Source of the DNA: a virus
IMG/VR virus record: IMGVR_UViG_3300045988_043439
Span: 1 to 58,137 of that record
Length of the DNA: 58,137 nt
Reading direction: 5' to 3' (one strand)
Positions 1 to 58,137 of this stretch are shown here, one piece after another (the stretch's first letter is position 1; every line of letters begins with the position of its first letter). The notes under the pieces are model-generated. The model saw only the letters and a program-made list of their open reading frames with translations. It did no database searches and was not told the DNA's origin. The translations under genes were made by a program, and so were the position numbers.

Positions 1-77
1 CTTTTCTTTCGGCATCTCTACTAGCTTCTGCTCAATCCATTTAATATCCGCGTCAACTTCGCTTTGCGGCTGCTGGG
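1..77. repeat. Terminal direct repeat: 1-77 is identical to 58061-58137 (circular assembly overlap)
   Basis: Both ends read cttttctttcggcatctctactagcttctgctcaatcc...gctgctggg; an ORF runs seamlessly across the junction. Confidence 0.9.
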
Positions 78-294
78 GCGGGTTTTCTTTTTGCTCACCA
101 GAAACCAATGTATCCACGCTTGTTCCGAAATAAGAAGCTATCTTTTCAAGCGTCTCATATTTCAGGGTCTGCTTTCTACCGTTTTTCAAATCGGTCAAAG
201 ACCCACGGCTTGCGCCCGATTCCTTGCACATGGTGGTCACGTTTACTCCACGCTGCTTGCAGAGTTTTTCAATATTTTCGTACAAGTTTGCCAT
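1..294 (-). CDS. cI-like XRE-family HTH repressor (first 98 codons; continues across the junction to the stop at 58025; 109 aa in total)
   Basis: Minus-strand ATG at 294; MANLYENIEKLCKQRGVNVTTMCKESGASRGSLTDLKNGRKQTLKYETLEKIASYFG is a classic XRE HTH; divergent from the cro-like gene. Confidence 0.8.
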   Translation of the reverse strand, partial: MANLYENIEKLCKQRGVNVTTMCKESGASRGSLTDLKNGRKQTLKYETLEKIASYFGTSVDTLVSGEQKENPPQQPQSEVDADIKWIEQKLVEMPKEK

Positions 295-470
295 AATTCC
301 AGTCCTCGCATTGTAAGGTTTGCTGAAATTACGCGAACGCTTAAAAAAGCCTTGCATTTTACGCGAAAGCGTATTATACTAAGACCGTACCGCGAAGGCG
401 TAATGAATGATTTCTAGCAACTTCATTATATTACACTTATGCGTAAAAATCAATAGCCGGAGGTGAAATA
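295..470. promoter_or_regulatory. Divergent promoter/operator region of the lysogeny switch
   Basis: Three related sites, TACGCGAACGCTTA (330-343), TACGCGAAAGCGTA (360-373) and TACCGCGAAGGCGTA (388-402). Plus-strand TTGCAT (352)-17 nt-TATACT (375) overlaps the middle site. Confidence 0.55.
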
Positions 471-692
471 ATGGCTGAAAAAAAACCTCTGTGTGACTTT
501 GGCAAACAAATCGAGATTGCTCTTATCCAAAAAGACAAGACCAATGACTGGTTGATTGAAAAAGTCAAGGAGGATACCGGACGATATTTTGACCGCTCTT
601 ACCTTTTCAAGGTTAAAACTGGAAAGCTGGAAACGCCCGGCATCAAGAAAAGCATCTGCCGGATTTTGAATATTCGGGATTCGGGAGTGTAA
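471..692 (+). CDS. Cro-like small DNA-binding protein
   Basis: 73 aa, RBS GGAGGTG, first rightward gene opposite the repressor; function called from position. Confidence 0.5.
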   Translation: MAEKKPLCDFGKQIEIALIQKDKTNDWLIEKVKEDTGRYFDRSYLFKVKTGKLETPGIKKSICRILNIRDSGV

Positions 693-707
693 GAAGGGAG
701 AGAAAAA

Positions 708-1469
708 ATGGCAAACATTCAAGTTTTTGAATATCAGAACAGCAAAGTTCGCACGGTTGATATGGACGGCGAAGCATGGTTCGTTCTGAAAGACGTGTGC
801 GCTGTGCTTGGTATTAGCAATAACCGCATGGCTGCTGACCGATTAGATGATGACGAAAAGGGCGTCAGTCTGATTGACACCCTTGGCGGCAAACAGGAAA
901 TGGTGATTGTCAACGAAAGCGGTTTGTACCACGTCATCCTCCGCAGCGACAAGCCAGAAGCAGCACCATTCCGCAGATGGGTCACAAACGATGTACTTCC
1001 TGCAATCCGTAAGACCGGAAGCTACAACGCACCGCAGCTTACCCGCTCGCAGCTCCTTGCAACTGCACTGATCGCAGCGCATGAGGAACTGGAAGAGAAA
1101 GACAAGCAGATTGCAGAACTTACGCCGAAGGGTGTTTTTGCTGACGCAGTGAGCGCAAGCAGCCAAAGCATTCTTGTTGGTGAAATGGCAAAGCTGCTGT
1201 CACAGAACGGCATCCAGATGGGGCAGAATCGTTTGTTCTCATGGCTGCGTGAGAACGGGTACTTGATTAAAGACAAGAAGCGGACAGACTACAATATGCC
1301 GACCCAGAAGTCTATGGAACTTCGCTTGTTTGAAATCAAGGAAACGTCCATTGCGCATTCCGACGGGCACACTTCTATCAATAAGACCCCGAAGGTGACG
1401 GGTATCGGTCAGGTCTATTTCGTTAATCTCTTCTTAAAGACGGAGAAGAGCAAGAAAGTGGAGGACTGA
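708..1469 (+). CDS. Phage antirepressor (Bro-N domain plus KilAC/ANT-type C-terminal domain)
   Basis: N-terminus FEYQNSKVRTVDMDGEAWFVLKDVCAVLGI...NESGLYHVILRSDKPEAAPFRRWVTNDVLPAIRKTGSY is a Bro-N signature. Confidence 0.8.
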   Translation: MANIQVFEYQNSKVRTVDMDGEAWFVLKDVCAVLGISNNRMAADRLDDDEKGVSLIDTLGGKQEMVIVNESGLYHVILRSDKPEAAPFRRWVTNDVLPAIRKTGSYNAPQLTRSQLLATALIAAHEELEEKDKQIAELTPKGVFADAVSASSQSILVGEMAKLLSQNGIQMGQNRLFSWLRENGYLIKDKKRTDYNMPTQKSMELRLFEIKETSIAHSDGHTSINKTPKVTGIGQVYFVNLFLKTEKSKKVED

Positions 1470-1471
1470 AC

Positions 1472-1855
1472 ATGGAACAGATTATCACCTTAAAGGTTGA
1501 CCTTGAATACCCGGAAGAAGCGCACCACGCCATTGATGAGGCGACAAGGGCCTATGAAGCGGACAAGCTAAAGTGGACGGCAGAGGAACTTGCCGAAGCA
1601 AAGCATCTGGCAATGCAGATTATGCAGCAGCTGTGCTTGGATGGATACAGCATCAGTTGGTGCGAAGTTGAAAGCTACGGGCTTCATTCGATTAGCGTGT
1701 GGCTTGAATTGGAAGAGAGCAAAAGAACGAGCTGCACTTGCTCTATCTGCTCATCCAAGTGGGATGTTTGGATTGCCAAGTGCGTCTGCCTGTGTCGGAC
1801 TACCGGCAGGAACGTGCCTGAGTTCATCATCAAAAAGGCTGGTGAGTGCTGGTGA
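1472..1855 (+). CDS. Hypothetical protein
   Basis: 127-aa ORF packed directly after the antirepressor gene; no motif recognised. Confidence 0.45.
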   Translation: MEQIITLKVDLEYPEEAHHAIDEATRAYEADKLKWTAEELAEAKHLAMQIMQQLCLDGYSISWCEVESYGLHSISVWLELEESKRTSCTCSICSSKWDVWIAKCVCLCRTTGRNVPEFIIKKAGECW

Positions 1856-2037
1856 TGAAATTTCGTAAAGCGCAAAGCCACAAGCGCAGACTAAAGCTTG
1901 CAATGGCTGCTGGCGTGTCAAGAAACGATGCCAACAAGGTGCTGTGGATGGAGAAATCCATCAACCAGTGCTTTGAACGTCACAATCGGGAAGCCAGACT
2001 GAAAGAGGAGATGCAGCGTGGAAGAAAAGTACTGTGA
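1846..2037 (+). CDS. Hypothetical small basic protein
   Basis: 63-aa ORF overlapping its neighbours by a few nt. Confidence 0.3.
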   Translation: MLVMKFRKAQSHKRRLKLAMAAGVSRNDANKVLWMEKSINQCFERHNREARLKEEMQRGRKVL

Positions 2038-2428
2038 GCGCTGCGGTCTGTATCTTGGAGTGGTCAGACCGACAAGAAAGTACTGCTCAGAATGCAAGCG
2101 CAAGGTTGACAAAGAGCGTGACAGGAAGCACAAGAAAGCTGGAATTACATTCAAGCCCCGTAAGGCGTTCTGCGCATACTGCGGAAAGCCGATGCTGAAA
2201 AAAGTAGCATCACAGAAGTACCACAATGGATGCGCTAAGAAAGCCTACAACGCAAAGGCGAACCTGAACGCGAAGGCAGCGTACAAAATCAAACAGCAAG
2301 AAAACAAGAAGCTGGAAAAGACTTTTCCATCCATAGGAGAAGTTCAAGCCCTTGCGGACAAGCTGGGTAAACATTACGGCGAGGTATCGCAGATGCTTTC
2401 AACAGGGGAGTTGACCTATGAACGGTAG
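2018..2428 (+). CDS. Hypothetical zinc-ribbon protein
   Basis: GTG start; CERCG...CSEC and CAYCG CxxC pairs; lysine-rich tail. Confidence 0.5.
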   Translation: MEEKYCERCGLYLGVVRPTRKYCSECKRKVDKERDRKHKKAGITFKPRKAFCAYCGKPMLKKVASQKYHNGCAKKAYNAKANLNAKAAYKIKQQENKKLEKTFPSIGEVQALADKLGKHYGEVSQMLSTGELTYER

Positions 2429-2508
2429 ATACTACGGAAAGCGGGAAATCCGCTGGCACAGACGGGAGAAAGACCGGCTGGAACACATACATAATAGAAA
2501 GGACAAAG

Positions 2509-2700
2509 ATGAAAGCACTGGTAGAAATCGTCCTGATCTGGGGAATCGTCTTGGCACTGGTTCTCGCAGCGTTTCTTCTGAACTTCTGGCTGATTCACCG
2601 GATTGACCTTCTGGTTGGCGTAAACGCAACGCGTGCAATCATTGGCATCGGTGTTCTGATGGCAACCATCTGGATTTTTGGGCATTCAGTGAAAAGCTAA
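2509..2700 (+). CDS. Small membrane protein
   Basis: 63 aa with two hydrophobic helices (IVLIWGIVLALVLAAFLL, IIGIGVLMATIWIF). Confidence 0.5.
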   Translation: MKALVEIVLIWGIVLALVLAAFLLNFWLIHRIDLLVGVNATRAIIGIGVLMATIWIFGHSVKS

Positions 2701-2711
2701 GGAGAGAACAG

Positions 2712-2936
2712 ATGACACTGAAAGCAGCGCTTAAAAAGCGAAACATGAGCGCTCTTGAGCTTATTCACAGGAGTGGGCTGTCCGAGCAAACAGTTTACAA
2801 CATTACCAGCCCGAACAAAGAACCGTACAAGACTGGTGTTAAAACTGAAACACTTGCAAAAATAGCGCAGGTTCTGAACGCAACAATTGTGATAAACGGA
2901 AGAAAACCGTTTATGTTTGACATCATTTTGAACTAA
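2712..2936 (+). CDS. XRE-type HTH protein
   Basis: LKKRNMSALELIHRSGLSEQTVYNITS...ETLAKIAQVLNATI matches the HTH_XRE pattern. Confidence 0.6.
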   Translation: MTLKAALKKRNMSALELIHRSGLSEQTVYNITSPNKEPYKTGVKTETLAKIAQVLNATIVINGRKPFMFDIILN

Positions 2937-2945
2937 GGAGAACCA

Positions 2946-3209
2946 ATGAAAACTTTGAAAGGAATGGCGCTGTCCATGCTTGGTCTGGTCGCGGCTATTG
3001 CAGCAGTCGGATGCGGCGATGCGATTCAGGGCTGTCAGACCACAGCGCAGATGCTTGGCTGGGTAATCATATCCTGCGGGCTTCTCGCAACGGCTATCTT
3101 GCTGTGTGCGTTGGCAGTCAGCGAGGAGATGGACGAACGCAGCGAGCAAGAATGCCGCAAAATCAAGCGTGTAGCCCACCACACAAACGAGTGGAGGGAT
3201 GCACAATGA
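2946..3209 (+). CDS. Membrane protein
   Basis: Signal/TM segments MALSMLGLVAAIAAVGC and LGWVIISCGLLATAILLCALAV. Confidence 0.5.
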   Translation: MKTLKGMALSMLGLVAAIAAVGCGDAIQGCQTTAQMLGWVIISCGLLATAILLCALAVSEEMDERSEQECRKIKRVAHHTNEWRDAQ

Positions 3210-3400
3210 AATGCCCGATGTGCGGTAGCGACAACATCACAACAGTTGACAGCCGGCCTGAACACGACAGCATCACTCGACGCAAGAAGTGTCTTGTATG
3301 TAACTACCGGTGGTCTACCATCGAAATCGACAAAGACCAGTGGCACAGTGCGTTGCAAATCAAAGAGGAACGCAAGAGAGGGAGACCAAAAGATGATTAA
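3206..3400 (+). CDS. Zinc-ribbon protein resembling the NrdR N-terminal finger
   Basis: MKCPMCGSDNITTVDSRP...RRKKCLVCNYRWSTIE; ATGA start/stop overlap with the upstream gene. Confidence 0.55.
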   Translation: MKCPMCGSDNITTVDSRPEHDSITRRKKCLVCNYRWSTIEIDKDQWHSALQIKEERKRGRPKDD

Positions 3401-3587
3401 CCTTGACAGATTCGGTGGCGTGACCGAGCCGGAGGACGGCGTGTACTTTATGACCAACGAGCAGATGGCAGAAGCCAAAGAAGCTGACCGGCTGGCCGAG
3501 ATTGAGGACTTGCAGTCTGAAATCGAGGACAGGGAAGCGGAGTTGAAAGATCTCCGTGCACAGTTGGCGGAACTGATGGCTGGCTGA
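3393..3587 (+). CDS. Acidic coiled-coil protein
   Basis: 64 aa, EADRLAEIEDLQSEIEDREAELKDLRAQLAEL. Confidence 0.4.
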   Translation: MINLDRFGGVTEPEDGVYFMTNEQMAEAKEADRLAEIEDLQSEIEDREAELKDLRAQLAELMAG

Positions 3588-3622
3588 TTTTTGTACAGCC
3601 AAATTAAGCCAAAGTTAGAACA

Positions 3623-4264
3623 ATGAAGCCTAATGAAGCCGAAGAAAGGAAACGTATGGAGAACAGCAAAATCCATGAAGCTCTGATGGCTGTTCAGTCA
3701 GAGTTGAAAGCCCCAAAGGGGCAGATGAACACATTTGGCGGTTACAAGTATCGCTCTTGTGAGGACATTTTGGAAGCGGTTAAACCAATTTTGAAAGCAC
3801 ATGGTTTGCTTCTCACCCTTTCAGACGAGCCTAAAGTGTTTGAAGGGTGGCATTACATCGAAGCGACCGCGAAGGTGGAAGCTCTGGATGGTGAATGCGT
3901 AACAGTCACAGCTTACGCAAGAGAGCCGGAGCAAAAAACAAAGATGGACGCAGCGCAAGTGACTGGAACGTCTAGTAGCTACGCCAGAAAGTACGCTTTG
4001 AACGGCCTGTTCTGCATTGACGATACGAAGGACGCTGACACGGACGAGTACCAGAAGCAGACCGCAAGCAGGGCAAACAAGCCTGCGCAGAAGCAAACGG
4101 AAGCGGAAACCATCCCCCCATGCGCTTGCTGTGGAAAGCAGTTGCAGCCTATTCAGTACAACAACCGCACAGTCACTCCGCTGGAAACTGCAAGAAGCAC
4201 AAAGAAACGCTTTGGGCGCGTCCTGTGTTGGGACTGCGCTCAGAAACAGCCGAAGGAGGGCTAA
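3623..4264 (+). CDS. erf: ERF-family single-strand annealing recombinase with a C-terminal zinc ribbon (start may be the ATG at 3656)
   Basis: ALMAVQSELKAPKGQMNTFGGYKYRSCEDILEAVKPIL...VTGTSSSYARKYALNGLFCIDD is an ERF signature; sits upstream of ssb. Confidence 0.8.
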   Translation: MKPNEAEERKRMENSKIHEALMAVQSELKAPKGQMNTFGGYKYRSCEDILEAVKPILKAHGLLLTLSDEPKVFEGWHYIEATAKVEALDGECVTVTAYAREPEQKTKMDAAQVTGTSSSYARKYALNGLFCIDDTKDADTDEYQKQTASRANKPAQKQTEAETIPPCACCGKQLQPIQYNNRTVTPLETARSTKKRFGRVLCWDCAQKQPKEG

Positions 4265-4267
4265 ACA

Positions 4268-4687
4268 ATGCTTAACTCTATCGCAATTCAGGGACGTATG
4301 GTTCACACGCCAGAAGCTAAGGTCACGAAGTCTGGCAAGGATGTTTGTACGTTCAGCATTGCTTGCGACCGCCAGAGCGGCGGTCAGAAGGAAACCGACT
4401 TCTTCAACTGCACCTCATTTGGCAACACGGCATTGTTCGTTTCCAAATGGTTCCAGAAGGGCAGTCTGATTTTGGTGACTGGCAGCATCCAGACCCGGAA
4501 GTATACCGACAAGCAGGGAAACAACCGCACCGCAACGGAAATCATGGCAAACAAGGTTGACTTCTGCGGGGGCAAGTCGGACAGCAAACCCACTGATCGG
4601 GCGCAGGATGCACCGCAGAACTACTCTCAGGGCAACGCAGATGACTTCTCTGTGATTGACGACAGTTCTGATCTCCCTTTTGACTAA
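4268..4687 (+). CDS. ssb: Single-stranded DNA-binding protein
   Basis: OB-fold pattern MLNSIAIQGRMVHTPE...FFNCTSFGNTALFVSKWFQKGSLILVTGSIQTRKYTDKQGNNRTATEI and an acidic tip DDSSDLPF. Confidence 0.9.
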   Translation: MLNSIAIQGRMVHTPEAKVTKSGKDVCTFSIACDRQSGGQKETDFFNCTSFGNTALFVSKWFQKGSLILVTGSIQTRKYTDKQGNNRTATEIMANKVDFCGGKSDSKPTDRAQDAPQNYSQGNADDFSVIDDSSDLPFD

Positions 4688-4726
4688 CGGTTACGCTACC
4701 GGGACAAAAGGCGAGAAAGGAACACT

Positions 4727-5137
4727 ATGTTTTACCGTCCGAAAGTAGTTCGATGCCGCCTGAAAACTGGCGGGAAAAGCATCGAACAAATCAAAGAATC
4801 TCACAAGGGGCAAGGGCTGGTTTATCGGGATTTCGAAAGTCTCCAACAGATGTACGATGCTTTTTCTGGATTGATTGTTGAACTGTCCCTTTGGGACTAC
4901 GACAACCACGAAAGCTATCATCTCGAAAGCTGGAAGCCAGAAGATGATGAAAAAGTTATGATGGGCGTTTATTACGCAGAGCAAACGCATCCATTCCCTC
5001 GATATAAGAACGATTTTGAAAAGTTCAAAGCAGTTTGGGAAGAAAAGAAATATGAATGCGAAGGCGCATCTCTTGTTTTTGAGCCAGCAGATGTTGAAGA
5101 ACTTGAAACCATCTGCGAAGAAGTTTCTTCGTCCTGA
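4727..5137 (+). CDS. Hypothetical protein
   Basis: 136-aa ORF with RBS GAAAGGAA; no motif recognised. Confidence 0.5.
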   Translation: MFYRPKVVRCRLKTGGKSIEQIKESHKGQGLVYRDFESLQQMYDAFSGLIVELSLWDYDNHESYHLESWKPEDDEKVMMGVYYAEQTHPFPRYKNDFEKFKAVWEEKKYECEGASLVFEPADVEELETICEEVSSS

Positions 5138-5190
5138 CCGCCTACCTTATATAAGAGCTGCGCTATCTGGCTGGACGGGCGTTTGGAAAG

Positions 5191-6591
5191 ATGAAACACT
5201 TGGGCGACATTACAAAGATTCACGGCGACCAGATAGAGCCTGTGGACTGCATCACGTTCGGCAGTCCGTGTCAGGACTTGTCCATTGCTGGACGCAGGGC
5301 GGGACTTGCCGGAGAACGCTCTGGGTTGTTCATGGAAGCGGTTCGAATCATAAAAGAAATGAGGTCAAGCACAAATGGACTGTATCCAACTTTCGCTGTT
5401 TGGGAAAACGTGCCCGGAGCTTTCAGCTCCAATGGTGGAGAAGATTTCAGAGCCGTGCTGGAAGAACTTGCCCGCGTGGAACAGCCAGACGCTTCAATTC
5501 CTAGACCTCCGAGGGGGGGCAGATGGAGCAAAGCTGGAGCAATCGCCGGAAACGGATGGTCTCTGGCTTGGCGACAGCTCGATGCTCAATATTGGGGAGT
5601 TCCCCAACGCCGAAAGAGAATCGCTCTTGTCGTGGATTTTGGAGGACAACGTGCCGCAGAAATACTATTTGAGCGCACGAGCCTGTCAGGGAATCCTTGT
5701 GAGAGCATCCCGGCGTGGAAAACCTTTGCCCGAACTCCTGAAGCAAGCGTTGCTGGATATGATCGAATGGTGGAATCCGGGAACTCTATCACAGGTGATG
5801 CAGAAAGTGAAGGAACAGGAAGGTCTGGAGGAAAAGGAACTGGACGAGTATTGGAATCAGACCATCGAGAGACTTCGACTCGATGCACAGAACCCGCAGC
5901 CTACACTCTAAAAATCCGTTCTGGATGTGAGGGTGGCGGTAAAGGCGCTCTGGTTCAAACTGAATTGAGCGCAACGATTTCTACGTTGCAAGACCAGGCG
6001 TTGTTTCAGCCTGTTGTTTATGATGCTCGTGGAAACGGCGATGGAAAAATCGTACCGACCATTACAGGCGACCACGAAAACAGAATCACAGATTACACGG
6101 CTATTGTAATCGAACGCAAGACCTTCAACGAACAGTCGTTCAGCCACTACAAGGAAAGCGACAAATGCTCAACCTTGAAAGCGAAAGCAGGGAACATCGG
6201 CAATGGCAGCGAGTGCCTGATTGCAGAGAAAGCCATCCGCTGGATTGTTCGCCGCTTGACCCCTGTTGAATGTGAACGGCTACAAGGCTACCCGGACGGA
6301 TACACCGACATTGGTGACTGGACGGATAGCAAAGGAAAGAAGCACAAATACGCTGACAGCCCACGGTACAAGGCTCTAGGCAACTCAATCGCTTTGCCGC
6401 AGTGGTTTTGGTTGGTGCAGAAGATGCGCCCTTACCTAAAAGAAAAGCCTACACTGGGCAGTCTGTTCGATGGTCTGGGTGGTTTCCCTCTGGTCTGGCA
6501 AAGAGCATACGGCGAGGGCACTGCACGCTGGGCAAGCGAAATCGAAAGCTTCTGCGTAGCTGTAACAAAAAGGAGATTCGGCGAAGAATGA
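5191..6591 (+). CDS. DNA (cytosine-5) methyltransferase with non-canonical motif order (motif I/II at the C-terminus)
   Basis: GSPCQDLS (motif IV, 5260-5283), ENVPG (VI), QRRKR (VIII), RRLTPVECERLQGYP (IX), GNSIALP (X), then LFDGLGGF (motif I, about 6463-6486) and ASEIE (II). Confidence 0.85.
   Translation: MKHLGDITKIHGDQIEPVDCITFGSPCQDLSIAGRRAGLAGERSGLFMEAVRIIKEMRSSTNGLYPTFAVWENVPGAFSSNGGEDFRAVLEELARVEQPDASIPRPPRGGRWSKAGAIAGNGWSLAWRQLDAQYWGVPQRRKRIALVVDFGGQRAAEILFERTSLSGNPCESIPAWKTFARTPEASVAGYDRMVESGNSITGDAESEGTGRSGGKGTGRVLESDHRETSTRCTEPAAYTLKIRSGCEGGGKGALVQTELSATISTLQDQALFQPVVYDARGNGDGKIVPTITGDHENRITDYTAIVIERKTFNEQSFSHYKESDKCSTLKAKAGNIGNGSECLIAEKAIRWIVRRLTPVECERLQGYPDGYTDIGDWTDSKGKKHKYADSPRYKALGNSIALPQWFWLVQKMRPYLKEKPTLGSLFDGLGGFPLVWQRAYGEGTARWASEIESFCVAVTKRRFGEE
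5375..5911 (+). CDS. Overprinted 178-codon ORF in the +1 frame inside the methyltransferase gene (expression unproven)
   Basis: Stop-free through MTase motifs VI-VIII; the translation looks protein-like (EFPNAERESLLSWILEDNVPQKYYLSARACQGILVRASRRGKPLPELL). Confidence 0.3.
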   Translation: MDCIQLSLFGKTCPELSAPMVEKISEPCWKNLPAWNSQTLQFLDLRGGADGAKLEQSPETDGLWLGDSSMLNIGEFPNAERESLLSWILEDNVPQKYYLSARACQGILVRASRRGKPLPELLKQALLDMIEWWNPGTLSQVMQKVKEQEGLEEKELDEYWNQTIERLRLDAQNPQPTL

Positions 6592-6806
6592 TTACTTGTT
6601 GTCTCAACTGCACATCACGCCACCAAGCCTGTCACGACACCTGCGAGAAGTACAAGGCAGAGAAGAAAGACTTCGAGGAGCGCAAGGCGTTCGTGCATGA
6701 GCTGAACCACAGCCAGAGCGTGTACCACCGCAACTATGAGGACAAGCACCGAGAAAAAGAAAAGAAACGGTTTCTCGGAAGTGAATTTAGAGGTGAACGA
6801 GGATGA
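6588..6806 (+). CDS. Small Cys-rich protein
   Basis: MITCCLNCTSRHQACHDTCEKYK...; ATGA overlap with the MTase stop. Confidence 0.45.
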   Translation: MITCCLNCTSRHQACHDTCEKYKAEKKDFEERKAFVHELNHSQSVYHRNYEDKHREKEKKRFLGSEFRGERG

Positions 6807-7018
6807 ACGAATGGAGAGAGACAGCAAAGAACCTTCCGACAAAGGAAGACGGATTATTTGTGCTTTCTGTATATTTCTCTGAAAGCATGAATAAGTGGCG
6901 AATCTTACAGCAATATTGGGAGGTGGTCAAATTGTTTCCTGATGAGTACCCGTTTTGGATGCCAATGCCTGAGTTGCCTGAAATGTTATACCGAATCAAC
7001 AAAGGACTTCGTACATGA
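6803..7018 (+). CDS. Hypothetical protein (DUF551-like by eye)
   Basis: 71 aa, overlaps both neighbours by 4 nt; W/P pattern ...FPDEYPFWMPMPELPE. Confidence 0.4.
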   Translation: MNEWRETAKNLPTKEDGLFVLSVYFSESMNKWRILQQYWEVVKLFPDEYPFWMPMPELPEMLYRINKGLRT

Positions 7019-7548
7019 ACACCGGCAAGCAGTTTGAAGCGGACTTCAAGGCATCCATCCCATCCGATGCGTGGTGCTACCGCCTGAAAGACAGTGCTAC
7101 CACCTACTACGGCGGCAACGAGAACCTGTCCTTTTCCATCGACAACATCTGCGACTTCCTTGTGTACCGTTACCCGATGAACCACCTATTTGAGCTGAAA
7201 ACCATTGAAACGCCCTCTATCCCTCTTGAAAAGGTGTTCGGCAAATACGACAAGGCAAAGTGCAAATACCGCAAGGAAAAGCACATCACAGATATGGTGG
7301 AAGCAATGGGGTACAGCGGTCAGACCGCCCATGTGATAGTCAATTACAGGGCGGTCAGCCGCACCTTTGCAATCCCTGCCAGCAAAGTTCTGGCGTTCCG
7401 CTATAACGAGAGCCGTAAGAGCATCCCTTGGCAGTGGGCAGAGCAAGAGGGGATAGAGGTCAAAGCAAAAAGGCTGCGTGTCCATTGGCGGTATGACGTG
7501 GACGGGCTGCTAAAGAGATTGGAGAAAGAACATGAAAAAATGGACTAA
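7015..7548 (+). CDS. PD-(D/E)XK nuclease, RecU-like Holliday-junction resolvase
   Basis: GKQFEADFKASIP...DFLVYRY...LFELKT matches the D...E-x-K arrangement and RecU-like layout; lies in the recombination module. Confidence 0.5.
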   Translation: MNTGKQFEADFKASIPSDAWCYRLKDSATTYYGGNENLSFSIDNICDFLVYRYPMNHLFELKTIETPSIPLEKVFGKYDKAKCKYRKEKHITDMVEAMGYSGQTAHVIVNYRAVSRTFAIPASKVLAFRYNESRKSIPWQWAEQEGIEVKAKRLRVHWRYDVDGLLKRLEKEHEKMD

Positions 7549-7933
7549 AAAACTTCTAGAAGAAAGCGGCTATGAAATCAAAAACGCACGAATTGAAAGC
7601 GTTCGACTTACTATGGCAGACCACGGGGTTTTAACTTCCGATTTAGTACTTAATGGTCATGGATGGGGCGTTTGCTATGGTGGGTATGTTCTCGGCAAGG
7701 GGTATCTTGGAAGCAAAGACTTTGAGGGATACGGCTCTGGCATGGAAGCAATTATGCGAATCATGGACACGGTTGGCGTTGAGGAATACGGTCAAATGAA
7801 AGGCAAATATGTTCGTGTCGCTACAAAAGGGCTTGGAAGTTCTGTGAGAATCATCGGAAACATTTTGGACGATAAGTGGTTTGACTACGAATCTTTCTTT
7901 GCGGATAAAAAGAATGAAGAAGATGAACATTAA
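7532..7933 (+). CDS. Hypothetical protein
   Basis: 133-aa ORF, translationally coupled to its neighbours. Confidence 0.5.
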   Translation: MKKWTKKLLEESGYEIKNARIESVRLTMADHGVLTSDLVLNGHGWGVCYGGYVLGKGYLGSKDFEGYGSGMEAIMRIMDTVGVEEYGQMKGKYVRVATKGLGSSVRIIGNILDDKWFDYESFFADKKNEEDEH

Positions 7934-8096
7934 GTGTGACAGATGCGGTGAAACATTTGATTTGAGAGATTACACAATGCTTTCAAACATTCAAATGACC
8001 GTGAGTAGCATCGGGTGTCCACAAGAATACGAGTTCAACCTTTGCCCCTATTGCATGGCAAAGCTGAACGACTGGCTGAAAGGAGAACAGAAGTGA
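7914..8096 (+). CDS. Small zinc-ribbon protein
   Basis: MKKMNIKCDRCGE...FNLCPYCMAKL. Confidence 0.45.
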   Translation: MKKMNIKCDRCGETFDLRDYTMLSNIQMTVSSIGCPQEYEFNLCPYCMAKLNDWLKGEQK

Positions 8097-8406
8097 GCAA
8101 GAAAATTTCGGACATCCTGCCCAAGACGGAAATCTTGGCACAGTTGGCAGAAGAAGCATCTGAGTTGGCACAGGCTGCGTTGAAGCTGCGCCGTGCGCTG
8201 GATGGCACGAACCCGACACCAAAAGATATTGAAGAATGCAGATACAATATCTTAGAAGAATGCGGATGTGCTAAATTGCATTAACGCTTATTGTTGCGAT
8301 GACGAATTTGTATTTCACAATTTCACCACGAGAGCAATAAAGATCAGGCATAAAAAGCTTGACCGTTGGCTCTCTCGCCTTGAAGAAAAGGAGAATAAAA
8401 ATGGCT
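8093..8406 (+). pseudogene. MazG-like nucleotide pyrophosphohydrolase-type gene interrupted by a +1 frame change near 8255-8265
   Basis: Frame a gives LAEEASELAQAALKLRR...ILEE then stops at 8284. Frame b continues ADVLNCINAY...KKLDRWLSRLEEKENKNG to 8406. Confidence 0.4.
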
Positions 8407-8664
8407 GAATATCATGTTGGATGTGGGCTATTCGGAACCATCTATGCTGGAACTATGATGAAGCAGCGGAAAGATGGATTGCAGTTATGGAGAAGCAAGT
8501 CTGATGTGACCGATGAAGCAGTTTCCGCTGTTCTGTCTCATTTTATTACTGAAATGGAGCATTCAGACAAAACGAAGCTCGAAAAGATGTGGGGCGTTAT
8601 TGGAAACAAGAAGCTAAAAGTCACATTCGAGCTTTCCGTCAATAAGGAGCAGTCAGATGAATAA
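8401..8664 (+). CDS. Hypothetical protein
   Basis: RBS AAAAGGAGA then ATG at 8401; 87 aa. Confidence 0.5.
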   Translation: MAEYHVGCGLFGTIYAGTMMKQRKDGLQLWRSKSDVTDEAVSAVLSHFITEMEHSDKTKLEKMWGVIGNKKLKVTFELSVNKEQSDE

Positions 8665-8980
8665 GCGCAGAAACCGCCCCTTGTCTGGCAAACAGGCGAT
8701 GTCAGCCAACCTCCGCAAAATCGCACGGCAGAACCAGTTGTACGGATTCCGCATGGCTCTGGATGGTATCGCCGCCACATGGGGCGCACTGATTCAGAAC
8801 CTTCGGTGCGATGCAGACCTGACCGATGAACAGGTTCAGAAAATCATCCGCATCGGTGACAGGTACTGGGAGATGGTCGGGCAGTTCAAGAACGAGAACA
8901 TGACACCTGACGAGTTTGCGGATTATATCACCGCAAAGTCAGAACAGGTCGAAAAAGAGTTGAGAGAAAGGTGGAGCTAA
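8657..8980 (+). CDS. Hypothetical protein
   Basis: 107-aa ORF overlapping the upstream stop. Confidence 0.5.
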   Translation: MNKRRNRPLSGKQAMSANLRKIARQNQLYGFRMALDGIAATWGALIQNLRCDADLTDEQVQKIIRIGDRYWEMVGQFKNENMTPDEFADYITAKSEQVEKELRERWS

Positions 8981-8982
8981 CA

Positions 8983-9165
8983 ATGTTTGAATTTGCAACT
9001 CGCTGGCTGGTCTGTCTAGTTCTGCTGGCGGTGGTGGTTCAGTCCGAACGGACAATCAAAGACATGGCAGACAACCTGTTTGAAGAACGTCAGGCAATGC
9101 TCGTCTGGCTGTTCGTCAACGTGTGTCTGGTCGTTTGTACGGCTGTTGTGATGGGGTGGAAATGA
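8983..9165 (+). CDS. Small membrane protein
   Basis: Two TM helices (WLVCLVLLAVVV, LVWLFVNVCLVVCTAVVMGW); RBS GGTGGAG. Confidence 0.45.
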   Translation: MFEFATRWLVCLVLLAVVVQSERTIKDMADNLFEERQAMLVWLFVNVCLVVCTAVVMGWK

Positions 9166-9353
9166 TGATTCAGGATATCAACATGATAGGGCGTGAAAGA
9201 CTGGCTTTTCTGTATGGTCTTTATAGTGGCTGTGCGAAATCCGAAACTGAGCTTAATATCAAAGGCATTTATCAGGAAATGGCTTCCGAGTTAGCTTGGT
9301 GTTTGGGATTCAACGAGAACTACAGCAAATGTTATGAGATGAACGGAGAATAA
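9162..9353 (+). CDS. Hypothetical protein
   Basis: ATGA overlap with the upstream gene; 63 aa. Confidence 0.4.
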   Translation: MMIQDINMIGRERLAFLYGLYSGCAKSETELNIKGIYQEMASELAWCLGFNENYSKCYEMNGE

Positions 9354-9356
9354 CCA

Positions 9357-9521
9357 ATGGATAACGAGCTTTACTGCCCGATGAAGATGACCAGCAATCC
9401 GCTTGGTCGGTGCGTATGCGAGAAAGAAAAGTGCGCTTGGTGGCGGCAGTTGGACAACTGCTGTTCCGTCTGGAAGATTGCATTGAAGCTGGACTACATC
9501 GAAATGAAGATGAAGAGGTGA
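9357..9521 (+). CDS. Small Cys-rich protein (54 aa, below the ORF-track cutoff)
   Basis: Hand-translated: MDNELYCPMKMTSNPLGRCVCEKEKCAWWRQLDNCCSVWKIALKLDYIEMKMKR. Confidence 0.4.
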   Translation: MDNELYCPMKMTSNPLGRCVCEKEKCAWWRQLDNCCSVWKIALKLDYIEMKMKR

Positions 9522-9527
9522 GAACTC

Positions 9528-10313
9528 TTGGCAACACCCCCGAAGCGTGGTCGTGGCAGACCGCCGCTGACCGAAGCTGAAAAGAAAAAGCGTGAGAAGC
9601 GGGCGCAAAAGGCGAAAGAAGAAGCCGCTGCAAAGCGGGAGAAAGAGCGTGAGAAGAAGAAACAACAGATGCTTAACAAGCGGAAGTCTATCCGCTCACA
9701 GGTGAGTAAAAAGGTGAAAGAACAACAGGAGTTAGCGATCACGAGGTCTAAGATGCTGAACACAGGCGATTTGCAGTCAAGAATCGGCGATGAAGAGGAC
9801 AAGAAAGTCATTGGCATGATTGCAGCCAAGTATTTTGGCGACCTTCCGAGCGTGGACATGAACAACCCGATTGAAGTACAGCAGCGTCTTGACTTCTTCT
9901 TTGACGCTTGCATCGAAGCCAGAATCTCCCCTGTGGTGGAATGGATTGCACTGGTGCTGGGCATCGAATGGGTGAGCTTGAAGCAGATTATGGCTGGCAA
10001 GCGCCGTGACGACAGCTTGCAGCAAAAATACATCCTGAAGCTGATTCTGCAAATGCAGTCCATGTGGGCGTACAACGGTATGTATGGTCAAGAGAACCCG
10101 GCAGAGTGGATTTTCCGAGCCAAGAACTACTTTGGTATGCGTGACAATGTAGAAGTCACCGTTGCGCCGCCTGAACAGCCGTTGGGTGATGCCCAGAGCG
10201 CAGAACAGTTGGCTCAGAAGTACCAGACGGCTTTGCCGAAAGGGATTGACGTGGAGTACAAAGAGGTGGCAAACGATGAAAAAGCTGTACAAGATACTTA
10301 CGTCATGGACTGA
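9528..10313 (+). CDS. terS: Terminase small-subunit-like protein (TTG start)
   Basis: Basic N-terminus. Core VQQRLDFFFDACIEARISPVVEWIALVLGIEWVSLKQ...AEWIFRAKNYFGMRDNVEV resembles Firmicutes-phage TerS. Confidence 0.55.
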   Translation: MATPPKRGRGRPPLTEAEKKKREKRAQKAKEEAAAKREKEREKKKQQMLNKRKSIRSQVSKKVKEQQELAITRSKMLNTGDLQSRIGDEEDKKVIGMIAAKYFGDLPSVDMNNPIEVQQRLDFFFDACIEARISPVVEWIALVLGIEWVSLKQIMAGKRRDDSLQQKYILKLILQMQSMWAYNGMYGQENPAEWIFRAKNYFGMRDNVEVTVAPPEQPLGDAQSAEQLAQKYQTALPKGIDVEYKEVANDEKAVQDTYVMD

Positions 10314-10560
10314 TGGGATTAAAGTGAGAGGCTTTCAAACTCCATCTCTTGTCACGTTTCGAGAACTTGTCCGCATTTATAAGGAAACAAAAGCTGGGAA
10401 TCATCCTGAATTTATTGACGGAGAAGCAAAAAGGATTCTTGAGAAATGTGGATTCCAACTTGAGCCATGCGGAATTGGCTGGATAGTAGATAATGTGAAA
10501 CAAGGTGATTTTTCTGGAGAAACTAAGCAAAGACGAATTAAGAAAACGGAGAAATGCTGA
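10276..10560 (+). CDS. Hypothetical protein
   Basis: 94-aa ORF in an AT-richer stretch. Confidence 0.4.
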   Translation: MKKLYKILTSWTDGIKVRGFQTPSLVTFRELVRIYKETKAGNHPEFIDGEAKRILEKCGFQLEPCGIGWIVDNVKQGDFSGETKQRRIKKTEKC

Positions 10561-11113
10561 GAAGCGTGAAAGGTATCATTGGTACGTTTCACATGGAATT
10601 TGCCCGTTTTGTCTTAATGATGCACAACCCGGAAGAGTTAGATGTGCTGTTTGTTTAGAAAAAAATTATGCAAGCCATCAAAAACATGATGCAAACAGAA
10701 CAGAGAAGCAAAAATCCGATTATCTGCAAAAACATAAATTGCGTCAACGCGAAAAACGTCAAAGGCTGAAAGAACAAGGGATATGCCCCGTTTGCATGAA
10801 ACGTCCTGTTTCAAAAGGATTTAAGTCCTGCATTGAATGCAGGACGAAAGAAAAGCAAAAAACGGAAAGAGAAGGGAAATCTTATAGAAAAACACTTGGC
10901 CTATGCGCCTATTGCGATGAACCGCCAATTCCCGGCAAGCGTTGCTGTCCGAAACACTATGCAAGCCGCATTGTTAGCATCACAAAATGTAGACAGTCAG
11001 AGGGCTTTCGGTTATCACAAATCGAGCAGAAAAAGCGTATAAACGTCTTTTGGAGAGAAATGGAATGGGAAAGAAATCAAAGAATGAAACAGCCCGAATG
11101 GATACGCCCGTGA
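10505..11113 (+). CDS. Multi-CxxC zinc-finger protein (start uncertain)
   Basis: Three repeats of GxCPxC...C..C (GICPFCL..RCAVCL; GICPVCM..CIEC; LCAYCD..CCPKH) with basic linkers. Confidence 0.45.
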   Translation: MIFLEKLSKDELRKRRNAEKRERYHWYVSHGICPFCLNDAQPGRVRCAVCLEKNYASHQKHDANRTEKQKSDYLQKHKLRQREKRQRLKEQGICPVCMKRPVSKGFKSCIECRTKEKQKTEREGKSYRKTLGLCAYCDEPPIPGKRCCPKHYASRIVSITKCRQSEGFRLSQIEQKKRINVFWREMEWERNQRMKQPEWIRP

Positions 11114-11883
11114 CCCCGTTGATTGACTTCTCCGACCCCTGCCTACGCACGTTCCTGCCTGTCCTCTTGCAAGACCACACGACAGGCAAAAACATCATCT
11201 GGGCGACAGACCCGCCGCCTGAACTGGGCGCGGGTTTTGCAGATGAAATCACACTGGAACAGTTGGACAAGGTTCAGCTTGTTCCTCGTGTGCAGAAACG
11301 ACTTGCAGACCAGAAGAAGCGCACCAGCAAGAAAGCAGAGGTGTTTACGCCGACTTGGGTTTGCAAGAAGATGGCAGACGTTGCAGAAAACGACCTGAAA
11401 GGTGAGGACTGGAAGGAGTACATCAACAGGACTTGCCTTGAAGCCACCTGTGGAGAGGCACCATTCTTGACAAGTCGATACGATACCACCACAGGGCAGA
11501 TGATTGCCGTGACGGACAGAATCGGTCTGCTGGACAGGAAGCTGAATGTTCTGGCAGAGCAGTCCTCTGACTACGATATGTGGATATGCTGGGCATACGC
11601 ATCGACGTACGGCTATGAGTGGCAGGGAGACAATCTCTTGCTGGCAAGGTGCAACTTGTTTCTGACGCTGGTTGAAAATTTTAGGTATCGGTTTGATGCT
11701 AAAAAGCTGGAAATCGGCAGTATGACTATGTTCCTTGACTGTATCGCAGATATCATCTCATGGAACGTCTGGCAGATGGATGGGCTGAAAAAGACCGTAC
11801 CCGGCACGGATATTCCGTGCAAAATCAAAGACTGGAAAGCTGACAAAGAAATCCTGTTCAAGGATGTTGGGAAGGATGACTAA
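11065..11883 (+). CDS. DNA methyltransferase-like protein lacking an obvious catalytic (D/N)PP(Y/F) motif
   Basis: KKAEVFTPTWVCKKM and CLEATCGEAPFL resemble the N6-MTase X/I motifs; no NPPY/DPPY seen downstream. Confidence 0.35.
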   Translation: MGKKSKNETARMDTPVTPLIDFSDPCLRTFLPVLLQDHTTGKNIIWATDPPPELGAGFADEITLEQLDKVQLVPRVQKRLADQKKRTSKKAEVFTPTWVCKKMADVAENDLKGEDWKEYINRTCLEATCGEAPFLTSRYDTTTGQMIAVTDRIGLLDRKLNVLAEQSSDYDMWICWAYASTYGYEWQGDNLLLARCNLFLTLVENFRYRFDAKKLEIGSMTMFLDCIADIISWNVWQMDGLKKTVPGTDIPCKIKDWKADKEILFKDVGKDD

Positions 11884-12086
11884 TGCAGACTGACAGAGGA
11901 ATCTACCACAAGCGAGTGTGTGACCGCTGCGGAGCGGTTCTGGGCGGCAGGATGATGAACCCTGACGAATACTTCAAGGACTGGGCGTGGCGCAGGGACA
12001 CAGGCGACCTATGCCCGGAGTGCTATGCGGAGTATAAGCGAGTGATCGGACGGTTCAACAGAGGAAAGCGCGTGAGAAAGGAATGA
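11883..12086 (+). CDS. Small zinc-ribbon protein
   Basis: CDRCG...CPEC; 67 aa. Confidence 0.45.
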   Translation: MQTDRGIYHKRVCDRCGAVLGGRMMNPDEYFKDWAWRRDTGDLCPECYAEYKRVIGRFNRGKRVRKE

Positions 12087-12090
12087 CAAA

Positions 12091-12318
12091 ATGCGGAATG
12101 TGATAGTTTGCAAATGCAAACGATGTGGGAAGCTTTTGTATTGGAATGGAAAAAAATTTTTGGATTATGCCAACCTTGATGTCGTGTTTGCGGCTTATAA
12201 AAATGGCGGAATCCGTAAAATTTTCCAAGATAACTTACAGTCGCACCCGTGTGGCGACGGGAAAACCGGAATTTGCATGGGCATTTACGAAATTGGAGAG
12301 GAAGGTAAGAAGGAATGA
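12091..12318 (+). CDS. Small zinc-ribbon protein
   Basis: CKCKRCGKLLYW...; 75 aa. Confidence 0.45.
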   Translation: MRNVIVCKCKRCGKLLYWNGKKFLDYANLDVVFAAYKNGGIRKIFQDNLQSHPCGDGKTGICMGIYEIGEEGKKE

Positions 12319-12509
12319 ACTTCTACTGCACCACCGAACATTGCTCTTGCATGGGCATCAAGCAGTTCTCTGCTGGCAAAGCTATCCGATGCACAGCAGA
12401 ATCTTGCAAGAACAAATCTGAGCCGTCCTGTGGCTCTTGCAAATGGTACGCAGAGCCAGAGGGCGTGTGTGTGAACGACCAGTCAGAACACGTTGCAGGC
12501 TTCGTGTGA
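12315..12509 (+). CDS. Small Cys-rich protein
   Basis: CSCMG...CTAESCKNKSEPSCGSCKWY...VCVN. Confidence 0.45.
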   Translation: MNFYCTTEHCSCMGIKQFSAGKAIRCTAESCKNKSEPSCGSCKWYAEPEGVCVNDQSEHVAGFV

Positions 12510-12543
12510 GACGAACGTGGATGTAAAGAATGAGAGAAGAAAG

Positions 12544-12750
12544 ATGAGCGGAAGTAATGTAATCAGGCTGGGCAATGGCATTCTACTGGACAGCAAAGGG
12601 AAACTTTTATGCCAAACTGTGGACAAGTCCTGCTCAAACTGTAAATGGCACGACAGATTCTCGTGGGTCTGTTACAACGGTCTGTCTGAGTGCCGGGCTG
12701 ATTTTACAGACCCGGACGATGTGTGCAAGGAATGGGAGATGAGAAAATGA
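12544..12750 (+). CDS. Small Cys-rich protein (shares a CxxCKW...VCxN pattern with 12315-12509)
   Basis: SCSNCKWHDRFSWVCYNGLSEC. Confidence 0.45.
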   Translation: MSGSNVIRLGNGILLDSKGKLLCQTVDKSCSNCKWHDRFSWVCYNGLSECRADFTDPDDVCKEWEMRK

Positions 12751-13112
12751 GCTACGATATTTATCTATGCGACCATGTAACGCATAAACCGCTCAAAGCG
12801 GATAGTACGCATTTTATCGCTGGTGGTATGCGCGCTATGGGCGGTACAAAAGAACTGTGGCTTAACGTCACCTATAATTACGGTCACTTCTATTATCGAC
12901 CAGAAGTGTTTGGTGAGGGCGGCATCCGCTCGATCTATGGCAAAACAGGCGCAGAGAGCATCCCGATGCTTGAAAAGGCTATTTCTGCACTAGGTGACGA
13001 TGTGGACGATAGCGACTACTGGCACGCCACAGAGGGCAACGCCAAACGTGCCCTGTACGGTCTGTTGACGTTTGCAAAGATGCGTCCTAACGGCGTATGG
13101 GACGGAGATTGA
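12747..13112 (+). CDS. Hypothetical protein
   Basis: 121-aa ORF with an ATGA overlap. Confidence 0.5.
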   Translation: MSYDIYLCDHVTHKPLKADSTHFIAGGMRAMGGTKELWLNVTYNYGHFYYRPEVFGEGGIRSIYGKTGAESIPMLEKAISALGDDVDDSDYWHATEGNAKRALYGLLTFAKMRPNGVWDGD

Positions 13113-13126
13113 AGGGAGAAAGGGTA

Positions 13127-13510
13127 ATGAAGAAAGCAATTTTATCTATGGCACTGGTGGCGTCTATTGCATTGTGCGGATGCACCGAAGCATCTCGTGT
13201 GAATCACAATATTTCACAACAGGCGAAAAATTTCAACATCACACGCCGTCTGTCCGTTGTCAACGCAAGAACAGACACGCCGATGCTTGAAATCATTGGC
13301 AACATGGACATTTCCAATAACAGCAACAATGAACTTGTGGTGACTATTGAATTGCCCGATGGCACATACAAAAAGCATTACGTCTATCTTAACGAGTACA
13401 CAATGTACATTGTGGAGGATTTGAGCGGTTCTGACGTGGACAAGTATCATTACGAAATCAACATTTTGCCGCAGCAGTTACAAAACTTCGTTCTCACCTA
13501 CAATCCGTAA
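13127..13510 (+). CDS. Lipoprotein
   Basis: MKKAILSMALVASIALCGC lipobox; RBS GAAGGGAGAAAGGG. Confidence 0.65.
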   Translation: MKKAILSMALVASIALCGCTEASRVNHNISQQAKNFNITRRLSVVNARTDTPMLEIIGNMDISNNSNNELVVTIELPDGTYKKHYVYLNEYTMYIVEDLSGSDVDKYHYEINILPQQLQNFVLTYNP

Positions 13511-13525
13511 GCGGGGTATCGGATA

Positions 13526-13765
13526 ATGGCTAACACGCTTTGGCATCCAGCAAGCGAACCGCCACGAGAGCGAACACAGCCTTTGTTGCTTGCGACTAAG
13601 ACAACGTGGCGTGACAAAAATGGAAAAATGTTGCAAGGGATCTCGCCAACAGCGTACTTTCTAGGCTGTTACGCAGACGGTCAGTTCTGGGATGAGATAG
13701 GCGAGAGACTGCCGAAAGATGTGACAGTGACGCATTGGATGTACATTTATGCGCCGGAGGAATGA
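13526..13765 (+). CDS. Hypothetical protein (DUF551-like by eye)
   Basis: WHPASEPPRE...THWMYIYAPEE pattern. Confidence 0.45.
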   Translation: MANTLWHPASEPPRERTQPLLLATKTTWRDKNGKMLQGISPTAYFLGCYADGQFWDEIGERLPKDVTVTHWMYIYAPEE

Positions 13766-13766
13766 C

Positions 13767-14000
13767 ATGAGTGACGAACTTAATGATTTTTTCAAAGCGT
13801 TTACGGAAGCAGCTGACAAGTTCTGCAATGAACTTGAAAAATTTGCAAAAGCAGTTAAGCAGTGCGAGACGCAATCAGGATGTTACAATCCGAAAGACAA
13901 AAGAAAGCCAAAGTACACACGCCCGGTCTACGGCAGAGGAGAGAAGCCTTGTGACGGGTTCAAGGCGGCTATCAGAACAAGAGAGGGATTTAAGAAATGA
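13767..14000 (+). CDS. Hypothetical protein
   Basis: RBS GGAGG; 77 aa, basic C-terminus. Confidence 0.4.
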   Translation: MSDELNDFFKAFTEAADKFCNELEKFAKAVKQCETQSGCYNPKDKRKPKYTRPVYGRGEKPCDGFKAAIRTREGFKK

Positions 14001-14218
14001 CACTTGACGAAAAAATTGTGGTGTCCGCTTATACCGGATATTTGATGTGTGACTTCAACGAAGTTCACAGGTACATTGAAAATCTGCTAGGCAGACCTGT
14101 ATTTACACATGAGCTTGCGCTCGGCATGATTCAGGATGAAATCAGGGAGAAATCCAAAGCTGATTTTCTGAAAATTTGTGCGGACAAGGAAGTCTGTCTT
14201 GGCTTGAAGAAAGGGTAA
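13997..14218 (+). CDS. Hypothetical protein
   Basis: 73 aa with an ATGA overlap. Confidence 0.45.
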   Translation: MTLDEKIVVSAYTGYLMCDFNEVHRYIENLLGRPVFTHELALGMIQDEIREKSKADFLKICADKEVCLGLKKG

Positions 14219-14221
14219 AAA

Positions 14222-14452
14222 ATGGAAGAACTCAAGAGATGCCCATTCTGCGGTGGAAAAGTTACTATTGCCGAAGCAGGAGACTATTTGACAAGCTGGA
14301 TGTCCATAACAAGAGGAAACTGCAAGGATGGATGCAAGTGCCGGGTATTCATGGAAAGCAAGCCATACAACTCTGATTATTCCGAAGCGGATAAAGAAAA
14401 GATTAAGAAAGACCTTATCGAAGCATGGAACAAACGCTACAAAGAGGACTGA
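14222..14452 (+). CDS. Lar-like (restriction-alleviation family) zinc-ribbon protein
   Basis: LKRCPFCGGKVTI...CKC...LIEAWNKR fits the Lar family pattern CPFCG...AWNxR. Confidence 0.5.
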   Translation: MEELKRCPFCGGKVTIAEAGDYLTSWMSITRGNCKDGCKCRVFMESKPYNSDYSEADKEKIKKDLIEAWNKRYKED

Positions 14453-14454
14453 GT

Positions 14455-15093
14455 ATGGACAAAAAACGGGGCAGCTTTACATTTCAGCGATACTACTTTG
14501 AAGCCATCTCCACACTGAAAAGCAAAGAAAAATTGGAGCTCTACGATGCAATCTGTGCATACGTTTTTGAAGAAAAAGACGCGACTTTGAACTCAAAAAA
14601 AGCAGAATCTTGTTTCATTTTGATTAAGCATCTGCTCGATGAAGAATTGAAAAGAAGCGATATTGCGTCAAAAGGATGGTCTACACGAAAGTCAGCTCAT
14701 CCTCATGTCATAAATGAGGTGAAGGTCAGCTCATCTATGAGTTCAAAGTCAGATGACAATGAACCCATTGTATCAGCTGAAGGTCAGATGAGCGTCAAGA
14801 CCTTGCCGGAGAGTGCTGTTAAAAAGAAACCTGACATCTTCTCCGACTTTGCTCATGGCGATAAAGCCCTATTGGAATCCCTGCGAGAGTTCGCGCAGAT
14901 GCGTACAAGAATCAAGAAGCCTATGACAGACCGGGCAAAACAGATGCTCTGCAACAAGCTGGAAAAGTTTGATCGGCATGACTGGAAAGCCATTCTCGAC
15001 CAGAGCATCTATGCTGGATGGCAGGACATTTACGCATTAAAACAGGATGACCAGTACGAGCAAAGTGCGGAGATGGAGTTTCCTAGACTATGA
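14455..15093 (+). CDS. Replication organiser / DnaD-like phage replication protein
   Basis: C-terminus LREFAQMRTRIKKPMTDRAKQMLCNKLEKF...ILDQSIYAGWQDIY is typical of Firmicutes phage replication proteins; overlaps dnaB. Confidence 0.5.
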   Translation: MDKKRGSFTFQRYYFEAISTLKSKEKLELYDAICAYVFEEKDATLNSKKAESCFILIKHLLDEELKRSDIASKGWSTRKSAHPHVINEVKVSSSMSSKSDDNEPIVSAEGQMSVKTLPESAVKKKPDIFSDFAHGDKALLESLREFAQMRTRIKKPMTDRAKQMLCNKLEKFDRHDWKAILDQSIYAGWQDIYALKQDDQYEQSAEMEFPRL

Positions 15094-16295
15094 CAATGGA
15101 CGTTCAAACGGTATTTATCGGTGCGCTGATGCTCTGCAAGCCGGGCGTTGCGGATGAAATCATACCAGACCTTGAACTTGACTTGTTCAGACCTGATCTG
15201 AGAGACGCTTTTGCGGCTGTTCAGGGCTATTGGACGGCTAGGGGTAAGATAGATATAGTCGAGATAAATACGCAGCATCCAGACGTAGCGCAGACGCTCT
15301 TGGCGTGTGTGCAAACCTGTGAATCAGAGTGTGTACGAATTGACAGGGAGCAGATGCAGCGTTGGACGCAGCTTATCAGAGAACAAGCTGCACTTACTCG
15401 TGTGCAAGGTTTGGCATTTCAGATGACCAGCGAGCTTACCGACTATTCTGATCTATCAGACATTTACCAGCAGATGGGCGAAGCAATGAGCCTGAAAGCT
15501 GAGGAAGAAGATGCGTGGACATACGAGGATGTGCTGAACGACTATGTGCTTCACATGGACGAGAAGCCTGTGTACATCAAGACAGGCCTAGAGCGTCTGG
15601 ATGAAGCACTGCACATCTCACCGGGCGATTTCATCATCATCGGCGGCAGACCGTCTGCGGGCAAGACCGCCCTGTCCTTGCAAATAGCAGCAAGCATGGC
15701 AAAGCAGGACTACACTGTGTACTATTTCAGCTTGGAAACTAGCAAACGCAAGCTGGGTGCACGTCTGATGGCTAATCAGATATACTGCCCTTTGGACACG
15801 GTGAAAAATAAGGCGGTCAGCTTGAATGAGATTGACGGGCAGGCAAAGAACATGAAGATGCCCTTATATATCCGCTCCGCTGCCGGAAAAAACGTGGCGT
15901 GGATGAAGGCTCAGGCTCTCCGTAAAAAGGCTCAGGTCATCTTCGTAGACTATCTTCAACTCATCCACGAAACAGGCGCAAAGGACAGATATGCCGCCAT
16001 TACGGCCATATCCATTGCCTTACACGAGCTGGCACAGACCACAGGCATTGTCGTGGTGGCACTTGCACAGCTTAATCGAAACCCATCCAAGCCCGGAGCA
16101 ACGCCTACTAACTCTGACTTGCGAGAGAGTGGGCAGATTGAACAGGACGCAGATGCAATCATCCTTCTGTCCGGAGATAACCCCGACAAGTACCTGTTCC
16201 GGCTAAGCAAGAACAAGGAAGGCGAGATAGGCGACCTTCCCATTACGTTTAACAAGCAGATTCAACGGTTCCAAGAGTATACTTGGATGGATTGA
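15090..16295 (+). CDS. dnaB: DnaB-family replicative helicase
   Basis: Walker A GGRPSAGKTALSLQIA, VIFVDYLQLI, LAQLNRN, DLRESGQIEQDADAIILL. Confidence 0.85.
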   Translation: MTMDVQTVFIGALMLCKPGVADEIIPDLELDLFRPDLRDAFAAVQGYWTARGKIDIVEINTQHPDVAQTLLACVQTCESECVRIDREQMQRWTQLIREQAALTRVQGLAFQMTSELTDYSDLSDIYQQMGEAMSLKAEEEDAWTYEDVLNDYVLHMDEKPVYIKTGLERLDEALHISPGDFIIIGGRPSAGKTALSLQIAASMAKQDYTVYYFSLETSKRKLGARLMANQIYCPLDTVKNKAVSLNEIDGQAKNMKMPLYIRSAAGKNVAWMKAQALRKKAQVIFVDYLQLIHETGAKDRYAAITAISIALHELAQTTGIVVVALAQLNRNPSKPGATPTNSDLRESGQIEQDADAIILLSGDNPDKYLFRLSKNKEGEIGDLPITFNKQIQRFQEYTWMD

Positions 16296-16302
16296 GCACA
16301 TG

Positions 16303-16332
16303 GGCTGTCAGCAATGGCAGTCTTTTGTTTTT
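16303..16332 (+). terminator. Rho-independent terminator after dnaB
   Basis: ggctgtc-agcaat-ggcagtc hairpin followed by ttttgtttttt. Confidence 0.5.
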
Positions 16333-16386
16333 TCAAACTCCACGAGAAAGCCTGTTTTAAGGCGTTTTGGATGCTAGGCGATAACT

Positions 16387-16590
16387 TTATCGACTTAATT
16401 GCAAAAACGCGCCACAGACGCTCGTAGACGGCTCTCCGTTGATGCTGACGATATATCTCAAACCAGACCAAGAAATCAAACCGATGCAAAAGCGGGGAGA
16501 ACGGCTTTTCAGGGTCAGACGTGAAAGTTATCGGGTCAATCGGAAAAACGCGGCAGACAGGCTCTTGTATGCCTTTCCAGCGATGATAGC
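16387..16590. repeat. Two imperfect ~65-nt direct repeats (16387-16453 and 16528-16590)
   Basis: TTATCG-N-AAT(T/C)G(C/G)AAAAACGCG(C/G)CACAGAC... read by eye, about two-thirds identical. Confidence 0.4.
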
Positions 16591-16687
16591 AGCCAGATGA
16601 ACGGATGCCAACGGCTATTCGCCCAATCGCAGGGCTGATTGAAACGAAAAAACGTTTCGACTATCACTTTCGGAAATGGCTTTCAAA

Positions 16688-16808
16688 TTTTTGTCCCCTT
16701 TCCCCCTTGTTTCCTCTTTCCCCCTTTTGTCCCCCTCTTTCCCCTACAACCCCTATTACCCCCTATAATCCCCCTAATATCTTCCGTGCTCCCCCTTTCC
16801 CTCCCTGT
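16688..16808 (+). repeat. About 120-nt polypyrimidine (C/T) tract with reiterated CCCCC(T) units
   Basis: ttgtcccctttcccccttgtttcctctttcccccttttgtccccctctttcccctacaacccctattaccccc... Confidence 0.85.
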
Positions 16809-17011
16809 GTGTTTAGCGCGTCCGCGGGCGTTATATGCGCGAGCACGCGCGTTGACGGAGCCGGGTGTGCCATGATAGTTCAAAAGTGAATAAATAACAG
16901 TTATGCGAAATTGTAAACTGGTTCTTTCCCTATCTCCAAAGTTACACCGTTAGCCAGCAAAGCAGACCGTAGGCGAGAACTGGTGTGAGGCTCGGACTGG
17001 TGGATGGTATG

Positions 17012-17674
17012 CGACTATTTCGGACATGGAGAATTGACTTCATTTTGTAGTCGGTTGAATATGTAGAAATGTTGCATTGCTGTATGAGCAGCTGATTACA
17101 GATTGAAAGCGTCTGGCCAGCCGGAGCGGTTTGCTTTGTTTGTTAAAAATATTGAGGCATTTAGTTTGCGACTATTCCCAGTAGAATGCTATGAATTAAA
17201 TAAAATATCATAGTGCGTTAATAGGAATTGAATTGGATATGAACAGGCCGAATCGGATGATACGACTATTCCAAAGGAATAATAGTTAAAAAGATTGAGT
17301 AATTATCTGCGACTATTATAATAAGTACGATTGTTAAAGATTTTGAGGTAATGCGATTTGGATTAAAATTGAAAGGTGTCAAGACACATATTGATTTTTA
17401 GGGGTGTCGGATGACTTAGCGACTATCGCACCTCTCTTTTCTTAAAAGGCGAACGACTATTTCACACAAAAAATACACGACTATTTGACTGTAGTTCGCA
17501 AGAAAACGCTACGACTATTACTCTGCGACTATCAGCGGACTGCTCACTACTATACGATATATAGGACTTTCAAAAGATAGTCGTCTGACGACTTCACGAC
17601 TATTCCACGACTATTTTATTGGAGAAATTACGACTATTGGTTACGACTATTTCAGCCGGAACGCTACGACTATT
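17012..17674. repeat. Iteron-like array: about 15 copies of (T/G/A)CGACTAT(T/C), mostly direct with one inverted, densest at 17420-17675
   Basis: Copies at 17012, 17169, 17263, 17310, 17420, 17454, 17478, 17512, 17526, 17577(inverted), 17597, 17608, 17631, 17644, 17667. Confidence 0.85.
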
Positions 17675-17749
17675 GCTCGCTCTTATTGGCTATCGGGCGA
17701 AAGCCCGAAAAGAAATACGGCGGTAGCCGTCAAGGGTTTCGCGCCGCCG

Positions 17750-17813
17750 TGCCAGGAAGAAAGCACAATGCCAGGCTAATGCCAGGCTAACCTGGTGCCA
17801 GGCTAATGCCAGG
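17750..17813. repeat. Five TGCCAGG boxes, four as 11-bp-phased TGCCAGGCTAA units
   Basis: Copies at 17750, 17769, 17780, 17796, 17807. Confidence 0.85.
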
Positions 17814-18207
17814 CGTGGGAATCATGGAGACCCCGCCGGGCTTGCATGGTCTGCGATCTGTTGCACCCTCATATACCTTATTATAATAGGGCGGCTGTGC
17901 TGGCCTGCACATCGTCCGGGCGTGGCGCTGGTTCTAGTAAGTTCTGGAGGGCGTCCGGGCGCTGTGATACGCTCCAGCGTGGCGCAGGTGGTATTATAGC
18001 CGCTTTTGTCGGTCTGGTATCGCGGGCGGTGGAATGGGGCATATCACAGGAAAAGCGCTTGTAAAGCCCTGTGCGCTGTTTTGTTGCGTTGGTGGTATAA
18101 CTTCATTGACAGCATAAAACGCGCCGTAAACGGCTTGTATGTGACCTTATTGCAACAGGGTAAAATAAAAGTCCTGCACCCTCAACAGATGCAAGGCAAA
18201 AGAAAAG

Positions 18208-18227
18208 CCCCGCCAGCGTGGGCGGGG
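18208..18227. terminator. Bidirectional terminator hairpin
   Basis: ccccgcc-agcgtg-ggcgggg flanked by an A-run (left) and a T-run (right); ends the leftward operon. Confidence 0.6.
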
Positions 18228-18233
18228 TAGGAA

Positions 18234-18389
18234 TTATTTATTTTTTTCTTCAAGGTCTGCAAGGGCGGTGCAAAGCTCCTGTGCTTCCTCTTCTGTCAAG
18301 TCGTATTCTGCGCGGAGTTGGTCAGCGTCTGCGCTTTTCCATCCTCCATCATACAGGGCGGCGGCACTGCTGGAAACATCTTTTAACAT
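18234..18389 (-). CDS. Small acidic protein (51 aa, hand-called)
   Basis: MLKDVSSSAAALYDGGWKSADADQLRAEYDLTEEEAQELCTALADLEEKNK; RBS AGAGGGA. Confidence 0.45.
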   Translation of the reverse strand: MLKDVSSSAAALYDGGWKSADADQLRAEYDLTEEEAQELCTALADLEEKNK

Positions 18390-18617
18390 GGTTTTCCCTC
18401 TTTTCCGGGCTTTTACCCTTTTTTACAGTATAGCATATCGCAAGCCCTAAAAACAGGACTTGCAAGAAATATTTTTGTCCTTTTGGGCTGGGGCGGGGTT
18501 GCTTTACGGTGCAGCCCCGCTAAAGTGTCCGGGCGGCATTACTTGGATGCCTTGAACAGTGCAGAAAAGAACCAGAAGAAGAACAGGGCACAAGATAATA
18601 TCACTTGTCGCACCCCC

Positions 18618-18881
18618 TCATACCACGCTAAAACGCTTGTATGTGGTGCGCTTGCTGCACTCCGCATAAATATCCGGGTGCGCTGCCTGTAAAAGTTTGC
18701 TGTCAAGCCGTACACTTTGCACGTCCTTATACATCACCTTGCAAGCGCCTGCTACAACCTCCGGCGCTCCCTGCATCATGGTTATAATCTCATCTCGCAG
18801 GCTATCCCGCACCTGCTCCGCTTGCTCTGCCAGCCGCTTATATTCGCGGTATTCGTTGCACTTTTGCTCTAAATCTGTCAT
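18618..18881 (-). CDS. Conserved-looking hypothetical coiled-coil protein
   Basis: 87 aa, YKRLAEQAEQVRDSLRDEI...YKDVQSVRLDSKLLQAAHPDIY... Confidence 0.5.
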   Translation of the reverse strand: MTDLEQKCNEYREYKRLAEQAEQVRDSLRDEIITMMQGAPEVVAGACKVMYKDVQSVRLDSKLLQAAHPDIYAECSKRTTYKRFSVV

Positions 18882-18884
18882 TTT

Positions 18885-19163
18885 TCAGCCCTCCATATAA
18901 AACGCGGCGTATTTTCCCGTTTTTGCGTTTGTGCAATTATAATACTCAAATGACGCTACCACGTTGTTAAAATCGTTCCGTGCTCCTATGTCATCGATAA
19001 TAAATCGTTCCCGGCTTTTTCGGTTTGTTGTATAGGGGTATTTCGGAACAAAATTTGCCTGGCAAATTGCCACAGTAAACCCGTTCACATATGCCGCGCA
19101 TGCCTGATTTTTCGGGACACGTTTCCACGTTTTACCGTTGCTTGTAAAGCTGCGTTTTTTCAT
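18885..19163 (-). CDS. Hypothetical protein
   Basis: Start moved to MKKRSFTS behind RBS AAGGGAGGA. Confidence 0.5.
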   Translation of the reverse strand: MKKRSFTSNGKTWKRVPKNQACAAYVNGFTVAICQANFVPKYPYTTNRKSRERFIIDDIGARNDFNNVVASFEYYNCTNAKTGKYAAFYMEG

Positions 19164-19177
19164 GTTTAAGTCCTCCC

Positions 19178-19273
19178 TTAGCTGTTGAAAATAGCAATCA
19201 TTACCAATGCGCCGGATATCATGCCGCCGATGTACCAGAGGGCTGCCCACTGGGAAAAGTCCAAAGTAATCAT
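19178..19273 (-). CDS. 31-aa hydrophobic peptide (hand-called)
   Basis: MITLDFSQWAALWYIGGMISGALVMIAIFNS behind GGAGGG. Confidence 0.35.
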   Translation of the reverse strand: MITLDFSQWAALWYIGGMISGALVMIAIFNS

Positions 19274-19288
19274 GCTGTAAACCCTCCA

Positions 19289-19486
19289 TTAATCAAATTC
19301 CGGCATTGTCAGAATGATTTTTTTGCAACGCTCAACGCTCAAGCGGTACGGCTTGGAGCGGGTCAGGTTGTCCGCTACAATCTGAGTGTATACCATAAGC
19401 GGCAGCTCAAACAGCCCGGCGCACTTGGGATACAGGCGCACGGCCTGATTTCTGATTTCTGCGTTTAGCTCGTCTGATCTGGTCAT
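19289..19486 (-). CDS. Hypothetical protein
   Basis: 65-aa ORF. Confidence 0.5.
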   Translation of the reverse strand: MTRSDELNAEIRNQAVRLYPKCAGLFELPLMVYTQIVADNLTRSKPYRLSVERCKKIILTMPEFD

Positions 19487-19531
19487 TTTATTATACCTCC
19501 GTATTTTTGCCGTTGGGGTTAATCCAATCGT

Positions 19532-19969
19532 TTAAAACCAGTAAAGCAAATACATATCTGTGCCCGGCTTGTTGATCTCTCTAATGCAAGGATACAAGCC
19601 GTAACTGTCGATTTGCAAGCCGTATTCTGCAAGCTCTTTATCAAGCTTTACACGTCGTTTTGCAAGCTGAGTCTGTCGGGTTTTGAGCCACGCGGAATTA
19701 TAATAGCGGCTGTCGTTGTCAAGCTCCCACGCTCTTGCATCTGCAAGCCCCCAACGTTGCACGTTGTCAAGCAGCTTTCTTGCCTTTTCGTATGCCTCAG
19801 TGGGCACACGGTCAGCGGCTTTATCTGCGGCGGTTGTCAGCGCGTCAAGCGTGGCAAGGTCAAACGCGGCGCGGGCTCTGTTGTACCATACACACGCGCG
19901 ATGGCTGCGGCCTTCGTAGTCTCCCGGAATGGGGCGGGCGGTGTATTCGATCTCTTTATTGTTCATCAT
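19532..19969 (-). CDS. Hypothetical protein (first gene of the leftward operon)
   Basis: Start set at MMNNKEIEY behind AGGAGG. Confidence 0.5.
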   Translation of the reverse strand: MMNNKEIEYTARPIPGDYEGRSHRACVWYNRARAAFDLATLDALTTAADKAADRVPTEAYEKARKLLDNVQRWGLADARAWELDNDSRYYNSAWLKTRQTQLAKRRVKLDKELAEYGLQIDSYGLYPCIREINKPGTDMYLLYWF

Positions 19970-20026
19970 GGTTTTGTCCTCCTGTTTTGTGGTGGTGTGG
20001 TGGCGTACATCCTCTGTACATTTACT

Positions 20027-20081
20027 ATTATACATGATTAAACGTACAAGTCAATAGTATATTCAAGATTAAACGTACAAG
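20027..20081 (-). promoter_or_regulatory. Leftward promoter with two GATTAAACGTACA operator copies
   Basis: Minus strand TTGACT-16 nt-TATAAT (20054-20027). Motif copies at 20036-20050 (in the spacer) and 20067-20081. Confidence 0.5.
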
Positions 20082-20534
20082 CGCATAAAAACGTTGCACA
20101 CGCAACATACAAGCGTTGCGTCCTCCAACACCCGCCGCCGTCCTGATCTGCCCGGTGCAGCTTGCCCAGCGTCCGGGCGTGTGTACCTTGCCTTGCGTTG
20201 CCTTACCTGGTATTTGCCCGCCCTGGTTCTGGCACGGCCTGCCCTGCTGCCTGTGCTGTGCAGTCTGTCCGGGTGCGCTGGGGCTTGGGTCTCCACCTCT
20301 GGGGTATATGGGACGAGCCGGGGGTGGGGTGGTCGACACCTCGCGTAGAAAAAATTCAAAAAAGGCGTTTTCCGGAGGTTGTGTTGCCAACACCCACCCC
20401 ACCTTTACAAAACGAAACCCATCCGATTGTGCAATTCTCCAAAAATTCCAAAAAATACAAAAAGACCCCTTTCGGAGCCTAGATTGTGGTATAATCAGCT
20501 AAAGGCTATGTGCCAAAGAAAGGAAGAATCGAAA

Positions 20535-20993
20535 ATGAGAAAGAGAATCGTTGCGGCAGTCCTTATGGCTATCTTGGCTTGCATTATGTTGGTTGGCTGC
20601 GATAGCGGAGACTTTGCGCCTGAAATCAGCGAGGATGCTTATAAGGCGCAGTGCCGGCAGATGGATTACAAGGAACTGTTCCGCTATCCCGATAAGTACA
20701 AAGGAACTAAGGTTATGGTCAAGGTCAGGGTTGCACAGATTGTAAGCGCAAACTTCTCCGGCAGCAGGAAAGCATGGAGAGCCTACACCGATAACAGCGG
20801 ATACGGATTCTATGCAGATGATGAGTATTATATGCTGGACAAGCGTGGCAGTTCCGCCGTAAAGATTTTGACTGATGATATTGTCGTTGTCTACGGTGAG
20901 TTCACCGGTCTTGAAGAAGTAACAAGAGCGTTGACTGGCACGACCGATGAAATCCCGCGCATAGAAGTGAAGTACGCAGACCTCGCAAAATAA
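20535..20993 (+). CDS. Lipoprotein (moron-like, with its own promoter and terminator)
   Basis: MRKRIVAAVLMAILACIMLVGC lipobox; upstream extended -10 TGTGGTATAAT near 20482-20492. Confidence 0.7.
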   Translation: MRKRIVAAVLMAILACIMLVGCDSGDFAPEISEDAYKAQCRQMDYKELFRYPDKYKGTKVMVKVRVAQIVSANFSGSRKAWRAYTDNSGYGFYADDEYYMLDKRGSSAVKILTDDIVVVYGEFTGLEEVTRALTGTTDEIPRIEVKYADLAK

Positions 20994-21004
20994 TCCACAA
21001 CACA

Positions 21005-21043
21005 AAAAGCCAGCGGCTAGATGTTCTCTAACCACTGGCTTTT
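21005..21043. terminator. Bidirectional terminator between convergent genes
   Basis: aaaaagccagcgg...ccactggctttt. Confidence 0.6.
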
Positions 21044-21054
21044 ATTATTGTCTA

Positions 21055-21843
21055 TTATACGCTTCTACGGATGCTTGCATAAAGCAGACGGAACGTCTCA
21101 CGGCCTTTCGGCGTTACTCTGGTCTGTACGCCACCGTGCTTGTTCTTCTGGTTACAGTATTCCTTAACAGCAAACAAGCCGTCGCCCTTGCCCGCTTTCG
21201 GCAAGATGCCCTTGCTCTTGTCACGGTAGATGTATCCGTCAGAAATGAGCATCTTGATAAACAGGCGTTCAGGGATACGCAGTTCCTTTGCGGTCGAGCG
21301 GAAATTTGTAGACACGTTCCATGCCACAAGGTCATCGAAGTAGTCGGCTTTGGGCTGCATCTCTTCGTTCTTCTCACAGAGTTGCTTGTTCTGCATTTGC
21401 AACGCTGCACTCTTTTCCTTTTCGGCTTTCATGTTCTGAATCAGCCCGATCACAAAGTCCGGGTTGGCAATAGCCGTCTCCAACAGGTTGTCGGTCATGT
21501 ACATTCCATGCTTGCGGATGGACGGCAAAACCTCGTGAGTGACCCAGTGTTTGAACCGCTGTGCGCTTTCCAGCTTGCTGCTGAAAATCAGACTGTACAG
21601 GCCGGATTCGTTGATGATGGTTGTCTTGCTCTTGTAATTAGAACCATCACCCTGAATCAGGGTAGTGGTTTTATCTTGCTCATCAACGTGTGCTGACAGT
21701 GCGTTCTCAGGCTTTGCGTAGCCAAGTGCTACCGCAATGTCCTTTCCAACAAACCAAGGGTCATCGTCAATGAGCATGACACGGATTTCGCCAAACTCGG
21801 CGTTGTTGAAGATTTTGATGTTCTCAGACAAAGAAAGTTGCAT
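21055..21843 (-). CDS. Second antirepressor (Bro-N plus ANT/KilAC-type C-terminal domain)
   Basis: FGEIRVMLIDDDPWFVGKDIAVALGY...NESGLYSLIFSSKLESAQRFKHWVTHEVLPSIRKHGMY. Confidence 0.8.
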   Translation of the reverse strand: MQLSLSENIKIFNNAEFGEIRVMLIDDDPWFVGKDIAVALGYAKPENALSAHVDEQDKTTTLIQGDGSNYKSKTTIINESGLYSLIFSSKLESAQRFKHWVTHEVLPSIRKHGMYMTDNLLETAIANPDFVIGLIQNMKAEKEKSAALQMQNKQLCEKNEEMQPKADYFDDLVAWNVSTNFRSTAKELRIPERLFIKMLISDGYIYRDKSKGILPKAGKGDGLFAVKEYCNQKNKHGGVQTRVTPKGRETFRLLYASIRRSV

Positions 21844-21861
21844 TAAAAAGCCCCTTTTCAC

Positions 21862-21976
21862 TTGTGAGAGAAGCAATTTTCTGCTATAATAACGGCGAGA
21901 GAATGCTTCTCTCAGGGTTTACATGATACGCTCGCTAAAGTTTGCCGACAGCAGCGAGCGTATCATTTTTCGTTTT
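21862..21976 (+). ncRNA. Candidate ~80-nt antisense sRNA with its own promoter (sar-like) in the RHH-ant intercistronic region
   Basis: TTGTGA (21862)-17 nt-TATAAT (21885); hairpin gagagaa-tgc-ttctctc; perfect 14-bp stem atgatacgctcgct/agcgagcgtatcat plus ttttcgtttt. Confidence 0.3.
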
Positions 21977-22139
21977 CATTGGTGGAATCCATCGGATGCA
22001 GCGTAAAGAACGTTTCACGGAACGCAGCGGAGATGGAGACCCGGTTCTTGATGCAGTATTCCTGCAAGCTTGCAAACTGCCGTTCCGTCACGCTGATGGT
22101 AACGGTGTGACCGTAACGCTCTGCGTAAGGACTACTCAT
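21963..22139 (-). CDS. Ribbon-helix-helix (Arc/Mnt/CopG-like) protein (58 aa, hand-called)
   Basis: MSSPYAERYGHTVTISVTERQFASLQEYCIKNRVSISAAFRETFFTL: beta strand plus two helices in the RHH pattern; directly upstream of ant. Confidence 0.55.
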   Translation of the reverse strand: MSSPYAERYGHTVTISVTERQFASLQEYCIKNRVSISAAFRETFFTLHPMDSTNENEK

Positions 22140-22241
22140 ACATATTCACCCCCTTTCGTTTTGCTGTGCAATAAGTGTAACTGCAAAATATCTGAATGTC
22201 AATCAAAAATACACTAGATATTGTGTTCGCTAGTGTTGACA

Positions 22242-22406
22242 TCAGATTTTGCCGTTCTTATTGGCTGCTCCCGCTTCGTACCCTGCCCGGTAGTTCAGTT
22301 CGGACAGCTTACCCAGCGCTTCTGCGTACTCCCTATCCTCGCTGGTCGGCTCTTTGCCGTGGGCGAGGGTTTTCAGAAATTCTTCGGTTTTCGTAGGAAA
22401 GTTCAT
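22242..22406 (-). CDS. Small charged protein (54 aa, hand-called)
   Basis: MNFPTKTEEFLKTLAHGKEPTSEDREYAEALGKLSELNYRAGYEAGAANKNGKI; RBS AAAGGAG. Confidence 0.45.
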   Translation of the reverse strand: MNFPTKTEEFLKTLAHGKEPTSEDREYAEALGKLSELNYRAGYEAGAANKNGKI

Positions 22407-22424
22407 GTTTTTTGCTCCTTTCTA

Positions 22425-22558
22425 TTGCAGAAGTCGTTTGCTTCTGCTATAATAATTGACAGAAACCGAGACTGCGCCCTTGGTTGCGTAGCTTCTGTTT
22501 TGTGGTGGAATAGGACGTCAGTGCTACTTTGGTCGGTATGCTGACGGCCTATTTTTTT
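22425..22558 (+). ncRNA. Candidate ~100-nt divergent sRNA (promoter plus terminator, no ORF)
   Basis: TTGCAG (22425)-17 nt-TATAAT (22448); hairpin cgtcag...ctgacg followed by a T7 run ending about 22558. Confidence 0.3.
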
Positions 22559-22889
22559 ATGCCACAAAGGATAAATCTACCGCTGTTGGTTGATTCATCA
22601 TGCGTTCTGCTGTCTTAGATTATAGACGCTTGGTATATAGTTGTCAACAGCCCAATTTGTATAATTCTTATCCATGGATACATGGATTTTGTTCACATAT
22701 ATGTGATTTTTGATAGCGATTTACTATCTTTGAGATGCTGTTATCTTGTGATGATAGTTCTTGCCGAATACGGATTATCGAATATTTTTGAAATTGCTAT
22801 ACGTTTTGTATATAAAAACGCATTTGATTGGTGATTTCAGAAATATCTGAACATTGTGATAGTAAAAGCAAAAATACGCAAACTTTCTC

Positions 22890-22918
22890 TTGACGATTAA
22901 ACGTACATGGTGTATAAT
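22890..22918 (+). promoter_or_regulatory. Promoter of the serine recombinase gene, with a GATTAAACGTACA operator in the spacer
   Basis: TTGACG-17 nt-TATAAT; motif at 22895-22907. Confidence 0.6.
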
Positions 22919-22944
22919 AGGGTCAAGAAAGAGAGCTGTTAAAA

Positions 22945-23709
22945 ATGAAAAACGTAGCTGCTTATATCCGAGTTTCTACCGAAGGGCAATGCGGAGAGGA
23001 CAAATTTGGACTTGAAGCACAAAGGGAACAGATAGAAGAATATTGCAAAAAAAATGACATGAAAATTGTCAAATGGTACACTGATGAAGGTGAATCTGGG
23101 GCAAAGCGTAGGCCGGGCTTTGATAGCATCCTTTACGGAAAAGATGATGTTGAATACGAAGCTGTTGTAGCCGCTAAAAGCGATAGAATTGCTAGAGACA
23201 TCAATGTGTATTTTTGGTACAGGATGGAACTTCTTACTAAAAAGAACGTTTCGCTTATCAGCGTGGCCGAAGATTTTGGAGAATTTGGAGTGTTTTCTGA
23301 TATGTTGAGAACCTTTACAATATGTTGCGCTCAAATGGAAAGAGACAATATAACAAAAAGAACATCTAGCGGAAGAGCAATTAAGGCATCTAATGGCGGT
23401 TATAGCGGTGGAAAAGCACCTATGGGATATAAAGTAAAGGATGGGGCACTCATTATTAACGAAGAGGAAGCAAAAATTGTAAAAAGAGCGTTTGAACTTC
23501 GAGATTCTGGTGAAACGATTCGTTCTGTTGTGAACAAGTTAAACGAAGAGGGTTATCGAGGGAGAAAAGGAAACCCATTTACCATTAGCACCGTTCAATC
23601 TATTCTTAGCAACAGGAAAACGTATGAGGGATATTATCGGTACGGAAAGGATGGCGAGTGGGTTAAAGGTAAGCAGGAACCAATTTTGGAAGAAAAAAAG
23701 GAAGGTTAA
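22945..23709 (+). CDS. Serine recombinase (resolvase catalytic domain plus recombinase domain; only 254 aa)
   Basis: AAYIRVSTEGQ (catalytic Ser), DRIARD, MERDNITKRTSSGR, GGKAPMGYK. Confidence 0.8.
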   Translation: MKNVAAYIRVSTEGQCGEDKFGLEAQREQIEEYCKKNDMKIVKWYTDEGESGAKRRPGFDSILYGKDDVEYEAVVAAKSDRIARDINVYFWYRMELLTKKNVSLISVAEDFGEFGVFSDMLRTFTICCAQMERDNITKRTSSGRAIKASNGGYSGGKAPMGYKVKDGALIINEEEAKIVKRAFELRDSGETIRSVVNKLNEEGYRGRKGNPFTISTVQSILSNRKTYEGYYRYGKDGEWVKGKQEPILEEKKEG

Positions 23710-23710
23710 A

Positions 23711-24295
23711 ATGGAGCGTACTTTTGGCGATATTCAAAATGCAGCGAAAGAATGCGAAAAGAACAACTATGTATATGTTTGGTTTTTCTCTAAAGATGAT
23801 CGCTTTGTCCCCTTTTACGTTGGGATTGGAAGCGATAAAAACAGATGGAAAAACAAAACTTCAAGGAGTAAGACATTTAGAGATTTTGTAAAAAGAAATA
23901 AATGCGTTTCCATGAAAGTCCTAGAGAATCTTGTTTATGAAGTCGCAAGAGAAGTGGAAATAAGAACAAAGAAGAAGTTAGTCGAAAATGGATATTTCAT
24001 TATGGATGCCGAAGATGATTTTGATATGCGCCGCTTGCGTCAGGCAGAGGGCATAGCCGCCATGCCTATTGTTGATGGCAAGAGAGTGTCGGCGAGAACA
24101 GGTCGTAGCTTCGGCAGGCAGGAAAAGCAAGTTGACGAGCAGCAGTTTGAAAGCCTATTAGAGCAACAGCAAAAAGGCAAAATTACCGTAAAAGAGTGCT
24201 GCAAGCAGCTTGGCATCGGGAAATCCACTTGGTATGAGCGTGTCGAAAGATACGCAAATAAAAATAGCGGCAGCCCAACCACAAGCCACCGCTAA
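23711..24295 (+). CDS. GIY-YIG-like nuclease domain protein with a C-terminal resolvase-type HTH
   Basis: YVYVWFFSKDDRFVPFYVGIGS..R..N (GIY-YIG-like); C-terminal ITVKECCKQLGIGKSTWYERV. Confidence 0.45.
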   Translation: MERTFGDIQNAAKECEKNNYVYVWFFSKDDRFVPFYVGIGSDKNRWKNKTSRSKTFRDFVKRNKCVSMKVLENLVYEVAREVEIRTKKKLVENGYFIMDAEDDFDMRRLRQAEGIAAMPIVDGKRVSARTGRSFGRQEKQVDEQQFESLLEQQQKGKITVKECCKQLGIGKSTWYERVERYANKNSGSPTTSHR

Positions 24296-24324
24296 TAGTA
24301 CACCAACTTCATCAAAACAGGAAA

Positions 24325-24360
24325 AAGAATGGTGCAACCACAGTATACCATTCTTTCTTC
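24325..24360 (+). terminator. Rho-independent terminator
   Basis: aagaatggt-13 nt-accattctt followed by tcttct. Confidence 0.5.
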
Positions 24361-24509
24361 TAATAAACAAGGAAAACTAAAAATAAAAAAGCGGCGACCC
24401 ACCACAGGCCGCTGCTATAAACAAGAACCACCAATCCCTCAACAGGATGATAGTACATAAGTATTATATCATTTCTTTTGGGGGAACACAACACCAAAGG
24501 AGAATGAAT

Positions 24510-24695
24510 ATGGCGAATAGTTATTGTAAATCGGAGGCAATCAATAATTTCATGGACAACGTGACAGCTACTGTTACAGAATACATTCTTGAGATCGGTA
24601 TGGAAGAAACCGTAAAGAAGTTAGTTGATAGCAACGCACCGCTAGATATTTTCCCACATATCACGGCTTACGCAAAGGAACACGGATTTATGTGA
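24510..24695 (+). CDS. Hypothetical protein
   Basis: RBS AAGGAG 7 nt upstream; 61 aa. Confidence 0.45.
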   Translation: MANSYCKSEAINNFMDNVTATVTEYILEIGMEETVKKLVDSNAPLDIFPHITAYAKEHGFM

Positions 24696-24740
24696 CCCGC
24701 CAGACATGGTATCGGATTGCTGAACAGAACAGGTGAATCT

Positions 24741-24902
24741 ATGAAGAAAGGACTTTACAAGCGCAGGACAACAGGTGAATGCCACTATTGCGATTATAGA
24801 TGCCGAAAGGGTCACAGATGCTCGTGGTATAAGCGGTATGTGAAGAAAACCATCGGGTCTGGATTGAAGCGAACTTTTGGCATTGTTCGCAACCTAGAAT
24901 AA
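24741..24902 (+). CDS. Small basic Cys/His-rich protein
   Basis: MKKGLYKRRTTGECHYCDYRCRKGHRCSWYKRY. Confidence 0.4.
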   Translation: MKKGLYKRRTTGECHYCDYRCRKGHRCSWYKRYVKKTIGSGLKRTFGIVRNLE

Positions 24903-24927
24903 AACCGAATGAGAAAGGGAAAGCGAC

Positions 24928-25089
24928 ATGAAAAATGTAAAATTGTCAGAGCAGAGTTTGAAACTCATTGAAACGCTGTGCGATTACATCGACAAGCCTG
25001 ATATTCTCAACGCCGTTGCAGACGCCTTGTATTACGATACGGACGAGTTGAAACGCAGGCTCAACCAGCTTGCAGAAGAAGTCAAATAA
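24928..25089 (+). CDS. Small helical protein (53 aa, hand-called)
   Basis: MKNVKLSEQSLKLIETLCDYIDKPDILNAVADALYYDTDELKRRLNQLAEEVK. Confidence 0.4.
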   Translation: MKNVKLSEQSLKLIETLCDYIDKPDILNAVADALYYDTDELKRRLNQLAEEVK

Positions 25090-25222
25090 ACCGTGCAACC
25101 CATTTATTAAGATGGATTTTAGTAAATAATTTTTCCGAAACAGCATTATAAAACCGAATATTTGATTTTTGTGCAGTTGTAGGCACTCTTTACATTTTCA
25201 GGTAGGGGGTGCCTATTTTTTT

Positions 25223-27898
25223 ATGCAGCCAAAGCAGTGTATCGCCATCATTGACAGTATCAAAGCGTATGCGAAGCAGAATCCGACCGAAGCACAGGTC
25301 TATGAGGACTGGTTTCAGGCGGTGGTGAACCTGAGAGATGCCCTGCCGCAAGACAAGCGGTTTGATGCCTACAAATACTCTGGAGAGCTGCGCTCTGTCT
25401 GCGCAGCCATGATGGGCAAGATGAAAACAGGCGAGGACGTGGCGAAGGTTTATGACATTATCGGCCGGACGTACCTGTTTGAAGCAAAGGATGTGTTCGA
25501 CAGCTATTGCATCTACCTTGAATGGAACCGTGCGCCGGAAAAGAAGTTCTATCAGCCGAGACGCAGGGTTTTGAAAGTGCTGGCAGATGACCTTGAGGAC
25601 TTGTTTTATAAGCGGATTGACTTCTTGGGAGTTAGTTTGCCCGCTCGCGTCGGCAAGCTTTTGAGTGATGATACGCCAATTCTTACACGAAATGGCTGGA
25701 AGAATCACGGCGATTTACAAGTCGGTGATGAAGTTATCAGCCCAAAAGGTCAGTTTGTGAAGGTGCTGGCAGTATCTCCGAAGAATTATGCAAATATCCG
25801 CTGCCATTTCTCTGACGGCACATACATTGACTGCCATGAAAACCACGAGTGGCCTGTTTACAGCAAACATTCCAATGGGTTCAAAGTGCTTGAAACAAAG
25901 CAAATGATGAATGACTTTGAATCGGGGAAACCGGGACATCGCGGTCATAGATATTTCTATTATTCTCCTGTTTGCAATTTTGTTGAGGGAGAATATAAAA
26001 AGCTACCCGTTGAGCCATACACACTGGGCGCATGGCTTGGCGATGGAACAAATCAAAAGCCCTTGATTTGCGAATCAAAACAGGACAGATGTATTATCGA
26101 AAGAATTGTCAACGACGGATATGCCATCGGGAATTATTACGTCCATAAGACAACAGGGGTAGAATATTTTCATTTTGATGGGCTTCGTGCCGACCTAAAA
26201 AAGATTGATATGTGCTATCGCTCTACTCGTTGTGTGAAGCATATCCCTGAAGAATACTTTACCGCTAGCATTGCACAGCGCATGGAACTGTTGGCTGGTT
26301 TGCTTGATACAGATGGAATGCTAAAAAAAGGCGAAAATAGATATTCTTTTTCTACAACAGAACCGCAGCTCCGCGATGATTTCACTACGCTTGTTTCAAC
26401 ATTCGGTTGGCGTTGCTCTGTAACCAGTTATGCCCCTCGCGTTTCTTCTAGTGGTGTTCATGGGAGAAAAACTGTTTATCGGATTGATTTTAATCCAACT
26501 TGCCCTATCCCTTGCGTTGTTCCTCGTAAACAAATGAAATCGTTCTCCAAACCTCGCCGTGTGGCGTTTTGCGGGTTTGAACGCATCGAGCCGAAGCAGG
26601 GCAACTGCATTCAGGTTGAGGGTGGCGTGTACTGCGCTGGTAAGCGGCTGATTCCCACCCATAACAGTACCTTGTGCATCTTTTTCATCACATGGCTAAT
26701 GGGCAACCGCCCTGACGTTGCATCGGTTATGAGCGGACACTCTGACAAGCTGACCAATGGTTTCTACGGCGAAGTGCTGTCCATCATTACTGACCCTGTG
26801 ACCTACAACTGGGGCAAAATTTTTCCTGACGTTCAGCTTGTGGATAAAAGCGCAAAGGACGAAAGCGTTGACCTGAACCGAAAGAAGCGCTTCCCCACCC
26901 TGACTTGCCGCTCAATCGGCGGTACGCTGACTGGTGCTGTTGAAATCGGCGAGGGCGGCGTTTTGTACAGCGATGACTTGATCGAGGACTTGGAGGAAAG
27001 TCTGAACGTTGAGCGTTTGAACAACAAGTACGATGCCTACCTGAACCAGCTAAAAGACCGCAAAAAGCAAGGCGCATTGGAACTGATGGTCGGTACGCGC
27101 TGGAACGTTCTTGACCCTCTTGGACGCATCCAGAACCAATATGCAGACAATCCGAAGTACCGCTTTCGAGTGATTCCTGCGGTGGACGAGAACGGGCACA
27201 GCAACTTCAATTATGACTATGGCGTTGGGTTTGACGATGCCTACTATGCCGATATGAAAGCCAGCATTGATGATGCAACATGGTGGGCAAAGTACATGGG
27301 CAAGCCCTATGTGCGTGAAGGTCTGCTATTCCCTGCTGATGAACTGCGGTATTTCAACGGTGTTCTGCCTGATGGGGAGCCAGATCGCAAGCTTATGGTC
27401 ATGGATATTGCATGGGGCGGCGGTGACTTCACCGCCTGTCCTATCGCTTATGTGTACGGGGATGCTGTGTTCATCCCTGATCTCGTGTTCAATAACGGCG
27501 ATAAGACCGTAACCAGACCGGAAGTCGTGGGCAAAATCATCCAGCACAAAATTAACGTGGTGCGTGGCGAAGCCAACAACGGCGGCGATGAATATTGTGA
27601 CGTGGTGGACAGCCAGCTCCGGCAGCAGGGCTATCACTGCTCTGTCCGCAGCCAGCGTGCGCCCAGTGGCCAGAGCAAGCTGTCAAGAATCATTCAGTAT
27701 GCGCCAGATATCAAACGGTTCTATTTCCTTGACGAAAAACACCAGTCAAAAGAGTACAAGGCGTTCATGGAACAGGTCACGATGTTCACGCAGCTTGGCA
27801 AAGTTCCGCACGATGATGCACCGGATAGTCTGGCTCAGCTTGCCGATGAATTGTATAACGGAATCAGTAAAATTGAGCCTGTCAAGAGGCCTTTTTGA
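25223..27898 (+). CDS. terL: Terminase large subunit, interrupted by an intein (extein about 555 aa)
   Basis: Walker A LPARVGK//ST is restored when 25658-26665 is removed; the C-terminal nuclease-type region is acidic. The start is uncertain because the RBS is poor. Confidence 0.85.
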   Translation: MQPKQCIAIIDSIKAYAKQNPTEAQVYEDWFQAVVNLRDALPQDKRFDAYKYSGELRSVCAAMMGKMKTGEDVAKVYDIIGRTYLFEAKDVFDSYCIYLEWNRAPEKKFYQPRRRVLKVLADDLEDLFYKRIDFLGVSLPARVGKLLSDDTPILTRNGWKNHGDLQVGDEVISPKGQFVKVLAVSPKNYANIRCHFSDGTYIDCHENHEWPVYSKHSNGFKVLETKQMMNDFESGKPGHRGHRYFYYSPVCNFVEGEYKKLPVEPYTLGAWLGDGTNQKPLICESKQDRCIIERIVNDGYAIGNYYVHKTTGVEYFHFDGLRADLKKIDMCYRSTRCVKHIPEEYFTASIAQRMELLAGLLDTDGMLKKGENRYSFSTTEPQLRDDFTTLVSTFGWRCSVTSYAPRVSSSGVHGRKTVYRIDFNPTCPIPCVVPRKQMKSFSKPRRVAFCGFERIEPKQGNCIQVEGGVYCAGKRLIPTHNSTLCIFFITWLMGNRPDVASVMSGHSDKLTNGFYGEVLSIITDPVTYNWGKIFPDVQLVDKSAKDESVDLNRKKRFPTLTCRSIGGTLTGAVEIGEGGVLYSDDLIEDLEESLNVERLNNKYDAYLNQLKDRKKQGALELMVGTRWNVLDPLGRIQNQYADNPKYRFRVIPAVDENGHSNFNYDYGVGFDDAYYADMKASIDDATWWAKYMGKPYVREGLLFPADELRYFNGVLPDGEPDRKLMVMDIAWGGGDFTACPIAYVYGDAVFIPDLVFNNGDKTVTRPEVVGKIIQHKINVVRGEANNGGDEYCDVVDSQLRQQGYHCSVRSQRAPSGQSKLSRIIQYAPDIKRFYFLDEKHQSKEYKAFMEQVTMFTQLGKVPHDDAPDSLAQLADELYNGISKIEPVKRPF
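25658..26665 (+). mobile_element. Intein (336 aa) with an embedded LAGLIDADG homing endonuclease; class-3-like WCT signature
   Basis: Begins LLSDDTPIL (no Cys/Ser1) and ends IPTHN/S. Block B HENHEW, block F GNCIQVEG. LAGLIDADG motifs LGAWLGDG and LAGLLDTDG. Confidence 0.8.
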
Positions 27899-27937
27899 TT
27901 AAAAACACAATATATTGTGTTCGCTGGGTCTATTTAT

Positions 27938-27967
27938 TTGATTTCACCACTTGACAAGGCTTATAAT
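27938..27967 (+). promoter_or_regulatory. Sigma-70-type promoter preceded by a 16-bp palindrome (27905-27920)
   Basis: TTGATT-18 nt-TATAAT; palindrome ACACAATATATTGTGT upstream. Confidence 0.5.
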
Positions 27968-27974
27968 GTACGCA

Positions 27975-28320
27975 GGAAGTTTTGCAGCTTCCCTTAAAGG
28001 AATAGCTTGCACGCGGGGTTTTGTCATTTTACTCGCGTGCGTGTCAACAAGCATATTCCTCCTTTCACCGGTGGAGGTTTTCTCACTCTTTCACCTTCAC
28101 CGGGCTTTATATGTTGCGTTTCCAATTGTAAGGGGAATGCCAGTCTGTCTCCTCCACGGCTGGCAAGCAACGGTTCGATTCCGTTACGCAGCACAACCAA
28201 CCACCTAGCTTTGCATGGACTTATTCTCCAAAACCTCCACCGCTATTCCCGGCTCTCGATGCAATGGTTAGGCATGACATTGCAAAGAGCAGCGGTTAAT
28301 TAATCAAGCCGGGTTTTTAT
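27975..28320 (+). ncRNA. About 345-nt ORF-poor structured RNA region
   Basis: 13-bp long-range pairing of 28069-28081 with 28230-28242; hairpins gcacgcg/cgcgtgc and gcaatg/cattgc; closing stem cccggct/agccggg plus T5. Confidence 0.4.
28113..28193 (+). ncRNA. tRNA-like element with a 16-nt anticodon loop and a short D-arm
   Basis: Acceptor gttgcgt/acgcagc, T-arm aacgg-ttcgatt-ccgtt, stem tgccag/ctggca enclosing tctgtctcctccacgg; no encoded CCA. Confidence 0.35.
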
Positions 28321-28398
28321 GTTGCATTAGCTCAGTTAGGCTAGAGCATCCGGCTCATAACCGGACATACATTGGTTCAAATCCATTATGCAGCACCA
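28321..28398 (+). tRNA. tRNA with anticodon CAT (Met, fMet or Ile2), CCA encoded
   Basis: Hand-folded: gttgcat/atgcagc acceptor, gctc/gagc D-stem, tccgg-ctCATaa-ccgga, attgg-ttcaaat-ccatt, then A-CCA. Confidence 0.8.
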
Positions 28399-28564
28399 AA
28401 ATTGCAGCCGACCCGTTGACTGTCCGTCAAACTGAATGTAAAGACTGCAATGGTTTTCTTCGGGCGAAGAATAGCACGGCTGGAAGTGCGAACAGTTTCC
28501 CAGTAGCTTCTGACAGGTCTGTGCTCAACAGCCTGTTTCCAGAAATCCAACGAAAGGAGCACAG

Positions 28565-28753
28565 ATGGTAGCAAAAGTAAGATGCAAGCGTCCTCGAAAA
28601 GACGCAAACGGCAATCCGTGTGATTGCGGACGTTATCTTGGCGAAGTGGAAGGTAAGTTCTCCCTTCTGTGCCCTCTTTGCCATTGGATTACAATTGGAG
28701 ATTCCAACCTTCCAAAAGATACATGGGTCTCCGTACCAAAGTTTAAAAACTGA
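28565..28753 (+). CDS. Com-like zinc-finger protein
   Basis: VRCKR...CDCGRYLGEVEGKFSLLCPLCHW resembles the Mu Com pattern (C..C..LG.VEG....CP.C); RBS AAAGGAG. Confidence 0.45.
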   Translation: MVAKVRCKRPRKDANGNPCDCGRYLGEVEGKFSLLCPLCHWITIGDSNLPKDTWVSVPKFKN

Positions 28754-28845
28754 ATAGTTTTTGAAGCGCAGTTGTAAGCGCAGTGAGATAGACCTTAACA
28801 GGTTTGTCTTGCTGCGCTTTTTATTTTGCCGGAAAGGAGGAACGC

Positions 28846-30360
28846 ATGGCTGAGTATCAGATAGTTGTTGACGGCTTCTTGAATGAGCCGCTAACCGGAC
28901 GCAGGCCGATTGAAACGCCGGAGACGGAAATCAATCGGGTGAATGTTCTGAAAGTGGTTATGGGCAAGGCAGAGCCTATTCATCTGCTGAACAAGAACGA
29001 GATTCGTTTTCTGCATAACTACTACTTGGGTAGCCAGCCTGTCCTCCATCGCACGAAGGAGTACCACGCTGAAATCACCAACCGTATTGTAGAGAACCAT
29101 GCCAACGAGTGCGTTGGCTTCTACACCGGCTACATGAGCGGCACTCCTTGCTCTTATGTGCGGTCTGAAACTGCAACAGGTGACGGCGAGGAAATTGCCC
29201 GTCTGTCCAATGCTTTGCAGTATGAGGGCAAGGATGCGCTTGATCGGCGGCTCTGGCAGTGGATGTTGGAGTGCGGACAGGGATACCGCATTGTTCTTCC
29301 TGACAAGGGGTACAACGGCAACTACCCGGATGAAACGCCTCTGCTGGTGGACGTTCCCGACCCAGACATGGCGTATGTGATTTACAATTCCGGCATCGGG
29401 CATAAGCCTATTGCCAACGTGCTGCATATCCCACGCAATTATCAGAACGACTTAAACGACCTGATTTGCGTGTACACGCCGAACCAGTACTTTGAAATCG
29501 ACAACGGCAAGGTTACAAAGTCTGAGAATCACTCTCTCGGAATGTTGCCGATGGTCGAATACAAGCTGAACCCGGAGCGTATGGGTCTGTTTGAACCGGC
29601 TATCCCTGTGCTGGATGCCATCAACGACCTTGAAAGCAACCGTTTAGACGGTGTGGCGCAGTTCATCCAGTCCATCATGGTGTTTACCAACTGCCTTGTG
29701 GATGATAACGCACTGAAACAGGTCAAAGAGCTTGGCGCAATGTGTCTGAAATCTACAACCAGCTTGCCTGCCTCCGTTTCGCAGATTGCAAATGAGCTTG
29801 ACCAGCAGCAGAGCCAGACCTTGCTTGATTCCATGTTGAACGTGTACCGCAGTCTGACTGCCATGCCTAGTGCTACTGGCAGCGAAAACGCAACGTCCGA
29901 CAATGTTGGCGCGGTCATCGTCCGCAACGGTTGGAATCACACCGAAGCAAGAGCGCAGCAGTATGAGAATATGTTCAAGTACGCTGAACGCCATAGCTTG
30001 TCTGTGATGCTCAAAATTCTGCGTGACACGGCTGGTTCTAAGCTGATGGCAAGTGACATCAACATCAAACTGCCACGCCGTCAGTACGACAACCAGCAGA
30101 GTAAGGTTCAGATTTTTGCACAGATGATTCAGCAGCCGATTGACCCGCAGTTGGCGTTCACCACGCCCGGTCTGTTCCCTGACCCGCAGGCTGCTTATGA
30201 AATGAGCAAGCCATTCTTGATTGCTGCTGGCAAGCTGGGCGAGGACGGGAAAGCGCCGAAGCCGCAGGAACAGCCCAAACGGGATGTTACCGGCACAAAT
30301 GTCGGGAACATAGCAGATGAACAGTCTGCCGATACCAATAAAGAAACAGAGGGCCAATAA
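28846..30360 (+). CDS. Portal protein (SPP1 gp6-like)
   Basis: About 500 aa, first large gene after terL and followed by scaffold and capsid genes; acidic C-terminus; RBS GGAAAGGAGG. Confidence 0.75.
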   Translation: MAEYQIVVDGFLNEPLTGRRPIETPETEINRVNVLKVVMGKAEPIHLLNKNEIRFLHNYYLGSQPVLHRTKEYHAEITNRIVENHANECVGFYTGYMSGTPCSYVRSETATGDGEEIARLSNALQYEGKDALDRRLWQWMLECGQGYRIVLPDKGYNGNYPDETPLLVDVPDPDMAYVIYNSGIGHKPIANVLHIPRNYQNDLNDLICVYTPNQYFEIDNGKVTKSENHSLGMLPMVEYKLNPERMGLFEPAIPVLDAINDLESNRLDGVAQFIQSIMVFTNCLVDDNALKQVKELGAMCLKSTTSLPASVSQIANELDQQQSQTLLDSMLNVYRSLTAMPSATGSENATSDNVGAVIVRNGWNHTEARAQQYENMFKYAERHSLSVMLKILRDTAGSKLMASDINIKLPRRQYDNQQSKVQIFAQMIQQPIDPQLAFTTPGLFPDPQAAYEMSKPFLIAAGKLGEDGKAPKPQEQPKRDVTGTNVGNIADEQSADTNKETEGQ

Positions 30361-30454
30361 CCCTTTGCTATAAATACGGCAGGGAAGCCGGGATACAAAT
30401 TTCGCAGCGTTGCAGGGAAGCAACGGTAAAAAAACGCAGGAGGAAATTAACGAT

Positions 30455-31039
30455 ATGAAACTCAATGTGTTGCTTGGTGATGCCTACAAAGAGGGCATGA
30501 CCGCCGATGAAATTATTTCTGCGCTTGAAAAGGTTGCAGACCCTAACGCAGAGATTGAGAAGCTGCGCAACGCCGTGACGAAAGCCAATGGCGAAGCTGC
30601 CGAGTACAAGAAGCAGCTCAAGGAAAAGCGTACCGATGACGAGAATGCCGCACAGGAACAGGCTGACAAGCTGGCAGAGATGCAGAAGCAGATTGAAGCC
30701 CTGACTGCCGACAAGGAAAACCTCGTCAAGGAAAAGACTCTTGCATCTTACCGTGAGAAGTTTGTTGCACAGGGTTATAACGCTGAACTCGCCAACAAGG
30801 CTGCATCTGCACTGGCTGACGGTGACATGGACAAGGTGTTTAAGTTCCAGTCGGAGTTTATGACCGCCCACGACACCGCATACAAGGCTTCCCTGCTGAA
30901 GGATATGCCCACACCTCCGGGTGCGGATGGCAATGGTGACGGCGCAGATAGCGCAGGAGTTTCCTTTGCTAAACGCTTTGCGAAGGAGCGTGCAGACGCA
31001 AACAAGGCATCGAGTGACGCAATGACTGCTTTCCATTAA
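30455..31039 (+). CDS. Scaffolding protein
   Basis: Alanine/lysine/glutamate-rich coiled coil located between the portal and capsid genes. Confidence 0.6.
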   Translation: MKLNVLLGDAYKEGMTADEIISALEKVADPNAEIEKLRNAVTKANGEAAEYKKQLKEKRTDDENAAQEQADKLAEMQKQIEALTADKENLVKEKTLASYREKFVAQGYNAELANKAASALADGDMDKVFKFQSEFMTAHDTAYKASLLKDMPTPPGADGNGDGADSAGVSFAKRFAKERADANKASSDAMTAFH

Positions 31040-31049
31040 GGAGGAAAAC

Positions 31050-31424
31050 ATGAAGTACACCAATACTCCGGTATCGGCTCCTGAAAGCACTATTCTGGCT
31101 GCTGATACCTACGTTGCCATTCCCTTTACCGTCAAGGAGACCAATGCCGTTCCGGCTGGCTATCCTATGGCAAAGACTGGCCTGAAAGCTGCTGCCACTA
31201 CTGGCACCAGTGCTGCTGATGCAGCTACCGATGCCATTGGCATTCTGCTGCACACTGTTGACCCTGCCGTCAACCCCAATGGCGCACTGCTGATTCAGGG
31301 CGTTATTGATGTGGACAAGGCAAAGCTGTCCGGCTTTACCTATTCTGCAAACGATATTGCCGCTCTGAAAAAGGCTGTTCCCGCCGTTTTCTGCCGTACC
31401 GATGTTGGCGCAAAGAGCGAGTAA
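31050..31424 (+). CDS. Head decoration-like protein
   Basis: 124 aa, Ala/Thr-rich, immediately upstream of the capsid gene (a lambda D/E-like arrangement). Confidence 0.45.
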   Translation: MKYTNTPVSAPESTILAADTYVAIPFTVKETNAVPAGYPMAKTGLKAAATTGTSAADAATDAIGILLHTVDPAVNPNGALLIQGVIDVDKAKLSGFTYSANDIAALKKAVPAVFCRTDVGAKSE

Positions 31425-31437
31425 GGAGGACTAAATT

Positions 31438-32514
31438 ATGGCACTGAATCTGAATGAAATCTTCTCCCCTGCTGCGATTGCCGCCTACTGGACGAATGAC
31501 CCGACCAATGCGCAGCCCTATGCTTCTGATGCTCTGTTCCCCGCCCGTAAGAAGGTCAGCATGGAACTGAAGTGGCTGCGTGGTCACAAGGGCGTTGGCG
31601 TTTCGCTGAAGCCTAGCGTGTTCGACACTAAGGCTACGTTCCGTACTCGTCAGGGCATCAAGATGACCGAGACCAATATGCCGTTCTTCCGTGAGGGTAC
31701 TCACATTGACGAGGAAGACCGCCGCAAGATTATCTCTGTTCTGGCTACCAATCAGGAGTTTGCGGCAGACGTTATCAATCGTGTCTACGATGATACCGCA
31801 CAGCTTATCACTGGTGCTCGTATCGTTCCTGAGCGTATGGTATGGCAGCTTCTGGCTCCCAAGGATGGCAAGCCCGGCATCTCCATCGAATCCAACGGCG
31901 TGAGTTACGTCTACGATTACGACCCTGACGGCACTTGGAAGCAGTCCAATTACAAGGCTCTGGCTACCAAGGAGAAGTGGGATGCTCCTACCACTGCAAC
32001 CCCCATCGCCACGATGACTACTGCCGCAAACACCGTGCTGGCAAACACTGGTGAAATTATCACCGATGCCTACATGAACACCAACACTTTCCACAAGATG
32101 ATTGCTGCGGATGAAATCAAAAACCGGTTCCTGACGGTTATGAAGACCCCCACCGCTGTTCTTGTCGATTCTGAGGCACGTTCTGTTGTCGAAAGCGCAT
32201 CCGGCATCCGCATCCACCTGTATGACAAGATGTTCAAGCCGGAAGAGACCGCTGCTGCCGAGAAGTATCTGCCTGATGGCTATGTCGTGCTGGCTCCTTC
32301 TGGCTCTCTGGGTAATATGTACTATGTTGCCACCCCTGAGGAAGTCGACCTGATGGCTGGCATCTCCAACGCACAGGTTTCCGTTGTGAACACTGGCGTT
32401 GCTGTTACCACCGAGCAGACCGTGCATCCCGTCAACACCAACATCTACGTCTCCGAAATCGTCCTGCCGTCCTTTGAGCGCATGGACGCTGTGTACTGCA
32501 TCAAGGCTTACTAA
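31438..32514 (+). CDS. Major capsid protein (lambda gpE-like family by eye)
   Basis: 358 aa, strong RBS AAGGAGGA; position and N-terminus ...AAYWTNDPTNAQPYASDALFPARK. Confidence 0.75.
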   Translation: MALNLNEIFSPAAIAAYWTNDPTNAQPYASDALFPARKKVSMELKWLRGHKGVGVSLKPSVFDTKATFRTRQGIKMTETNMPFFREGTHIDEEDRRKIISVLATNQEFAADVINRVYDDTAQLITGARIVPERMVWQLLAPKDGKPGISIESNGVSYVYDYDPDGTWKQSNYKALATKEKWDAPTTATPIATMTTAANTVLANTGEIITDAYMNTNTFHKMIAADEIKNRFLTVMKTPTAVLVDSEARSVVESASGIRIHLYDKMFKPEETAAAEKYLPDGYVVLAPSGSLGNMYYVATPEEVDLMAGISNAQVSVVNTGVAVTTEQTVHPVNTNIYVSEIVLPSFERMDAVYCIKAY

Positions 32515-32534
32515 GGCGAAAGGAGGAAAGCAGC

Positions 32535-32879
32535 ATGGGAGACCAGTATTCCGAAGCGGCAGTCAAGCTGGGGCAGTACATTGCTCCTGCACTTGACCGT
32601 GAAATCACGGACGAGGACTACCCACTTTTCGACCTGCTGCTTGATTTCGCCAAAGACAAGATATTTGCACAGGGCTACCCCTTCGGTAACAGACCGGACG
32701 AGCTGCCCTCGCAGTATCAGTCGTTGCAGATACGCATTGCAGCGGAACTGTATAACCACATCGGCGCGAACGGACAGACGAGCTATACCAACAACGGCAT
32801 TACTCGTGTTTGGGAAAGCTCCGATGTGGCGCAGTCCCTGCTGAATGAAGTGGTTCCGAGAGTAGGTGTTATCGGCTGA
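32535..32879 (+). CDS. Head-tail connector (gp6-like)
   Basis: Position and size; 114 aa. Confidence 0.5.
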   Translation: MGDQYSEAAVKLGQYIAPALDREITDEDYPLFDLLLDFAKDKIFAQGYPFGNRPDELPSQYQSLQIRIAAELYNHIGANGQTSYTNNGITRVWESSDVAQSLLNEVVPRVGVIG

Positions 32880-33253
32880 TGTTCAATGGAAGCCCGCTGG
32901 ATAAACGCCCGTTGTGGTATTCAAACCCGGTTGGCGAGAAAACGCCTGTTGTGGACGAGTGGGGCAACGAGACTGGCGAGACATCGCAGACGTGGAGTGA
33001 CCCTGCAAAGCTGATGTTGAACGTCAGCCCGCCTACTGGTTCTGCGGAAGCAAACCCTTTTGGAGCATTCACGGATTACAGCTACGTTGTCAGTTCGTCC
33101 AGTAAAAAGCACAACACACCGCTTTATGAAGGCACACACGTCTGGTTTCAGACGGACGTTTCAAAGCCCTTCAATTACATTGTGGTCAAGGTCGCAGAGC
33201 ATATTACAGACACGAAGTATGCTCTGAAAGAGGTGGCTGCAAGTGAAAATTAA
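32879..33253 (+). CDS. Head-tail adaptor / head closure protein
   Basis: Position and size; ATGA overlap. Confidence 0.4.
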   Translation: MFNGSPLDKRPLWYSNPVGEKTPVVDEWGNETGETSQTWSDPAKLMLNVSPPTGSAEANPFGAFTDYSYVVSSSSKKHNTPLYEGTHVWFQTDVSKPFNYIVVKVAEHITDTKYALKEVAASEN

Positions 33254-33761
33254 AGTGAGGTTGAGCGATGCCGGACTTCGTGATGCGGAACGTCAGATAC
33301 AGGAGTACAAGGCCACCCTGAACAAAAAGGCTAGAGCGTTTGCTTTTCGTCTTTCTTGGTTGGGGCTTGAAGTCGCAAAGATACGTTTTGCCAATGCGAA
33401 ATATTCTGGCTCCAATGACGTGAAATGCCATATCAACCAAAAAGACAAGACTTGTACCATCGTTGCAGAGGGCAAGGCAGTTGCCTTTATTGAGTTTGGC
33501 ACTGGCGTAGCGCATTCCGCTTATGGCGGCGAGCTTCCTGCTGGTGTTGGAGAACACGGCACTTACGGAAAAGGGAACGGCAAGCGTGACCACTGGAGTT
33601 ACTACGGAGACCCCGGCAATGATGCCAACACCGTGATGTACAAAAACAAGGGAACGCTAGTCGTAACCAGCGGCAACGAACCAGCTATGGCTATGTGGGG
33701 AGCTGTTGAGGAAATGGCTTCTCAAGTCGAAGCAACGTGGAGGGAGGTTTGGAATAGTTGA
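33243..33761 (+). CDS. HK97 gp10-like neck protein
   Basis: GTG start; ...AEGKAVAFIEFGTGV... pattern; position. Confidence 0.5.
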   Translation: MKIKVRLSDAGLRDAERQIQEYKATLNKKARAFAFRLSWLGLEVAKIRFANAKYSGSNDVKCHINQKDKTCTIVAEGKAVAFIEFGTGVAHSAYGGELPAGVGEHGTYGKGNGKRDHWSYYGDPGNDANTVMYKNKGTLVVTSGNEPAMAMWGAVEEMASQVEATWREVWNS

Positions 33762-34159
33762 TTGATTATTTCAACTCTATCTACATGGCTGTTGCTAAGG
33801 AACTGCGAAAACAAGTTCCAGGCGTCTTCGTTACTGGTGAAATCAATGACAGCAACGTTAAGAAGTTTCCGTGTGTGCAGATAGAGGAAAACAGCAATCT
33901 TCCTGTGCACATTGATTCTGCCGGGCACAGCAAGTACGCTGCCGTTTCCCTGCGTGTGCGTGTCTATTCCAATAAGAACACTGGACGCATTGCAGAAGCA
34001 CGTTCCATCGTTGGAATCGTGGATTCTATTCTTGAACCGCTCAATTTTTATCGCAAATCGTTTGCCCCGTTGAATGGGCTGTACAACAATTCCGTCTATC
34101 GGATTGATTGCAGCTACGGGGCAACAATCGGAGAGGACGGAATGATTTACCGAAACTAA
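33758..34159 (+). CDS. Tail terminator / tail completion protein
   Basis: Lies directly upstream of the major tail protein gene. Confidence 0.4.
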   Translation: MIDYFNSIYMAVAKELRKQVPGVFVTGEINDSNVKKFPCVQIEENSNLPVHIDSAGHSKYAAVSLRVRVYSNKNTGRIAEARSIVGIVDSILEPLNFYRKSFAPLNGLYNNSVYRIDCSYGATIGEDGMIYRN

Positions 34160-34174
34160 GGAGGTAAACATTCT

Positions 34175-34612
34175 ATGAGTATTGCTATCTCCGGTCTGAA
34201 TACCACCCTGTATTGTGGCGACAGCGCAACCGCTCTGACGAAGCTGTGCGACATTAAGGATGTGCCAGACCTGATCTCCGACCCGAACCTTCTGGATGCA
34301 ACCACCCTGTCTGATGGTATGCAGAAGCAGATTTTTGGCATTGTTCAGGCTGACACCAAAGCCTTTACCGCCAACTACAACAAGACCGACTACGCCGCCG
34401 TCAAGGCCGCTGGTTATGACGATACCTCTGAGAGCAACGTGGACAAGTACTACGCCTTGAAGATGCAGGACGGATCCGGCTTTACTTGGCAGGGTATGCA
34501 CCAGGTCGGTCTGTCTGGCTTTGGTGTGGATGAGGTCGTGGAAATGACCATCAATTGCATCTTCCACTCCACCCCGAAGTTCAGCGAGAGCCTGACCGTT
34601 AATGGCGGCTAA
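34175..34612 (+). CDS. Major tail protein
   Basis: 145 aa, strong RBS AAGGAGG, upstream of the chaperone/tape-measure genes. Confidence 0.65.
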   Translation: MSIAISGLNTTLYCGDSATALTKLCDIKDVPDLISDPNLLDATTLSDGMQKQIFGIVQADTKAFTANYNKTDYAAVKAAGYDDTSESNVDKYYALKMQDGSGFTWQGMHQVGLSGFGVDEVVEMTINCIFHSTPKFSESLTVNGG

Positions 34613-34696
34613 ACTGCAAAAATCGAATCAATCAAACCGGGCAGAACTGAACAACGGATTTGGTTCTGCCCCTATTTATAAAGGAGAGCATTTATT

Positions 34697-35044
34697 ATGG
34701 CTGCTAAGGTTATCAACTTTCATTCCCCCGATGGCAAGAACACTTACGAGCTGACTTTCACCCGCGAGAGCGCCGAAGCCACTGAACGCAACGGCTTCCA
34801 GATCTACGAGTTCTCTAACGGCATCAACCCTGTTAAGAACACTAAGGCTCTGTTCTACGGCGCATTCATTGCTCGCAACAAGGGCATCAAGCGCAATGCG
34901 GTTGACGATATGCTTGATCACATCGAGGACAAGGAAGGTCTGATGGCTGCCCTGATGGAAATGTATGCAGAATCCGTCAAGGCTCTGATTGCCACCGATG
35001 AAGAGGACAAGACCGCAAAAAACGCAACGTGGGAGATTGTGTAA
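34697..35044 (+). CDS. Tail assembly chaperone (gpG analogue)
   Basis: Position; slippery heptamer A_AAA_AAC at 35017-35023 near its 3' end. Confidence 0.65.
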   Translation: MAAKVINFHSPDGKNTYELTFTRESAEATERNGFQIYEFSNGINPVKNTKALFYGAFIARNKGIKRNAVDDMLDHIEDKEGLMAALMEMYAESVKALIATDEEDKTAKNATWEIV

Positions 35045-35454
35045 CCTCACAGTCTCAAGAATCGGACAGTCGCACAGAGCCATTCTCTGTGTCTAAGCTG
35101 TTCCACGATGTAGAAGCCTATTACATTTCCATTGGCATGACCTATGACCAGTTCTGGCGTGATGACGTTTGGCTGGCAAAGGTCTACCGGGACGCGGAAG
35201 AACTGCGTGCCCACAGAGCCAATGTTGAAGCGTGGAGAAATGGTTTCTACACGGCATCTGCGCTTTCCTCTACGGTTGGCAATATGTTCCGCAAGAAAGG
35301 GTCTAGCCCCATCAAGTACATGGATAGACCGATTCCTCTCACCCAGAAAGAGCAGGACGAATACGAATACCAACGCGCACTGGAAGCGCAGGAACGCATC
35401 AAGAGGGCGATGTTCTCTATGATGAATCAGAAGGACGGTGGTAGCAATGGCTGA
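34697..35454 (+). CDS. Tail assembly chaperone -1 frameshift fusion (gpGT analogue; slip at 35017-35023)
   Basis: The -1 frame stays open from the heptamer (…KKRNVGDCVTSQ…) to 35454, overlapping the tape-measure start. Confidence 0.55.
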
Positions 35455-38400
35455 TGTTGATATTACAAGCTTATCCGTAGAGATCTCTGCGGAATCGCAG
35501 GGTGCAGAGCTTAACATTGACAAGCTTGCTACCGCCATTTCTAATTTGCGGACGAAGGGCAGTGTTGGCAAGGTCTGTACAAGCCTTGATAAGCTGTCTA
35601 GTTCCATTTCCGCGCTAAAACAAGCGTCTGCCGGAATTTCCGGTCTGGATAAGGTCACAAACTTCCTGAATGGTATCTCTTCCGTCAACACAACCGCTGG
35701 CGTGAAAGGTGTTAACTCCGTTGTAAATGCCATCAAGAAGATTCCAAACGCGGTATCTGCTCTGAACGGCGTGGACTTCTACTCCATGTCCGGTAGCATC
35801 ACGCAGTTGACGAATGCTCTTGCACCCCTGTCCATTTTGGACATTTCCGGCTTGAAATCGCTTGGTAGCGCGTTCAAGGCGATTGGCACTGTGCCGGACC
35901 TGACCGACAAGCTAAAAGCAGCAGACCTTGATTCTTTCGCGGATTCTTGCCAGAAGATATCCGCTGCGCTCACTCCCCTTGCATCTCAGCTTGACAAAGT
36001 AGGCAACGCCTTTGCAAAACTACCTCCACAGTTGAGCAAGGTCGTGACGCAGGCTAACCGTGTGACCGCTGCCAATGAACGGCAGAAAAAAAGCTACATG
36101 AGCCTTTCCGGCCAGATGAACAGCTTCATGCGGTCTGCGGCAAAGCTTGTCTCGCTGAAAGCCATTGCCACCTATCTTGGCAACGCAGCGGAAAAATTCA
36201 ATAGCTATTATGAAGCTGCAAACCTGTTTGGCGTGTCCATGAAGGGGCTGACCGGCGAAGCAAGCACGTTCATCAACAAGATGGAGACCCTGCTTGGCAT
36301 CGACCCAACTGAAGCCATGAACAACATGGCAACGATTCAGGGTCTGACCACCTCGTTTGGTATGGCAAGCGACAAAGCGTATGTGCTGTCCAAGAACCTG
36401 ACGCAGCTTGGCTACGACCTCGCTTCTTTGAAGAATATCCCTGTTGCGGAATCCTTTACGAAGATTCAGGCAGCTATCTCTGGCGAATTGGAACCGATTC
36501 GCCGTCTGGGTGTCGATATTTCTAACGCACGGTTGCAACAGGAACTGCTTAATCTTGGCTATTCGCAGAGCGTTTCCACCCTGTCTCAGGCTGATAAGGC
36601 TGTTCTGCGGTACATTGCCATCATGAAGCAGACCACCGATGCACAGGGAGACTTTGCCCGAACTCTGTCTAGCCCTGCGAACATGATTCGTATCTTGCAG
36701 GCACAGCTGAACAGTCTGGCTCGCGCCGTTGGTTCTTTGCTCTACCCTGCCCTGAAATCCATTCTCCCTCCGTTGATCGCAGCCGTTGAGCTAGTCAAAG
36801 AACTAGTCACTGGCATTGCATCCATGATGGGCGTGAAGGTGGAGTTCCCCGATTTTAGTAGTGCAAGCGATGCTGTTGGTGGCGTCACGGACGCGATGGA
36901 CAATACCACCAAAGCGACCGGCAAAGCTGCAAAGGCGTTCAAGAACTACATCATGGGTTTCGATGAGCTGAACGTCATCCAGAAGGACAATGGCTCTTCC
37001 GGTGGTTCCGGTTCTGGTGCTGGCGCTGCTGGCAACCTCTTGGGCGATGTAGACTTGTCCGGCTACGATATGTTCAAGAACTACGTTGGTTCTTCTGTTG
37101 ATGAAATCAAGGCAAAACTTGAAAAGTTACTTCCGCTCATCTCTGGAATTGCAGCCGGGTTTGCGACATGGGCAATTAGCAACTCAGTTCTTACCGCCCT
37201 TGAGAAAATCAAAGGCGAAGGCTCTTTGATTGAAGCAGTCTTGAAGCTTTGGAAAAACCCGATAATGGCAGCTGCGGTTGCCGTTGGCATTATCGTTGCA
37301 AGGTTTGTAAGCCTTTATCAGAATAGTGAGAAATTCCGAAAAGGTCTTGAGCGTGTAAGAGCGCTCGTTTACCTCGCAGCAGAAGGGTTCAAGCAAGGCT
37401 GGAATATATCTCTTACGGATGGAAAGCTTGGAGAATCCCTTGAGTATTTGAAGGAATCTCTTTCCAATCTCGGCCAATCTATCCTGAATTTGCTCCCCGA
37501 AAGCTGGCAAGAAGGAATCACTTCCGCGTTTGATTCCATTTCAAAAGTTGTGAAGAAGCTCGACCTTGACGTTTGGGATTTAGTTACAACGCTTGCTGGC
37601 ATCGGACTTATTGTATCCGGTCATCCTGTTGCGGGTCTTGCTGTTATAGGATTTGAAGCTATTTCCGTAGCTGTTCGCGGGCTTGGAAGTGAAAATCAGA
37701 AAACCGCCTTTGGAATGGAAACCGACTGGTTCAATTCCTTCAAGTCTATTGGCGAAAGCGTTGCAAACTTTGCGGCTGCTGCCGTTACCGCGATTGGGAA
37801 CATCATTAACGATATTGCAATCTTTGTTGGTTGGATTAAAAACGGAGTTTCCGAAACAGACCGCTTGGATTTGCAGATGAATGGCAACTTCATTGAAAAC
37901 TTTGTAATGGGCATTGCCCAAACAATCCACAATATAGGCGTTTTTGTTGGGTGGATTACAAGTGGCGTTGATGAAGCTGACCGGTTGGCAATTGCAGCGA
38001 ACGGAAATTTTGCAGAAAAGTTCATCCTTCTGATTGCTGACGTTATCAACGGAATTAAAGAAGCCGTGAAGTGGTTCGGGAAGTTAATCGAGAAAATCTC
38101 CAAGTTCAATCCTGTTAGCGTTGGCAAAAACATCATAGATGGCATCGCAAAAGGCATCGTTGGCAGAAAGAGCGTTGCGGATGATGCTGTCAAGGTTGTA
38201 ACGGACGGAATCCAAGAAGAAGCACAGACTGAGCTTGGCATCCACTCCCCTTCTAAAGTTTTCAAGGGCTACGGTGGTTACATCGTAGAAGGTCTTGCCA
38301 ATGGTATCTCCGCTGCCAAAGACCTTGCGGTGAACGCTATCCAGTCCGTGTCTGATGCAGTAAAGACCATCGGTTCTCAGCTGGCAGATGAGAACTACGG

Positions 38401-39658
38401 TTTGCGCGGTGGCTCTATCAGCCTGTCTGTTGACGCAAGCGGCAAGTCCATGATGGACACCGCAAACGCGCTGAAACGCACGATGCGCACCACCAATGAT
38501 AGCTTTGGCGGCTGGTTCAAGAAGATGAAAACCGACTTGGGCGACTTCACAGAAGGTATCAACGCTGTTACTAAGGCAGGCAAAGACATCTCCAACGGCT
38601 TCAAATCTTCTATTGATGCTCTTACCGCTGCATCGAAGTCCATCCTGAACACGCACGATGGTTTTGTGAGTGCGGTCTCTGATATCCGGTCTTTTGTAAA
38701 GACGAGCGTTGCGGAGATTGAGAACGAGTACCAGTACAACGGTTTCTTTGGCGCTGCCGGTCTTGCCATTCAAAAGGCGTTTGAGGGCGTGTACCTTGTG
38801 TTCGACAAGGTTTCTACTGCCATCAAGAACGTGTCTGACACCATTGATAGCGTAAAGAACGTTATCACCACCTTTAATGCCCTGAAAACCAAAGTTGGTG
38901 AGGTCATCGACCAAGTTCCCGCTTTGAAACAGGCGTATGGTGGCCTGAAATCGTTCTTTAGTGACCTGTTCAACAAGGATAGCGGCATTGGCAAAATCGT
39001 GTCTGACGGCTTTGACTTCATCAAAACGAAAGCTGGAGACGTAGCAAACTGGTTTAAGGAAAAGCTCAACATTGGAAGTTCCGGCAGCTCTGCTGGTGGC
39101 GGTTCGTTAGGAGCTCTCGGAAGTACAGCGGCTTCTGGCGGCGCATTGTCGCATCTTGGTGCATACGGTGGAATAGGCGCTGGTGTTGGCCTTGGCCTTT
39201 CTGGTGGCATCCAGTGGTGGAAGGACATGATAGGGACTTGGGGAGATTCTGATAAATCCTCTGGCACAAAAGTTCTTGAATCCATAAAGCACACCCTTTG
39301 GGATTTGTCACCTATTGGAGCACTCGTGAATCTTGGCAAGAAGATTTTCGGCTTTGCAAGCGGTGGTTTCCCTGATGCCGGACAGCTTTTCATCGCCCGA
39401 GAAGCCGGTGCAGAGATGGTCGGTTCTATGGGCGGTCACACAGCAGTTGCCAACAATGACCAAATCGTTGAGGGAATCCGCGAAGGTGTTGAAGCTGCAA
39501 TGGAGCGTCAGAACCAGCTTCTGCGCCGTCAGAACGAGCTGTTGCAGGCTCTGCTTGAGAAGGAAGGGAACGCAGAGATCAACGTGTCCAGCTTCTATCA
39601 GGCAGTGAACAGAACGAACCAGCGCAACGGCAAAACAATTATCCCGGTAGGTACTTAA
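35447..39658 (+). CDS. Tape measure protein
   Basis: About 1400 aa, Ala/Gly/Ser-rich with TM-like segments; position after the chaperones. Confidence 0.85.
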   Translation: MADVDITSLSVEISAESQGAELNIDKLATAISNLRTKGSVGKVCTSLDKLSSSISALKQASAGISGLDKVTNFLNGISSVNTTAGVKGVNSVVNAIKKIPNAVSALNGVDFYSMSGSITQLTNALAPLSILDISGLKSLGSAFKAIGTVPDLTDKLKAADLDSFADSCQKISAALTPLASQLDKVGNAFAKLPPQLSKVVTQANRVTAANERQKKSYMSLSGQMNSFMRSAAKLVSLKAIATYLGNAAEKFNSYYEAANLFGVSMKGLTGEASTFINKMETLLGIDPTEAMNNMATIQGLTTSFGMASDKAYVLSKNLTQLGYDLASLKNIPVAESFTKIQAAISGELEPIRRLGVDISNARLQQELLNLGYSQSVSTLSQADKAVLRYIAIMKQTTDAQGDFARTLSSPANMIRILQAQLNSLARAVGSLLYPALKSILPPLIAAVELVKELVTGIASMMGVKVEFPDFSSASDAVGGVTDAMDNTTKATGKAAKAFKNYIMGFDELNVIQKDNGSSGGSGSGAGAAGNLLGDVDLSGYDMFKNYVGSSVDEIKAKLEKLLPLISGIAAGFATWAISNSVLTALEKIKGEGSLIEAVLKLWKNPIMAAAVAVGIIVARFVSLYQNSEKFRKGLERVRALVYLAAEGFKQGWNISLTDGKLGESLEYLKESLSNLGQSILNLLPESWQEGITSAFDSISKVVKKLDLDVWDLVTTLAGIGLIVSGHPVAGLAVIGFEAISVAVRGLGSENQKTAFGMETDWFNSFKSIGESVANFAAAAVTAIGNIINDIAIFVGWIKNGVSETDRLDLQMNGNFIENFVMGIAQTIHNIGVFVGWITSGVDEADRLAIAANGNFAEKFILLIADVINGIKEAVKWFGKLIEKISKFNPVSVGKNIIDGIAKGIVGRKSVADDAVKVVTDGIQEEAQTELGIHSPSKVFKGYGGYIVEGLANGISAAKDLAVNAIQSVSDAVKTIGSQLADENYGLRGGSISLSVDASGKSMMDTANALKRTMRTTNDSFGGWFKKMKTDLGDFTEGINAVTKAGKDISNGFKSSIDALTAASKSILNTHDGFVSAVSDIRSFVKTSVAEIENEYQYNGFFGAAGLAIQKAFEGVYLVFDKVSTAIKNVSDTIDSVKNVITTFNALKTKVGEVIDQVPALKQAYGGLKSFFSDLFNKDSGIGKIVSDGFDFIKTKAGDVANWFKEKLNIGSSGSSAGGGSLGALGSTAASGGALSHLGAYGGIGAGVGLGLSGGIQWWKDMIGTWGDSDKSSGTKVLESIKHTLWDLSPIGALVNLGKKIFGFASGGFPDAGQLFIAREAGAEMVGSMGGHTAVANNDQIVEGIREGVEAAMERQNQLLRRQNELLQALLEKEGNAEINVSSFYQAVNRTNQRNGKTIIPVGT

Positions 39659-39671
39659 AGGAGGGGCATTT

Positions 39672-40049
39672 ATGGAACTTGACCAGTACAATCCGATTCG
39701 GAGCGTGGATGGGCAGTATCTTAAATGCCCCTCTTCTTATCAGTGGCGGTTACAGGACATTTCAGCATCCGATGCCGGACGCACAGAGGATAACAAGATG
39801 GACAAGAAACGTCTTGGACAGTGCGTCAAGCTGGAACTGGAATGGAAGTACACCACCATTCAAGAAGCCGCTGTTATTCTGAAAGCGTTCAACCCGGAAT
39901 ACATCAACGTCACCTACCTTGACGCAATGGCTGGCGATTGGAAAACCAGCGAGTTCTACGTTGGTGACCGTGCTGTTCCTATGTACAATTCGCGGATGAA
40001 TCGCTGGGAAGGGATATCTTTTAACATTATCGAAAGGGCTGCACACTGA
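39672..40049 (+). CDS. Distal tail protein (small)
   Basis: Position immediately after the tape measure gene. Confidence 0.45.
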   Translation: MELDQYNPIRSVDGQYLKCPSSYQWRLQDISASDAGRTEDNKMDKKRLGQCVKLELEWKYTTIQEAAVILKAFNPEYINVTYLDAMAGDWKTSEFYVGDRAVPMYNSRMNRWEGISFNIIERAAH

Positions 40050-41872
40050 TGGTCAATGTATCGCAAGATATCATAAAATCCTTCAACGAGGGCAACAAAC
40101 AGACTGCTCTTATTGAGGTTACTGCTGGCAGCAAGACGTTCACCATCACCGATGCAGATATCATTCAGGGCGGGTTGAAGATTGACCGGTACTGCGTGAC
40201 AAACAGCAAAATCGAGGTCGGCTCTGCGGTTGCGTCTGAACTGTCCTTGAAGCTGCGAAACTACGATGGCAGGTTCAACGATGTTTCCTTCGAGGGCGCT
40301 GTCCTGAACGTTAAAATCGGCATCAAACTGTCCAGCGTCCTTGAGGGCGCAATGCTTGGCAAGGGCATTCTTGGACGTATGATTCTTGGCTCTGCATCTT
40401 CCGATCAAGACGTTGCGTATGTTCCCTGTGGTTTGTTCATTGTAGACACGCCACCCAGAAAGCTAAGCACTATAAGCATCTCTGCATTGGACTACATGGT
40501 CTTGTTTGACCGTGAGGTGAACGCTTCTGCCCTCTCCTTCCCTATCCATGTTGACGCGCTTATTCAGAAAATCTGCTCCATCTGCAATGTCACGCTTGCA
40601 ACGGACGTTTCGGTGCTGCCAAACCACTATTTCAGCATCGGTGGTCTGCCGGATACTAACCAGAAGCTGACCTACCGCCAGCTTTTGCAATGGTGTGCGC
40701 AGCTTACCGGTACTTGCGCGTTTATGGATGGTAGCGGAAGGCTTGTGCTGAAATGGTATGAGCAGACCGGCGTGACCATTACCGCAAGTGAACGCTATTC
40801 CAGTGATATGTTGGAGAACGACATCACCATTACCGGCTTCACCTGTGACGATGGCAAGGGCAACACATACCTGTCTGGCACAGCAGATTACACGCTTGAC
40901 CTAAGTGACTGCGGTTTCCTGACCAACGCCTACGATGGTGTCTTGAATGAATTGCAAGCTGCGCGCGGCGGGTTTGCATACCGCCCATACAGCGCTACTA
41001 TCAAGTCCGCGCCATATTTGTTCCCGCTGGACATGATACGCTACAAGGACAAAGACGGCGTTGTACATGATACCATTGTCACCAACGTTACGCTTGCTTT
41101 GAACTGCAACACAGCGATTTCCGGCGCTGGCGAAACGATCACAAGTTCTTCCTACGCGCAGTCTACAAGCGGCGTTACAAACCAGCAGGCGGCAACGGAC
41201 AGGGCAAACCTAGTAAAAATAAACCAAGCAGAGCAAAACGCCAAAAATGAACTTTACAGCATGATGACGTTTACTCCTGAAAATGGGTTGGTCATCACTC
41301 GTAGCAACTGGGAAGGCAAAGTCCAAATCACAGGCCAAAACGTACAGGTCGTTCGTGGAAACAATAAAGTTGTTATAAACGACAATGGCATAGACATAAC
41401 GGATGGCTATGGAAGTGTTTCTATATATAGCGGTGGCATATCTTTTCACGGCATTCGCAACAGTAAAATTTTTGAATGGCCTTATAAGAAGGATTCTTAT
41501 GGAAACCCTACAGGTGGATTTGATGCACAAACAACAAAAATTGACCTTTCCTCTTACTCATCAGTTATATTAGTTTACGACACACAGAAAGAAGGAACTT
41601 GGCTTGCTTCCGGTGGTGGCGCTGGTAGGCTTACCGTTGTTCTTCCAGTTAACGGACAAACATATTCTTACGCTTATCCGTGGAATACCGTTCATTGGAG
41701 AGAAGTAAAAGTTGAAACCACTGGAATCACATTCGGTTACGGAAAAGAACGAACGTCAGATTATAAAAACAACGTTATAACAGGTTTGATACATTTGGAA
41801 ACTCCCGTTACTGATGGCGCAACCAAAAACAACAGCGTATGCCGCCCGCTGGAACTGTACGGTTTTATGTGA
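40049..41872 (+). CDS. Tail-associated / baseplate hub protein
   Basis: 607 aa; position; the N-terminus is typical of siphophage tail proteins. Confidence 0.55.
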   Translation: MVNVSQDIIKSFNEGNKQTALIEVTAGSKTFTITDADIIQGGLKIDRYCVTNSKIEVGSAVASELSLKLRNYDGRFNDVSFEGAVLNVKIGIKLSSVLEGAMLGKGILGRMILGSASSDQDVAYVPCGLFIVDTPPRKLSTISISALDYMVLFDREVNASALSFPIHVDALIQKICSICNVTLATDVSVLPNHYFSIGGLPDTNQKLTYRQLLQWCAQLTGTCAFMDGSGRLVLKWYEQTGVTITASERYSSDMLENDITITGFTCDDGKGNTYLSGTADYTLDLSDCGFLTNAYDGVLNELQAARGGFAYRPYSATIKSAPYLFPLDMIRYKDKDGVVHDTIVTNVTLALNCNTAISGAGETITSSSYAQSTSGVTNQQAATDRANLVKINQAEQNAKNELYSMMTFTPENGLVITRSNWEGKVQITGQNVQVVRGNNKVVINDNGIDITDGYGSVSIYSGGISFHGIRNSKIFEWPYKKDSYGNPTGGFDAQTTKIDLSSYSSVILVYDTQKEGTWLASGGGAGRLTVVLPVNGQTYSYAYPWNTVHWREVKVETTGITFGYGKERTSDYKNNVITGLIHLETPVTDGATKNNSVCRPLELYGFM

Positions 41873-41881
41873 GGAGATATT

Positions 41882-42160
41882 ATGGAGCATTTCAAATTCA
41901 AGTGCAAAGTTGCATCGGATGGTCGATTGTATGGCGGCGGCTGGTGCCACGAAAGCGTTATCCCAAACCCGCTTCCGCTTGATGAAATTCTGTTTGATGA
42001 CTTGTCAGGAATGACAGAAGGGTTTTATACAGACTATTTGTGGGATGGAAGCAATTTGATATACAGCCCCGTACCAACAGACGATGAGCCTGCTGATCCC
42101 GAAACAGAAACAGCTTTTACGCAAACCAACGAAAATGAAGATGAGGTAACTTATCAATGA
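41882..42160 (+). CDS. Hypothetical tail-associated protein
   Basis: 92 aa with an acidic C-terminus. Confidence 0.4.
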   Translation: MEHFKFKCKVASDGRLYGGGWCHESVIPNPLPLDEILFDDLSGMTEGFYTDYLWDGSNLIYSPVPTDDEPADPETETAFTQTNENEDEVTYQ

Positions 42161-42492
42161 GCTATCAAAAGCAGAACTTTGCAAACGGCGAAGTGCTTAC
42201 CGCTCCGCAGCTGAACCACATTGAGGACGGCATTGTGGATTTGGAGAGCAATTCAAACACTACGCTTGCTGGCAAAGCAGATAAATCAGAAGTGCAAGCG
42301 AACGCGAAAAGCATTTCCGATGAAACCACCCGCGCCAAGGGCGAAGAGCAGCGCTTGGATACCGCCATCACCGCCGAAACCGCTCGCGCGGAACAGGCAG
42401 AGCAAGCGCTGGATACGCGCACCGCAGCCCTCGAATCTTGCGGATTTGTCGTTGTAGACGGCAAAATCTGCGTGAAATATGTCAAACGCTGA
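42157..42492 (+). CDS. Tail-fibre-associated coiled-coil protein
   Basis: N-terminus QNFANGEVLTAPQLNHIEDGI is common in fibre proteins, followed by a coiled coil. Confidence 0.45.
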   Translation: MSYQKQNFANGEVLTAPQLNHIEDGIVDLESNSNTTLAGKADKSEVQANAKSISDETTRAKGEEQRLDTAITAETARAEQAEQALDTRTAALESCGFVVVDGKICVKYVKR

Positions 42493-42506
42493 AAGGAGCA
42501 AAACAC

Positions 42507-43790
42507 ATGACTGATAACACTGAGACTGTAGCTGCAGCGGCAACTCTCGTAACCGAGCCTCCCTATCTGGACAAGACCGCAAAAGACAATGGCAAAAAGC
42601 TTGACCAGATGACCGCCGCCCTGCTGGGTATGTCCAGCTCGCTGGGCGTGATCGCGCGGGCACAGACCGGCGTGGTGGAGGAGATGGACTATAACGGCAT
42701 CAAGGCCGTGGTGGCTGCCGGTAACGCACCGGCGGTTTTCCCGGTGGGCACCCAGCTTGTCAACACCTACACCGGCAAGGACGGCAAAGTCTACGACTGC
42801 CCGTGGGACGTGGTAAAGACGGACGATATCGCCGAGGGTGAGACCGGCACCACCGCACCCGCAATGGTGCTGCAGATGCACTACGCATCTCTGGAAGATA
42901 TCCAGTTTTCCGCATATCAGGCCTTTTTCGTTGTGCCGGAGGCTGGCCTTGTGGCTGGCGCCTACAACGTCAAGATGGGGCTGGACTGGGGCAGCAACGT
43001 AAAGACTGGTACCGTCTACCAGTTTACTCTGACCAAGAACGCCCCTGCAGGCGCACGCCTGACCGGCTTCTATAATGCACCGGACGTTGCGCCCGCAAAC
43101 TGGAAGGTCTACGTCTACAAGGATCGGATGAAGTCCGAGCTGCTGGAGACCTGCAACGTGACCGCCGGTGATGCTGGCACGAACCTCGGCACGTTCCTCG
43201 CAAAACCCAACGGCAACCTGAACGGCTTGCACCCCGTTGGCTACGGCGACAACCGGTGGTGGAAGTCCGCGTATCGTCAGTACCTCAACAGCGATGCACC
43301 CGCTAAAGAGTGGTGGGCTCCGCAGGACGAGTGGGACATGAAACCCGATCAGGCAGACACCGTGCCCGGCTTCCTTGCGGGCTTCTCTGATGACTTCAAG
43401 GCTGCCCTGACCCGCGTGAAGGTCGTGACCTACGGCAACACCGTCACCGATGACGGCAGCGCTGTGGTGACCTATGACAAGATTTTCCTGCCCTCGCTGC
43501 AGGAGATCTACTGCTCGCCGCAGGTGTCTGGCGAGGGCACCGGCTACTGGCCTTACTGGAAAGAGCGCACCGGCGCAAAGACCCCGCAGGCTCTGTGGCA
43601 GACCTACCCGCTGCGCATCACCCGCGATCTGGCACAGCGTACTGTGGGCCGCCGTGTGCGGCTGCGCTCTGCGTATCGTGGCGGCGGCAACGATGCCTTC
43701 TACGTGGGCTCCAGCGGCGGCGTCTACGGCTGGAGCGCGGTCGGCGCGGGTCGCTGCGCCCCGGCTTGCGAAATGACCAATCTTAAATAA
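42507..43790 (+). CDS. DGR target: receptor-binding / tail-fibre protein with a C-terminal variable region
   Basis: RBS GAAAGGAG; the last ~45 codons are the VR (RLRSAYRGGGNDAFYVGSSGGVYGWSAVGAGRCAP). Confidence 0.8.
   Translation: MTDNTETVAAAATLVTEPPYLDKTAKDNGKKLDQMTAALLGMSSSLGVIARAQTGVVEEMDYNGIKAVVAAGNAPAVFPVGTQLVNTYTGKDGKVYDCPWDVVKTDDIAEGETGTTAPAMVLQMHYASLEDIQFSAYQAFFVVPEAGLVAGAYNVKMGLDWGSNVKTGTVYQFTLTKNAPAGARLTGFYNAPDVAPANWKVYVYKDRMKSELLETCNVTAGDAGTNLGTFLAKPNGNLNGLHPVGYGDNRWWKSAYRQYLNSDAPAKEWWAPQDEWDMKPDQADTVPGFLAGFSDDFKAALTRVKVVTYGNTVTDDGSAVVTYDKIFLPSLQEIYCSPQVSGEGTGYWPYWKERTGAKTPQALWQTYPLRITRDLAQRTVGRRVRLRSAYRGGGNDAFYVGSSGGVYGWSAVGAGRCAPACEMTNLK
43644..43768 (+). repeat. DGR variable repeat (VR)
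   Basis: Aligns with 44267-44391; by hand count all 22 mismatches fall at TR adenines. Confidence 0.85.
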
Positions 43791-43791
43791 T

Positions 43792-43815
43792 CACCGGGCA
43801 ATCCCTTGCCCGGTG
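43792..43815 (+). promoter_or_regulatory. GC-rich hairpin just 3' of the VR (DGR homing-enhancer-like)
   Basis: caccgggcaa-tccc-ttgcccggtg: perfect 10-bp stem, 4-nt loop, no T-run. Confidence 0.6.
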
Positions 43816-43834
43816 AGAAAGTGAGTGCTATCCC

Positions 43835-44245
43835 ATGGCAATGCGTAAAGACCAGATACCGGACAATAAATTCACGCTGCCGCTTGACGCGCGTGAGCTG
43901 GCACTGTATACCAGACAGATCACCAAAAACGCGAAAGTGTTTGACCTCGAAATTGACGCAAGCCTTCCCGGTCAACTGCGCGCTACGGCAGACCGGATAT
44001 TTTTTGATATCTTCGGAGCAAACGACCTCCGGCTGGACAAGCCGAACGAAAGAGAGGAGCGCTTTAAGCTTCAAAGGCACGCCGTCCGGCTGTGCACCGT
44101 CCTTTTGGCGGAGATAGACATGGCAAAAGCCAGCTACCACCTTTCTGGCAAACGGTGCTCTTTCTGGGGCAACACTGTGCGCGATATCCGGCAGCGTTGC
44201 CGGGACTGGCACGAGAGTGATGCAAAGCGTGCAAAAGCGCTTTGA
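43835..44245 (+). CDS. avd: Accessory variability determinant (Avd-like helical bundle protein)
   Basis: 136 aa, basic and helical; sits between the target gene and the TR, as in BPP-1. Confidence 0.7.
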   Translation: MAMRKDQIPDNKFTLPLDARELALYTRQITKNAKVFDLEIDASLPGQLRATADRIFFDIFGANDLRLDKPNEREERFKLQRHAVRLCTVLLAEIDMAKASYHLSGKRCSFWGNTVRDIRQRCRDWHESDAKRAKAL

Positions 44246-44266
44246 CATAAAAATGGCTGTAGGCTA

Positions 44267-44391
44267 ATGGGCCGCAATGTGCGGCTGCGCTCTGCGAATC
44301 GTGGCAACGGCAACAATGCCTTCAACGTGAACTCCAGCGGCAACGTCAACAACTGGAACGCGATCAACGCGAATCGCTGCGCCCCGGATTG
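44267..44391 (+). repeat. DGR template repeat (TR), rich in AAC codons
   Basis: tgggccgcAAtgtgcggctgcgctctgcgAAtcgtggcAAcggcaacAAtgcc...; non-coding despite the ORF-track entry 44267-44563. Confidence 0.85.
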
Positions 44392-44547
44392 GACGGCAGC
44401 ACGCCCACAAAAGCCCCTGCATAGCAGAGGCCGGGCAAAAACTGCCGTGCAAGGAGCCGAGTGCCATGTCTGTCCTCTGGCAGACGAACAATATCAGCCG
44501 GACGTGGCCACCCTGCGGGGTGTTGACCGCTATCACCCGGCAGATCC

Positions 44548-45612
44548 TTGCGAGGAGAGCTGAAAAAATCAGTGCAAGAAGAAGAAATAATAATCGGGTT
44601 CGATGCCCTGTATAATTCCGAGGGCAAGTGCGCCAAAGGCGTGTGCCGCAAGGCAAGCGTTGGACGGTTTCACCTGTTTCGGATGGACGAGATCCTGAAA
44701 CTCCAAAAGGAGCTCGCGACAGGTACATACAAGGCACGGCCAACAATCAAAGTTAGAATCACCTATCCCAAGCCCCGCACAGCGGTTGCGAATGGCTTTC
44801 GGGATAGGGTATACCAGCGCTCTCTCAACGACAATGCTGTTTATCCAGCAATGACACGGAGCTTCATCCGGCAAAACGCGGCCTGTCAGACCGGCAAAGG
44901 TACCGACTGGGCGCGCAAGCAGGTCAAGCTCATGATGGAGCGCGAATACCGGCAGCACGGCGCTGATGGCTATGTGCTGTTGGTAGATATCCGGCACTAT
45001 TACGACACGATGCCCCATGACGTGGCAAACCGCTGCTTTGAGCGGCATCTGCCGCCAAGTGTGCATAACCGCGTGCGTGAGGTGCTGGATCGTCAATATA
45101 CCGGCGAGGCCGGTTATAATCCGGGCAGCCAGATGGTGCAGCTTGCCGGGATCTCGGTGCCCGACCCCATAGATCACTACATCAAGGAGCGCCTGCGGGC
45201 GAAAAAGTACGTCCGTTTTATGGATGATAGCCTCATCATCCACCACGACAAGGCGCAGCTTGAGGAGTGGCGGGAGGCGATCCGCGCCCGGTACGCTGCC
45301 GATGGCATGGAGCTGCACCCGACCAAGACCAAGATCGTCAGACTAAAGGATGGATTCCGTTTTCTAGGTTTCATCTACCGCCTGACCCCGGCGGGCAAGG
45401 TCGTTATGACCGTTGACCCGCAGAACGTCAAGGCCGAGCGCAAGCGCCTGTTTCGGCTTGCCCAGCTCATCAAGGCAGGAGAGAAACCGGTATCTGCCCT
45501 GTATGAGCAGTATGGATCATGGAAAGCCCATGCCGCTAAAGGCAACTCGCAGCAGCTGCTGCAGCGCATGGATCAATACGTTAAAACTCTGCTGGAGGGG
45601 ATAACGACATGA
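44548..45612 (+). CDS. DGR reverse transcriptase (start codon uncertain; the ORF track uses TTG)
   Basis: RT motifs: PKPRTAVANGFRDRVYQ, VLLVDIRHYYD, NPGSQMVQLAG, YVRFMDDSLII (YxDD box), KTKIV...FLGF. Confidence 0.9.
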   Translation: MRGELKKSVQEEEIIIGFDALYNSEGKCAKGVCRKASVGRFHLFRMDEILKLQKELATGTYKARPTIKVRITYPKPRTAVANGFRDRVYQRSLNDNAVYPAMTRSFIRQNAACQTGKGTDWARKQVKLMMEREYRQHGADGYVLLVDIRHYYDTMPHDVANRCFERHLPPSVHNRVREVLDRQYTGEAGYNPGSQMVQLAGISVPDPIDHYIKERLRAKKYVRFMDDSLIIHHDKAQLEEWREAIRARYAADGMELHPTKTKIVRLKDGFRFLGFIYRLTPAGKVVMTVDPQNVKAERKRLFRLAQLIKAGEKPVSALYEQYGSWKAHAAKGNSQQLLQRMDQYVKTLLEGITT

Positions 45613-45773
45613 AAATTGTTCGCAACACTGGCGGCATCAAGACCGCCGCCGAAAACGAGAACCGGGACGCGGATTTGGCACAGATCGCGTCTATGGTGGA
45701 CTTCCTGTGCATTCTGGCCGATGTGCCCATTGAGGACGAGGCTGCAGACAAGGAGGGCATGAGCCATGAGTGA
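45609..45773 (+). CDS. Small hypothetical protein (54 aa, hand-called)
   Basis: ATGA overlap with the RT stop; MKIVRNTGGIKTAAENENRDADLAQIASMVDFLCILADVPIEDE... Confidence 0.4.
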   Translation: MKIVRNTGGIKTAAENENRDADLAQIASMVDFLCILADVPIEDEAADKEGMSHE

Positions 45774-45918
45774 TAATCACAGCGCGATCTTTGGCAAAGC
45801 AAAAGACGAGTATGAGGCGGGCCTCTGGTCTAAGGCCATGCTACGCATCCTTGTGCAGCGCAAGCCCCAGCGCCTGACCGCAGCGGAGTATGAAGAAATC
45901 ACCGGCGAAAAGTATTAA
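45766..45918 (+). CDS. XkdX-like small protein (50 aa, hand-called)
   Basis: ...EYEAGLWSKAMLRILVQRKPQRLTAAEYEEITGEKY resembles the XkdX family pattern. Confidence 0.45.
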   Translation: MSDNHSAIFGKAKDEYEAGLWSKAMLRILVQRKPQRLTAAEYEEITGEKY

Positions 45919-45928
45919 GGAGCAGAGT

Positions 45929-46606
45929 ATGAGACCTATCATGGACGTTTCCCGCTGGCAGGGCAGCATCGACTGGGACAAGGTCAAGGCAAGCGGTCTT
46001 GTCTCCGGTGTGATGCTGCGGGCGCTGGGCAACAGCGCCAAAGACGCTCCCAGCAAGCCGTACATCGACCCCACCTTTGAGCCCAACTACCGCGAGTGCC
46101 AGCGGCTTGGCATCCACTGCGGCGTGTACTACTACTGCAAGGCAGTCAACACAGCAGAGGCAGACGCAGAACTTGCCCTGCTGCGCAAGGTGCTGACCGG
46201 CAAGACGGTGCAGCTGCCGGTGGCGGTTGACATTGAGGACAGCTATGTGCAAGCACCGCTCGACAAGCAGACCCTGACGGACATTGCCGCCCATGCGCTG
46301 GGCACGGTAGAGCGCTGGGGCTTTTACGCCATACTGTACACCGGGCTGTACTTTGGCCGTGATAACCTGTACATGGGCGGTGCGGCACTCAAGCCGTATG
46401 ACGTGTGGCTTGCAGCCTACCGCAGCAAAAAGCCCGCGCCGGAATGGAAATTCGGCTTGTGGCAGTACACCAGCAAGGGCAAGATTCCCGGTGTTGTGGA
46501 CGCGATACCGGGCAAGATTTCCGGCGTGGACTTGTCTGTGCCCTACAAGAACTATGCCAAAATCATCGCTAAGAAGGGTCTGACCCGTCTTCGGGAGGGC
46601 AAATGA
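45929..46606 (+). CDS. Endolysin, GH25 muramidase
   Basis: MRPIMDVSRWQGSIDWDKVKASG...; WQYTSKGKIPGV...DLS. Confidence 0.8.
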   Translation: MRPIMDVSRWQGSIDWDKVKASGLVSGVMLRALGNSAKDAPSKPYIDPTFEPNYRECQRLGIHCGVYYYCKAVNTAEADAELALLRKVLTGKTVQLPVAVDIEDSYVQAPLDKQTLTDIAAHALGTVERWGFYAILYTGLYFGRDNLYMGGAALKPYDVWLAAYRSKKPAPEWKFGLWQYTSKGKIPGVVDAIPGKISGVDLSVPYKNYAKIIAKKGLTRLREGK

Positions 46607-46992
46607 CCGAAAAAGAAGCTTTGCTGTGGGTGCTGGGCATCTTGGGCAGCCTGTGCGCCGCTGCCATCACCATCGACAAGGTGCTGGAAATCATCCATAA
46701 GTACATCAAGAAGGCACAGGAGCCGGACAACGCGCAGAACAAGCGGCTGGATGAGCTGGACAAGCGCGTTGGCACCTTGGAACAGGGTCAGCTCCAGCAT
46801 ACACAAGCCCTTGCAAGAGACCTCCGGCGATTTGACGGCATTGACGAAGAAATGCGACTTGTCCTCGTTGGCGTGCAAAACCTTTTGGATGCGCAACTAT
46901 CCGGCAACAACCGGGAAGGTATGCAAAAAAGCAAGACCGACATTAACAATTATCTGCTGAAAGGAGTAACCAATCATGGAAGCAATCCTTAA
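46603..46992 (+). CDS. Lysis-associated membrane-anchored coiled-coil protein
   Basis: N-terminal TM LLWVLGILGSLCAAAI followed by a coiled coil; lies between the endolysin and holin genes. Confidence 0.4.
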   Translation: MTEKEALLWVLGILGSLCAAAITIDKVLEIIHKYIKKAQEPDNAQNKRLDELDKRVGTLEQGQLQHTQALARDLRRFDGIDEEMRLVLVGVQNLLDAQLSGNNREGMQKSKTDINNYLLKGVTNHGSNP

Positions 46993-47317
46993 CACCATTC
47001 TCACCCCGCTGCCCGCGTGGCTGGCGCTTGCGCTCATCGTTGTGGGCGCTGTGTCGCTTGTGCTGGGGCTTATCCGTCTGGGCTACGGCGCAGCGGTCAG
47101 GACGCTGGTGCTTGACCTCATCGACCAAGCAGAGCGTGAGATTCAGGGCACCAAGCGCGGCGCAGAGCGCAAGGCGTGGTGCGTCAAGATGCTGCGCCAC
47201 TATCTGGACAACAGCCGGTGGGGCAAGCTGGTCAGCTGGGCTATCACCGAAGAGACCATGAGCAAGGTTATCCAGTTTTTCTTTGACCGGGCACGAGCGG
47301 CACTGCAAAAGCAGTAA
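46976..47317 (+). CDS. Holin (LL-H-type by eye)
   Basis: N-terminal TM LPAWLALALIVVGAVSLVLGLI plus a charged C-terminal domain. Confidence 0.55.
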   Translation: MEAILNTILTPLPAWLALALIVVGAVSLVLGLIRLGYGAAVRTLVLDLIDQAEREIQGTKRGAERKAWCVKMLRHYLDNSRWGKLVSWAITEETMSKVIQFFFDRARAALQKQ

Positions 47318-47327
47318 GGAGGATATC

Positions 47328-47606
47328 ATGGCAAGCACTACATACCGCCATCTCGGTGACGTCACCGAGATGTACGCCGCACAAGAGCAATTTCGTGACC
47401 TCACGAAAATGGTCTGCGCACGTTTTCGTGGCCTCACGAAAACATACCATCTCGGCAATGCCAACAAACTGGTGACGTTTTGTCACCGGTTTGCCGTCAT
47501 TTGCAATATGGTGCGCAACGCCGGACAGCTGCCGCAGCCTTTTTGGCTCGGTGCTGCCTGTGGCGGCAGCTCGCATAGTCTTTCCGCCAGCGTTGCAAGG
47601 GCTTAA
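47328..47606 (+). CDS. Doubtful ORF behind a strong RBS; its 5' half is made of palindromic DNA
   Basis: TAAGGAGGA-ATG. The peptide repeats HLGDVTEM/FRDLTKMV/FRGLTKTY arise from inverted repeats and also read the same on the opposite strand. Confidence 0.2.
   Translation: MASTTYRHLGDVTEMYAAQEQFRDLTKMVCARFRGLTKTYHLGNANKLVTFCHRFAVICNMVRNAGQLPQPFWLGAACGGSSHSLSASVARA
47349..47487. repeat. Cluster of four inverted repeats
   Basis: 47349-47372 catctcggtgac|gtcaccgagatg (perfect 24 bp); 47391-47408 tttcgtga-cc-tcacgaaa; 47422-47443 gttttcgtg-gcct-cacgaaaac; 47471-47487 ggtgac-gtttt-gtcacc. Confidence 0.85.
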
Positions 47607-47784
47607 TGCAGAACAGATAAAAGCTGTGATAAAACGTGCGCCGCTTGGGAGGCATGACCGGAAAATCGCCCGGTTGCGGTACGTTGACCAGCTATGCCAA
47701 GTTGATATTGCAGCGCGTGTGCCGTATTGTCGGACATCAATCGGCAATAGGCTGAAAATTATTGATAAAATGCTGGATGTGTGA
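47491..47784 (+). CDS. Sigma-70 region-4-like / phage late regulator-like HTH protein (start uncertain)
   Basis: LNAEQIKAVIKRAPLGRHDRKIARLRYVDQLCQVDIAARVPYCRTSIGNRLKIIDKML. Confidence 0.45.
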   Translation: MPSFAIWCATPDSCRSLFGSVLPVAAARIVFPPALQGLNAEQIKAVIKRAPLGRHDRKIARLRYVDQLCQVDIAARVPYCRTSIGNRLKIIDKMLDV

Positions 47785-47836
47785 TATAATATAATTGTTC
47801 GTATCTTTCTGGCTGTAAGGGCGGTCAAAAGATACT

Positions 47837-47876
47837 GCCTACTTGCATTGGCCGTGCAGGTAGGCTTTTCTTTTTT
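47837..47876 (+). terminator. Rho-independent terminator
   Basis: gcctacttgca-ttggccg-tgcaggtaggc followed by ttttctttttt. Confidence 0.6.
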
Positions 47877-47884
47877 GCACGAAT

Positions 47885-48108
47885 TGTGGTATAATATTTA
47901 CAGACAATTCGCTTAATGAATTGCTGGTGTGGTCTGGCCTAAAGATTTCTGTCAGCACAAGCGCACAGCTTACGAAATTTAGTCTCCTGCCCGCCTACTC
48001 GCAGTGCGTACCATGTGGGAGACGCAGAAAAAAATAATCCCCTGCTTTGCCGAAGCCCTGCGTGCCACGCGGGTACTTTGTAGGCAAAGCGGGGGATTTT
48101 TTGTTTTA
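47885..48108 (+). ncRNA. Candidate ~200-nt RNA: extended -10 promoter to a strong terminator, with no ORF
   Basis: TGTGGTATAAT (47885-47895); internal stem gtctcc/ggagac; terminator atcccctgctttgcc...ggcaaagcgggggat plus T6. Confidence 0.35.
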
Positions 48109-48195
48109 TTCGCACTAGTTTTGTCGAAACCCTTGTCTTGCAAATCAAAACGTGATATTTTATTTTTGCTTCCAATGTGAAGCCCTTAACAGTTA

Positions 48196-48238
48196 AGCGC
48201 TCATGCGGATTTTTCCGTGTGGGCGCTTTTCTTTTTTG
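48196..48238 (+). terminator. Terminator-like hairpin
   Basis: agcgctcatgcgg-attttt-ccgtgtgggcgct (with G-U pairs) followed by tttctttttt. Confidence 0.45.
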
Positions 48239-48245
48239 CTCACAG

Positions 48246-48290
48246 TAATCAAGCTCTAATCAAGCTTTAAGCAAGCTTTAAGCAAGGTTC
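48246..48290. repeat. Four tandem ~11-nt repeats (T/A)AA(T/G)CAAGCT(C/T)T
   Basis: taatcaagctc taatcaagcttt aagcaagcttt aagcaaggttc, upstream of the gene at 48379. Confidence 0.7.
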
Positions 48291-48378
48291 AATTAAGATT
48301 TTTTGTCCTTCGTTTGACGTTCGTTGTCACTCGTTTTTTGCCAGTGCGATACACTGGGAGCAATAGGAGGGATGAACC

Positions 48379-48897
48379 ATGAGCTATTACCAAACATCCG
48401 GAGCACCCTATGTTCCGCAACAGCCCGTCAACCCTTACGGCGGTATGGGCACGGTAGGACTTGCCACTTCCCTGCCAAACGCACAGATGCAGCAAGCACA
48501 GCAGCAGCGTCCGCAGCCGATGAATGGGCAGCAGCCTGTTCAGCAGTCGGTACAGGACGGCGGTTGGCTGCTGGGCAGGCCTGTTTCCAGCAGGGAGGAA
48601 TTTTTGGCAATACCGTCTGACCTGTACGGCAGACCGACTTACTGCCCAGACCTGCGGAGTGGCGTGATCTACTGCAAGCGGCTGAACCCGGACACCTGTG
48701 AATCCTATGTGCAGGAGTTCTACAGCCCGGAAGCGTGGCGGCAGATACAGGCGCAACAGGCACAGCAGACCGCTGCACCGACACAGCAATATGTGCCTAT
48801 TGAAGAGTATAATGCCCTCGCCCACAGGCTGGATGAACTGGAAAAGTGGCAGAAAAGCTTTTCCAAGCCCACTGCCACAGCGAAGAAAGGAGAATAA
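48379..48897 (+). CDS. Gln/Pro-rich hypothetical protein
   Basis: RBS GGAGGGA; YYQTSGAPYVPQQPVNPYGG...QQAQQQRPQP...; C-terminal coiled coil. Confidence 0.55.
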   Translation: MSYYQTSGAPYVPQQPVNPYGGMGTVGLATSLPNAQMQQAQQQRPQPMNGQQPVQQSVQDGGWLLGRPVSSREEFLAIPSDLYGRPTYCPDLRSGVIYCKRLNPDTCESYVQEFYSPEAWRQIQAQQAQQTAAPTQQYVPIEEYNALAHRLDELEKWQKSFSKPTATAKKGE

Positions 48898-48899
48898 CA

Positions 48900-49151
48900 A
48901 TGTCCTCTCCGTTTGATGTGATTACGCACAGCCCCATCATGCAGCTTGCAAATCTGGCTCGCGCCGGGCAGAACCCGATGGGGCTTATCCAGCAGTTGAG
49001 CGGGCAGAACGCACCTATCATGCAGGGGCTAAACCTGATTCAGGGCAAAAACGAAGCGCAGCTCCGGACGATGGCACAGAACCTCGCCAAAGAGCGTGGC
49101 ATCGACCTGAACCAGCTGGCAAGCGTCCTGAATTTGACGCTGCCCCGGTAA
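48900..49151 (+). CDS. Hypothetical small protein
   Basis: RBS AAAGGAGA; 83 aa, Q/N/L-rich. Confidence 0.5.
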   Translation: MSSPFDVITHSPIMQLANLARAGQNPMGLIQQLSGQNAPIMQGLNLIQGKNEAQLRTMAQNLAKERGIDLNQLASVLNLTLPR

Positions 49152-49273
49152 CGCATCCCTCTAAGCGAAACGCTTCTCAGTTTTGCGGACTTGACAAAAA
49201 CCGCTTTTGTTTGGCTTCGCCCATCGCACACGGCGGTGGGATAGCATAACGCAAAACTGAAAGGAGTTTTGTT

Positions 49274-50146
49274 ATGGACGATTTTGCAACTGGCTATCTG
49301 GCTGGGCAGGACGGCGGCAATAACAACGGCGGATTCTTCGGCAACGAAGGTCTGTGGGCGGTTATCATCCTCGCCATCATCTTCGGCTGGGGCAACTACG
49401 GTAACGGGCGAAACGGTGGTGACAACGGCATGAACAGTTACATCCCCTATCTGGTCGGCACTGGCGCAACTGGTCAGGGCGGTGCAGACACCCGCGCGGC
49501 TTTGTCAGAGGGCTTCTACCAGCAGGATACCTCCCGCTCTCTGGCTGGCATCCAGAGCGGTATCTGCTCTCTGGGCTATGACCAGCTGGCACAGATGAAC
49601 GGCGTCAACACCAACATTGCGAACGGCTTTGCAGGCGTGAACAGCGCCATCTGTCAGCTTGGCTATCAGAACGCACAGCTGGTGAACGGACTGGAGCGCA
49701 GCGTGTCCAATGGCGACAACGCCATCAGCCTTGCTATCATGCAGGAGGGCAACGCACGTCAGGCTGGTCAGACCGCTATTCAGACGCAGCTGGCATCTTG
49801 CTGCTGCGAGAACAAGCAGCTCATCGGTGACCTGAAGTACACCATCGCAACGGAGGACTGCGCTACCCGTCAGGCTATCGCAGACAATGCCCGCGCCATC
49901 GTGGACAACTGCAACGCCAACTTCCGCAGCATGATGGACTACTTCACGCAGGACAAGATTGCCACTCTGACCGCTGAGAACCAGAACCTCAAGTTCGCCG
50001 CTTCTCAGGATCGTCAGAATGCGCTTCTGACCACCGTGATGTCTCAGCAGACCGATACCATCCTGAACCGGGTCAATCCTCGTCCGATTCCCGCTTATCA
50101 GGTGGCAAACCCCAACGTGGGCGTGAACTGCTGCGGCTGCTGCTAA
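49274..50146 (+). CDS. Gly/Asn-rich membrane-anchored protein ending in CCGCC
   Basis: GQDGGNNNGGFFGNEGLWAVIILAIIFGWGNYGNG (one TM); repeats SGICSLGYDQLAQ / SAICQLGYQNAQ; ASCCCENK; C-terminus VNCCGCC. Confidence 0.55.
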   Translation: MDDFATGYLAGQDGGNNNGGFFGNEGLWAVIILAIIFGWGNYGNGRNGGDNGMNSYIPYLVGTGATGQGGADTRAALSEGFYQQDTSRSLAGIQSGICSLGYDQLAQMNGVNTNIANGFAGVNSAICQLGYQNAQLVNGLERSVSNGDNAISLAIMQEGNARQAGQTAIQTQLASCCCENKQLIGDLKYTIATEDCATRQAIADNARAIVDNCNANFRSMMDYFTQDKIATLTAENQNLKFAASQDRQNALLTTVMSQQTDTILNRVNPRPIPAYQVANPNVGVNCCGCC

Positions 50147-50231
50147 CCAACACACTCCCCGATAACACCGGGTGAACCATCGGGGCAGGGGTAAGACACC
50201 TCTGCCCCTGATTTTTTAGGAGGAAAACATT

Positions 50232-50603
50232 ATGGCTTGCAAAACAAGCTGCCGTCTGTGCCCGCACCTTGTCATCTCGAATGCGGTGACGTTCGCCAAT
50301 GACACGCTGACCATCAACATCCCTGCTGGCGCATACCAAAACGGAGAGCGTTATTGCATTGTGGTTGCTCAGAGCATCCCGGACACGACCACCATCAACG
50401 CCCCTGTGGTCATCACCATCGGCGCAGGCACGACCGCATACCCTCTGACCGACTGCAACTGCGCTCAGGCAACCGCCGAAAGCATCCACACCCGCACCCG
50501 CTACGCTACCCGTGTGGCAACGTCTGCGACCGGCACCGGCACGTTCAAATATCTTGGCTGCTTCTGCCGCTCCCACGCTGGTGCGCCCGCGTCTATTTCT
50601 TGA
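50232..50603 (+). CDS. Cys-rich Thr/Ala-rich hypothetical protein
   Basis: MACKTSCRLCP...TDCNCAQ...LGCFCRSH; RBS AGGAGGA. Confidence 0.55.
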   Translation: MACKTSCRLCPHLVISNAVTFANDTLTINIPAGAYQNGERYCIVVAQSIPDTTTINAPVVITIGAGTTAYPLTDCNCAQATAESIHTRTRYATRVATSATGTGTFKYLGCFCRSHAGAPASIS

Positions 50604-50616
50604 GGAGGTGTAGATT

Positions 50617-51255
50617 ATGGGCAAGACTAATTTTCGCCGCATGATGATGCTCCGTGAACACGACAAAAGCCGTGAGCCGGAACGTGACCGCCTTGAGGAA
50701 GAGCGTGACCGCAGGGAGCGTGAGATGGAACGCCGTCTGCGTAAGCTGGAAGGTGGCAACGACCGCTATCCCTACTATCCGCAGGAGGAAAACCGCTACA
50801 TCGACCCCTACCCTATCCCCCGCTACCCTGACGTAGAGTATGGGCGCAGAATGCCGCAAATCGGCTTCTCGCAGAACGGAGACTGGGATAAACGGTCTGG
50901 GCAGTACGAACATGGTGGCGCAGACAGCCGCTCCATCAAGATGCCACGCCAGCACCTCACCCACGATGAAGCAGAGGAATGGTGTGACAGCATGGTCAAC
51001 GCTGACGGCACGAAAGGCTGTCACTGGACGCTGGAGCAGACGCAGGACGTGGCCAAACAGCGCAATATCACCTGTGACCCGAACGATTTCTGGGCTGTCA
51101 TGAACATGATGTACTCGGATTATTGTCAGGTTGCAAAGCGCCAGTCCGTTGACACTCCGGGCTTCTACGCTGACATGGCAAAGGCGTTCCTTGAGGACAC
51201 GGACGCCGTAGACGGCAAGGCGTATCTCTACTGGGATTGCATTGCTGATAAGTAA
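50617..51255 (+). CDS. Hypothetical protein with an Arg/Glu/Asp-rich N-terminus and a conserved-looking C-terminal domain
   Basis: EPERDRLEEERDRREREMERRLRK...; C-terminus HLTHDEAEEWCDSMVNADGTKGCHWTLEQT...FWAVMNMMYSDYC. Confidence 0.55.
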   Translation: MGKTNFRRMMMLREHDKSREPERDRLEEERDRREREMERRLRKLEGGNDRYPYYPQEENRYIDPYPIPRYPDVEYGRRMPQIGFSQNGDWDKRSGQYEHGGADSRSIKMPRQHLTHDEAEEWCDSMVNADGTKGCHWTLEQTQDVAKQRNITCDPNDFWAVMNMMYSDYCQVAKRQSVDTPGFYADMAKAFLEDTDAVDGKAYLYWDCIADK

Positions 51256-51259
51256 ATAA

Positions 51260-51297
51260 GAACCCCCTGTGCGGTCATTGTGACTACACAGGGGTTC
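51260..51297. terminator. Bidirectional terminator between convergent blocks
   Basis: gaaccccctgtg...cacaggggttc followed by ttctatttt. Confidence 0.6.
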
Positions 51298-51317
51298 TTC
51301 TATTTTAACTTTAGAAC

Positions 51318-51512
51318 TTAGTTTTTATATGCCCGACGCTCCCACGCCTGCATCGCCCCGTCCTTTGTTTTATAGGTGCCAGTCTTGCTTTCACAGTTAA
51401 GGCACTCAACAAAGTATCGCCACATTCCAGCCTTCGCTCCTCTATCGTTTAGCATGATATAAGGATACTCTGCTGCGCAAAATGGACATGGTTTCAATTC
51501 ATGTTCTTCCAT
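51318..51512 (-). CDS. Lar-like (restriction-alleviation family) zinc-ribbon protein
   Basis: LKPCPFCAAE...VECLNCESKTG...AMQAWERR. Confidence 0.5.
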   Translation of the reverse strand: MEEHELKPCPFCAAEYPYIMLNDRGAKAGMWRYFVECLNCESKTGTYKTKDGAMQAWERRAYKN

Positions 51513-51533
51513 TATGATTCTCCTTAAATCTCA

Positions 51534-51791
51534 TCATTTCAAATAATGTGCCGGAGCATCTTTCATAAGAAGCAATACAATCTGTTCATACCGTTTATGC
51601 GCTTCTTCCGTAATGGCATATTCCAACGCCCTCACATCTGGAAACTGTAAATTTTCTGATAAAATCTTGAGCGTAGAAGTCTGTTCCAACACTCCGTTTC
51701 CATCCTTGAACTTGTAAACACTCTTGCATAACGCAACCAAATCGTTGTCACTAACGTGAACAATATAGTTGTTCATTTCTCCGTAGTTCAT
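51534..51791 (-). CDS. Hypothetical protein
   Basis: 85-aa ORF. Confidence 0.5.
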   Translation of the reverse strand: MNYGEMNNYIVHVSDNDLVALCKSVYKFKDGNGVLEQTSTLKILSENLQFPDVRALEYAITEEAHKRYEQIVLLLMKDAPAHYLK

Positions 51792-51823
51792 AGCAATCTC
51801 TCCTTAAATCTCAGCTTTTATTG

Positions 51824-52111
51824 TTATTTTGAATAATGCGATGAAGAGTTTTTGGTATAGTACAATTCCATATCCGCCTTGTACATATCAAGTTGTCTTT
51901 TGCTATCCACAAGCGTGTTAAAATTATATCCAGCCGCAAAAGATACGGCGATGGATAAAATCAAGTGCGCTGCGACCCATTTACCAGCTAAGATAAAAGG
52001 AATCTGAACTGCTACAGCAAAGGCATCAAACAAAAGAACGTAAACTCCGTGCTTTATCATTTTCTGTAAACGGCTAATGCTTTCTTCGTAAAATTCCTTT
52101 GACTTCATCAT
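51824..52111 (-). CDS. Membrane protein
   Basis: Two TM helices (VYVLLFDAFAVAVQIPFIL, AAHLILSIAVSFAAGY). Confidence 0.5.
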   Translation of the reverse strand: MMKSKEFYEESISRLQKMIKHGVYVLLFDAFAVAVQIPFILAGKWVAAHLILSIAVSFAAGYNFNTLVDSKRQLDMYKADMELYYTKNSSSHYSK

Positions 52112-52194
52112 ATATCAATCCTCCATAAATCTCAGCTTTTATCGGATGAGTAATTCTTTAATATACAGCGTTTCAAATTTACACAGGGTTTCTT

Positions 52195-52752
52195 TTATTC
52201 CCAAAGTACAGATTTGGCTTTTATGTCAAATAAGTCTTGCGGATGGAATACAAGGCTCTTATCAAGCTCAACTATGCCAACGATGGAGAATTTGCCGGGA
52301 ACTTCTCGCTGGATTTTCGCCTTTGCTTCTTCTTTGCTGTTTGCAAACAAAACGAACGGAGTTTGGAAGTGTCTGCATTTTTCGTCATCATCGTACTGGA
52401 TTTTGACCCAATAAAAGTTTTCACCCCCTACTTCTTTCGGTGTTAAGTATTTTTTGACACTTGAAACATCGTAAGTGCAATACCCGATACACTGCGGGTT
52501 TCCGTATTTCTCCATAAAATTGTCGTTCCCAATACGAGTTGCCAAAACCATGTGAACGTCTTTCCAACCAACACGGTCATCATTGACCGGTTTATCGTCC
52601 ATAACAATATCATCAGGGTCTATCACTTTCTTGCCAATCGCCAAATTCCAATTATTTGCAATATAATGTGTCATCTGATACCAGTTGTCAAATGTTTTTA
52701 CTTCTTTCATGGCATCTTCCAAAGAACCACGATGAGGTCTATAAACAATCAT
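52195..52752 (-). CDS. Hypothetical protein
   Basis: 185-aa ORF; no motif recognised. Confidence 0.5.
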   Translation of the reverse strand: MIVYRPHRGSLEDAMKEVKTFDNWYQMTHYIANNWNLAIGKKVIDPDDIVMDDKPVNDDRVGWKDVHMVLATRIGNDNFMEKYGNPQCIGYCTYDVSSVKKYLTPKEVGGENFYWVKIQYDDDEKCRHFQTPFVLFANSKEEAKAKIQREVPGKFSIVGIVELDKSLVFHPQDLFDIKAKSVLWE

Positions 52753-52755
52753 ACG

Positions 52756-53328
52756 TCAATCCTCCAAGAAATCCTCCAATTCAATCTTTCCTTCTGCCGC
52801 CGCAACTGCCAAAGCGTACACGAACTGTCCAATCGTCATTCCGTGCCGTCTAGCTTCACGGTTGATGTACTTGCGTTCTTCCTCGCTCATAAGGATGGTA
52901 ATGCGCTTGGAACGCTTGCCATCACCGCTTGCAACACCCTGATGCGATTCCGGCATCGGGATTTTTTTCTTTGTCAAGCCAGCTTCGGCTAGCGCGCCGG
53001 GAACATCGCCTTGTTCGATAAGGCGCTGAACTTCTTTCGCCTGTTTCAGCTTCTTCGGCTTACTTTCGCTTACTACGGCATTGTTCGGCTGTGTTCCGCT
53101 GTCTTTGGCTTGCTTCGGCTTAATACTGCTTAACTGTGCTTCATTAGGCTGTGTAGGGCTGTCTGTGACTTCACTGTGCTTAATCTGTGCTTGTTCGGCT
53201 TCGTTCGGCTTTGCTTGGCTTACTTCTTCTTCCTTTGGCTCACTTCGGCTTAATGTCTGTTCCGAAAAAATAGGCTGAAAATCAAACCCGCCAAGCAGAC
53301 CTGAGGATTTTTTGCTGGTTGATTTCAT
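52756..53328 (-). CDS. Ribbon-helix-helix partition partner (ParG/CopG-like) with a repetitive low-complexity N-terminus
   Basis: C-terminus KRITILMSEEERKYINREARRHGMTIGQFVYALAVAAA fits RHH; ATGA-coupled to parA. Confidence 0.6.
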   Translation of the reverse strand: MKSTSKKSSGLLGGFDFQPIFSEQTLSRSEPKEEEVSQAKPNEAEQAQIKHSEVTDSPTQPNEAQLSSIKPKQAKDSGTQPNNAVVSESKPKKLKQAKEVQRLIEQGDVPGALAEAGLTKKKIPMPESHQGVASGDGKRSKRITILMSEEERKYINREARRHGMTIGQFVYALAVAAAEGKIELEDFLED

Positions 53329-54095
53329 CAGCCTTCACCTCCGACAATATGTTGCGCCAACGCCTTGAAATCCTCTGCGCTGGTGCTCTTTGCCGTGTCA
53401 CCGCTAAACAAGCTGTGCCGTTCTGCCTGAGCCTTACGGACGCCCATAGACGGTCTAATCTTCACGTCCAGCAGGGTTGTGCCCATGCTCTGCGCAATCA
53501 CAGGAAGCTGCTCCACAACCTCTTTGGACAGGTTCTCACGGCTCTTGTACTGGTTCAGAAGCAATCCTTCAATCTTCAAAGTCGGATTGAAATATCTGCG
53601 AACATCGCCGATGGTCTGCGAAAGCTGGCTCAAACCAGCCAGTGCGTATCGGTCTGCTGTGATGGGGACGATAATGCTGTTGGCGGCGATCAGTGCGTTC
53701 ACAAGCGCAAGGCCAAGCTGCGGGGGAGTGTCCAGCACAATGTAATCGTACTGACCAGACACGCTTTCAAGGGCTTCTCGCAGCCGGAAGTTTTTGCCCA
53801 TGTCCCTGACAAGCTGCTCGTCAATGTCCTTCAATGCGTTGTCGGACGGCAGAATGTCACCAGCTTCACAGTGCTGGATTCCTTCTTCGACCGTTCCCTG
53901 CCGGGTCATCACGTCAAACAGGGTGCATACGTCCTCTGTCTGTGCCCCGTAGGTGTCCGTTGCGTTGCACTGGGCATCGCAGTCCACCAGCAGGACTTTC
54001 TTGCCAAGCAACTGCAACGCACCAGCCAGACAGGTGCTTGTTGTGGTCTTTCCTGTGCCACCCTTTTGGTTGGCGACCGCTATGATTTTTGCCAT
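53328..54095 (-). CDS. parA: ParA/Soj-family partition ATPase
   Basis: MAKIIAVANQKGGTGKTTTS deviant Walker A; VLLVDCDAQCN; YDYIVLDTPP. Confidence 0.9.
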   Translation of the reverse strand: MAKIIAVANQKGGTGKTTTSTCLAGALQLLGKKVLLVDCDAQCNATDTYGAQTEDVCTLFDVMTRQGTVEEGIQHCEAGDILPSDNALKDIDEQLVRDMGKNFRLREALESVSGQYDYIVLDTPPQLGLALVNALIAANSIIVPITADRYALAGLSQLSQTIGDVRRYFNPTLKIEGLLLNQYKSRENLSKEVVEQLPVIAQSMGTTLLDVKIRPSMGVRKAQAERHSLFSGDTAKSTSAEDFKALAQHIVGGEG

Positions 54096-54112
54096 TTTAT
54101 CACTCTTTCTTT

Positions 54113-54394
54113 TTAGTAAAACGGATATGCTGCTTTTATCTCGTCTCCGACCCACAACACAGGCGTGACGTGCCATGCAATTACGGTTCCTTTGATCTCA
54201 TTGCTATCGGAATCAAACCATTTGCCGTTGATTGTATCGTACTCTCCGATTATGAAACTTTTTTCTCCTGTTTTCTTATCTTCGATACAAAGTAAAAGCC
54301 CATGTGGCCATCTTTCTAGGCTTTTATCCGGCATAACATCTTTAGTCATGTACCACTTGTCCTTGTCATAGCCTTTCGGAAACATCGGAATCAT
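54113..54394 (-). CDS. Hypothetical protein
   Basis: Start set at MIPMFPKG behind AAGGAG. Confidence 0.4.
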   Translation of the reverse strand: MIPMFPKGYDKDKWYMTKDVMPDKSLERWPHGLLLCIEDKKTGEKSFIIGEYDTINGKWFDSDSNEIKGTVIAWHVTPVLWVGDEIKAAYPFY

Positions 54395-54430
54395 ACTCTT
54401 TCTCCTTTCTTTATAATGCATTATATCTGA

Positions 54431-55528
54431 CTACTTTTGCAGTGCGTCAATCTCATAAAATGCCGGAAGATACTCTTCAATCGCGCCGTCTTTCTTCAAG
54501 CTACCAATCAGATACCGCTTCGGATGGTCAGGCCAGGGGTCACGGTTGATTGAAAGAATATCCGCACACGCAGCCTTTACGATGTCATAGACCGCATCTC
54601 TCCGCTTCGGCAGCTTGATAGATGGGTGTTCTTCCATCATCTTTACCTCGACAACCTTTGCAACCTCGATGCACTCTTGAACGGATAGAGCATCGCACAC
54701 AGACCAGTCGTACCCTTCGTATCCGCTTGTGCGGGGCTTTCTGGCGGCTTTTTTGATTTCCGGCTTGGAGGAATTAGCCGCCTCACAATCAACTTCGCTA
54801 GAATCGGCGTCTATGACGGGCTGCTTGGATTTGTACCCGAATCGAAACTCAACTGCTACTACCTTTCGCCCTGTGCAAATCTTTTCAAAGTCAACGACAA
54901 TGTCTGAAACATTGCTGATCTCTTCCACCGCTGGTTCAAGAACTCTGCGGCGTAAAGCCCGGAAATCGTCATAACTTGCATCGTTTGCCCCCAAGTGGTC
55001 ACGCAGCTGCTTCAAACCAATCTTGTTCGATGTTAGAGAGCGATTCATCCAATCTCGAATCATGCTGTACATCAGAATAGATGCTTGCTGTTTCATCCCA
55101 ATCGTATAGCGCAGACGGTATTTGACGTAGCCGCTTCTTGCAATGTCGAAAAACACAGGCCGCAAGTCAGGATTACAGTTGATTGAAACGTCATAGGACA
55201 AGGATTCTCGATTGTACTTGACCTCTGCCTTTGTGAACAGCGGATACATCACATATTCTGTTCCATCTGCATTCAGTGGTACTGAAACCACGTTGCCCAA
55301 AAAGTGCTTAACCTGCGACTTCAAGTTCTTTGAATTGAGCTTCAAATCCAGCAGTTTGCAATATTCAGCCAGCGTAAACGACACGTTAGAGCTTTCGGGA
55401 TCTCTCGGATTGATACGGCTCAGATAGACCTCAAGCAGCCGAAGCTCGCCTGCTGTGTAGTCCGTAAACTTCGCCCAAACCAATGCCTTGCTCTTTTCGA
55501 CAAGGTTGTTTCCTGTCAATTCTGGCAT
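54431..55528 (-). CDS. Plasmid replication initiator (RepB/Rep_3-like)
   Basis: N-terminus NLVEKSKALVWAKFTDYTAGELRLLEVYLSRINPRDP... is typical of iteron-type initiators; the iteron array lies immediately upstream. Confidence 0.7.
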   Translation of the reverse strand: MPELTGNNLVEKSKALVWAKFTDYTAGELRLLEVYLSRINPRDPESSNVSFTLAEYCKLLDLKLNSKNLKSQVKHFLGNVVSVPLNADGTEYVMYPLFTKAEVKYNRESLSYDVSINCNPDLRPVFFDIARSGYVKYRLRYTIGMKQQASILMYSMIRDWMNRSLTSNKIGLKQLRDHLGANDASYDDFRALRRRVLEPAVEEISNVSDIVVDFEKICTGRKVVAVEFRFGYKSKQPVIDADSSEVDCEAANSSKPEIKKAARKPRTSGYEGYDWSVCDALSVQECIEVAKVVEVKMMEEHPSIKLPKRRDAVYDIVKAACADILSINRDPWPDHPKRYLIGSLKKDGAIEEYLPAFYEIDALQK

Positions 55529-55561
55529 TGCATCACCTCATTTCTTCTACCCTATTATACC

Positions 55562-55790
55562 ACTGTATCGTGTACACGTCAACGATTCTGTACACAATTA
55601 TTTTTTCAACAATCGACTTCCACATTTTGTACACAATACTCCATTTTTTGTACACGATACTCTCCACTTCTTGTACACGTTATTCCACTTTATGTACACA
55701 ATGCTCCACTTTTTGTACACGTTCTTACTATATATATAAACAAGAGATAAACAAGAGATAAATAATCATCATCAAATAGTGACGACGATA
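55562..55790. repeat. Plasmid-type origin: 7 TGTACAC-core iterons (5 in 21-23-bp tandem phase) plus an AT-rich stretch with 2x AAACAAGAGATA
   Basis: TGTACAC at 55571, 55589, 55628, 55649, 55672, 55693, 55714; consensus CCAC(T)TTNTGTACAC(R)(W)T. Confidence 0.8.
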
Positions 55791-55894
55791 CATTTTCAAC
55801 AATTTCTTTTCTTCAACGGACAGATTGTTGAAAACGACAACTCTTTTTGCTGAATAAGAAACGTCCATCAAGCCCTATAACCTATCTGACGGTT

Positions 55895-56085
55895 CTATCG
55901 TGTACAGAAAATGGGGTGCAATCACACTAATAGGGAACGAATTGACAAGTCACGCTTTGATGAACGAAAATTTCACGCGAGTTCGTTAATTACATCTGCA
56001 AAAATCCACCATTTACGATTCTATGGGGGACAAAATGACAACCCAAAACCATATTTATAACAGGCCTATTGTGTACAAAAAGTGG
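55895..56085. repeat. Two inverted copies of the Rep iteron
   Basis: ctatcgtgtacagaaaatgg (55895-55914) and ctattgtgtacaaaaagtgg (56066-56085) are reverse complements of the iteron consensus. Confidence 0.55.
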
Positions 56086-56129
56086 AGCGCGTCCCCCTGT
56101 ATACCGTAAAAACTTCGATAACTCGACAA

Positions 56130-56723
56130 TCAACCGCTTATATTATTTGGATTAACGGTATAGGAATCATTGGACTTCATAGCAGCTTCCGTTCCAGCAT
56201 CCTGCGCCTGATAGAGAATCTCCATCTTTGGGGCGGTTCCATTCGGGTCTGGGTCAGTTCCGGTGGCCTGTGCCATCTCATAGCTACCAGACACCATCCG
56301 GCAAACAGAAACCCTGTCCTTTAACGGCGTGTGGAGGTTTGCCAGAATCTCCGTCAACACGCCGATGTGGTCTGAGCCGTGATCTCCGTACCGGATGTAT
56401 AACAAGGCATCTATCTCATAGGAGGAACACTCCATCATAGCATCTATGAGAATCCGCCGTTTCTCCAAATCGGAAAGGTCATCTTCCAGATGTTCCAGCA
56501 GTCCCGGATGAATGCAAGCGTCCATGTATCGAGCCACCGATACGCCGCAGCAGGTGAACCAGCGCATAGCCATCGGAAGGGAAATGGCTGCAAGACCTTG
56601 CTCCCAATTGGCGACCGTTCCACGATTCACACCCATTTTTGCCGCCAATTTCTGCTGGCTCAAGCCGGAACACATTCGAGCTATCTCTAATGCTTTGGCT
56701 GTTCTCACTAAATATTCATCCAT
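56130..56723 (-). CDS. XRE-family HTH regulator with a C-terminal domain
   Basis: LEIARMCSGLSQQKLAAKMGVNRGTVANWEQG. Confidence 0.65.
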   Translation of the reverse strand: MDEYLVRTAKALEIARMCSGLSQQKLAAKMGVNRGTVANWEQGLAAISLPMAMRWFTCCGVSVARYMDACIHPGLLEHLEDDLSDLEKRRILIDAMMECSSYEIDALLYIRYGDHGSDHIGVLTEILANLHTPLKDRVSVCRMVSGSYEMAQATGTDPDPNGTAPKMEILYQAQDAGTEAAMKSNDSYTVNPNNISG

Positions 56724-56864
56724 AAATTCTCACCCTTTCAACAAAATCCAGCAAAACTGCCGGATTCGACAAGCCAAAAAATGGAAAAAGCTGCTATGGA
56801 GAACCAACAGCAGCCTATGTTATAACTGTATTGTCAAAAAATTCCAAAGAGGAGTGGAACAAAA

Positions 56865-56975
56865 ATGAAAGAAACTGTAATCTGGAACCATGAACGTATG
56901 CCGATCATCGACGGAATGCCTGCCAGTGTTCCCGATGGGAAGCCGCACACACCTGAACCGTGGGAGGAAAGCTAA
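56865..56975 (+). CDS. 36-aa ORF (hand-called)
   Basis: RBS AAAGAGGAG; MKETVIWNHERMPIIDGMPASVPDGKPHTPEPWEES. Confidence 0.3.
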   Translation: MKETVIWNHERMPIIDGMPASVPDGKPHTPEPWEES

Positions 56976-57181
56976 TGAACCGAACCGTAGATGCTCTGAT
57001 TATCCCATACGCTCGCAGACGGACGCTGGAACTTGTCCTGAGCCTTTCTGGGTACGAGGCTGATAAAGATGCTTACCTCGAAGCAAAAGGCATCTTGGAA
57101 CGTGCCGTAGCCGCCTTAGATGATGGACGCGACCCGGCAGACAGCATCGAACGCATTGACGGACAGCTCGTAGAGCTGTGA
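56975..57181 (+). CDS. Hypothetical small protein
   Basis: TAATG overlap with the preceding ORF; 68 aa. Confidence 0.4.
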   Translation: MNRTVDALIIPYARRRTLELVLSLSGYEADKDAYLEAKGILERAVAALDDGRDPADSIERIDGQLVEL

Positions 57182-57298
57182 TTGGAGGAAAGATGGATAG
57201 GCGTTGTCCCTTTTGACTTGAACACTCGCGGCTTCCCTGACGTGAAGTAATGGATGTGAAGAAAACATTCGATTTTCATTAAGTTGTTAAAATGATAT

Positions 57299-57326
57299 TG
57301 ACTGTACAACAGAAAGATGTATAATC
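57299..57326 (+). promoter_or_regulatory. Sigma-70-type promoter
   Basis: TTGACT-16 nt-TATAAT. Confidence 0.5.
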
Positions 57327-57372
57327 GTATCAAATGAACATCCGCACTTACCGATCTGGAGGATATGCCACA

Positions 57373-57474
57373 ATGAGTGAACAGGAAAGAGCCAAGATTG
57401 ACCGATTTATTGCATGGCTACTGGAACATCCTGAAAAGATTCCGGCGGCAAAAGAAGCAATAACCAATGCATGA
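57373..57474 (+). CDS. 33-aa ORF (hand-called)
   Basis: MSEQERAKIDRFIAWLLEHPEKIPAAKEAITNA behind GGAGGA. Confidence 0.3.
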   Translation: MSEQERAKIDRFIAWLLEHPEKIPAAKEAITNA

Positions 57475-57475
57475 C

Positions 57476-57523
57476 AAAACCCCTTGCGCATAAGGCTACC
57501 GAAAGCCCGGCGCAAGGGGTTTT
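57476..57523. terminator. Bidirectional terminator
   Basis: aaaaccccttgcgc...gcgcaaggggtttt, a perfect 14-bp stem. Confidence 0.7.
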
Positions 57524-57535
57524 ATTTGTACCGGG

Positions 57536-58015
57536 TCAATCTTCACAGACCTTCATCAGTTTTAAGAACCGGCTAGAATCAGAGTTTACGGTTTCACTTC
57601 CGTGATGTCCATCTTCATACGTCACATAAAACGTGACGCTGGTTTTAGATTTTGCGGATGCTGCTCCGTAAACAGCACCGGGCAAACCGGCTACCGCACC
57701 ACCAACAGCGGAGCGAACTGCGGCACTTCCCGCTTTCTTGCTTTCTCCTGAACCAACAATCTTTGCAGACACAGGCGTTTCGTACATTTTTGTTTTGAGC
57801 TTTTCTCTTTCAAGAAACATATCATATCCGTGTTTGCCTTTTATCAACATCACAACTCCGATGGCTGCAACGATTAAAAAGGCAGTTGACGAATACACAA
57901 GGAAAATAAATGAAGCAACCAAGAAAAGCGCACCGAAGGCAAATGAAAACCTATCACCCATGTGAGAACTTTTGTCGTTCAGCAGTTCTTCTTTGCTAAA
58001 TTTCTTTTTGCCCAC
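57536..58015 (-). CDS. Membrane protein co-transcribed with the repressor (candidate exclusion/immunity factor)
   Basis: Two TM helices (FAFGALFLVASFIFLVY, FLIVAAIGVVMLI); lies directly downstream of the cI-like gene. Confidence 0.55.
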   Translation of the reverse strand: MGKKKFSKEELLNDKSSHMGDRFSFAFGALFLVASFIFLVYSSTAFLIVAAIGVVMLIKGKHGYDMFLEREKLKTKMYETPVSAKIVGSGESKKAGSAAVRSAVGGAVAGLPGAVYGAASAKSKTSVTFYVTYEDGHHGSETVNSDSSRFLKLMKVCED

Positions 58016-58024
58016 GCTATCACC

Positions 58025-58137
58025 TCACATAGTTCTGATAAGCTTCATCAAATCTTCACGCTTTTCTTTCGGCATCTCTACTAGCTTCTGCTCAATCCAT
58101 TTAATATCCGCGTCAACTTCGCTTTGCGGCTGCTGGG
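58025..58137 (-). CDS. 3' end of the cI-like repressor gene (same gene as 1-294; 58061-58137 duplicates 1-77)
   Basis: Reads ...VEMPKEKREDLMKLIRTM then stop (tca at 58025-58027 on the plus strand). Confidence 0.8.
   Translation of the reverse strand, partial: QQPQSEVDADIKWIEQKLVEMPKEKREDLMKLIRTM

Follow-up and report, generated by a model that had tools for sequence, protein, structure and literature searches.

A putative class 3 intein with a LAGLIDADG endonuclease domain in the P-loop of a gut phage terminase large subunit

Introduction

How could a phage obtain a working packaging ATPase from a terminase large subunit (TerL) gene whose nucleotide-binding loop is interrupted by 336 codons? 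This question is raised by the window studied here, a 58,137-nucleotide stretch of viral DNA (IMG/VR record IMGVR_UViG_3300045988_043439) whose host element is a ~57 kb uncultured human-gut phage. A sequence-only reading of the window had proposed that the interruption is a class 3 intein with a LAGLIDADG endonuclease, splitting the TerL Walker A motif. [quoted passage not shown] The class-defining paper already described such inteins in terminase large subunits in 2010, mostly in the P-loop (PMC2807308), and the element type in a terminase gene is known, with the window intein adding one member. We propose, with a probability of roughly 0.88, that the insert is a bifunctional class 3 intein, made up of a HINT domain split by a LAGLIDADG endonuclease, in the P-loop of the only recognisable TerL of this phage.

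Results

The interrupted gene encodes the terminase large subunit

The insert sits inside a single open reading frame on the plus strand (25169/25223-27898). The real start is almost certainly the ATG at 25223 (MQPKQC...) and not the TTG at 25169, as the ATG matches all 555- and 891-aa homologues, which gives an intein-bearing precursor gene of 891 codons plus stop (25223..27898, +). The N-extein (25223..25657, +) has 145 aa, is collinear with residues 1-145 of intein-less alleles and ends with the first half of Walker A (LPARVGK). The C-extein (26666..27898, +) has 410 aa plus stop, is collinear with residues 146-555 of the same alleles and begins with Ser+1 (AGT, 26666-26668), which is the Walker A serine. 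It also contains Walker B (LLYSDDL) and an RNase H-like nuclease domain.

The spliced TerL sequence matches phrog_38, "terminase large subunit", at E=5e-55, and Pfam PF22530 matches it over the nuclease domain of the C-extein. A phmmer search of the PDB with the single spliced sequence returned noise-level matches only, and a profile of 12 TerL sequences was needed to reach T7 gp19 (E=6e-8); this profile also matched the T4-type gp17 nuclease through the C-terminal domain. The N-terminal ATPase has Walker A, Walker B and the coupling motif in order, with the insertion falling within Walker A. Among 12 diverse TerLs of 32-43% identity, no variation occurs at G144-K145-S146, at the hydrophobic-D248-D249 motif or at T289. 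The profile alignment places PprvGKSt on FRGIGKSF of T7 gp19, a weak match (domain i-E=16), and our assignment of Walker A is a prediction from the motif itself, the motif order and this weak P-loop alignment. The phrog_38 match and the motif conservation agree with the sequence-only reading in taking TerL as the host protein and GK/S of Walker A as the site, where the slash here and below marks the insertion point.

We found no second TerL among the large open reading frames of the window, which otherwise encodes a complete phage with portal, capsid, tape measure, tail and lysin genes. A contig search for the host found just two distant relatives (62-67% identity), one a Bacillota MAG and the other a 4-kb contig binned as Bacteroidales. 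The phage probably infects Bacillota, which we regard as the candidate host group.

Intein-less alleles fix both boundaries of the insert

The insert (25658..26665, +) is a stop-free stretch of 336 aa, from Leu1 to Asn336, that reads LLSDDTPILT...KRLIPTHN. It splits Walker A between Lys145 and Ser146 (LPARVGK/STLC), and the C side continues as STLCIFF.... Intein-less alleles are exactly 555 aa long (891-336), are 97-100% identical to the spliced TerL and read ...PARVGKSTLC..., and both boundaries are therefore fixed. The 120 best matches of the virtual spliced protein comprise 117 TerLs of 555 aa at 96-100% identity, two 891-aa intein-bearing clusters and one sequence of 554 aa. At the DNA level, three intein-less loci are collinear with the joined exteins of the window and free of indels, so that the insert is a precise indel relative to them. 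Removal of the 336 codons had been predicted to restore Walker A, and the natural intein-less TerLs carry exactly that deletion. Such alleles had also been suggested as a means of defining the homing site, and they place the insertion at GK/ST.

The GC content of the intein is 44.5%, compared with 50-51% in the exteins, and at E<=1e-3 the insert has 672 matches among database proteins. When IMG/VR was searched for the exact empty site formed from the window's own flanks (GCTCGCGTCGGCAAG joined to AGTACCTTGTGCATC), there were 0 matches; the intein-less alleles in IMG/VR all differ from the window at synonymous sites near the junction.

The splicing domain carries the class 3 signature

The N-lobe of the HINT domain (residues 1-105; 25658..25972, +) starts with LLSDDTPILT as block A and can be aligned to the Mycobacterium smegmatis (Msm) DnaB class 3 intein over residues 2-69 of the latter. 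Block B, CHENHEWPV (25832-25858, +), contains His63 (25844-25846) and Trp65 (25850-25852), with HEW falling on HQW. The C-lobe (residues 296-336; 26543..26665, +) was aligned to 6BS8 and holds blocks F and G. Block F, GNCIQVEGGVYCAG (26600-26641, +), includes GNCIQVE with Cys317 at 26606-26608, and block G, RLIPTHN (26645-26665, +), ends in Thr334-His335-Asn336 (26657-26665).

The best phmmer matches of the insert in the PDB are class 3 DnaB inteins, Msm 6BS8 (E=5e-9) and that of M. chimaera (Mch), 6RIX (5.5e-8). The alignment covers insert residues 2-67 and 312-336 with the three signature positions in register. In the C-terminal part, NCIQVEG..GVYCAGKRLIPTHN aligns to RCVEVDNpeHLYLAGPGMVPTHN of 6BS8, such that Cys317 (GNCIQVE) falls on 6BS8 Cys118 (RCVEVD) and the PTHN ends coincide. 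Across 53 homologues that are 29-91% identical, His63 (B:10), Trp65 (B:12), Cys317 (F:4), Thr334 (G:5), His335 and Asn336 are invariant (53/53). The first residue, in contrast to these, varies among the homologues (A24/L15/Q4/E4/S4/K1), with Leu the second commonest. Since it is mostly non-nucleophilic, Leu1 is normal for this intein family. In the window Leu1 is encoded by CTT and Ser+1 by AGT, and nearly every homologue has Ser or Thr at +1. Our limited search of the class 3 intein literature found no splicing data with Leu at position 1.

An AF2 model of the intein was confident (pLDDT 96.7, pTM 0.93). With the whole model, Foldseek matched PI-SceI, TliVMA, PhoVMA and PI-PfuI, and with the HINT part it matched class 3 DnaB inteins at 28-34% identity. 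In a Pfam scan of the precursor and the insert (E<=1), neither Hint nor Intein_splicing models gave a match. The sequence-only reading had named domain models as one way to check the intein, and the Pfam run bore out the endonuclease, near threshold, but not the splicing domain. Its other statements on this part of the insert hold up well: HENHEW, GNCIQVE, PTHN, LGAWLGDG and LAGLLDTDG are all present in the insert, the missing position-1 nucleophile is real and recurs in homologues, and the class 3 (WCT) assignment is strengthened by the invariance of W65, C317 and T334 along with H63 and the C-terminal His-Asn, and by class 3 inteins being the nearest structures.

The central domain resembles PI-SceI

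Residues from about 106 to 295 (25973..26542, +) form the predicted LAGLIDADG endonuclease domain. The top Foldseek matches are PI-SceI structures (E=8e-18, TMq 0.72), with I-DmoI at about 1e-4. Three putative catalytic residues align to those of PI-SceI: Asp129 in block C, LGAWLGDG (26024-26047, +), aligns to D218; Lys194 in block D, VKHIPEEYF (26234-26260, +), to K301; and Asp219 in block E, LAGLLDTDG (26291-26317, +), to D326. All three are conserved in 51-53 of the 53 homologues. Pfam LAGLIDADG_3 scores 23.4 bits against the insert alone, with a cut-off of 22.5, whereas Hom_end falls just below threshold (20.0 against 21.1). That the insert carries a LAGLIDADG endonuclease, as had been claimed, is thus supported by a confident model that resembles PI-SceI and by the alignment of these residues.

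The intein is under purifying selection and appears to be mobile

The overall dN/dS of the intein is 0.04-0.18, with values of 0-0.26 for the HINT N-lobe and 0-0.16 for the endonuclease domain. C-lobe values across intein lineages are 0-0.011 for dN, which is zero in 11 of the 16 comparisons, 0.07-0.8 for dS and 0-0.07 for dN/dS. All three parts of the intein are under purifying selection. Reading frames are intact in >70 independent IMG/VR contigs whose length is close to that of a complete genome, and IMG/VR contains roughly 600 alleles of this TerL in all. There are 1735 member sequences in the 90% cluster, and the exact 891-aa sequence occurs on 7 public metagenome contigs.

Synonymous divergence of window-type inteins (dS 0.07-0.24) is lower than that of the exteins in the same genome pairs (0.35-0.46), and by this measure the intein is younger than its host gene. 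We also calculated mutual information between extein SNPs and intein state, which peaks at +1, +2, +6 and +15, is modestly raised upstream to about -90 and reaches background level from +30 downstream. Extein variants linked to the intein mostly lie no further than about 30 bp from the junction, and intein presence is otherwise unlinked to extein variation. From these values we place the putative homing-site halves in the roughly 30 nt of extein that flank the intein at either end (25628..26694, +). The Ser+1 codon is AGY in all 49 unique intein-bearing alleles and TCN in 40 of 64 unique intein-less alleles. Junctions seen in intein-less alleles include AAG/AGTACG, AAA/TCGACG and AAG/TCCACG. 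A young intein whose linked extein variants lie mainly near the junction points to active homing.

Discussion

A model for splicing and homing

We propose that translation gives an 891-aa TerL precursor, which would bind ATP poorly because its P-loop is split. By analogy with the published class 3 pathway, Cys317 (F:4), activated by His63 and placed by Trp65 and Thr334, would attack the Lys145-Leu1 bond to form a block-F branched thioester. The N-extein would then be transferred to the hydroxyl of Ser+1, cyclisation of Asn336 would free the intein, and an O-to-N acyl shift would leave a TerL of 555 aa in which the ...ARVGKST... loop is intact. In this scheme Leu1 would be a bystander, as the first residue is a non-nucleophile in class 3. 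If so, DNA packaging in this phage would depend on protein splicing, as had been proposed. The endonuclease of the excised intein probably cuts intein-less TerL alleles when phages co-infect a cell or a phage encounters a prophage, and the intein would be copied in by repair. Homing of this kind would explain the patchy distribution of the intein in a recombining gut-phage population.

We also considered that the intein may act as a conditional switch, in which oxidation or zinc reversibly traps the TerL precursor and packaging proceeds only in a reduced cytoplasm. Such trapping is conceivable because the reaction would begin with the Cys317 thiol and further cysteines are present in the splicing lobes. 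The idea may be drawn from DnaBi1 (PMC6195587) and from cysteine positions: Cys49 lies on the strand equivalent to that of the regulatory Cys48 of Msm DnaB, and Cys59, which adjoins block B, is common to 18 of 53 homologues. Cys48 itself does not align with any cysteine of the window intein, the nearest being Cys49, three positions off, and we rate the switch as improbable.

Alternative explanations

The endonuclease could be inactive in an intein that still splices, with the element kept by vertical descent and general recombination and its precise loss from an essential P-loop being rare. The phage population recombines freely and ordinary recombination could also move the intein, the Pfam Hom_end score is under the cut-off, and IMG/VR holds no empty site with the window's own flanks. 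However, a dead domain should drift or shrink to a mini-intein, and here the catalytic D129, K194 and D219 are kept in nearly all homologues and the dN/dS of the domain does not exceed 0.16. The lower dS of the intein than of its host gene, and the enrichment of intein-less alleles for synonymous recoding exactly at the junction (TCN versus AGY at Ser+1), likewise speak for a working endonuclease, and we consider its loss of activity unlikely.

The insert could also splice by a route other than the block-F cysteine. Class 1 splicing needs Cys, Ser or Thr at position 1, where the window has Leu. Ser3, two residues into the insert, could take that role at a shifted boundary, but the product would keep GKLL/ST, whereas all natural intein-less alleles read GK/ST; because these alleles fix the boundary, Ser3 cannot be residue 1. 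Class 2 (KlbA-type) inteins also lack a position-1 nucleophile, and Ser+1 might attack directly with no Cys317 intermediate; those inteins, however, have Ala1 and Cys+1 and are without the WCT triplet (PMC2807308), and the window has Leu1, Ser+1 and invariant W65, C317 and T334. With class 3 inteins as the closest solved relatives, we find either route very unlikely. A dead or non-splicing element, be it a pseudogene, a domesticated TerL insertion or a passenger of defective phages, seems less credible still. An inactive class 3-like intein is documented in Arthrobacter, Arth_1007, but it is without Cys F:4 and His B:10 (PMC3196547), both of which are present and invariant here. A 336-aa domain in GK/S of Walker A is incompatible with nucleotide binding, and in RadA a P-loop intein disrupts ATPase function (PMC6195587). 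Intact frames under strong purifying selection in the >70 contigs, and a window that encodes an otherwise complete phage, also argue against a dead element and for the class 3 intein that we propose.

Implications

The 891-aa protein is labelled just "terminase large subunit-like", and no public source names the intein. With the Pfam splicing models missing it as well, gene callers and clustering treat intein-bearing and intein-less TerLs as different proteins. As a densely sampled natural population, the locus lends itself to study of the class 3 homing cycle: dozens of near-complete gut-phage genomes are available, some with the intein and some without it, several lineages of the intein occupy the same site, and target sites are recoded. 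Protein engineering gains a class 3 intein family whose first residue varies (Leu, Gln, Glu, Lys, Arg, Phe). The picture of known intein mechanisms and of terminases is unchanged by the window intein.

Comparison with known inteins

The best whole-protein structural match, PI-SceI (the yeast VMA1 intein), has the same HINT plus LAGLIDADG architecture but belongs to class 1, with Cys1 as nucleophile and Cys+1; it has 454 aa, includes an additional region for DNA recognition and is only about 14% identical in sequence. By sequence, the closest solved relatives are the DnaB1 inteins of M. smegmatis and M. chimaera (DnaBi1; 6BS8, 6RIX, 6RIY), at E=5e-9 and 28-34% identity over HINT. They share the WCT triplet, His B:10, the C-terminal THN and a non-nucleophilic first residue with the window intein, and their insertion point is of the same kind, directly after the P-loop GK (SVGK/A... 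in Mch DnaB). Their host is a bacterial replicative helicase, and they are mini-inteins (139-145 aa) that lack an endonuclease and begin with Ala1, whereas the window intein has a phage terminase as host, a 190-aa LAGLIDADG domain and Leu1.

The prototype of class 3, the DnaB intein of mycobacteriophage Bethlehem, is a full-length intein of phage origin and similar size (341 aa versus 336 aa), which has a reported homing endonuclease (PMC2807308). Both have the WCT triplet, with the Trp two positions past the block B His and the Cys some 20 residues before the C-terminus, and both carry Thr or Ser at +1 (PMC2807308). The first residue is non-nucleophilic in both, but is Pro1 in Bethlehem, and the host protein differs. 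Splicing through the block F cysteine has been shown biochemically for Bethlehem DnaB, and the branched block F intermediate has been demonstrated for this intein and for the D. radiodurans Snf2 intein, whereas the window intein is known from its sequence.

In the same host protein, passages of an actinobacteriophage study (PMC5050341) describe inteins in the TerL ATPase domain, with TerL1-a/b in the P-loop and TerL1-c/d/e in class 3. The "classic" P-loop insertion is given there as lying between the invariant Lys and the following Thr, and several of these inteins were shown to splice and two to cleave intein-less alleles. The class 3 TerL inteins that those passages name are at other sites, in a helix and at Walker B. 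A report of 2025 added 287 further class 3 inteins from actinophages (bioRxiv 10.1101/2025.01.02.630785). The window TerL differs from the actinobacteriophage TerLs in belonging to another terminase family, one with a T7-like nuclease domain (PF22530), and in coming from a human-gut phage, not an actinophage.

An intein interrupts the terminase gene

The insert at 25658-26665 (+) comprises 336 codons without a stop and lies within one long open reading frame, the gene for the large terminase subunit (TerL; 25223-27898), which encodes an 891-aa precursor beginning at ATG 25223 (MQPKQC...), the start in all homologues. It is bordered by ...LGVSLPARVGK on the N-terminal side and STLCIFF... on the C-terminal side, and has a GC content of 44.5%, compared with 50-51% in both flanks. 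The motifs quoted in the sequence-only reading are all in place: Leu1 (CTT), His63 and Trp65 in HENHEW, LGAWLGDG, LAGLLDTDG, Cys317 in GNCIQVE, and PTHN followed by Ser+1, the first C-extein residue.

That reading had proposed an intein splitting TerL and suggested a search for intein-less alleles to define the homing site. Among the best 120 matches to the virtual spliced TerL in a protein collection, 117 were TerLs of exactly 555 aa (96-100% identity) with the junction sequence ...PARVGKSTLC..., the other three being two 891-aa clusters and one protein of 554 aa. The DNA of three intein-less loci was collinear, without any indel, with the window's exteins when these are joined. The insert is therefore a true intein with exact boundaries, and, given these natural intein-less alleles, the TerL host protein works without it. 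A search of IMG/VR for an empty site formed by the window's own two flanks gave no match. A canonical nucleophile at a shifted N-terminal boundary, for example Ser3 acting as in class 1, had been one alternative to consider; the 555-aa alleles and the indel-free collinear DNA rule it out, and the boundary at Leu1 stands. Public data contain 7 contigs with the identical precursor, whose 90% cluster holds 1735 member sequences, none with an intein annotation.

Class 3 signature and endonuclease

By every sequence criterion, the intein belongs to class 3. In a phmmer search against all PDB chains, two class 3 DnaB1 inteins ranked at the top, one from M. smegmatis (6BS8, E=5e-9) and one from M. 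chimaera (6RIX/6RIY), in a register that pairs HEW with HQW, NCIQVEG with RCVEVDN, and the C-terminal PTHN with PTHN. The Pfam intein-splicing models did not match the intein. The W, C and T-H-N positions are retained across 59 full-length homologues, whose host proteins include TerLs, dCTP-deaminase-like proteins and mycobacteriophage proteins, and in nearly all of which a P-loop GK immediately precedes the insertion. Within a 53-sequence alignment (29-91% identity), His63, Trp65, Cys317, Thr334, His335 and Asn336 are invariant, upholding the proposed WCT triplet (Trp in block B, Cys in block F, Thr in block G). Position 1 varies (Ala 24, Leu 15, Gln 4, Glu 4, Ser 4, Lys 1), with Arg or Phe in more distant TerL inteins; Leu1 occurs in two intein lineages only 79% identical to each other, and alleles with Leu1 (CTT TTG) and Ala1 (GCT TTG) are found locally side by side. 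Because position 1 is so varied, a Leu1 lacking the Cys/Ser1 nucleophile, as originally described, is ordinary for the family and no anomaly.

An AlphaFold2 model built with the same alignment was very confident (mean pLDDT 96.7, pTM 0.93). Foldseek against the PDB matched the whole chain to PI-SceI (E=8e-18, TMq 0.72), TliVMA, PhoVMA and PI-PfuI, the splicing (HINT) part to class 3 DnaB inteins (28-34% identity), and the endonuclease core to I-DmoI. Asp129, Lys194 and Asp219, kept in 51-53 of the 53 homologues, align directly with PI-SceI positions 218, 301 and 326, the sites of its two catalytic aspartates and active-site lysine. The architecture is thus that of a two-motif LAGLIDADG endonuclease within a splicing domain, as first suggested.

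The host protein and its surroundings

The spliced protein matched phrog_38 'terminase large subunit' (E=5e-55). A profile of 12 TerLs (32-43% identical), each with the same intein family at the same site, matched T7 gp19 and the T4-type gp17 nuclease domain, and its LslPprvGKStlalF segment aligned weakly to the T7 gp19 P-loop segment LQAFRGIGKSFITCAF. Gly144-Lys145, hydrophobic-Asp248-Asp249 and Thr289 are invariant among the 12; they have the order and spacing, as in T4 gp17, that Walker A, Walker B and coupling motifs of TerL ATPases should show. The sequence evidence thus favors the original placement of the intein in the Walker A motif of a TerL. TerL lies within a morphogenesis block of standard make-up (tRNA-Met, portal, capsid, tape measure, tail, lysin), with the tRNA-Met (CAT) gene at 28321-28398 between TerL and portal, and the window's large ORFs showed no further TerL. 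The phage is probably one of Bacillota.

Upstream, two plus-strand ORFs overlap, one for a serine recombinase (22945-23709) and one resolvase-like (23624-24295), possibly the outcome of a frameshift or rearrangement in one gene; in relatives, a single resolvase of 218 aa lies upstream of TerL. A DnaB-like helicase (15090-16295, 401 aa, phrog_19) has no intein, although DnaB-type P-loops are a classic target of this intein family. Two Ant-type anti-repressor genes match phrog_130 (708-1469, +, E=5e-97; 21055-21876, -, E=6e-77), and the sole nucleotide similarity to cultured phage within 20000-44000 is 123 bp in an ant gene of Lactobacillus phage Lv-1. The window also holds a complete diversity-generating retroelement (42438-45612). 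Its reverse transcriptase ORF spans 44548-45612 (phrog_1423, E=2e-68) and its template repeat ~44268-44391, and the variable repeat (~43645-43768) lies at the 3′ end of a 450-aa ORF (42438-43790) that follows the tail protein gene; the ~21 mismatches between the repeats are all template A to variable non-A. Minus-strand genes within 52195-56723 suggest a plasmid-like prophage state: one for a ParA-like partition protein (53328-54176), one for a replication initiator (54431-55528) and one that is repressor-like (56130-56723).

Selection and a homing footprint

The IMG/VR comparison covered alleles of the same TerL, 76 without the intein and 54 with it, on human-gut contigs of ~30-60 kb; the intein-less sample came from the 80 best protein matches, and most contigs belong to one IMG data set. 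Almost every pair of exteins differs by ~8% in DNA, nearly always synonymously, with proteins 97-100% identical (dS 0.35-0.46, dN/dS 0.002-0.015). For the intein as a whole dN/dS was 0.04-0.18; the N-lobe gave 0-0.26 and the endonuclease domain 0-0.16, and C-lobe dN was 0-0.011 at dS 0.07-0.8, so that purifying selection acts on all parts of the intein. Window-type inteins differ by dS of only 0.07-0.24 between genomes with extein dS of 0.38-0.44; their common ancestor is therefore more recent than that of the genes carrying them. Linkage along the TerL gene is essentially absent (25223-27898 compared with loci L001-L083), and this, with the near-identical proteins and divergent DNA, points to a phage population that is very large and recombines freely.

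Association of extein nucleotides with intein presence, uncorrected for ancestry, peaked between roughly -30 and +29 relative to the junction (strongest at +1, +2, +6 and +15), was modestly elevated upstream back to about -90, and fell to background from +30 downstream. The insertion-site flanks (25628-25657 and 26666-26694) are synonymously recoded between intein-less L004-L083 and the intein-bearing side, L084-L159. The Ser+1 codon is AGY in 49/49 unique intein-bearing alleles and TCN in 40/64 unique intein-less ones, and in many TCN-type alleles Lys-1, the last N-extein residue, is AAA. We read this pattern as a homing-endonuclease footprint, left by short co-conversion tracts and/or by survival of intein-less alleles with a recoded target, which are possibly endonuclease-resistant.

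In L084-L141, the inteins at this site fall into at least four lineages (336 or 334 aa; 76-99% identical), and the first codon is CTT (Leu) or GCT (Ala) with the next, TTG, unchanged (window 25658-25663). The lineages have mosaic segments; in L086, for example, dS is 0.008 in the endonuclease domain and 0.8 in the C-lobe. In the relatives L096 and L101-L107, the N-extein is divergent (...QPPRTGK, 87% identical to the window in DNA) and the C-extein no less similar than elsewhere (93%), which suggests that recombination in TerL has had breakpoints at the intein or close to it.

Proposed splicing and comparison with known inteins

Following the published class 3 pathway (PMC2807308, PMC5222942, PMC7664689), Cys317 would attack the Lys145-Leu1 bond, the N-extein would be transferred to Ser+1, Asn336 would cyclize, and an acyl shift would restore ...GKST.... 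The precursor would presumably lack ATPase activity, and DNA packaging would therefore depend on splicing. In RadA, an intein placed in the P-loop is reported to disrupt ATPase function (work cited in PMC6195587).

PMC5050341 describes mycobacteriophage TerL inteins at seven sites, among them class 3 inteins and some at the Lys|Thr site of the P-loop, with demonstrated splicing and endonuclease activity, and a 2025 survey counted 287 class 3 inteins in actinophages (bioRxiv 10.1101/2025.01.02.630785). Unlike these, the present intein resides in an uncultured phage from the gut, probably one of Bacillota, and has a documented Leu1/Ala1 polymorphism; compared with the mycobacteriophage TerLs, its host belongs to a terminase family with a T7-like nuclease domain.

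Follow-up and report, generated by a model that had tools for sequence, protein, structure and literature searches.

The window analysed here, the whole 58,137-nucleotide stretch of the virus record IMGVR_UViG_3300045988_043439, almost certainly carries a complete diversity-generating retroelement (DGR) of the BPP-1 type, organized as target, avd, template repeat (TR), and reverse transcriptase (RT), on a temperate siphovirus-like phage of Faecalibacterium prausnitzii / Oscillospiraceae. A complete DGR had been proposed in the initial annotation, and the proposal is borne out by the adenine-specific asymmetry between the two repeats, the gene order, the match of the RT to that of Bordetella phage BPP-1 (bRT), and natural variation confined to adenine sites. 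The target, the Avd-like gene, the TR, and the RT all lie on the plus strand in the order found in BPP-1, as had been recognized at the outset. The host group, gut F. prausnitzii / Oscillospiraceae, is indicated by matches to public contigs. DGRs are a well-known kind of system, and the element is a clear example of it rather than a new mechanism. DGRs with DUF6273 targets have already been published for Faecalibacterium phages, in agreement with the earlier description of a known system, and the element described here is a further member of that kind.

A repeat search within the window identified an ungapped direct repeat of 124 nt with an offset of 623, composed of the variable repeat (VR; positions 43645..43768, plus strand) at the 3' end of the target ORF 42507-43790 and the TR (44268..44391, plus strand). 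Compared base by base, the copies differ at 21 positions, at each of which the TR has an adenine (16 A>G, 3 A>T, and 2 A>C), giving a hypergeometric P of 1.4e-17 for a TR with 29 adenines in 124 nt. Of the 29, 28 lie on the 5' side of the point where the cDNA is predicted to start. Adding position 43644/44267 (G versus A) results in the 22 mismatches in 125 bp counted in the initial annotation; the count is exact and every mismatch is at an adenine, but two of them are fixed boundary differences. Position 43644 is always G and position 43765 always C in 26 related cassettes, and because they never vary, we regard them as fixed differences at the repeat edges and not as products of mutagenesis. 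Position 43713 is always A in the same cassettes. The diversified sites of the VR span 43653-43750, and homology to the TR extends to 43768. The dinucleotide changes reported earlier (AA to CG, TA, GG, GA, and AG) were each found in the comparison, and no mismatch was found at non-A positions of the TR.

In the frame of ORF 42507-43790, the TR adenines are all located at codon position 1 or 2 and none at position 3. The TR codons in this frame include nine AAC and four AAT, consistent with the initial description of the diversified codons as AAC-type, and no stop codon is present in the 20 distinct VRs translated. This genome has a single VR. The 98-aa ORF 44267-44563 results from reading the TR in the frame of the VR, and a long ORF at this position is not conserved in relatives, supporting the earlier view that the entry is the TR and not a gene.

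Natural variation follows the same pattern. In an alignment of 27 cassettes or genomes, VR sites opposite TR adenines have a column entropy of 1.50 bits and the other VR sites one of 0.012, with values of 0.016-0.027 in the RT and avd. The 66 loci include 58 distinct VRs, in which 56% of the bases at A sites are not A and only 40 of 5336 non-A sites differ (0.75%). Sixteen genome pairs show 0 differences over the 1720 nt of avd, spacer, and RT, yet differ at 12-21 of 28 A sites, and such siblings with identical avd-RT regions and unrelated VRs indicate that VR turnover has been recent in the lineage. Markers are transferred from TR to VR: for 14 TR variants with 1-3 substitutions, 22 of 23 sites show the identical base in the VR of the contig concerned (P 3e-10). 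The DGR is evidently active, with the activity shown at the level of the lineage, in related contigs, rather than for this copy. This TR is found unchanged in 41 of 73 related TR slots, and the exact translation of the ORF running through it occurs on at least 1000 public contigs. As a separate observation, the TR itself is altered in 24 of 54 related cassettes, which is not predicted by a strictly one-way BPP-1 model.

The RT gene (44572..45612, plus strand) encodes 346 aa from a GTG start at 44572, with a GAGGAG site upstream, 180 nt 3' of the TR; an alternative TTG start at 44548 would give 354 aa. The protein matches Pfam RVT_1 and phrog_1423 (E 1.8e-68), the latter with 233 bits, whereas no PADLOC defence RT model exceeds 90 bits. 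Among solved structures, the BPP-1 bRT (PDB ID 8ub7; E 1.1e-15) matches best, over the full length, followed by a partial match to a group II intron RT (E 2.9e-7), and the same search gave no match to a retron RT. BLASTP aligns the RT to bRT with 24% identity (E 3e-21), with R74, the G and Q of motif 4, and xMDD conserved, and its relatives found by tblastn include annotated DGR-bearing phages. The initial annotation had reported a YxDD box and a GSQ motif. The box is present as FMDD (YMDD in BPP-1), but the GSQ was mis-registered and is not the signature SQ, since IGSLTSQL of bRT aligns with PGSQMVQL, resulting in P-G-x-x-x-V-Q. Motif 4 reads [I/V/L]GxxxSQ in about 90% of DGR RTs, with exceptions known in the last two residues; VQ is among the listed variants, and proline in place of I/V/L is absent from them (PMC3521204). 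The RT described here, with PGSQMVQ, departs from this signature at two positions and keeps the G and the Q. The motif reads [P/A]GSQx[V/I]Q in every one of the 114 nearest homologues (50-99% identity), and as 28 of 30 such relatives still carry A-specific TR/VR pairs, the canonical motif seems to be typical rather than strictly defining. Judged from these alignments, PGSQMVQ is a clade-level variant of motif 4 that does not exclude the RT from the DGRs.

At its 3' end the VR contains the GC-rich 14-mer TCGCTGCGCCCCGG (43751..43764, plus strand), with an identical copy in the TR at 44374-44387, which looks like an initiation-of-mutagenic-homing (IMH) element. In DGRs, each repeat ends 3' in a GC-rich element (IMH/IMH*), and the direction of transfer depends on how the VR and TR sequences beyond it differ. 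Here, as in BPP-1, the GC-rich element ends the repeat, with VR and TR identical through the 14-mer and diverging from 43765/44388. The TR adenine at 44388, located 3' of the 14-mer, is never transferred, the corresponding VR position 43765 being C in 27 of 27 genomes, indicating that the 3' limit of information transfer lies inside or at the 14-mer; a cDNA start predicted 5' of A44388 would explain why VR position 43765 never varies.

Directly after the target stop codon, 23 nt past the end of the VR homology, the sequence can form a hairpin or cruciform (43791..43816, plus strand) with a perfect 11-bp GC-rich stem and a 4-nt loop, TCACCGGGCAA-TCCC-TTGCCCGGTGA (DNA fold z = -3.2), and no T-run follows it on the plus strand. 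In 15 of 15 relatives, too, a hairpin of 6-12 bp follows the VR at a distance of 16-32 nt, and the stem sequences differ. In phage DGRs, including BPP-1, the VR is followed at 4-34 bp by a GC-rich hairpin or cruciform whose loop is 4 nt long (PMC3240598), and the hairpin described here matches this element except for its loop, which is TCCC instead of the GRNA consensus on the sense strand.

In the BPP-1 RNP model, the TR is flanked by a stop duplex between upstream and downstream sequences and by a template:primer duplex between the TR 3' end and the downstream sequence (bioRxiv 10.1101/2023.10.23.563531). Both have counterparts in this phage. The strand ATGGC-TGTA-GGCT (44253..44265, plus strand) forms, with spacer positions 44455-44467, the analogue of the avd:Sp "cPRT stop" duplex, although it lies in the 22-nt gap between avd and TR and not inside avd as in BPP-1. 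[quoted passage not shown] The upstream duplex covaries in 12 relatives, where 93.5% of its cells are paired, versus 26-54% when the strands are slid. For the TR-3' end duplex, RNAalifold on 17 relatives found compensatory changes in 28 of 34 pairs, and the paired cells amount to 90.9% versus 38-48%; in each case 0 of 500 shuffles reach the observed pairing. The rest of the spacer RNA (44455..44544, plus strand) is composed of an invariant AGCC...GCCAT (44455-44467), a stem-loop (44468-44485), an invariant AACA (44487-44490), and a 3' helical domain (44494-44544). Among siblings the spacer hardly varies (entropy 0.008), and it has no Rfam match. As in BPP-1, the TR-3' end:spacer duplex is directly followed by the upstream:spacer duplex, a stem-loop, and unpaired adenosines. 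Covariation across relatives thus supports a structured RNA around the TR and bears out the two predicted duplexes, which fit the BPP-1 template:primer and stop elements.

The Avd-like accessory gene (43835..44245, plus strand) encodes a protein of 136 aa with a pI of 9.47, compared with a reported mean of 9.5 +/- 0.7, and matches phrog_3206, annotated as "Avd protein of DGR" (E 1.2e-7). The AF2 model consists of four helices with moderate confidence (pLDDT 65), and its top Foldseek match is 2gsc with a probability of 0.98 but a weak E of 0.19. Among the names given to the same sequence, or to ones almost identical to it, in public records are "Four helix bundle protein" and "Avd-like". No Pfam or NCBIfam model matches the protein itself; its family comprises 511 representatives, and among 90 members scanned there are 7 matches to PF05635 or PF22296 (bAvd). 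The small helical Avd-like ORF of the initial annotation is favoured by its PHROG match, its basic charge, and its four predicted helices, but not by similarity to bAvd, which neither phmmer nor hhalign detected, a difference from BPP-1.

Two other explanations of the element were weighed against a DGR that works in this lineage. The repeat might be an ordinary duplication or gene-conversion pair, and the neighbouring RT might have nothing to do with it, being that of a group II intron, a retron, or an anti-phage defence system. The best NCBIfam model for the RT is indeed group_II_RT_mat, but with 76 bits against a cut-off of 300, and PADLOC gives weak matches to generic RT and DRT models. We give this explanation practically no credence, as it is contradicted by the A-only mismatches with the P value given above, by the full-length match to bRT as the best solved structure, and by the layout, which is kept together with the A-specific TR/VR mismatches in 28 of 30 relatives (RT identity 50-84%). 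Furthermore, the variation in the 58 VRs is limited to A sites, and the Rfam search returned no intron RNA, retron, or other family. Alternatively, the element could be a DGR by descent of which this copy is a dormant relic, with VR differences inherited from an ancestor and not made in this genome. DGRs are often under regulation and may act only rarely, and some relatives have eroded TRs. However, the RT ORF is intact with its FMDD, the TR has the all-adenine form that dominates the public data (at least 1000 contigs), and the hairpin, the GC-rich element, and the RNA duplexes are intact, while the unrelated VRs of siblings identical over avd-RT suggest recent turnover in the lineage. A relic is therefore very improbable.

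For a working DGR of the BPP-1 type, we infer from BPP-1 that priming occurs in cis, how homing takes place, and what the Avd-like protein and the target protein do. A transcript of about 44250-44545 would fold into two duplexes that leave the TR as a loop between them: the stop duplex of the sequence just upstream of the TR with the spacer and the template:primer duplex of the TR 3' end with the spacer. The RT and the basic Avd-like protein would prime cDNA in cis near TR position 44383 or so, and synthesis would run along the TR towards 44268, with C, G, and U copied faithfully and any nucleotide insertable opposite adenines. The cDNA would replace positions 43645-43764 of the VR in the target gene, with homing possibly guided by the common GC-rich 14-mer and the downstream hairpin or cruciform. 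As the TR adenines are located at positions 1-2 of 13 AAY codons and one ATC codon, no stop codons would arise among up to about 8e15 protein variants, which would differ in the lectin-like (DUF6273) domain at the C-terminus of a protein of the virion surface or of receptor binding. If this mechanism is true, what the DGR rewrites is the tip of a surface protein of a Faecalibacterium phage from the gut.

The target gene (42507..43790, plus strand), with a GGAG ribosome-binding site upstream, encodes 427 aa with a DUF6273 domain at residues 242-406 (Pfam, E 2.8e-11), and the VR encodes residues of about 380-419, at the C-terminal end of the domain. DUF6273 is described as C-type-lectin-like (bioRxiv 10.1101/2024.10.15.618418), and DGR targets of Faecalibacterium and Roseburia gut phages carry it with the VR at its C-terminus (PMC11792537; bioRxiv 10.1101/2024.10.15.618418). 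The protein also matches phrog_19280 and phrog_10993 and has more than 1330 homologues, the best 120 of which are 92-99% identical. It has no PDB sequence match, its AF2 model (pLDDT 31) is too low in confidence to give a fold, and, as a further difference from BPP-1, hhalign detected no similarity to Mtd. The initial annotation named it the distal tail-fibre gene, which agrees with its position between the tail and lysis genes but is not matched by sequence similarity to any annotated tail fibre; the label is drawn from gene position only.

Even with a genuine DGR, the target could be something other than the distal tail fibre or primary receptor-binding protein, namely an accessory surface adhesin (capsid- or tail-decorating, "tentaclin"- or Hoc-like) or a protein used by the lysogen. 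We consider this a distinct possibility, although we lean against it. [quoted passage not shown] Additionally, the 607-aa tail protein encoded upstream has a C-terminal part (about 41227-42136) that is swapped among siblings, which is typical of a receptor-binding domain, and outside the VR the target has no similarity to the annotated tail fibre of Roseburia phage Shimadzu. A role at the tail tip, on the other hand, is suggested by the gene ending the tail module directly before the lysis genes, which is the position of mtd in BPP-1, and by the variable N-terminal part of the target, which co-varies with the phage backbone as expected of a virion attachment domain. Tentaclin-type Ig-like repeats are not found in the target.

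[quoted passage not shown] The repeats are 134 nt long in BPP-1 and 124 nt here, with A-specific asymmetry and AAY codons in both. The phages differ in that the host here is a Gram-positive gut anaerobe and the virion, judged from its genes, is siphovirus-like with a 1406-aa tape measure protein. Closer in setting are the gut phages Lelie, Toutatis, Roos, Pioen, CP11, Lagaffe, and Mushu and the Roseburia phage Shimadzu, where avd-TR-RT likewise lies next to tail and lysis genes; the layout of Shimadzu is annotated as tail fibre, Avd, RT, and endolysin. The RTs of these Faecalibacterium and Roseburia phages are homologous to the RT described here at 31-32% identity, and near-identical DNA was not found in the phage collection searched. 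Shimadzu and Lelie have the canonical LGxxxSQ, whereas this clade has PGSQx[VI]Q, and Lelie, Toutatis, CP11, and Lagaffe_CP have two VRs instead of one.

The genome also differs from these gut phages in its Rep3/iteron/ParA replicon and in that no tyrosine integrase was found among the ORFs scanned; a 254-aa serine recombinase is encoded. Its ends overlap by 77 bp, so that it is circular with 58,060 bp of unique sequence, and it has a complete phage gene set with terminase, portal, major head protein, tape measure protein, tail proteins, GH25 lysin, Erf, DnaB, and anti-repressors. Domain matches identify an initiator with Rep3_N and Rep3_C (54431-55528, minus strand), whose homologues are annotated as replication initiators on 623 plasmids, and a ParA (53328-54176, minus strand) next to a small NikA/RHH-like ORF (52756-53328, minus strand). 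Five to seven iterons of about 21-22 nt and an AT-rich stretch are located beside rep (55585-55742). A DGR on a phage genome with plasmid-type maintenance genes is not new, being known from plasmid-like prophages. Vibrio phage VP585 and Aeromonas phage phiARM81mr, which we take to be plasmid-like prophages carrying a DGR, have RTs of about 28% identity over 91-92% of the length; compared by RT match only, they differ in host phylum and in replicon type, which is here circular with a Rep3 initiator and iterons. The apparent phage-plasmid of the initial annotation is thus supported as a genotype by its gene content, but the DGR-lysis module is common to other backbones, including integrated prophages on chromosomal contigs. 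One copy of the module lies on a 133-kb contig, with smpB following some 10 kb downstream, and another on a MAG contig of F. prausnitzii of 1.2 Mb, in both cases within another backbone.

The element is a complete diversity-generating retroelement (DGR) of the BPP-1 (Bordetella phage) type, as the initial annotation had proposed, and is evidently active. Our assignment is based on adenine-specific asymmetry, reverse transcriptase (RT) homology, gene order, and population variation. A repeat search of the 41-47 kb region found a single long direct repeat, consisting of the variable repeat (VR, 43645-43768) and the template repeat (TR, 44268-44391), which align without gaps over 124 nt at 83% identity. 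Comparing the two copies base by base at their constant offset of 623 reveals 21 mismatches, all at an adenine of the downstream copy and comprising 16 A>G, three A>T, and two A>C changes (downstream to upstream copy). With 29 adenines among the 124 nt of the downstream copy, the probability that all 21 mismatches fall on adenine is 1.4e-17, and a chance duplication as the origin of the repeat pair was therefore rejected. The 22 adenine-only mismatches in 125 bp described previously are the exact count once the pair 43644/44267 (G versus A) is added. Their interpretation as mutagenesis holds for the 20 at diversified sites, whereas 43644 and 43765 are fixed boundary differences. Across 26 aligned cassettes and the window, position 43644 is G throughout, and position 43765, located 3' of a common GC-rich 14-mer, is always C. 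Position 43713 is always A in these sequences and lies within an AGC serine codon; its invariance probably reflects selection on this serine. In the frame of the ATG at 42507, the TR contains the expected AAC-type codons (nine AAC and four AAT), the remaining adenine-bearing codons are ATC, AGC, and GAT, one each, and the TR adenines occupy codon position 1 or 2 in every case. Neither BLAST nor an adenine-blind scan of both strands found a second VR elsewhere in the window.

The VR forms the approximately 125 nt preceding the last 22 nt of the target ORF (42507-43790, 427 aa), which carries the DUF6273 domain at residues 242-406 (Pfam, E 2.8e-11). In Faecalibacterium phages, this domain has been described as lectin-like and carries the VR at the C-terminus (PMC11792537; bioRxiv 10.1101/2024.10.15.618418). 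The target protein has no match among PDB sequences, the hhalign comparison to the BPP-1 target Mtd is negative, and the AlphaFold2 model, built from a shallow alignment of 92-99% identical sequences, reaches a pLDDT of 31. The BLASTP match to the annotated Shimadzu tail fibre lies inside the VR only (E 0.032). The location agrees with the proposed distal tail-fibre target, although this assignment stands on position only. The target region upstream of the VR (42507-43644) differs by up to about 10% (111/1090 nt) between loci where the avd-spacer-RT region (the spacer being the stretch between TR and RT) is identical, and the first approximately 12 residues of the window's target depart from the family consensus, which suggests recombination within the target gene.

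The ORF that follows (43835-44245, 136 aa) matches PHROG 3206, "Avd protein of DGR" (E 1.2e-7). The protein has no Pfam, NCBIfam, or PADLOC match and no match among PDB sequences, with either the single sequence or a 90-member profile, and it shows no direct similarity to the BPP-1 accessory protein bAvd, to which its family has no hhalign match. Seven matches to PF05635 or PF22296 were recorded among the 90 scanned members of the family, and the fold comparison ranks 2gsc first. Very poor conservation is a known property of avd genes (PMC5758913). We call the accessory protein Avd-like on the basis of its PHROG match, its size and pI (9.47), its four predicted helices, and its position. A 98-aa ORF covering the TR was considered as a real gene and rejected, in agreement with the earlier reading of this ORF-track entry.

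The RT gene lies 3' of the adenine-rich copy and matches RVT_1 and phrog_1423 (E 1.8e-68); the most likely start is the GTG at 44572, with a GAGGAG site ahead of the start codon. Among solved structures, the RT of 8ub7 (328 aa) matches best, with a full-length alignment (E 1.1e-15) and a sequence that agrees with the BPP-1 RT (bRT) in the region shown; a group II intron maturase comes next with a partial match (E 2.9e-7). These structure matches include no retron RT, and defence-RT models score far below the phage RT family. BLASTP against bRT (NC_005357) gives 24% identity across 330 aa (E 3e-21). Given the full-length bRT match and the weak defence-model scores, we rejected the readings of this gene as part of a group II intron, a retron, or a defence system. 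The BPP-1 gene order is reproduced in order, orientation, and neighbourhood, as BPP-1 likewise has a tail fibre, mtd with a 3' VR, avd, TR, brt, two small ORFs, and an endolysin. In the window, two small ORFs (54 and 50 aa, 45609-45918) are located between the RT and the GH25 lysin; the counterpart of the second one in L053, a related locus on a 133-kb contig, matches Pfam Phage_XkdX.

The RT departs from the canonical DGR signature. Motif 4 reads PGSQMVQL (45133-45156), where bRT has IGSLTSQL, so that the GSQ noted in the initial annotation falls on G-x1-x2 of this motif and does not correspond to the signature SQ. Each of the 114 nearest homologues (50-99% identity), drawn from 1967 proteins at E <= 1e-10, has the pattern [P/A]GSQx[V/I]Q[I/L]. 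The described signature is [I/V/L]GxxxSQ, with the first two residues almost invariant and VQ among the rare variants (PMC3521204), and the proline of this clade is equivalent to bRT I181, which occupies the first motif position and promotes adenine mutagenesis (PMC7826257). Despite the clade's motif, adenine-specific TR/VR pairs are kept in 28 of 30 sampled relatives, which shows that Ile, Val, or Leu at the first signature position is not required for adenine-specific mutagenesis. R74 is conserved, and the catalytic box described as FMDD is found in this form in the window's subclade, whereas the wider clade has YMDD.

The relatives were also informative for the RNA. An RT-alignment search retrieved loci with 83-84%, 74-75%, and 50-53% RT identity; the layout and the A-specific mismatches are the same in 28 of 30 such loci, the other two being truncated. 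Folding the window's TR-spacer region as a single sequence gives a marginal result (z = -2.0), and the structure becomes clear only with relatives. For an alignment of the TR 3' end and spacer from 17 relatives, RNAalifold predicts 34 pairs, of which 28 show compensatory changes; the paired fraction of cells is 90.9%, compared to 38-48% with the partners slid, and none of 500 shuffles reaches the observed value. The predicted elements include a covariation-supported duplex at the TR 3' end (44384-44396 with 44445-44454), which encloses a hairpin at 44404-44435, and a 3' domain of the spacer RNA (44494-44544). An invariant spacer segment, AGCC-GAGT-GCCAT (44455-44467), pairs with ATGGC-TGTA-GGCT just upstream of the TR (44253-44265), with 93.5% of cells paired versus 26-54% when slid and covariation at three distal pairs. 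A stem-loop (44468-44485) and then an invariant AACA lie 3' of the spacer strand of this upstream duplex. The BPP-1 bRT-Avd-RNA complex is arranged in the same way: its template:primer duplex (TR:Sp, with Sp the spacer) leads directly into the "stop" duplex (avd:Sp), after which come a short stem-loop and unpaired adenosines; conserved RNA elements have been predicted for 207 DGRs (bioRxiv 10.1101/2023.10.23.563531). By analogy, the predicted site of cDNA initiation is immediately 5' of the TR 3'-end duplex, near 44383 and inside the GC-rich 14-mer, with priming expected in the invariant G44454/A44455 region, and synthesis would halt before 44265. The predicted start and stop fit two independent facts, namely, that A44388 is never transferred and that the TR/VR homology begins at 44267/44268. 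We infer from the same analogy that the window's DGR probably uses cis-priming chemistry, and the BPP-1-like RNA architecture in a distant Gram-positive phage clade supports a conserved cis-priming mechanism.

The DNA 3' of the VR contains a perfect hairpin (11-bp stem, 4-nt loop) that begins 23 nt past the VR, and a GC-rich hairpin of 6-12 bp is found 16-32 nt past the VR in 15 of 15 relatives, with differing stem sequences. The target-recognition element of phage DGRs has a 7-10 bp stem and a 4-nt loop at 4-34 bp from the VR (PMC3240598), which the hairpin matches. The loops are mostly YNCC in the window and its relatives, in contrast to GRNA in the described phage DGRs. A function as a plus-strand terminator was rejected, since there is no T-run; the hairpin is terminator-like on the minus strand, where no gene is located. 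No Rfam family was found in 42000-46500, and no convincing sigma-70 promoter or plus-strand intrinsic terminator was detected.

Natural variation was examined by scanning IMG/VR with the repeat carrying N at each TR-adenine position, which yielded 52 loci, most having both copies; a TR-anchored pattern gave 24 further loci in metagenomes, including some duplicates. The VR/TR pattern is absent from 185,579 representative genomes, near-identity DNA searches of phage and plasmid collections found nothing for the cassette, and the structural region matches unannotated faecal virome fragments only. In a MAFFT alignment of 26 full cassettes and the window, the mean column entropy at VR positions opposite TR adenines is 1.50 bits, with 27 of 29 variable, compared to 0.012 at other VR positions, 0.027 in avd, 0.008 in the TR-RT spacer, and 0.016 in the RT. 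VRs identified by the 3' flank alone, requiring no pattern at non-A sites, comprise 58 distinct sequences; in these, non-A positions differ from the TR in 40 of 5336 cases (0.75%), and the adenine positions are occupied by A (44%), G (32%), T (16%), and C (9%). No stop codon occurs in the 20 distinct VRs translated. In 16 genome pairs without a single difference across the 1720 nt of avd-spacer-RT, 12-21 of 28 VR sites differ, indicating a VR turnover far above background divergence. Such fast turnover is a prediction of an active DGR, and the element is evidently active in this lineage.

The TR itself also varies. The 54 distinct TR/VR pairs include 30 with the window's all-adenine TR and 24 with substitutions in the TR slot. 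In 14 TR variants with one to three substitutions, 23 of 23 substitutions are at adenine sites (P 3e-15), and the variant's own VR has the identical base at 22 of 23 sites (P 3e-10), the VRs being otherwise unrelated. This shows that non-adenine TR bases are faithfully copied into the VR and that TR adenines change far more often than the 92 other TR positions. Several variants recur on contigs that are independent of each other, namely, A>T at 44312 (L028, L079, and L080), a G..T variant (L026, L041, and L073), and GG at the first AA of the TR, which is found in several loci and one F. prausnitzii MAG protein; one variant is present on 12 contigs with a linked change outside the TR.

In 16 of 22 cases, TR and VR also differ at a position no more than 10 nt from the common site, which excludes a k-mer chimera between the TR slot and the assembled VR as the source. 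Assembly of mixed populations could account for the heavily substituted TR slots, and those at odds with their own VR (L007, L051, L043, L008, and L001) may be such artefacts, while the A-site bias of the TR substitutions could be caused by purifying selection. We raise tentatively, as a rather doubtful possibility, that information flow is not strictly one-way and that the TR is slowly rewritten at adenines in this large clade of gut-phage RTs with the Pro variant. Such TR rewriting may come about when mutagenised cDNA occasionally homes into the TR, or by VR-to-TR conversion. If true, templates would be heritable and partly "eroded", constraining every later VR.

DGRs with DUF6273 targets in Faecalibacterium phages have already been published (PMC5883640, PMC11792537, bioRxiv 10.1101/2024.10.15.618418), and the DGR concept is unchanged by our findings. 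The exact Avd-like protein and TR-ORF sequences are each found on at least 1000 public contigs, and the names on these identical proteins, one source of which is a 1.2-Mb MAG contig, point to Faecalibacterium prausnitzii / Oscillospiraceae as the probable host. The element represents a textbook-quality natural DGR in a very abundant phage lineage of F. prausnitzii, a health-associated gut bacterium, where public contigs alone reveal hypervariation confined to 27 adenine-templated sites, natural transfer of markers from TR to VR, and a covariation-supported RNA architecture. Modest additional value comes from the Pro variant of the signature found throughout the RT clade, from an RNA model that covariation backs in a Gram-positive phage clade, and from natural marker transfer combined with changing TR adenines.

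An exact direct repeat of 77 bp at the two termini (1-77 and 58061-58137) marks the window as a complete, circularly closed (or terminally redundant) genome of 58,060 bp. The phage genes encode anti-repressors, Erf, a methyltransferase, DnaB, terminase, portal, major head protein, a 1406-aa tape measure protein, and tail proteins, together with the DGR and the GH25 lysin. The two anti-repressor genes (Ant / Bro-N + KilAC) are separate, at 708-1469 and 21055-21876 (minus strand). A low-GC island (22001-24000, GC 0.398) contains a 254-aa serine recombinase (22945-23709) with a Resolvase and a partial Recombinase domain, which may be an integrase remnant, a resolvase, or an invertase; an ORF overlapping it in another frame (23624-24295) has no Pfam match. 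The phage-plasmid setting proposed for the DGR is supported by genotype, with a Rep3_N/Rep3_C initiator (54431-55528, minus strand) that has homologues on 623 plasmids, adjoining iterons (55585-55742; five to seven direct repeats of about 21-22 nt, TTCCACTTTTTGTACACAAT-like, then an AT-rich stretch), ParA (53328-54176, minus strand), and a NikA/RHH-like small ORF (52756-53328, minus strand), but the DGR is not specific to that backbone.

The block containing the DGR and lysis genes (42295-46611, in part reaching 47791) is 95% identical to L053 9789-14108, on a different phage backbone with an 893-aa tape measure protein and smpB about 10 kb downstream on the 133-kb contig. Many IMG/VR relatives have only this block in common with the window, and the GC content is 0.55-0.58 across 42-50 kb, compared to 0.40-0.52 elsewhere. 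These observations identify a mobile mosaic module, which moves between phage backbones, one of them with a plasmid-type replicon. The related prophage L053 also carries a 64-aa ORF (14704-14898) matching Pfam Acb2_Tad1_hairpin, an anti-defence sponge family; as the window is contiguous at about 47316, this ORF is an insertion absent from the window. In the otherwise collinear siblings L007, L013, L021, L030, L043, and L051, unrelated sequence stands in place of the C-terminal portion of the 607-aa tail protein (40049-41872) and of the small ORF at 41882-42160 (region about 41227-42136), a pattern typical of receptor-binding domain swapping.
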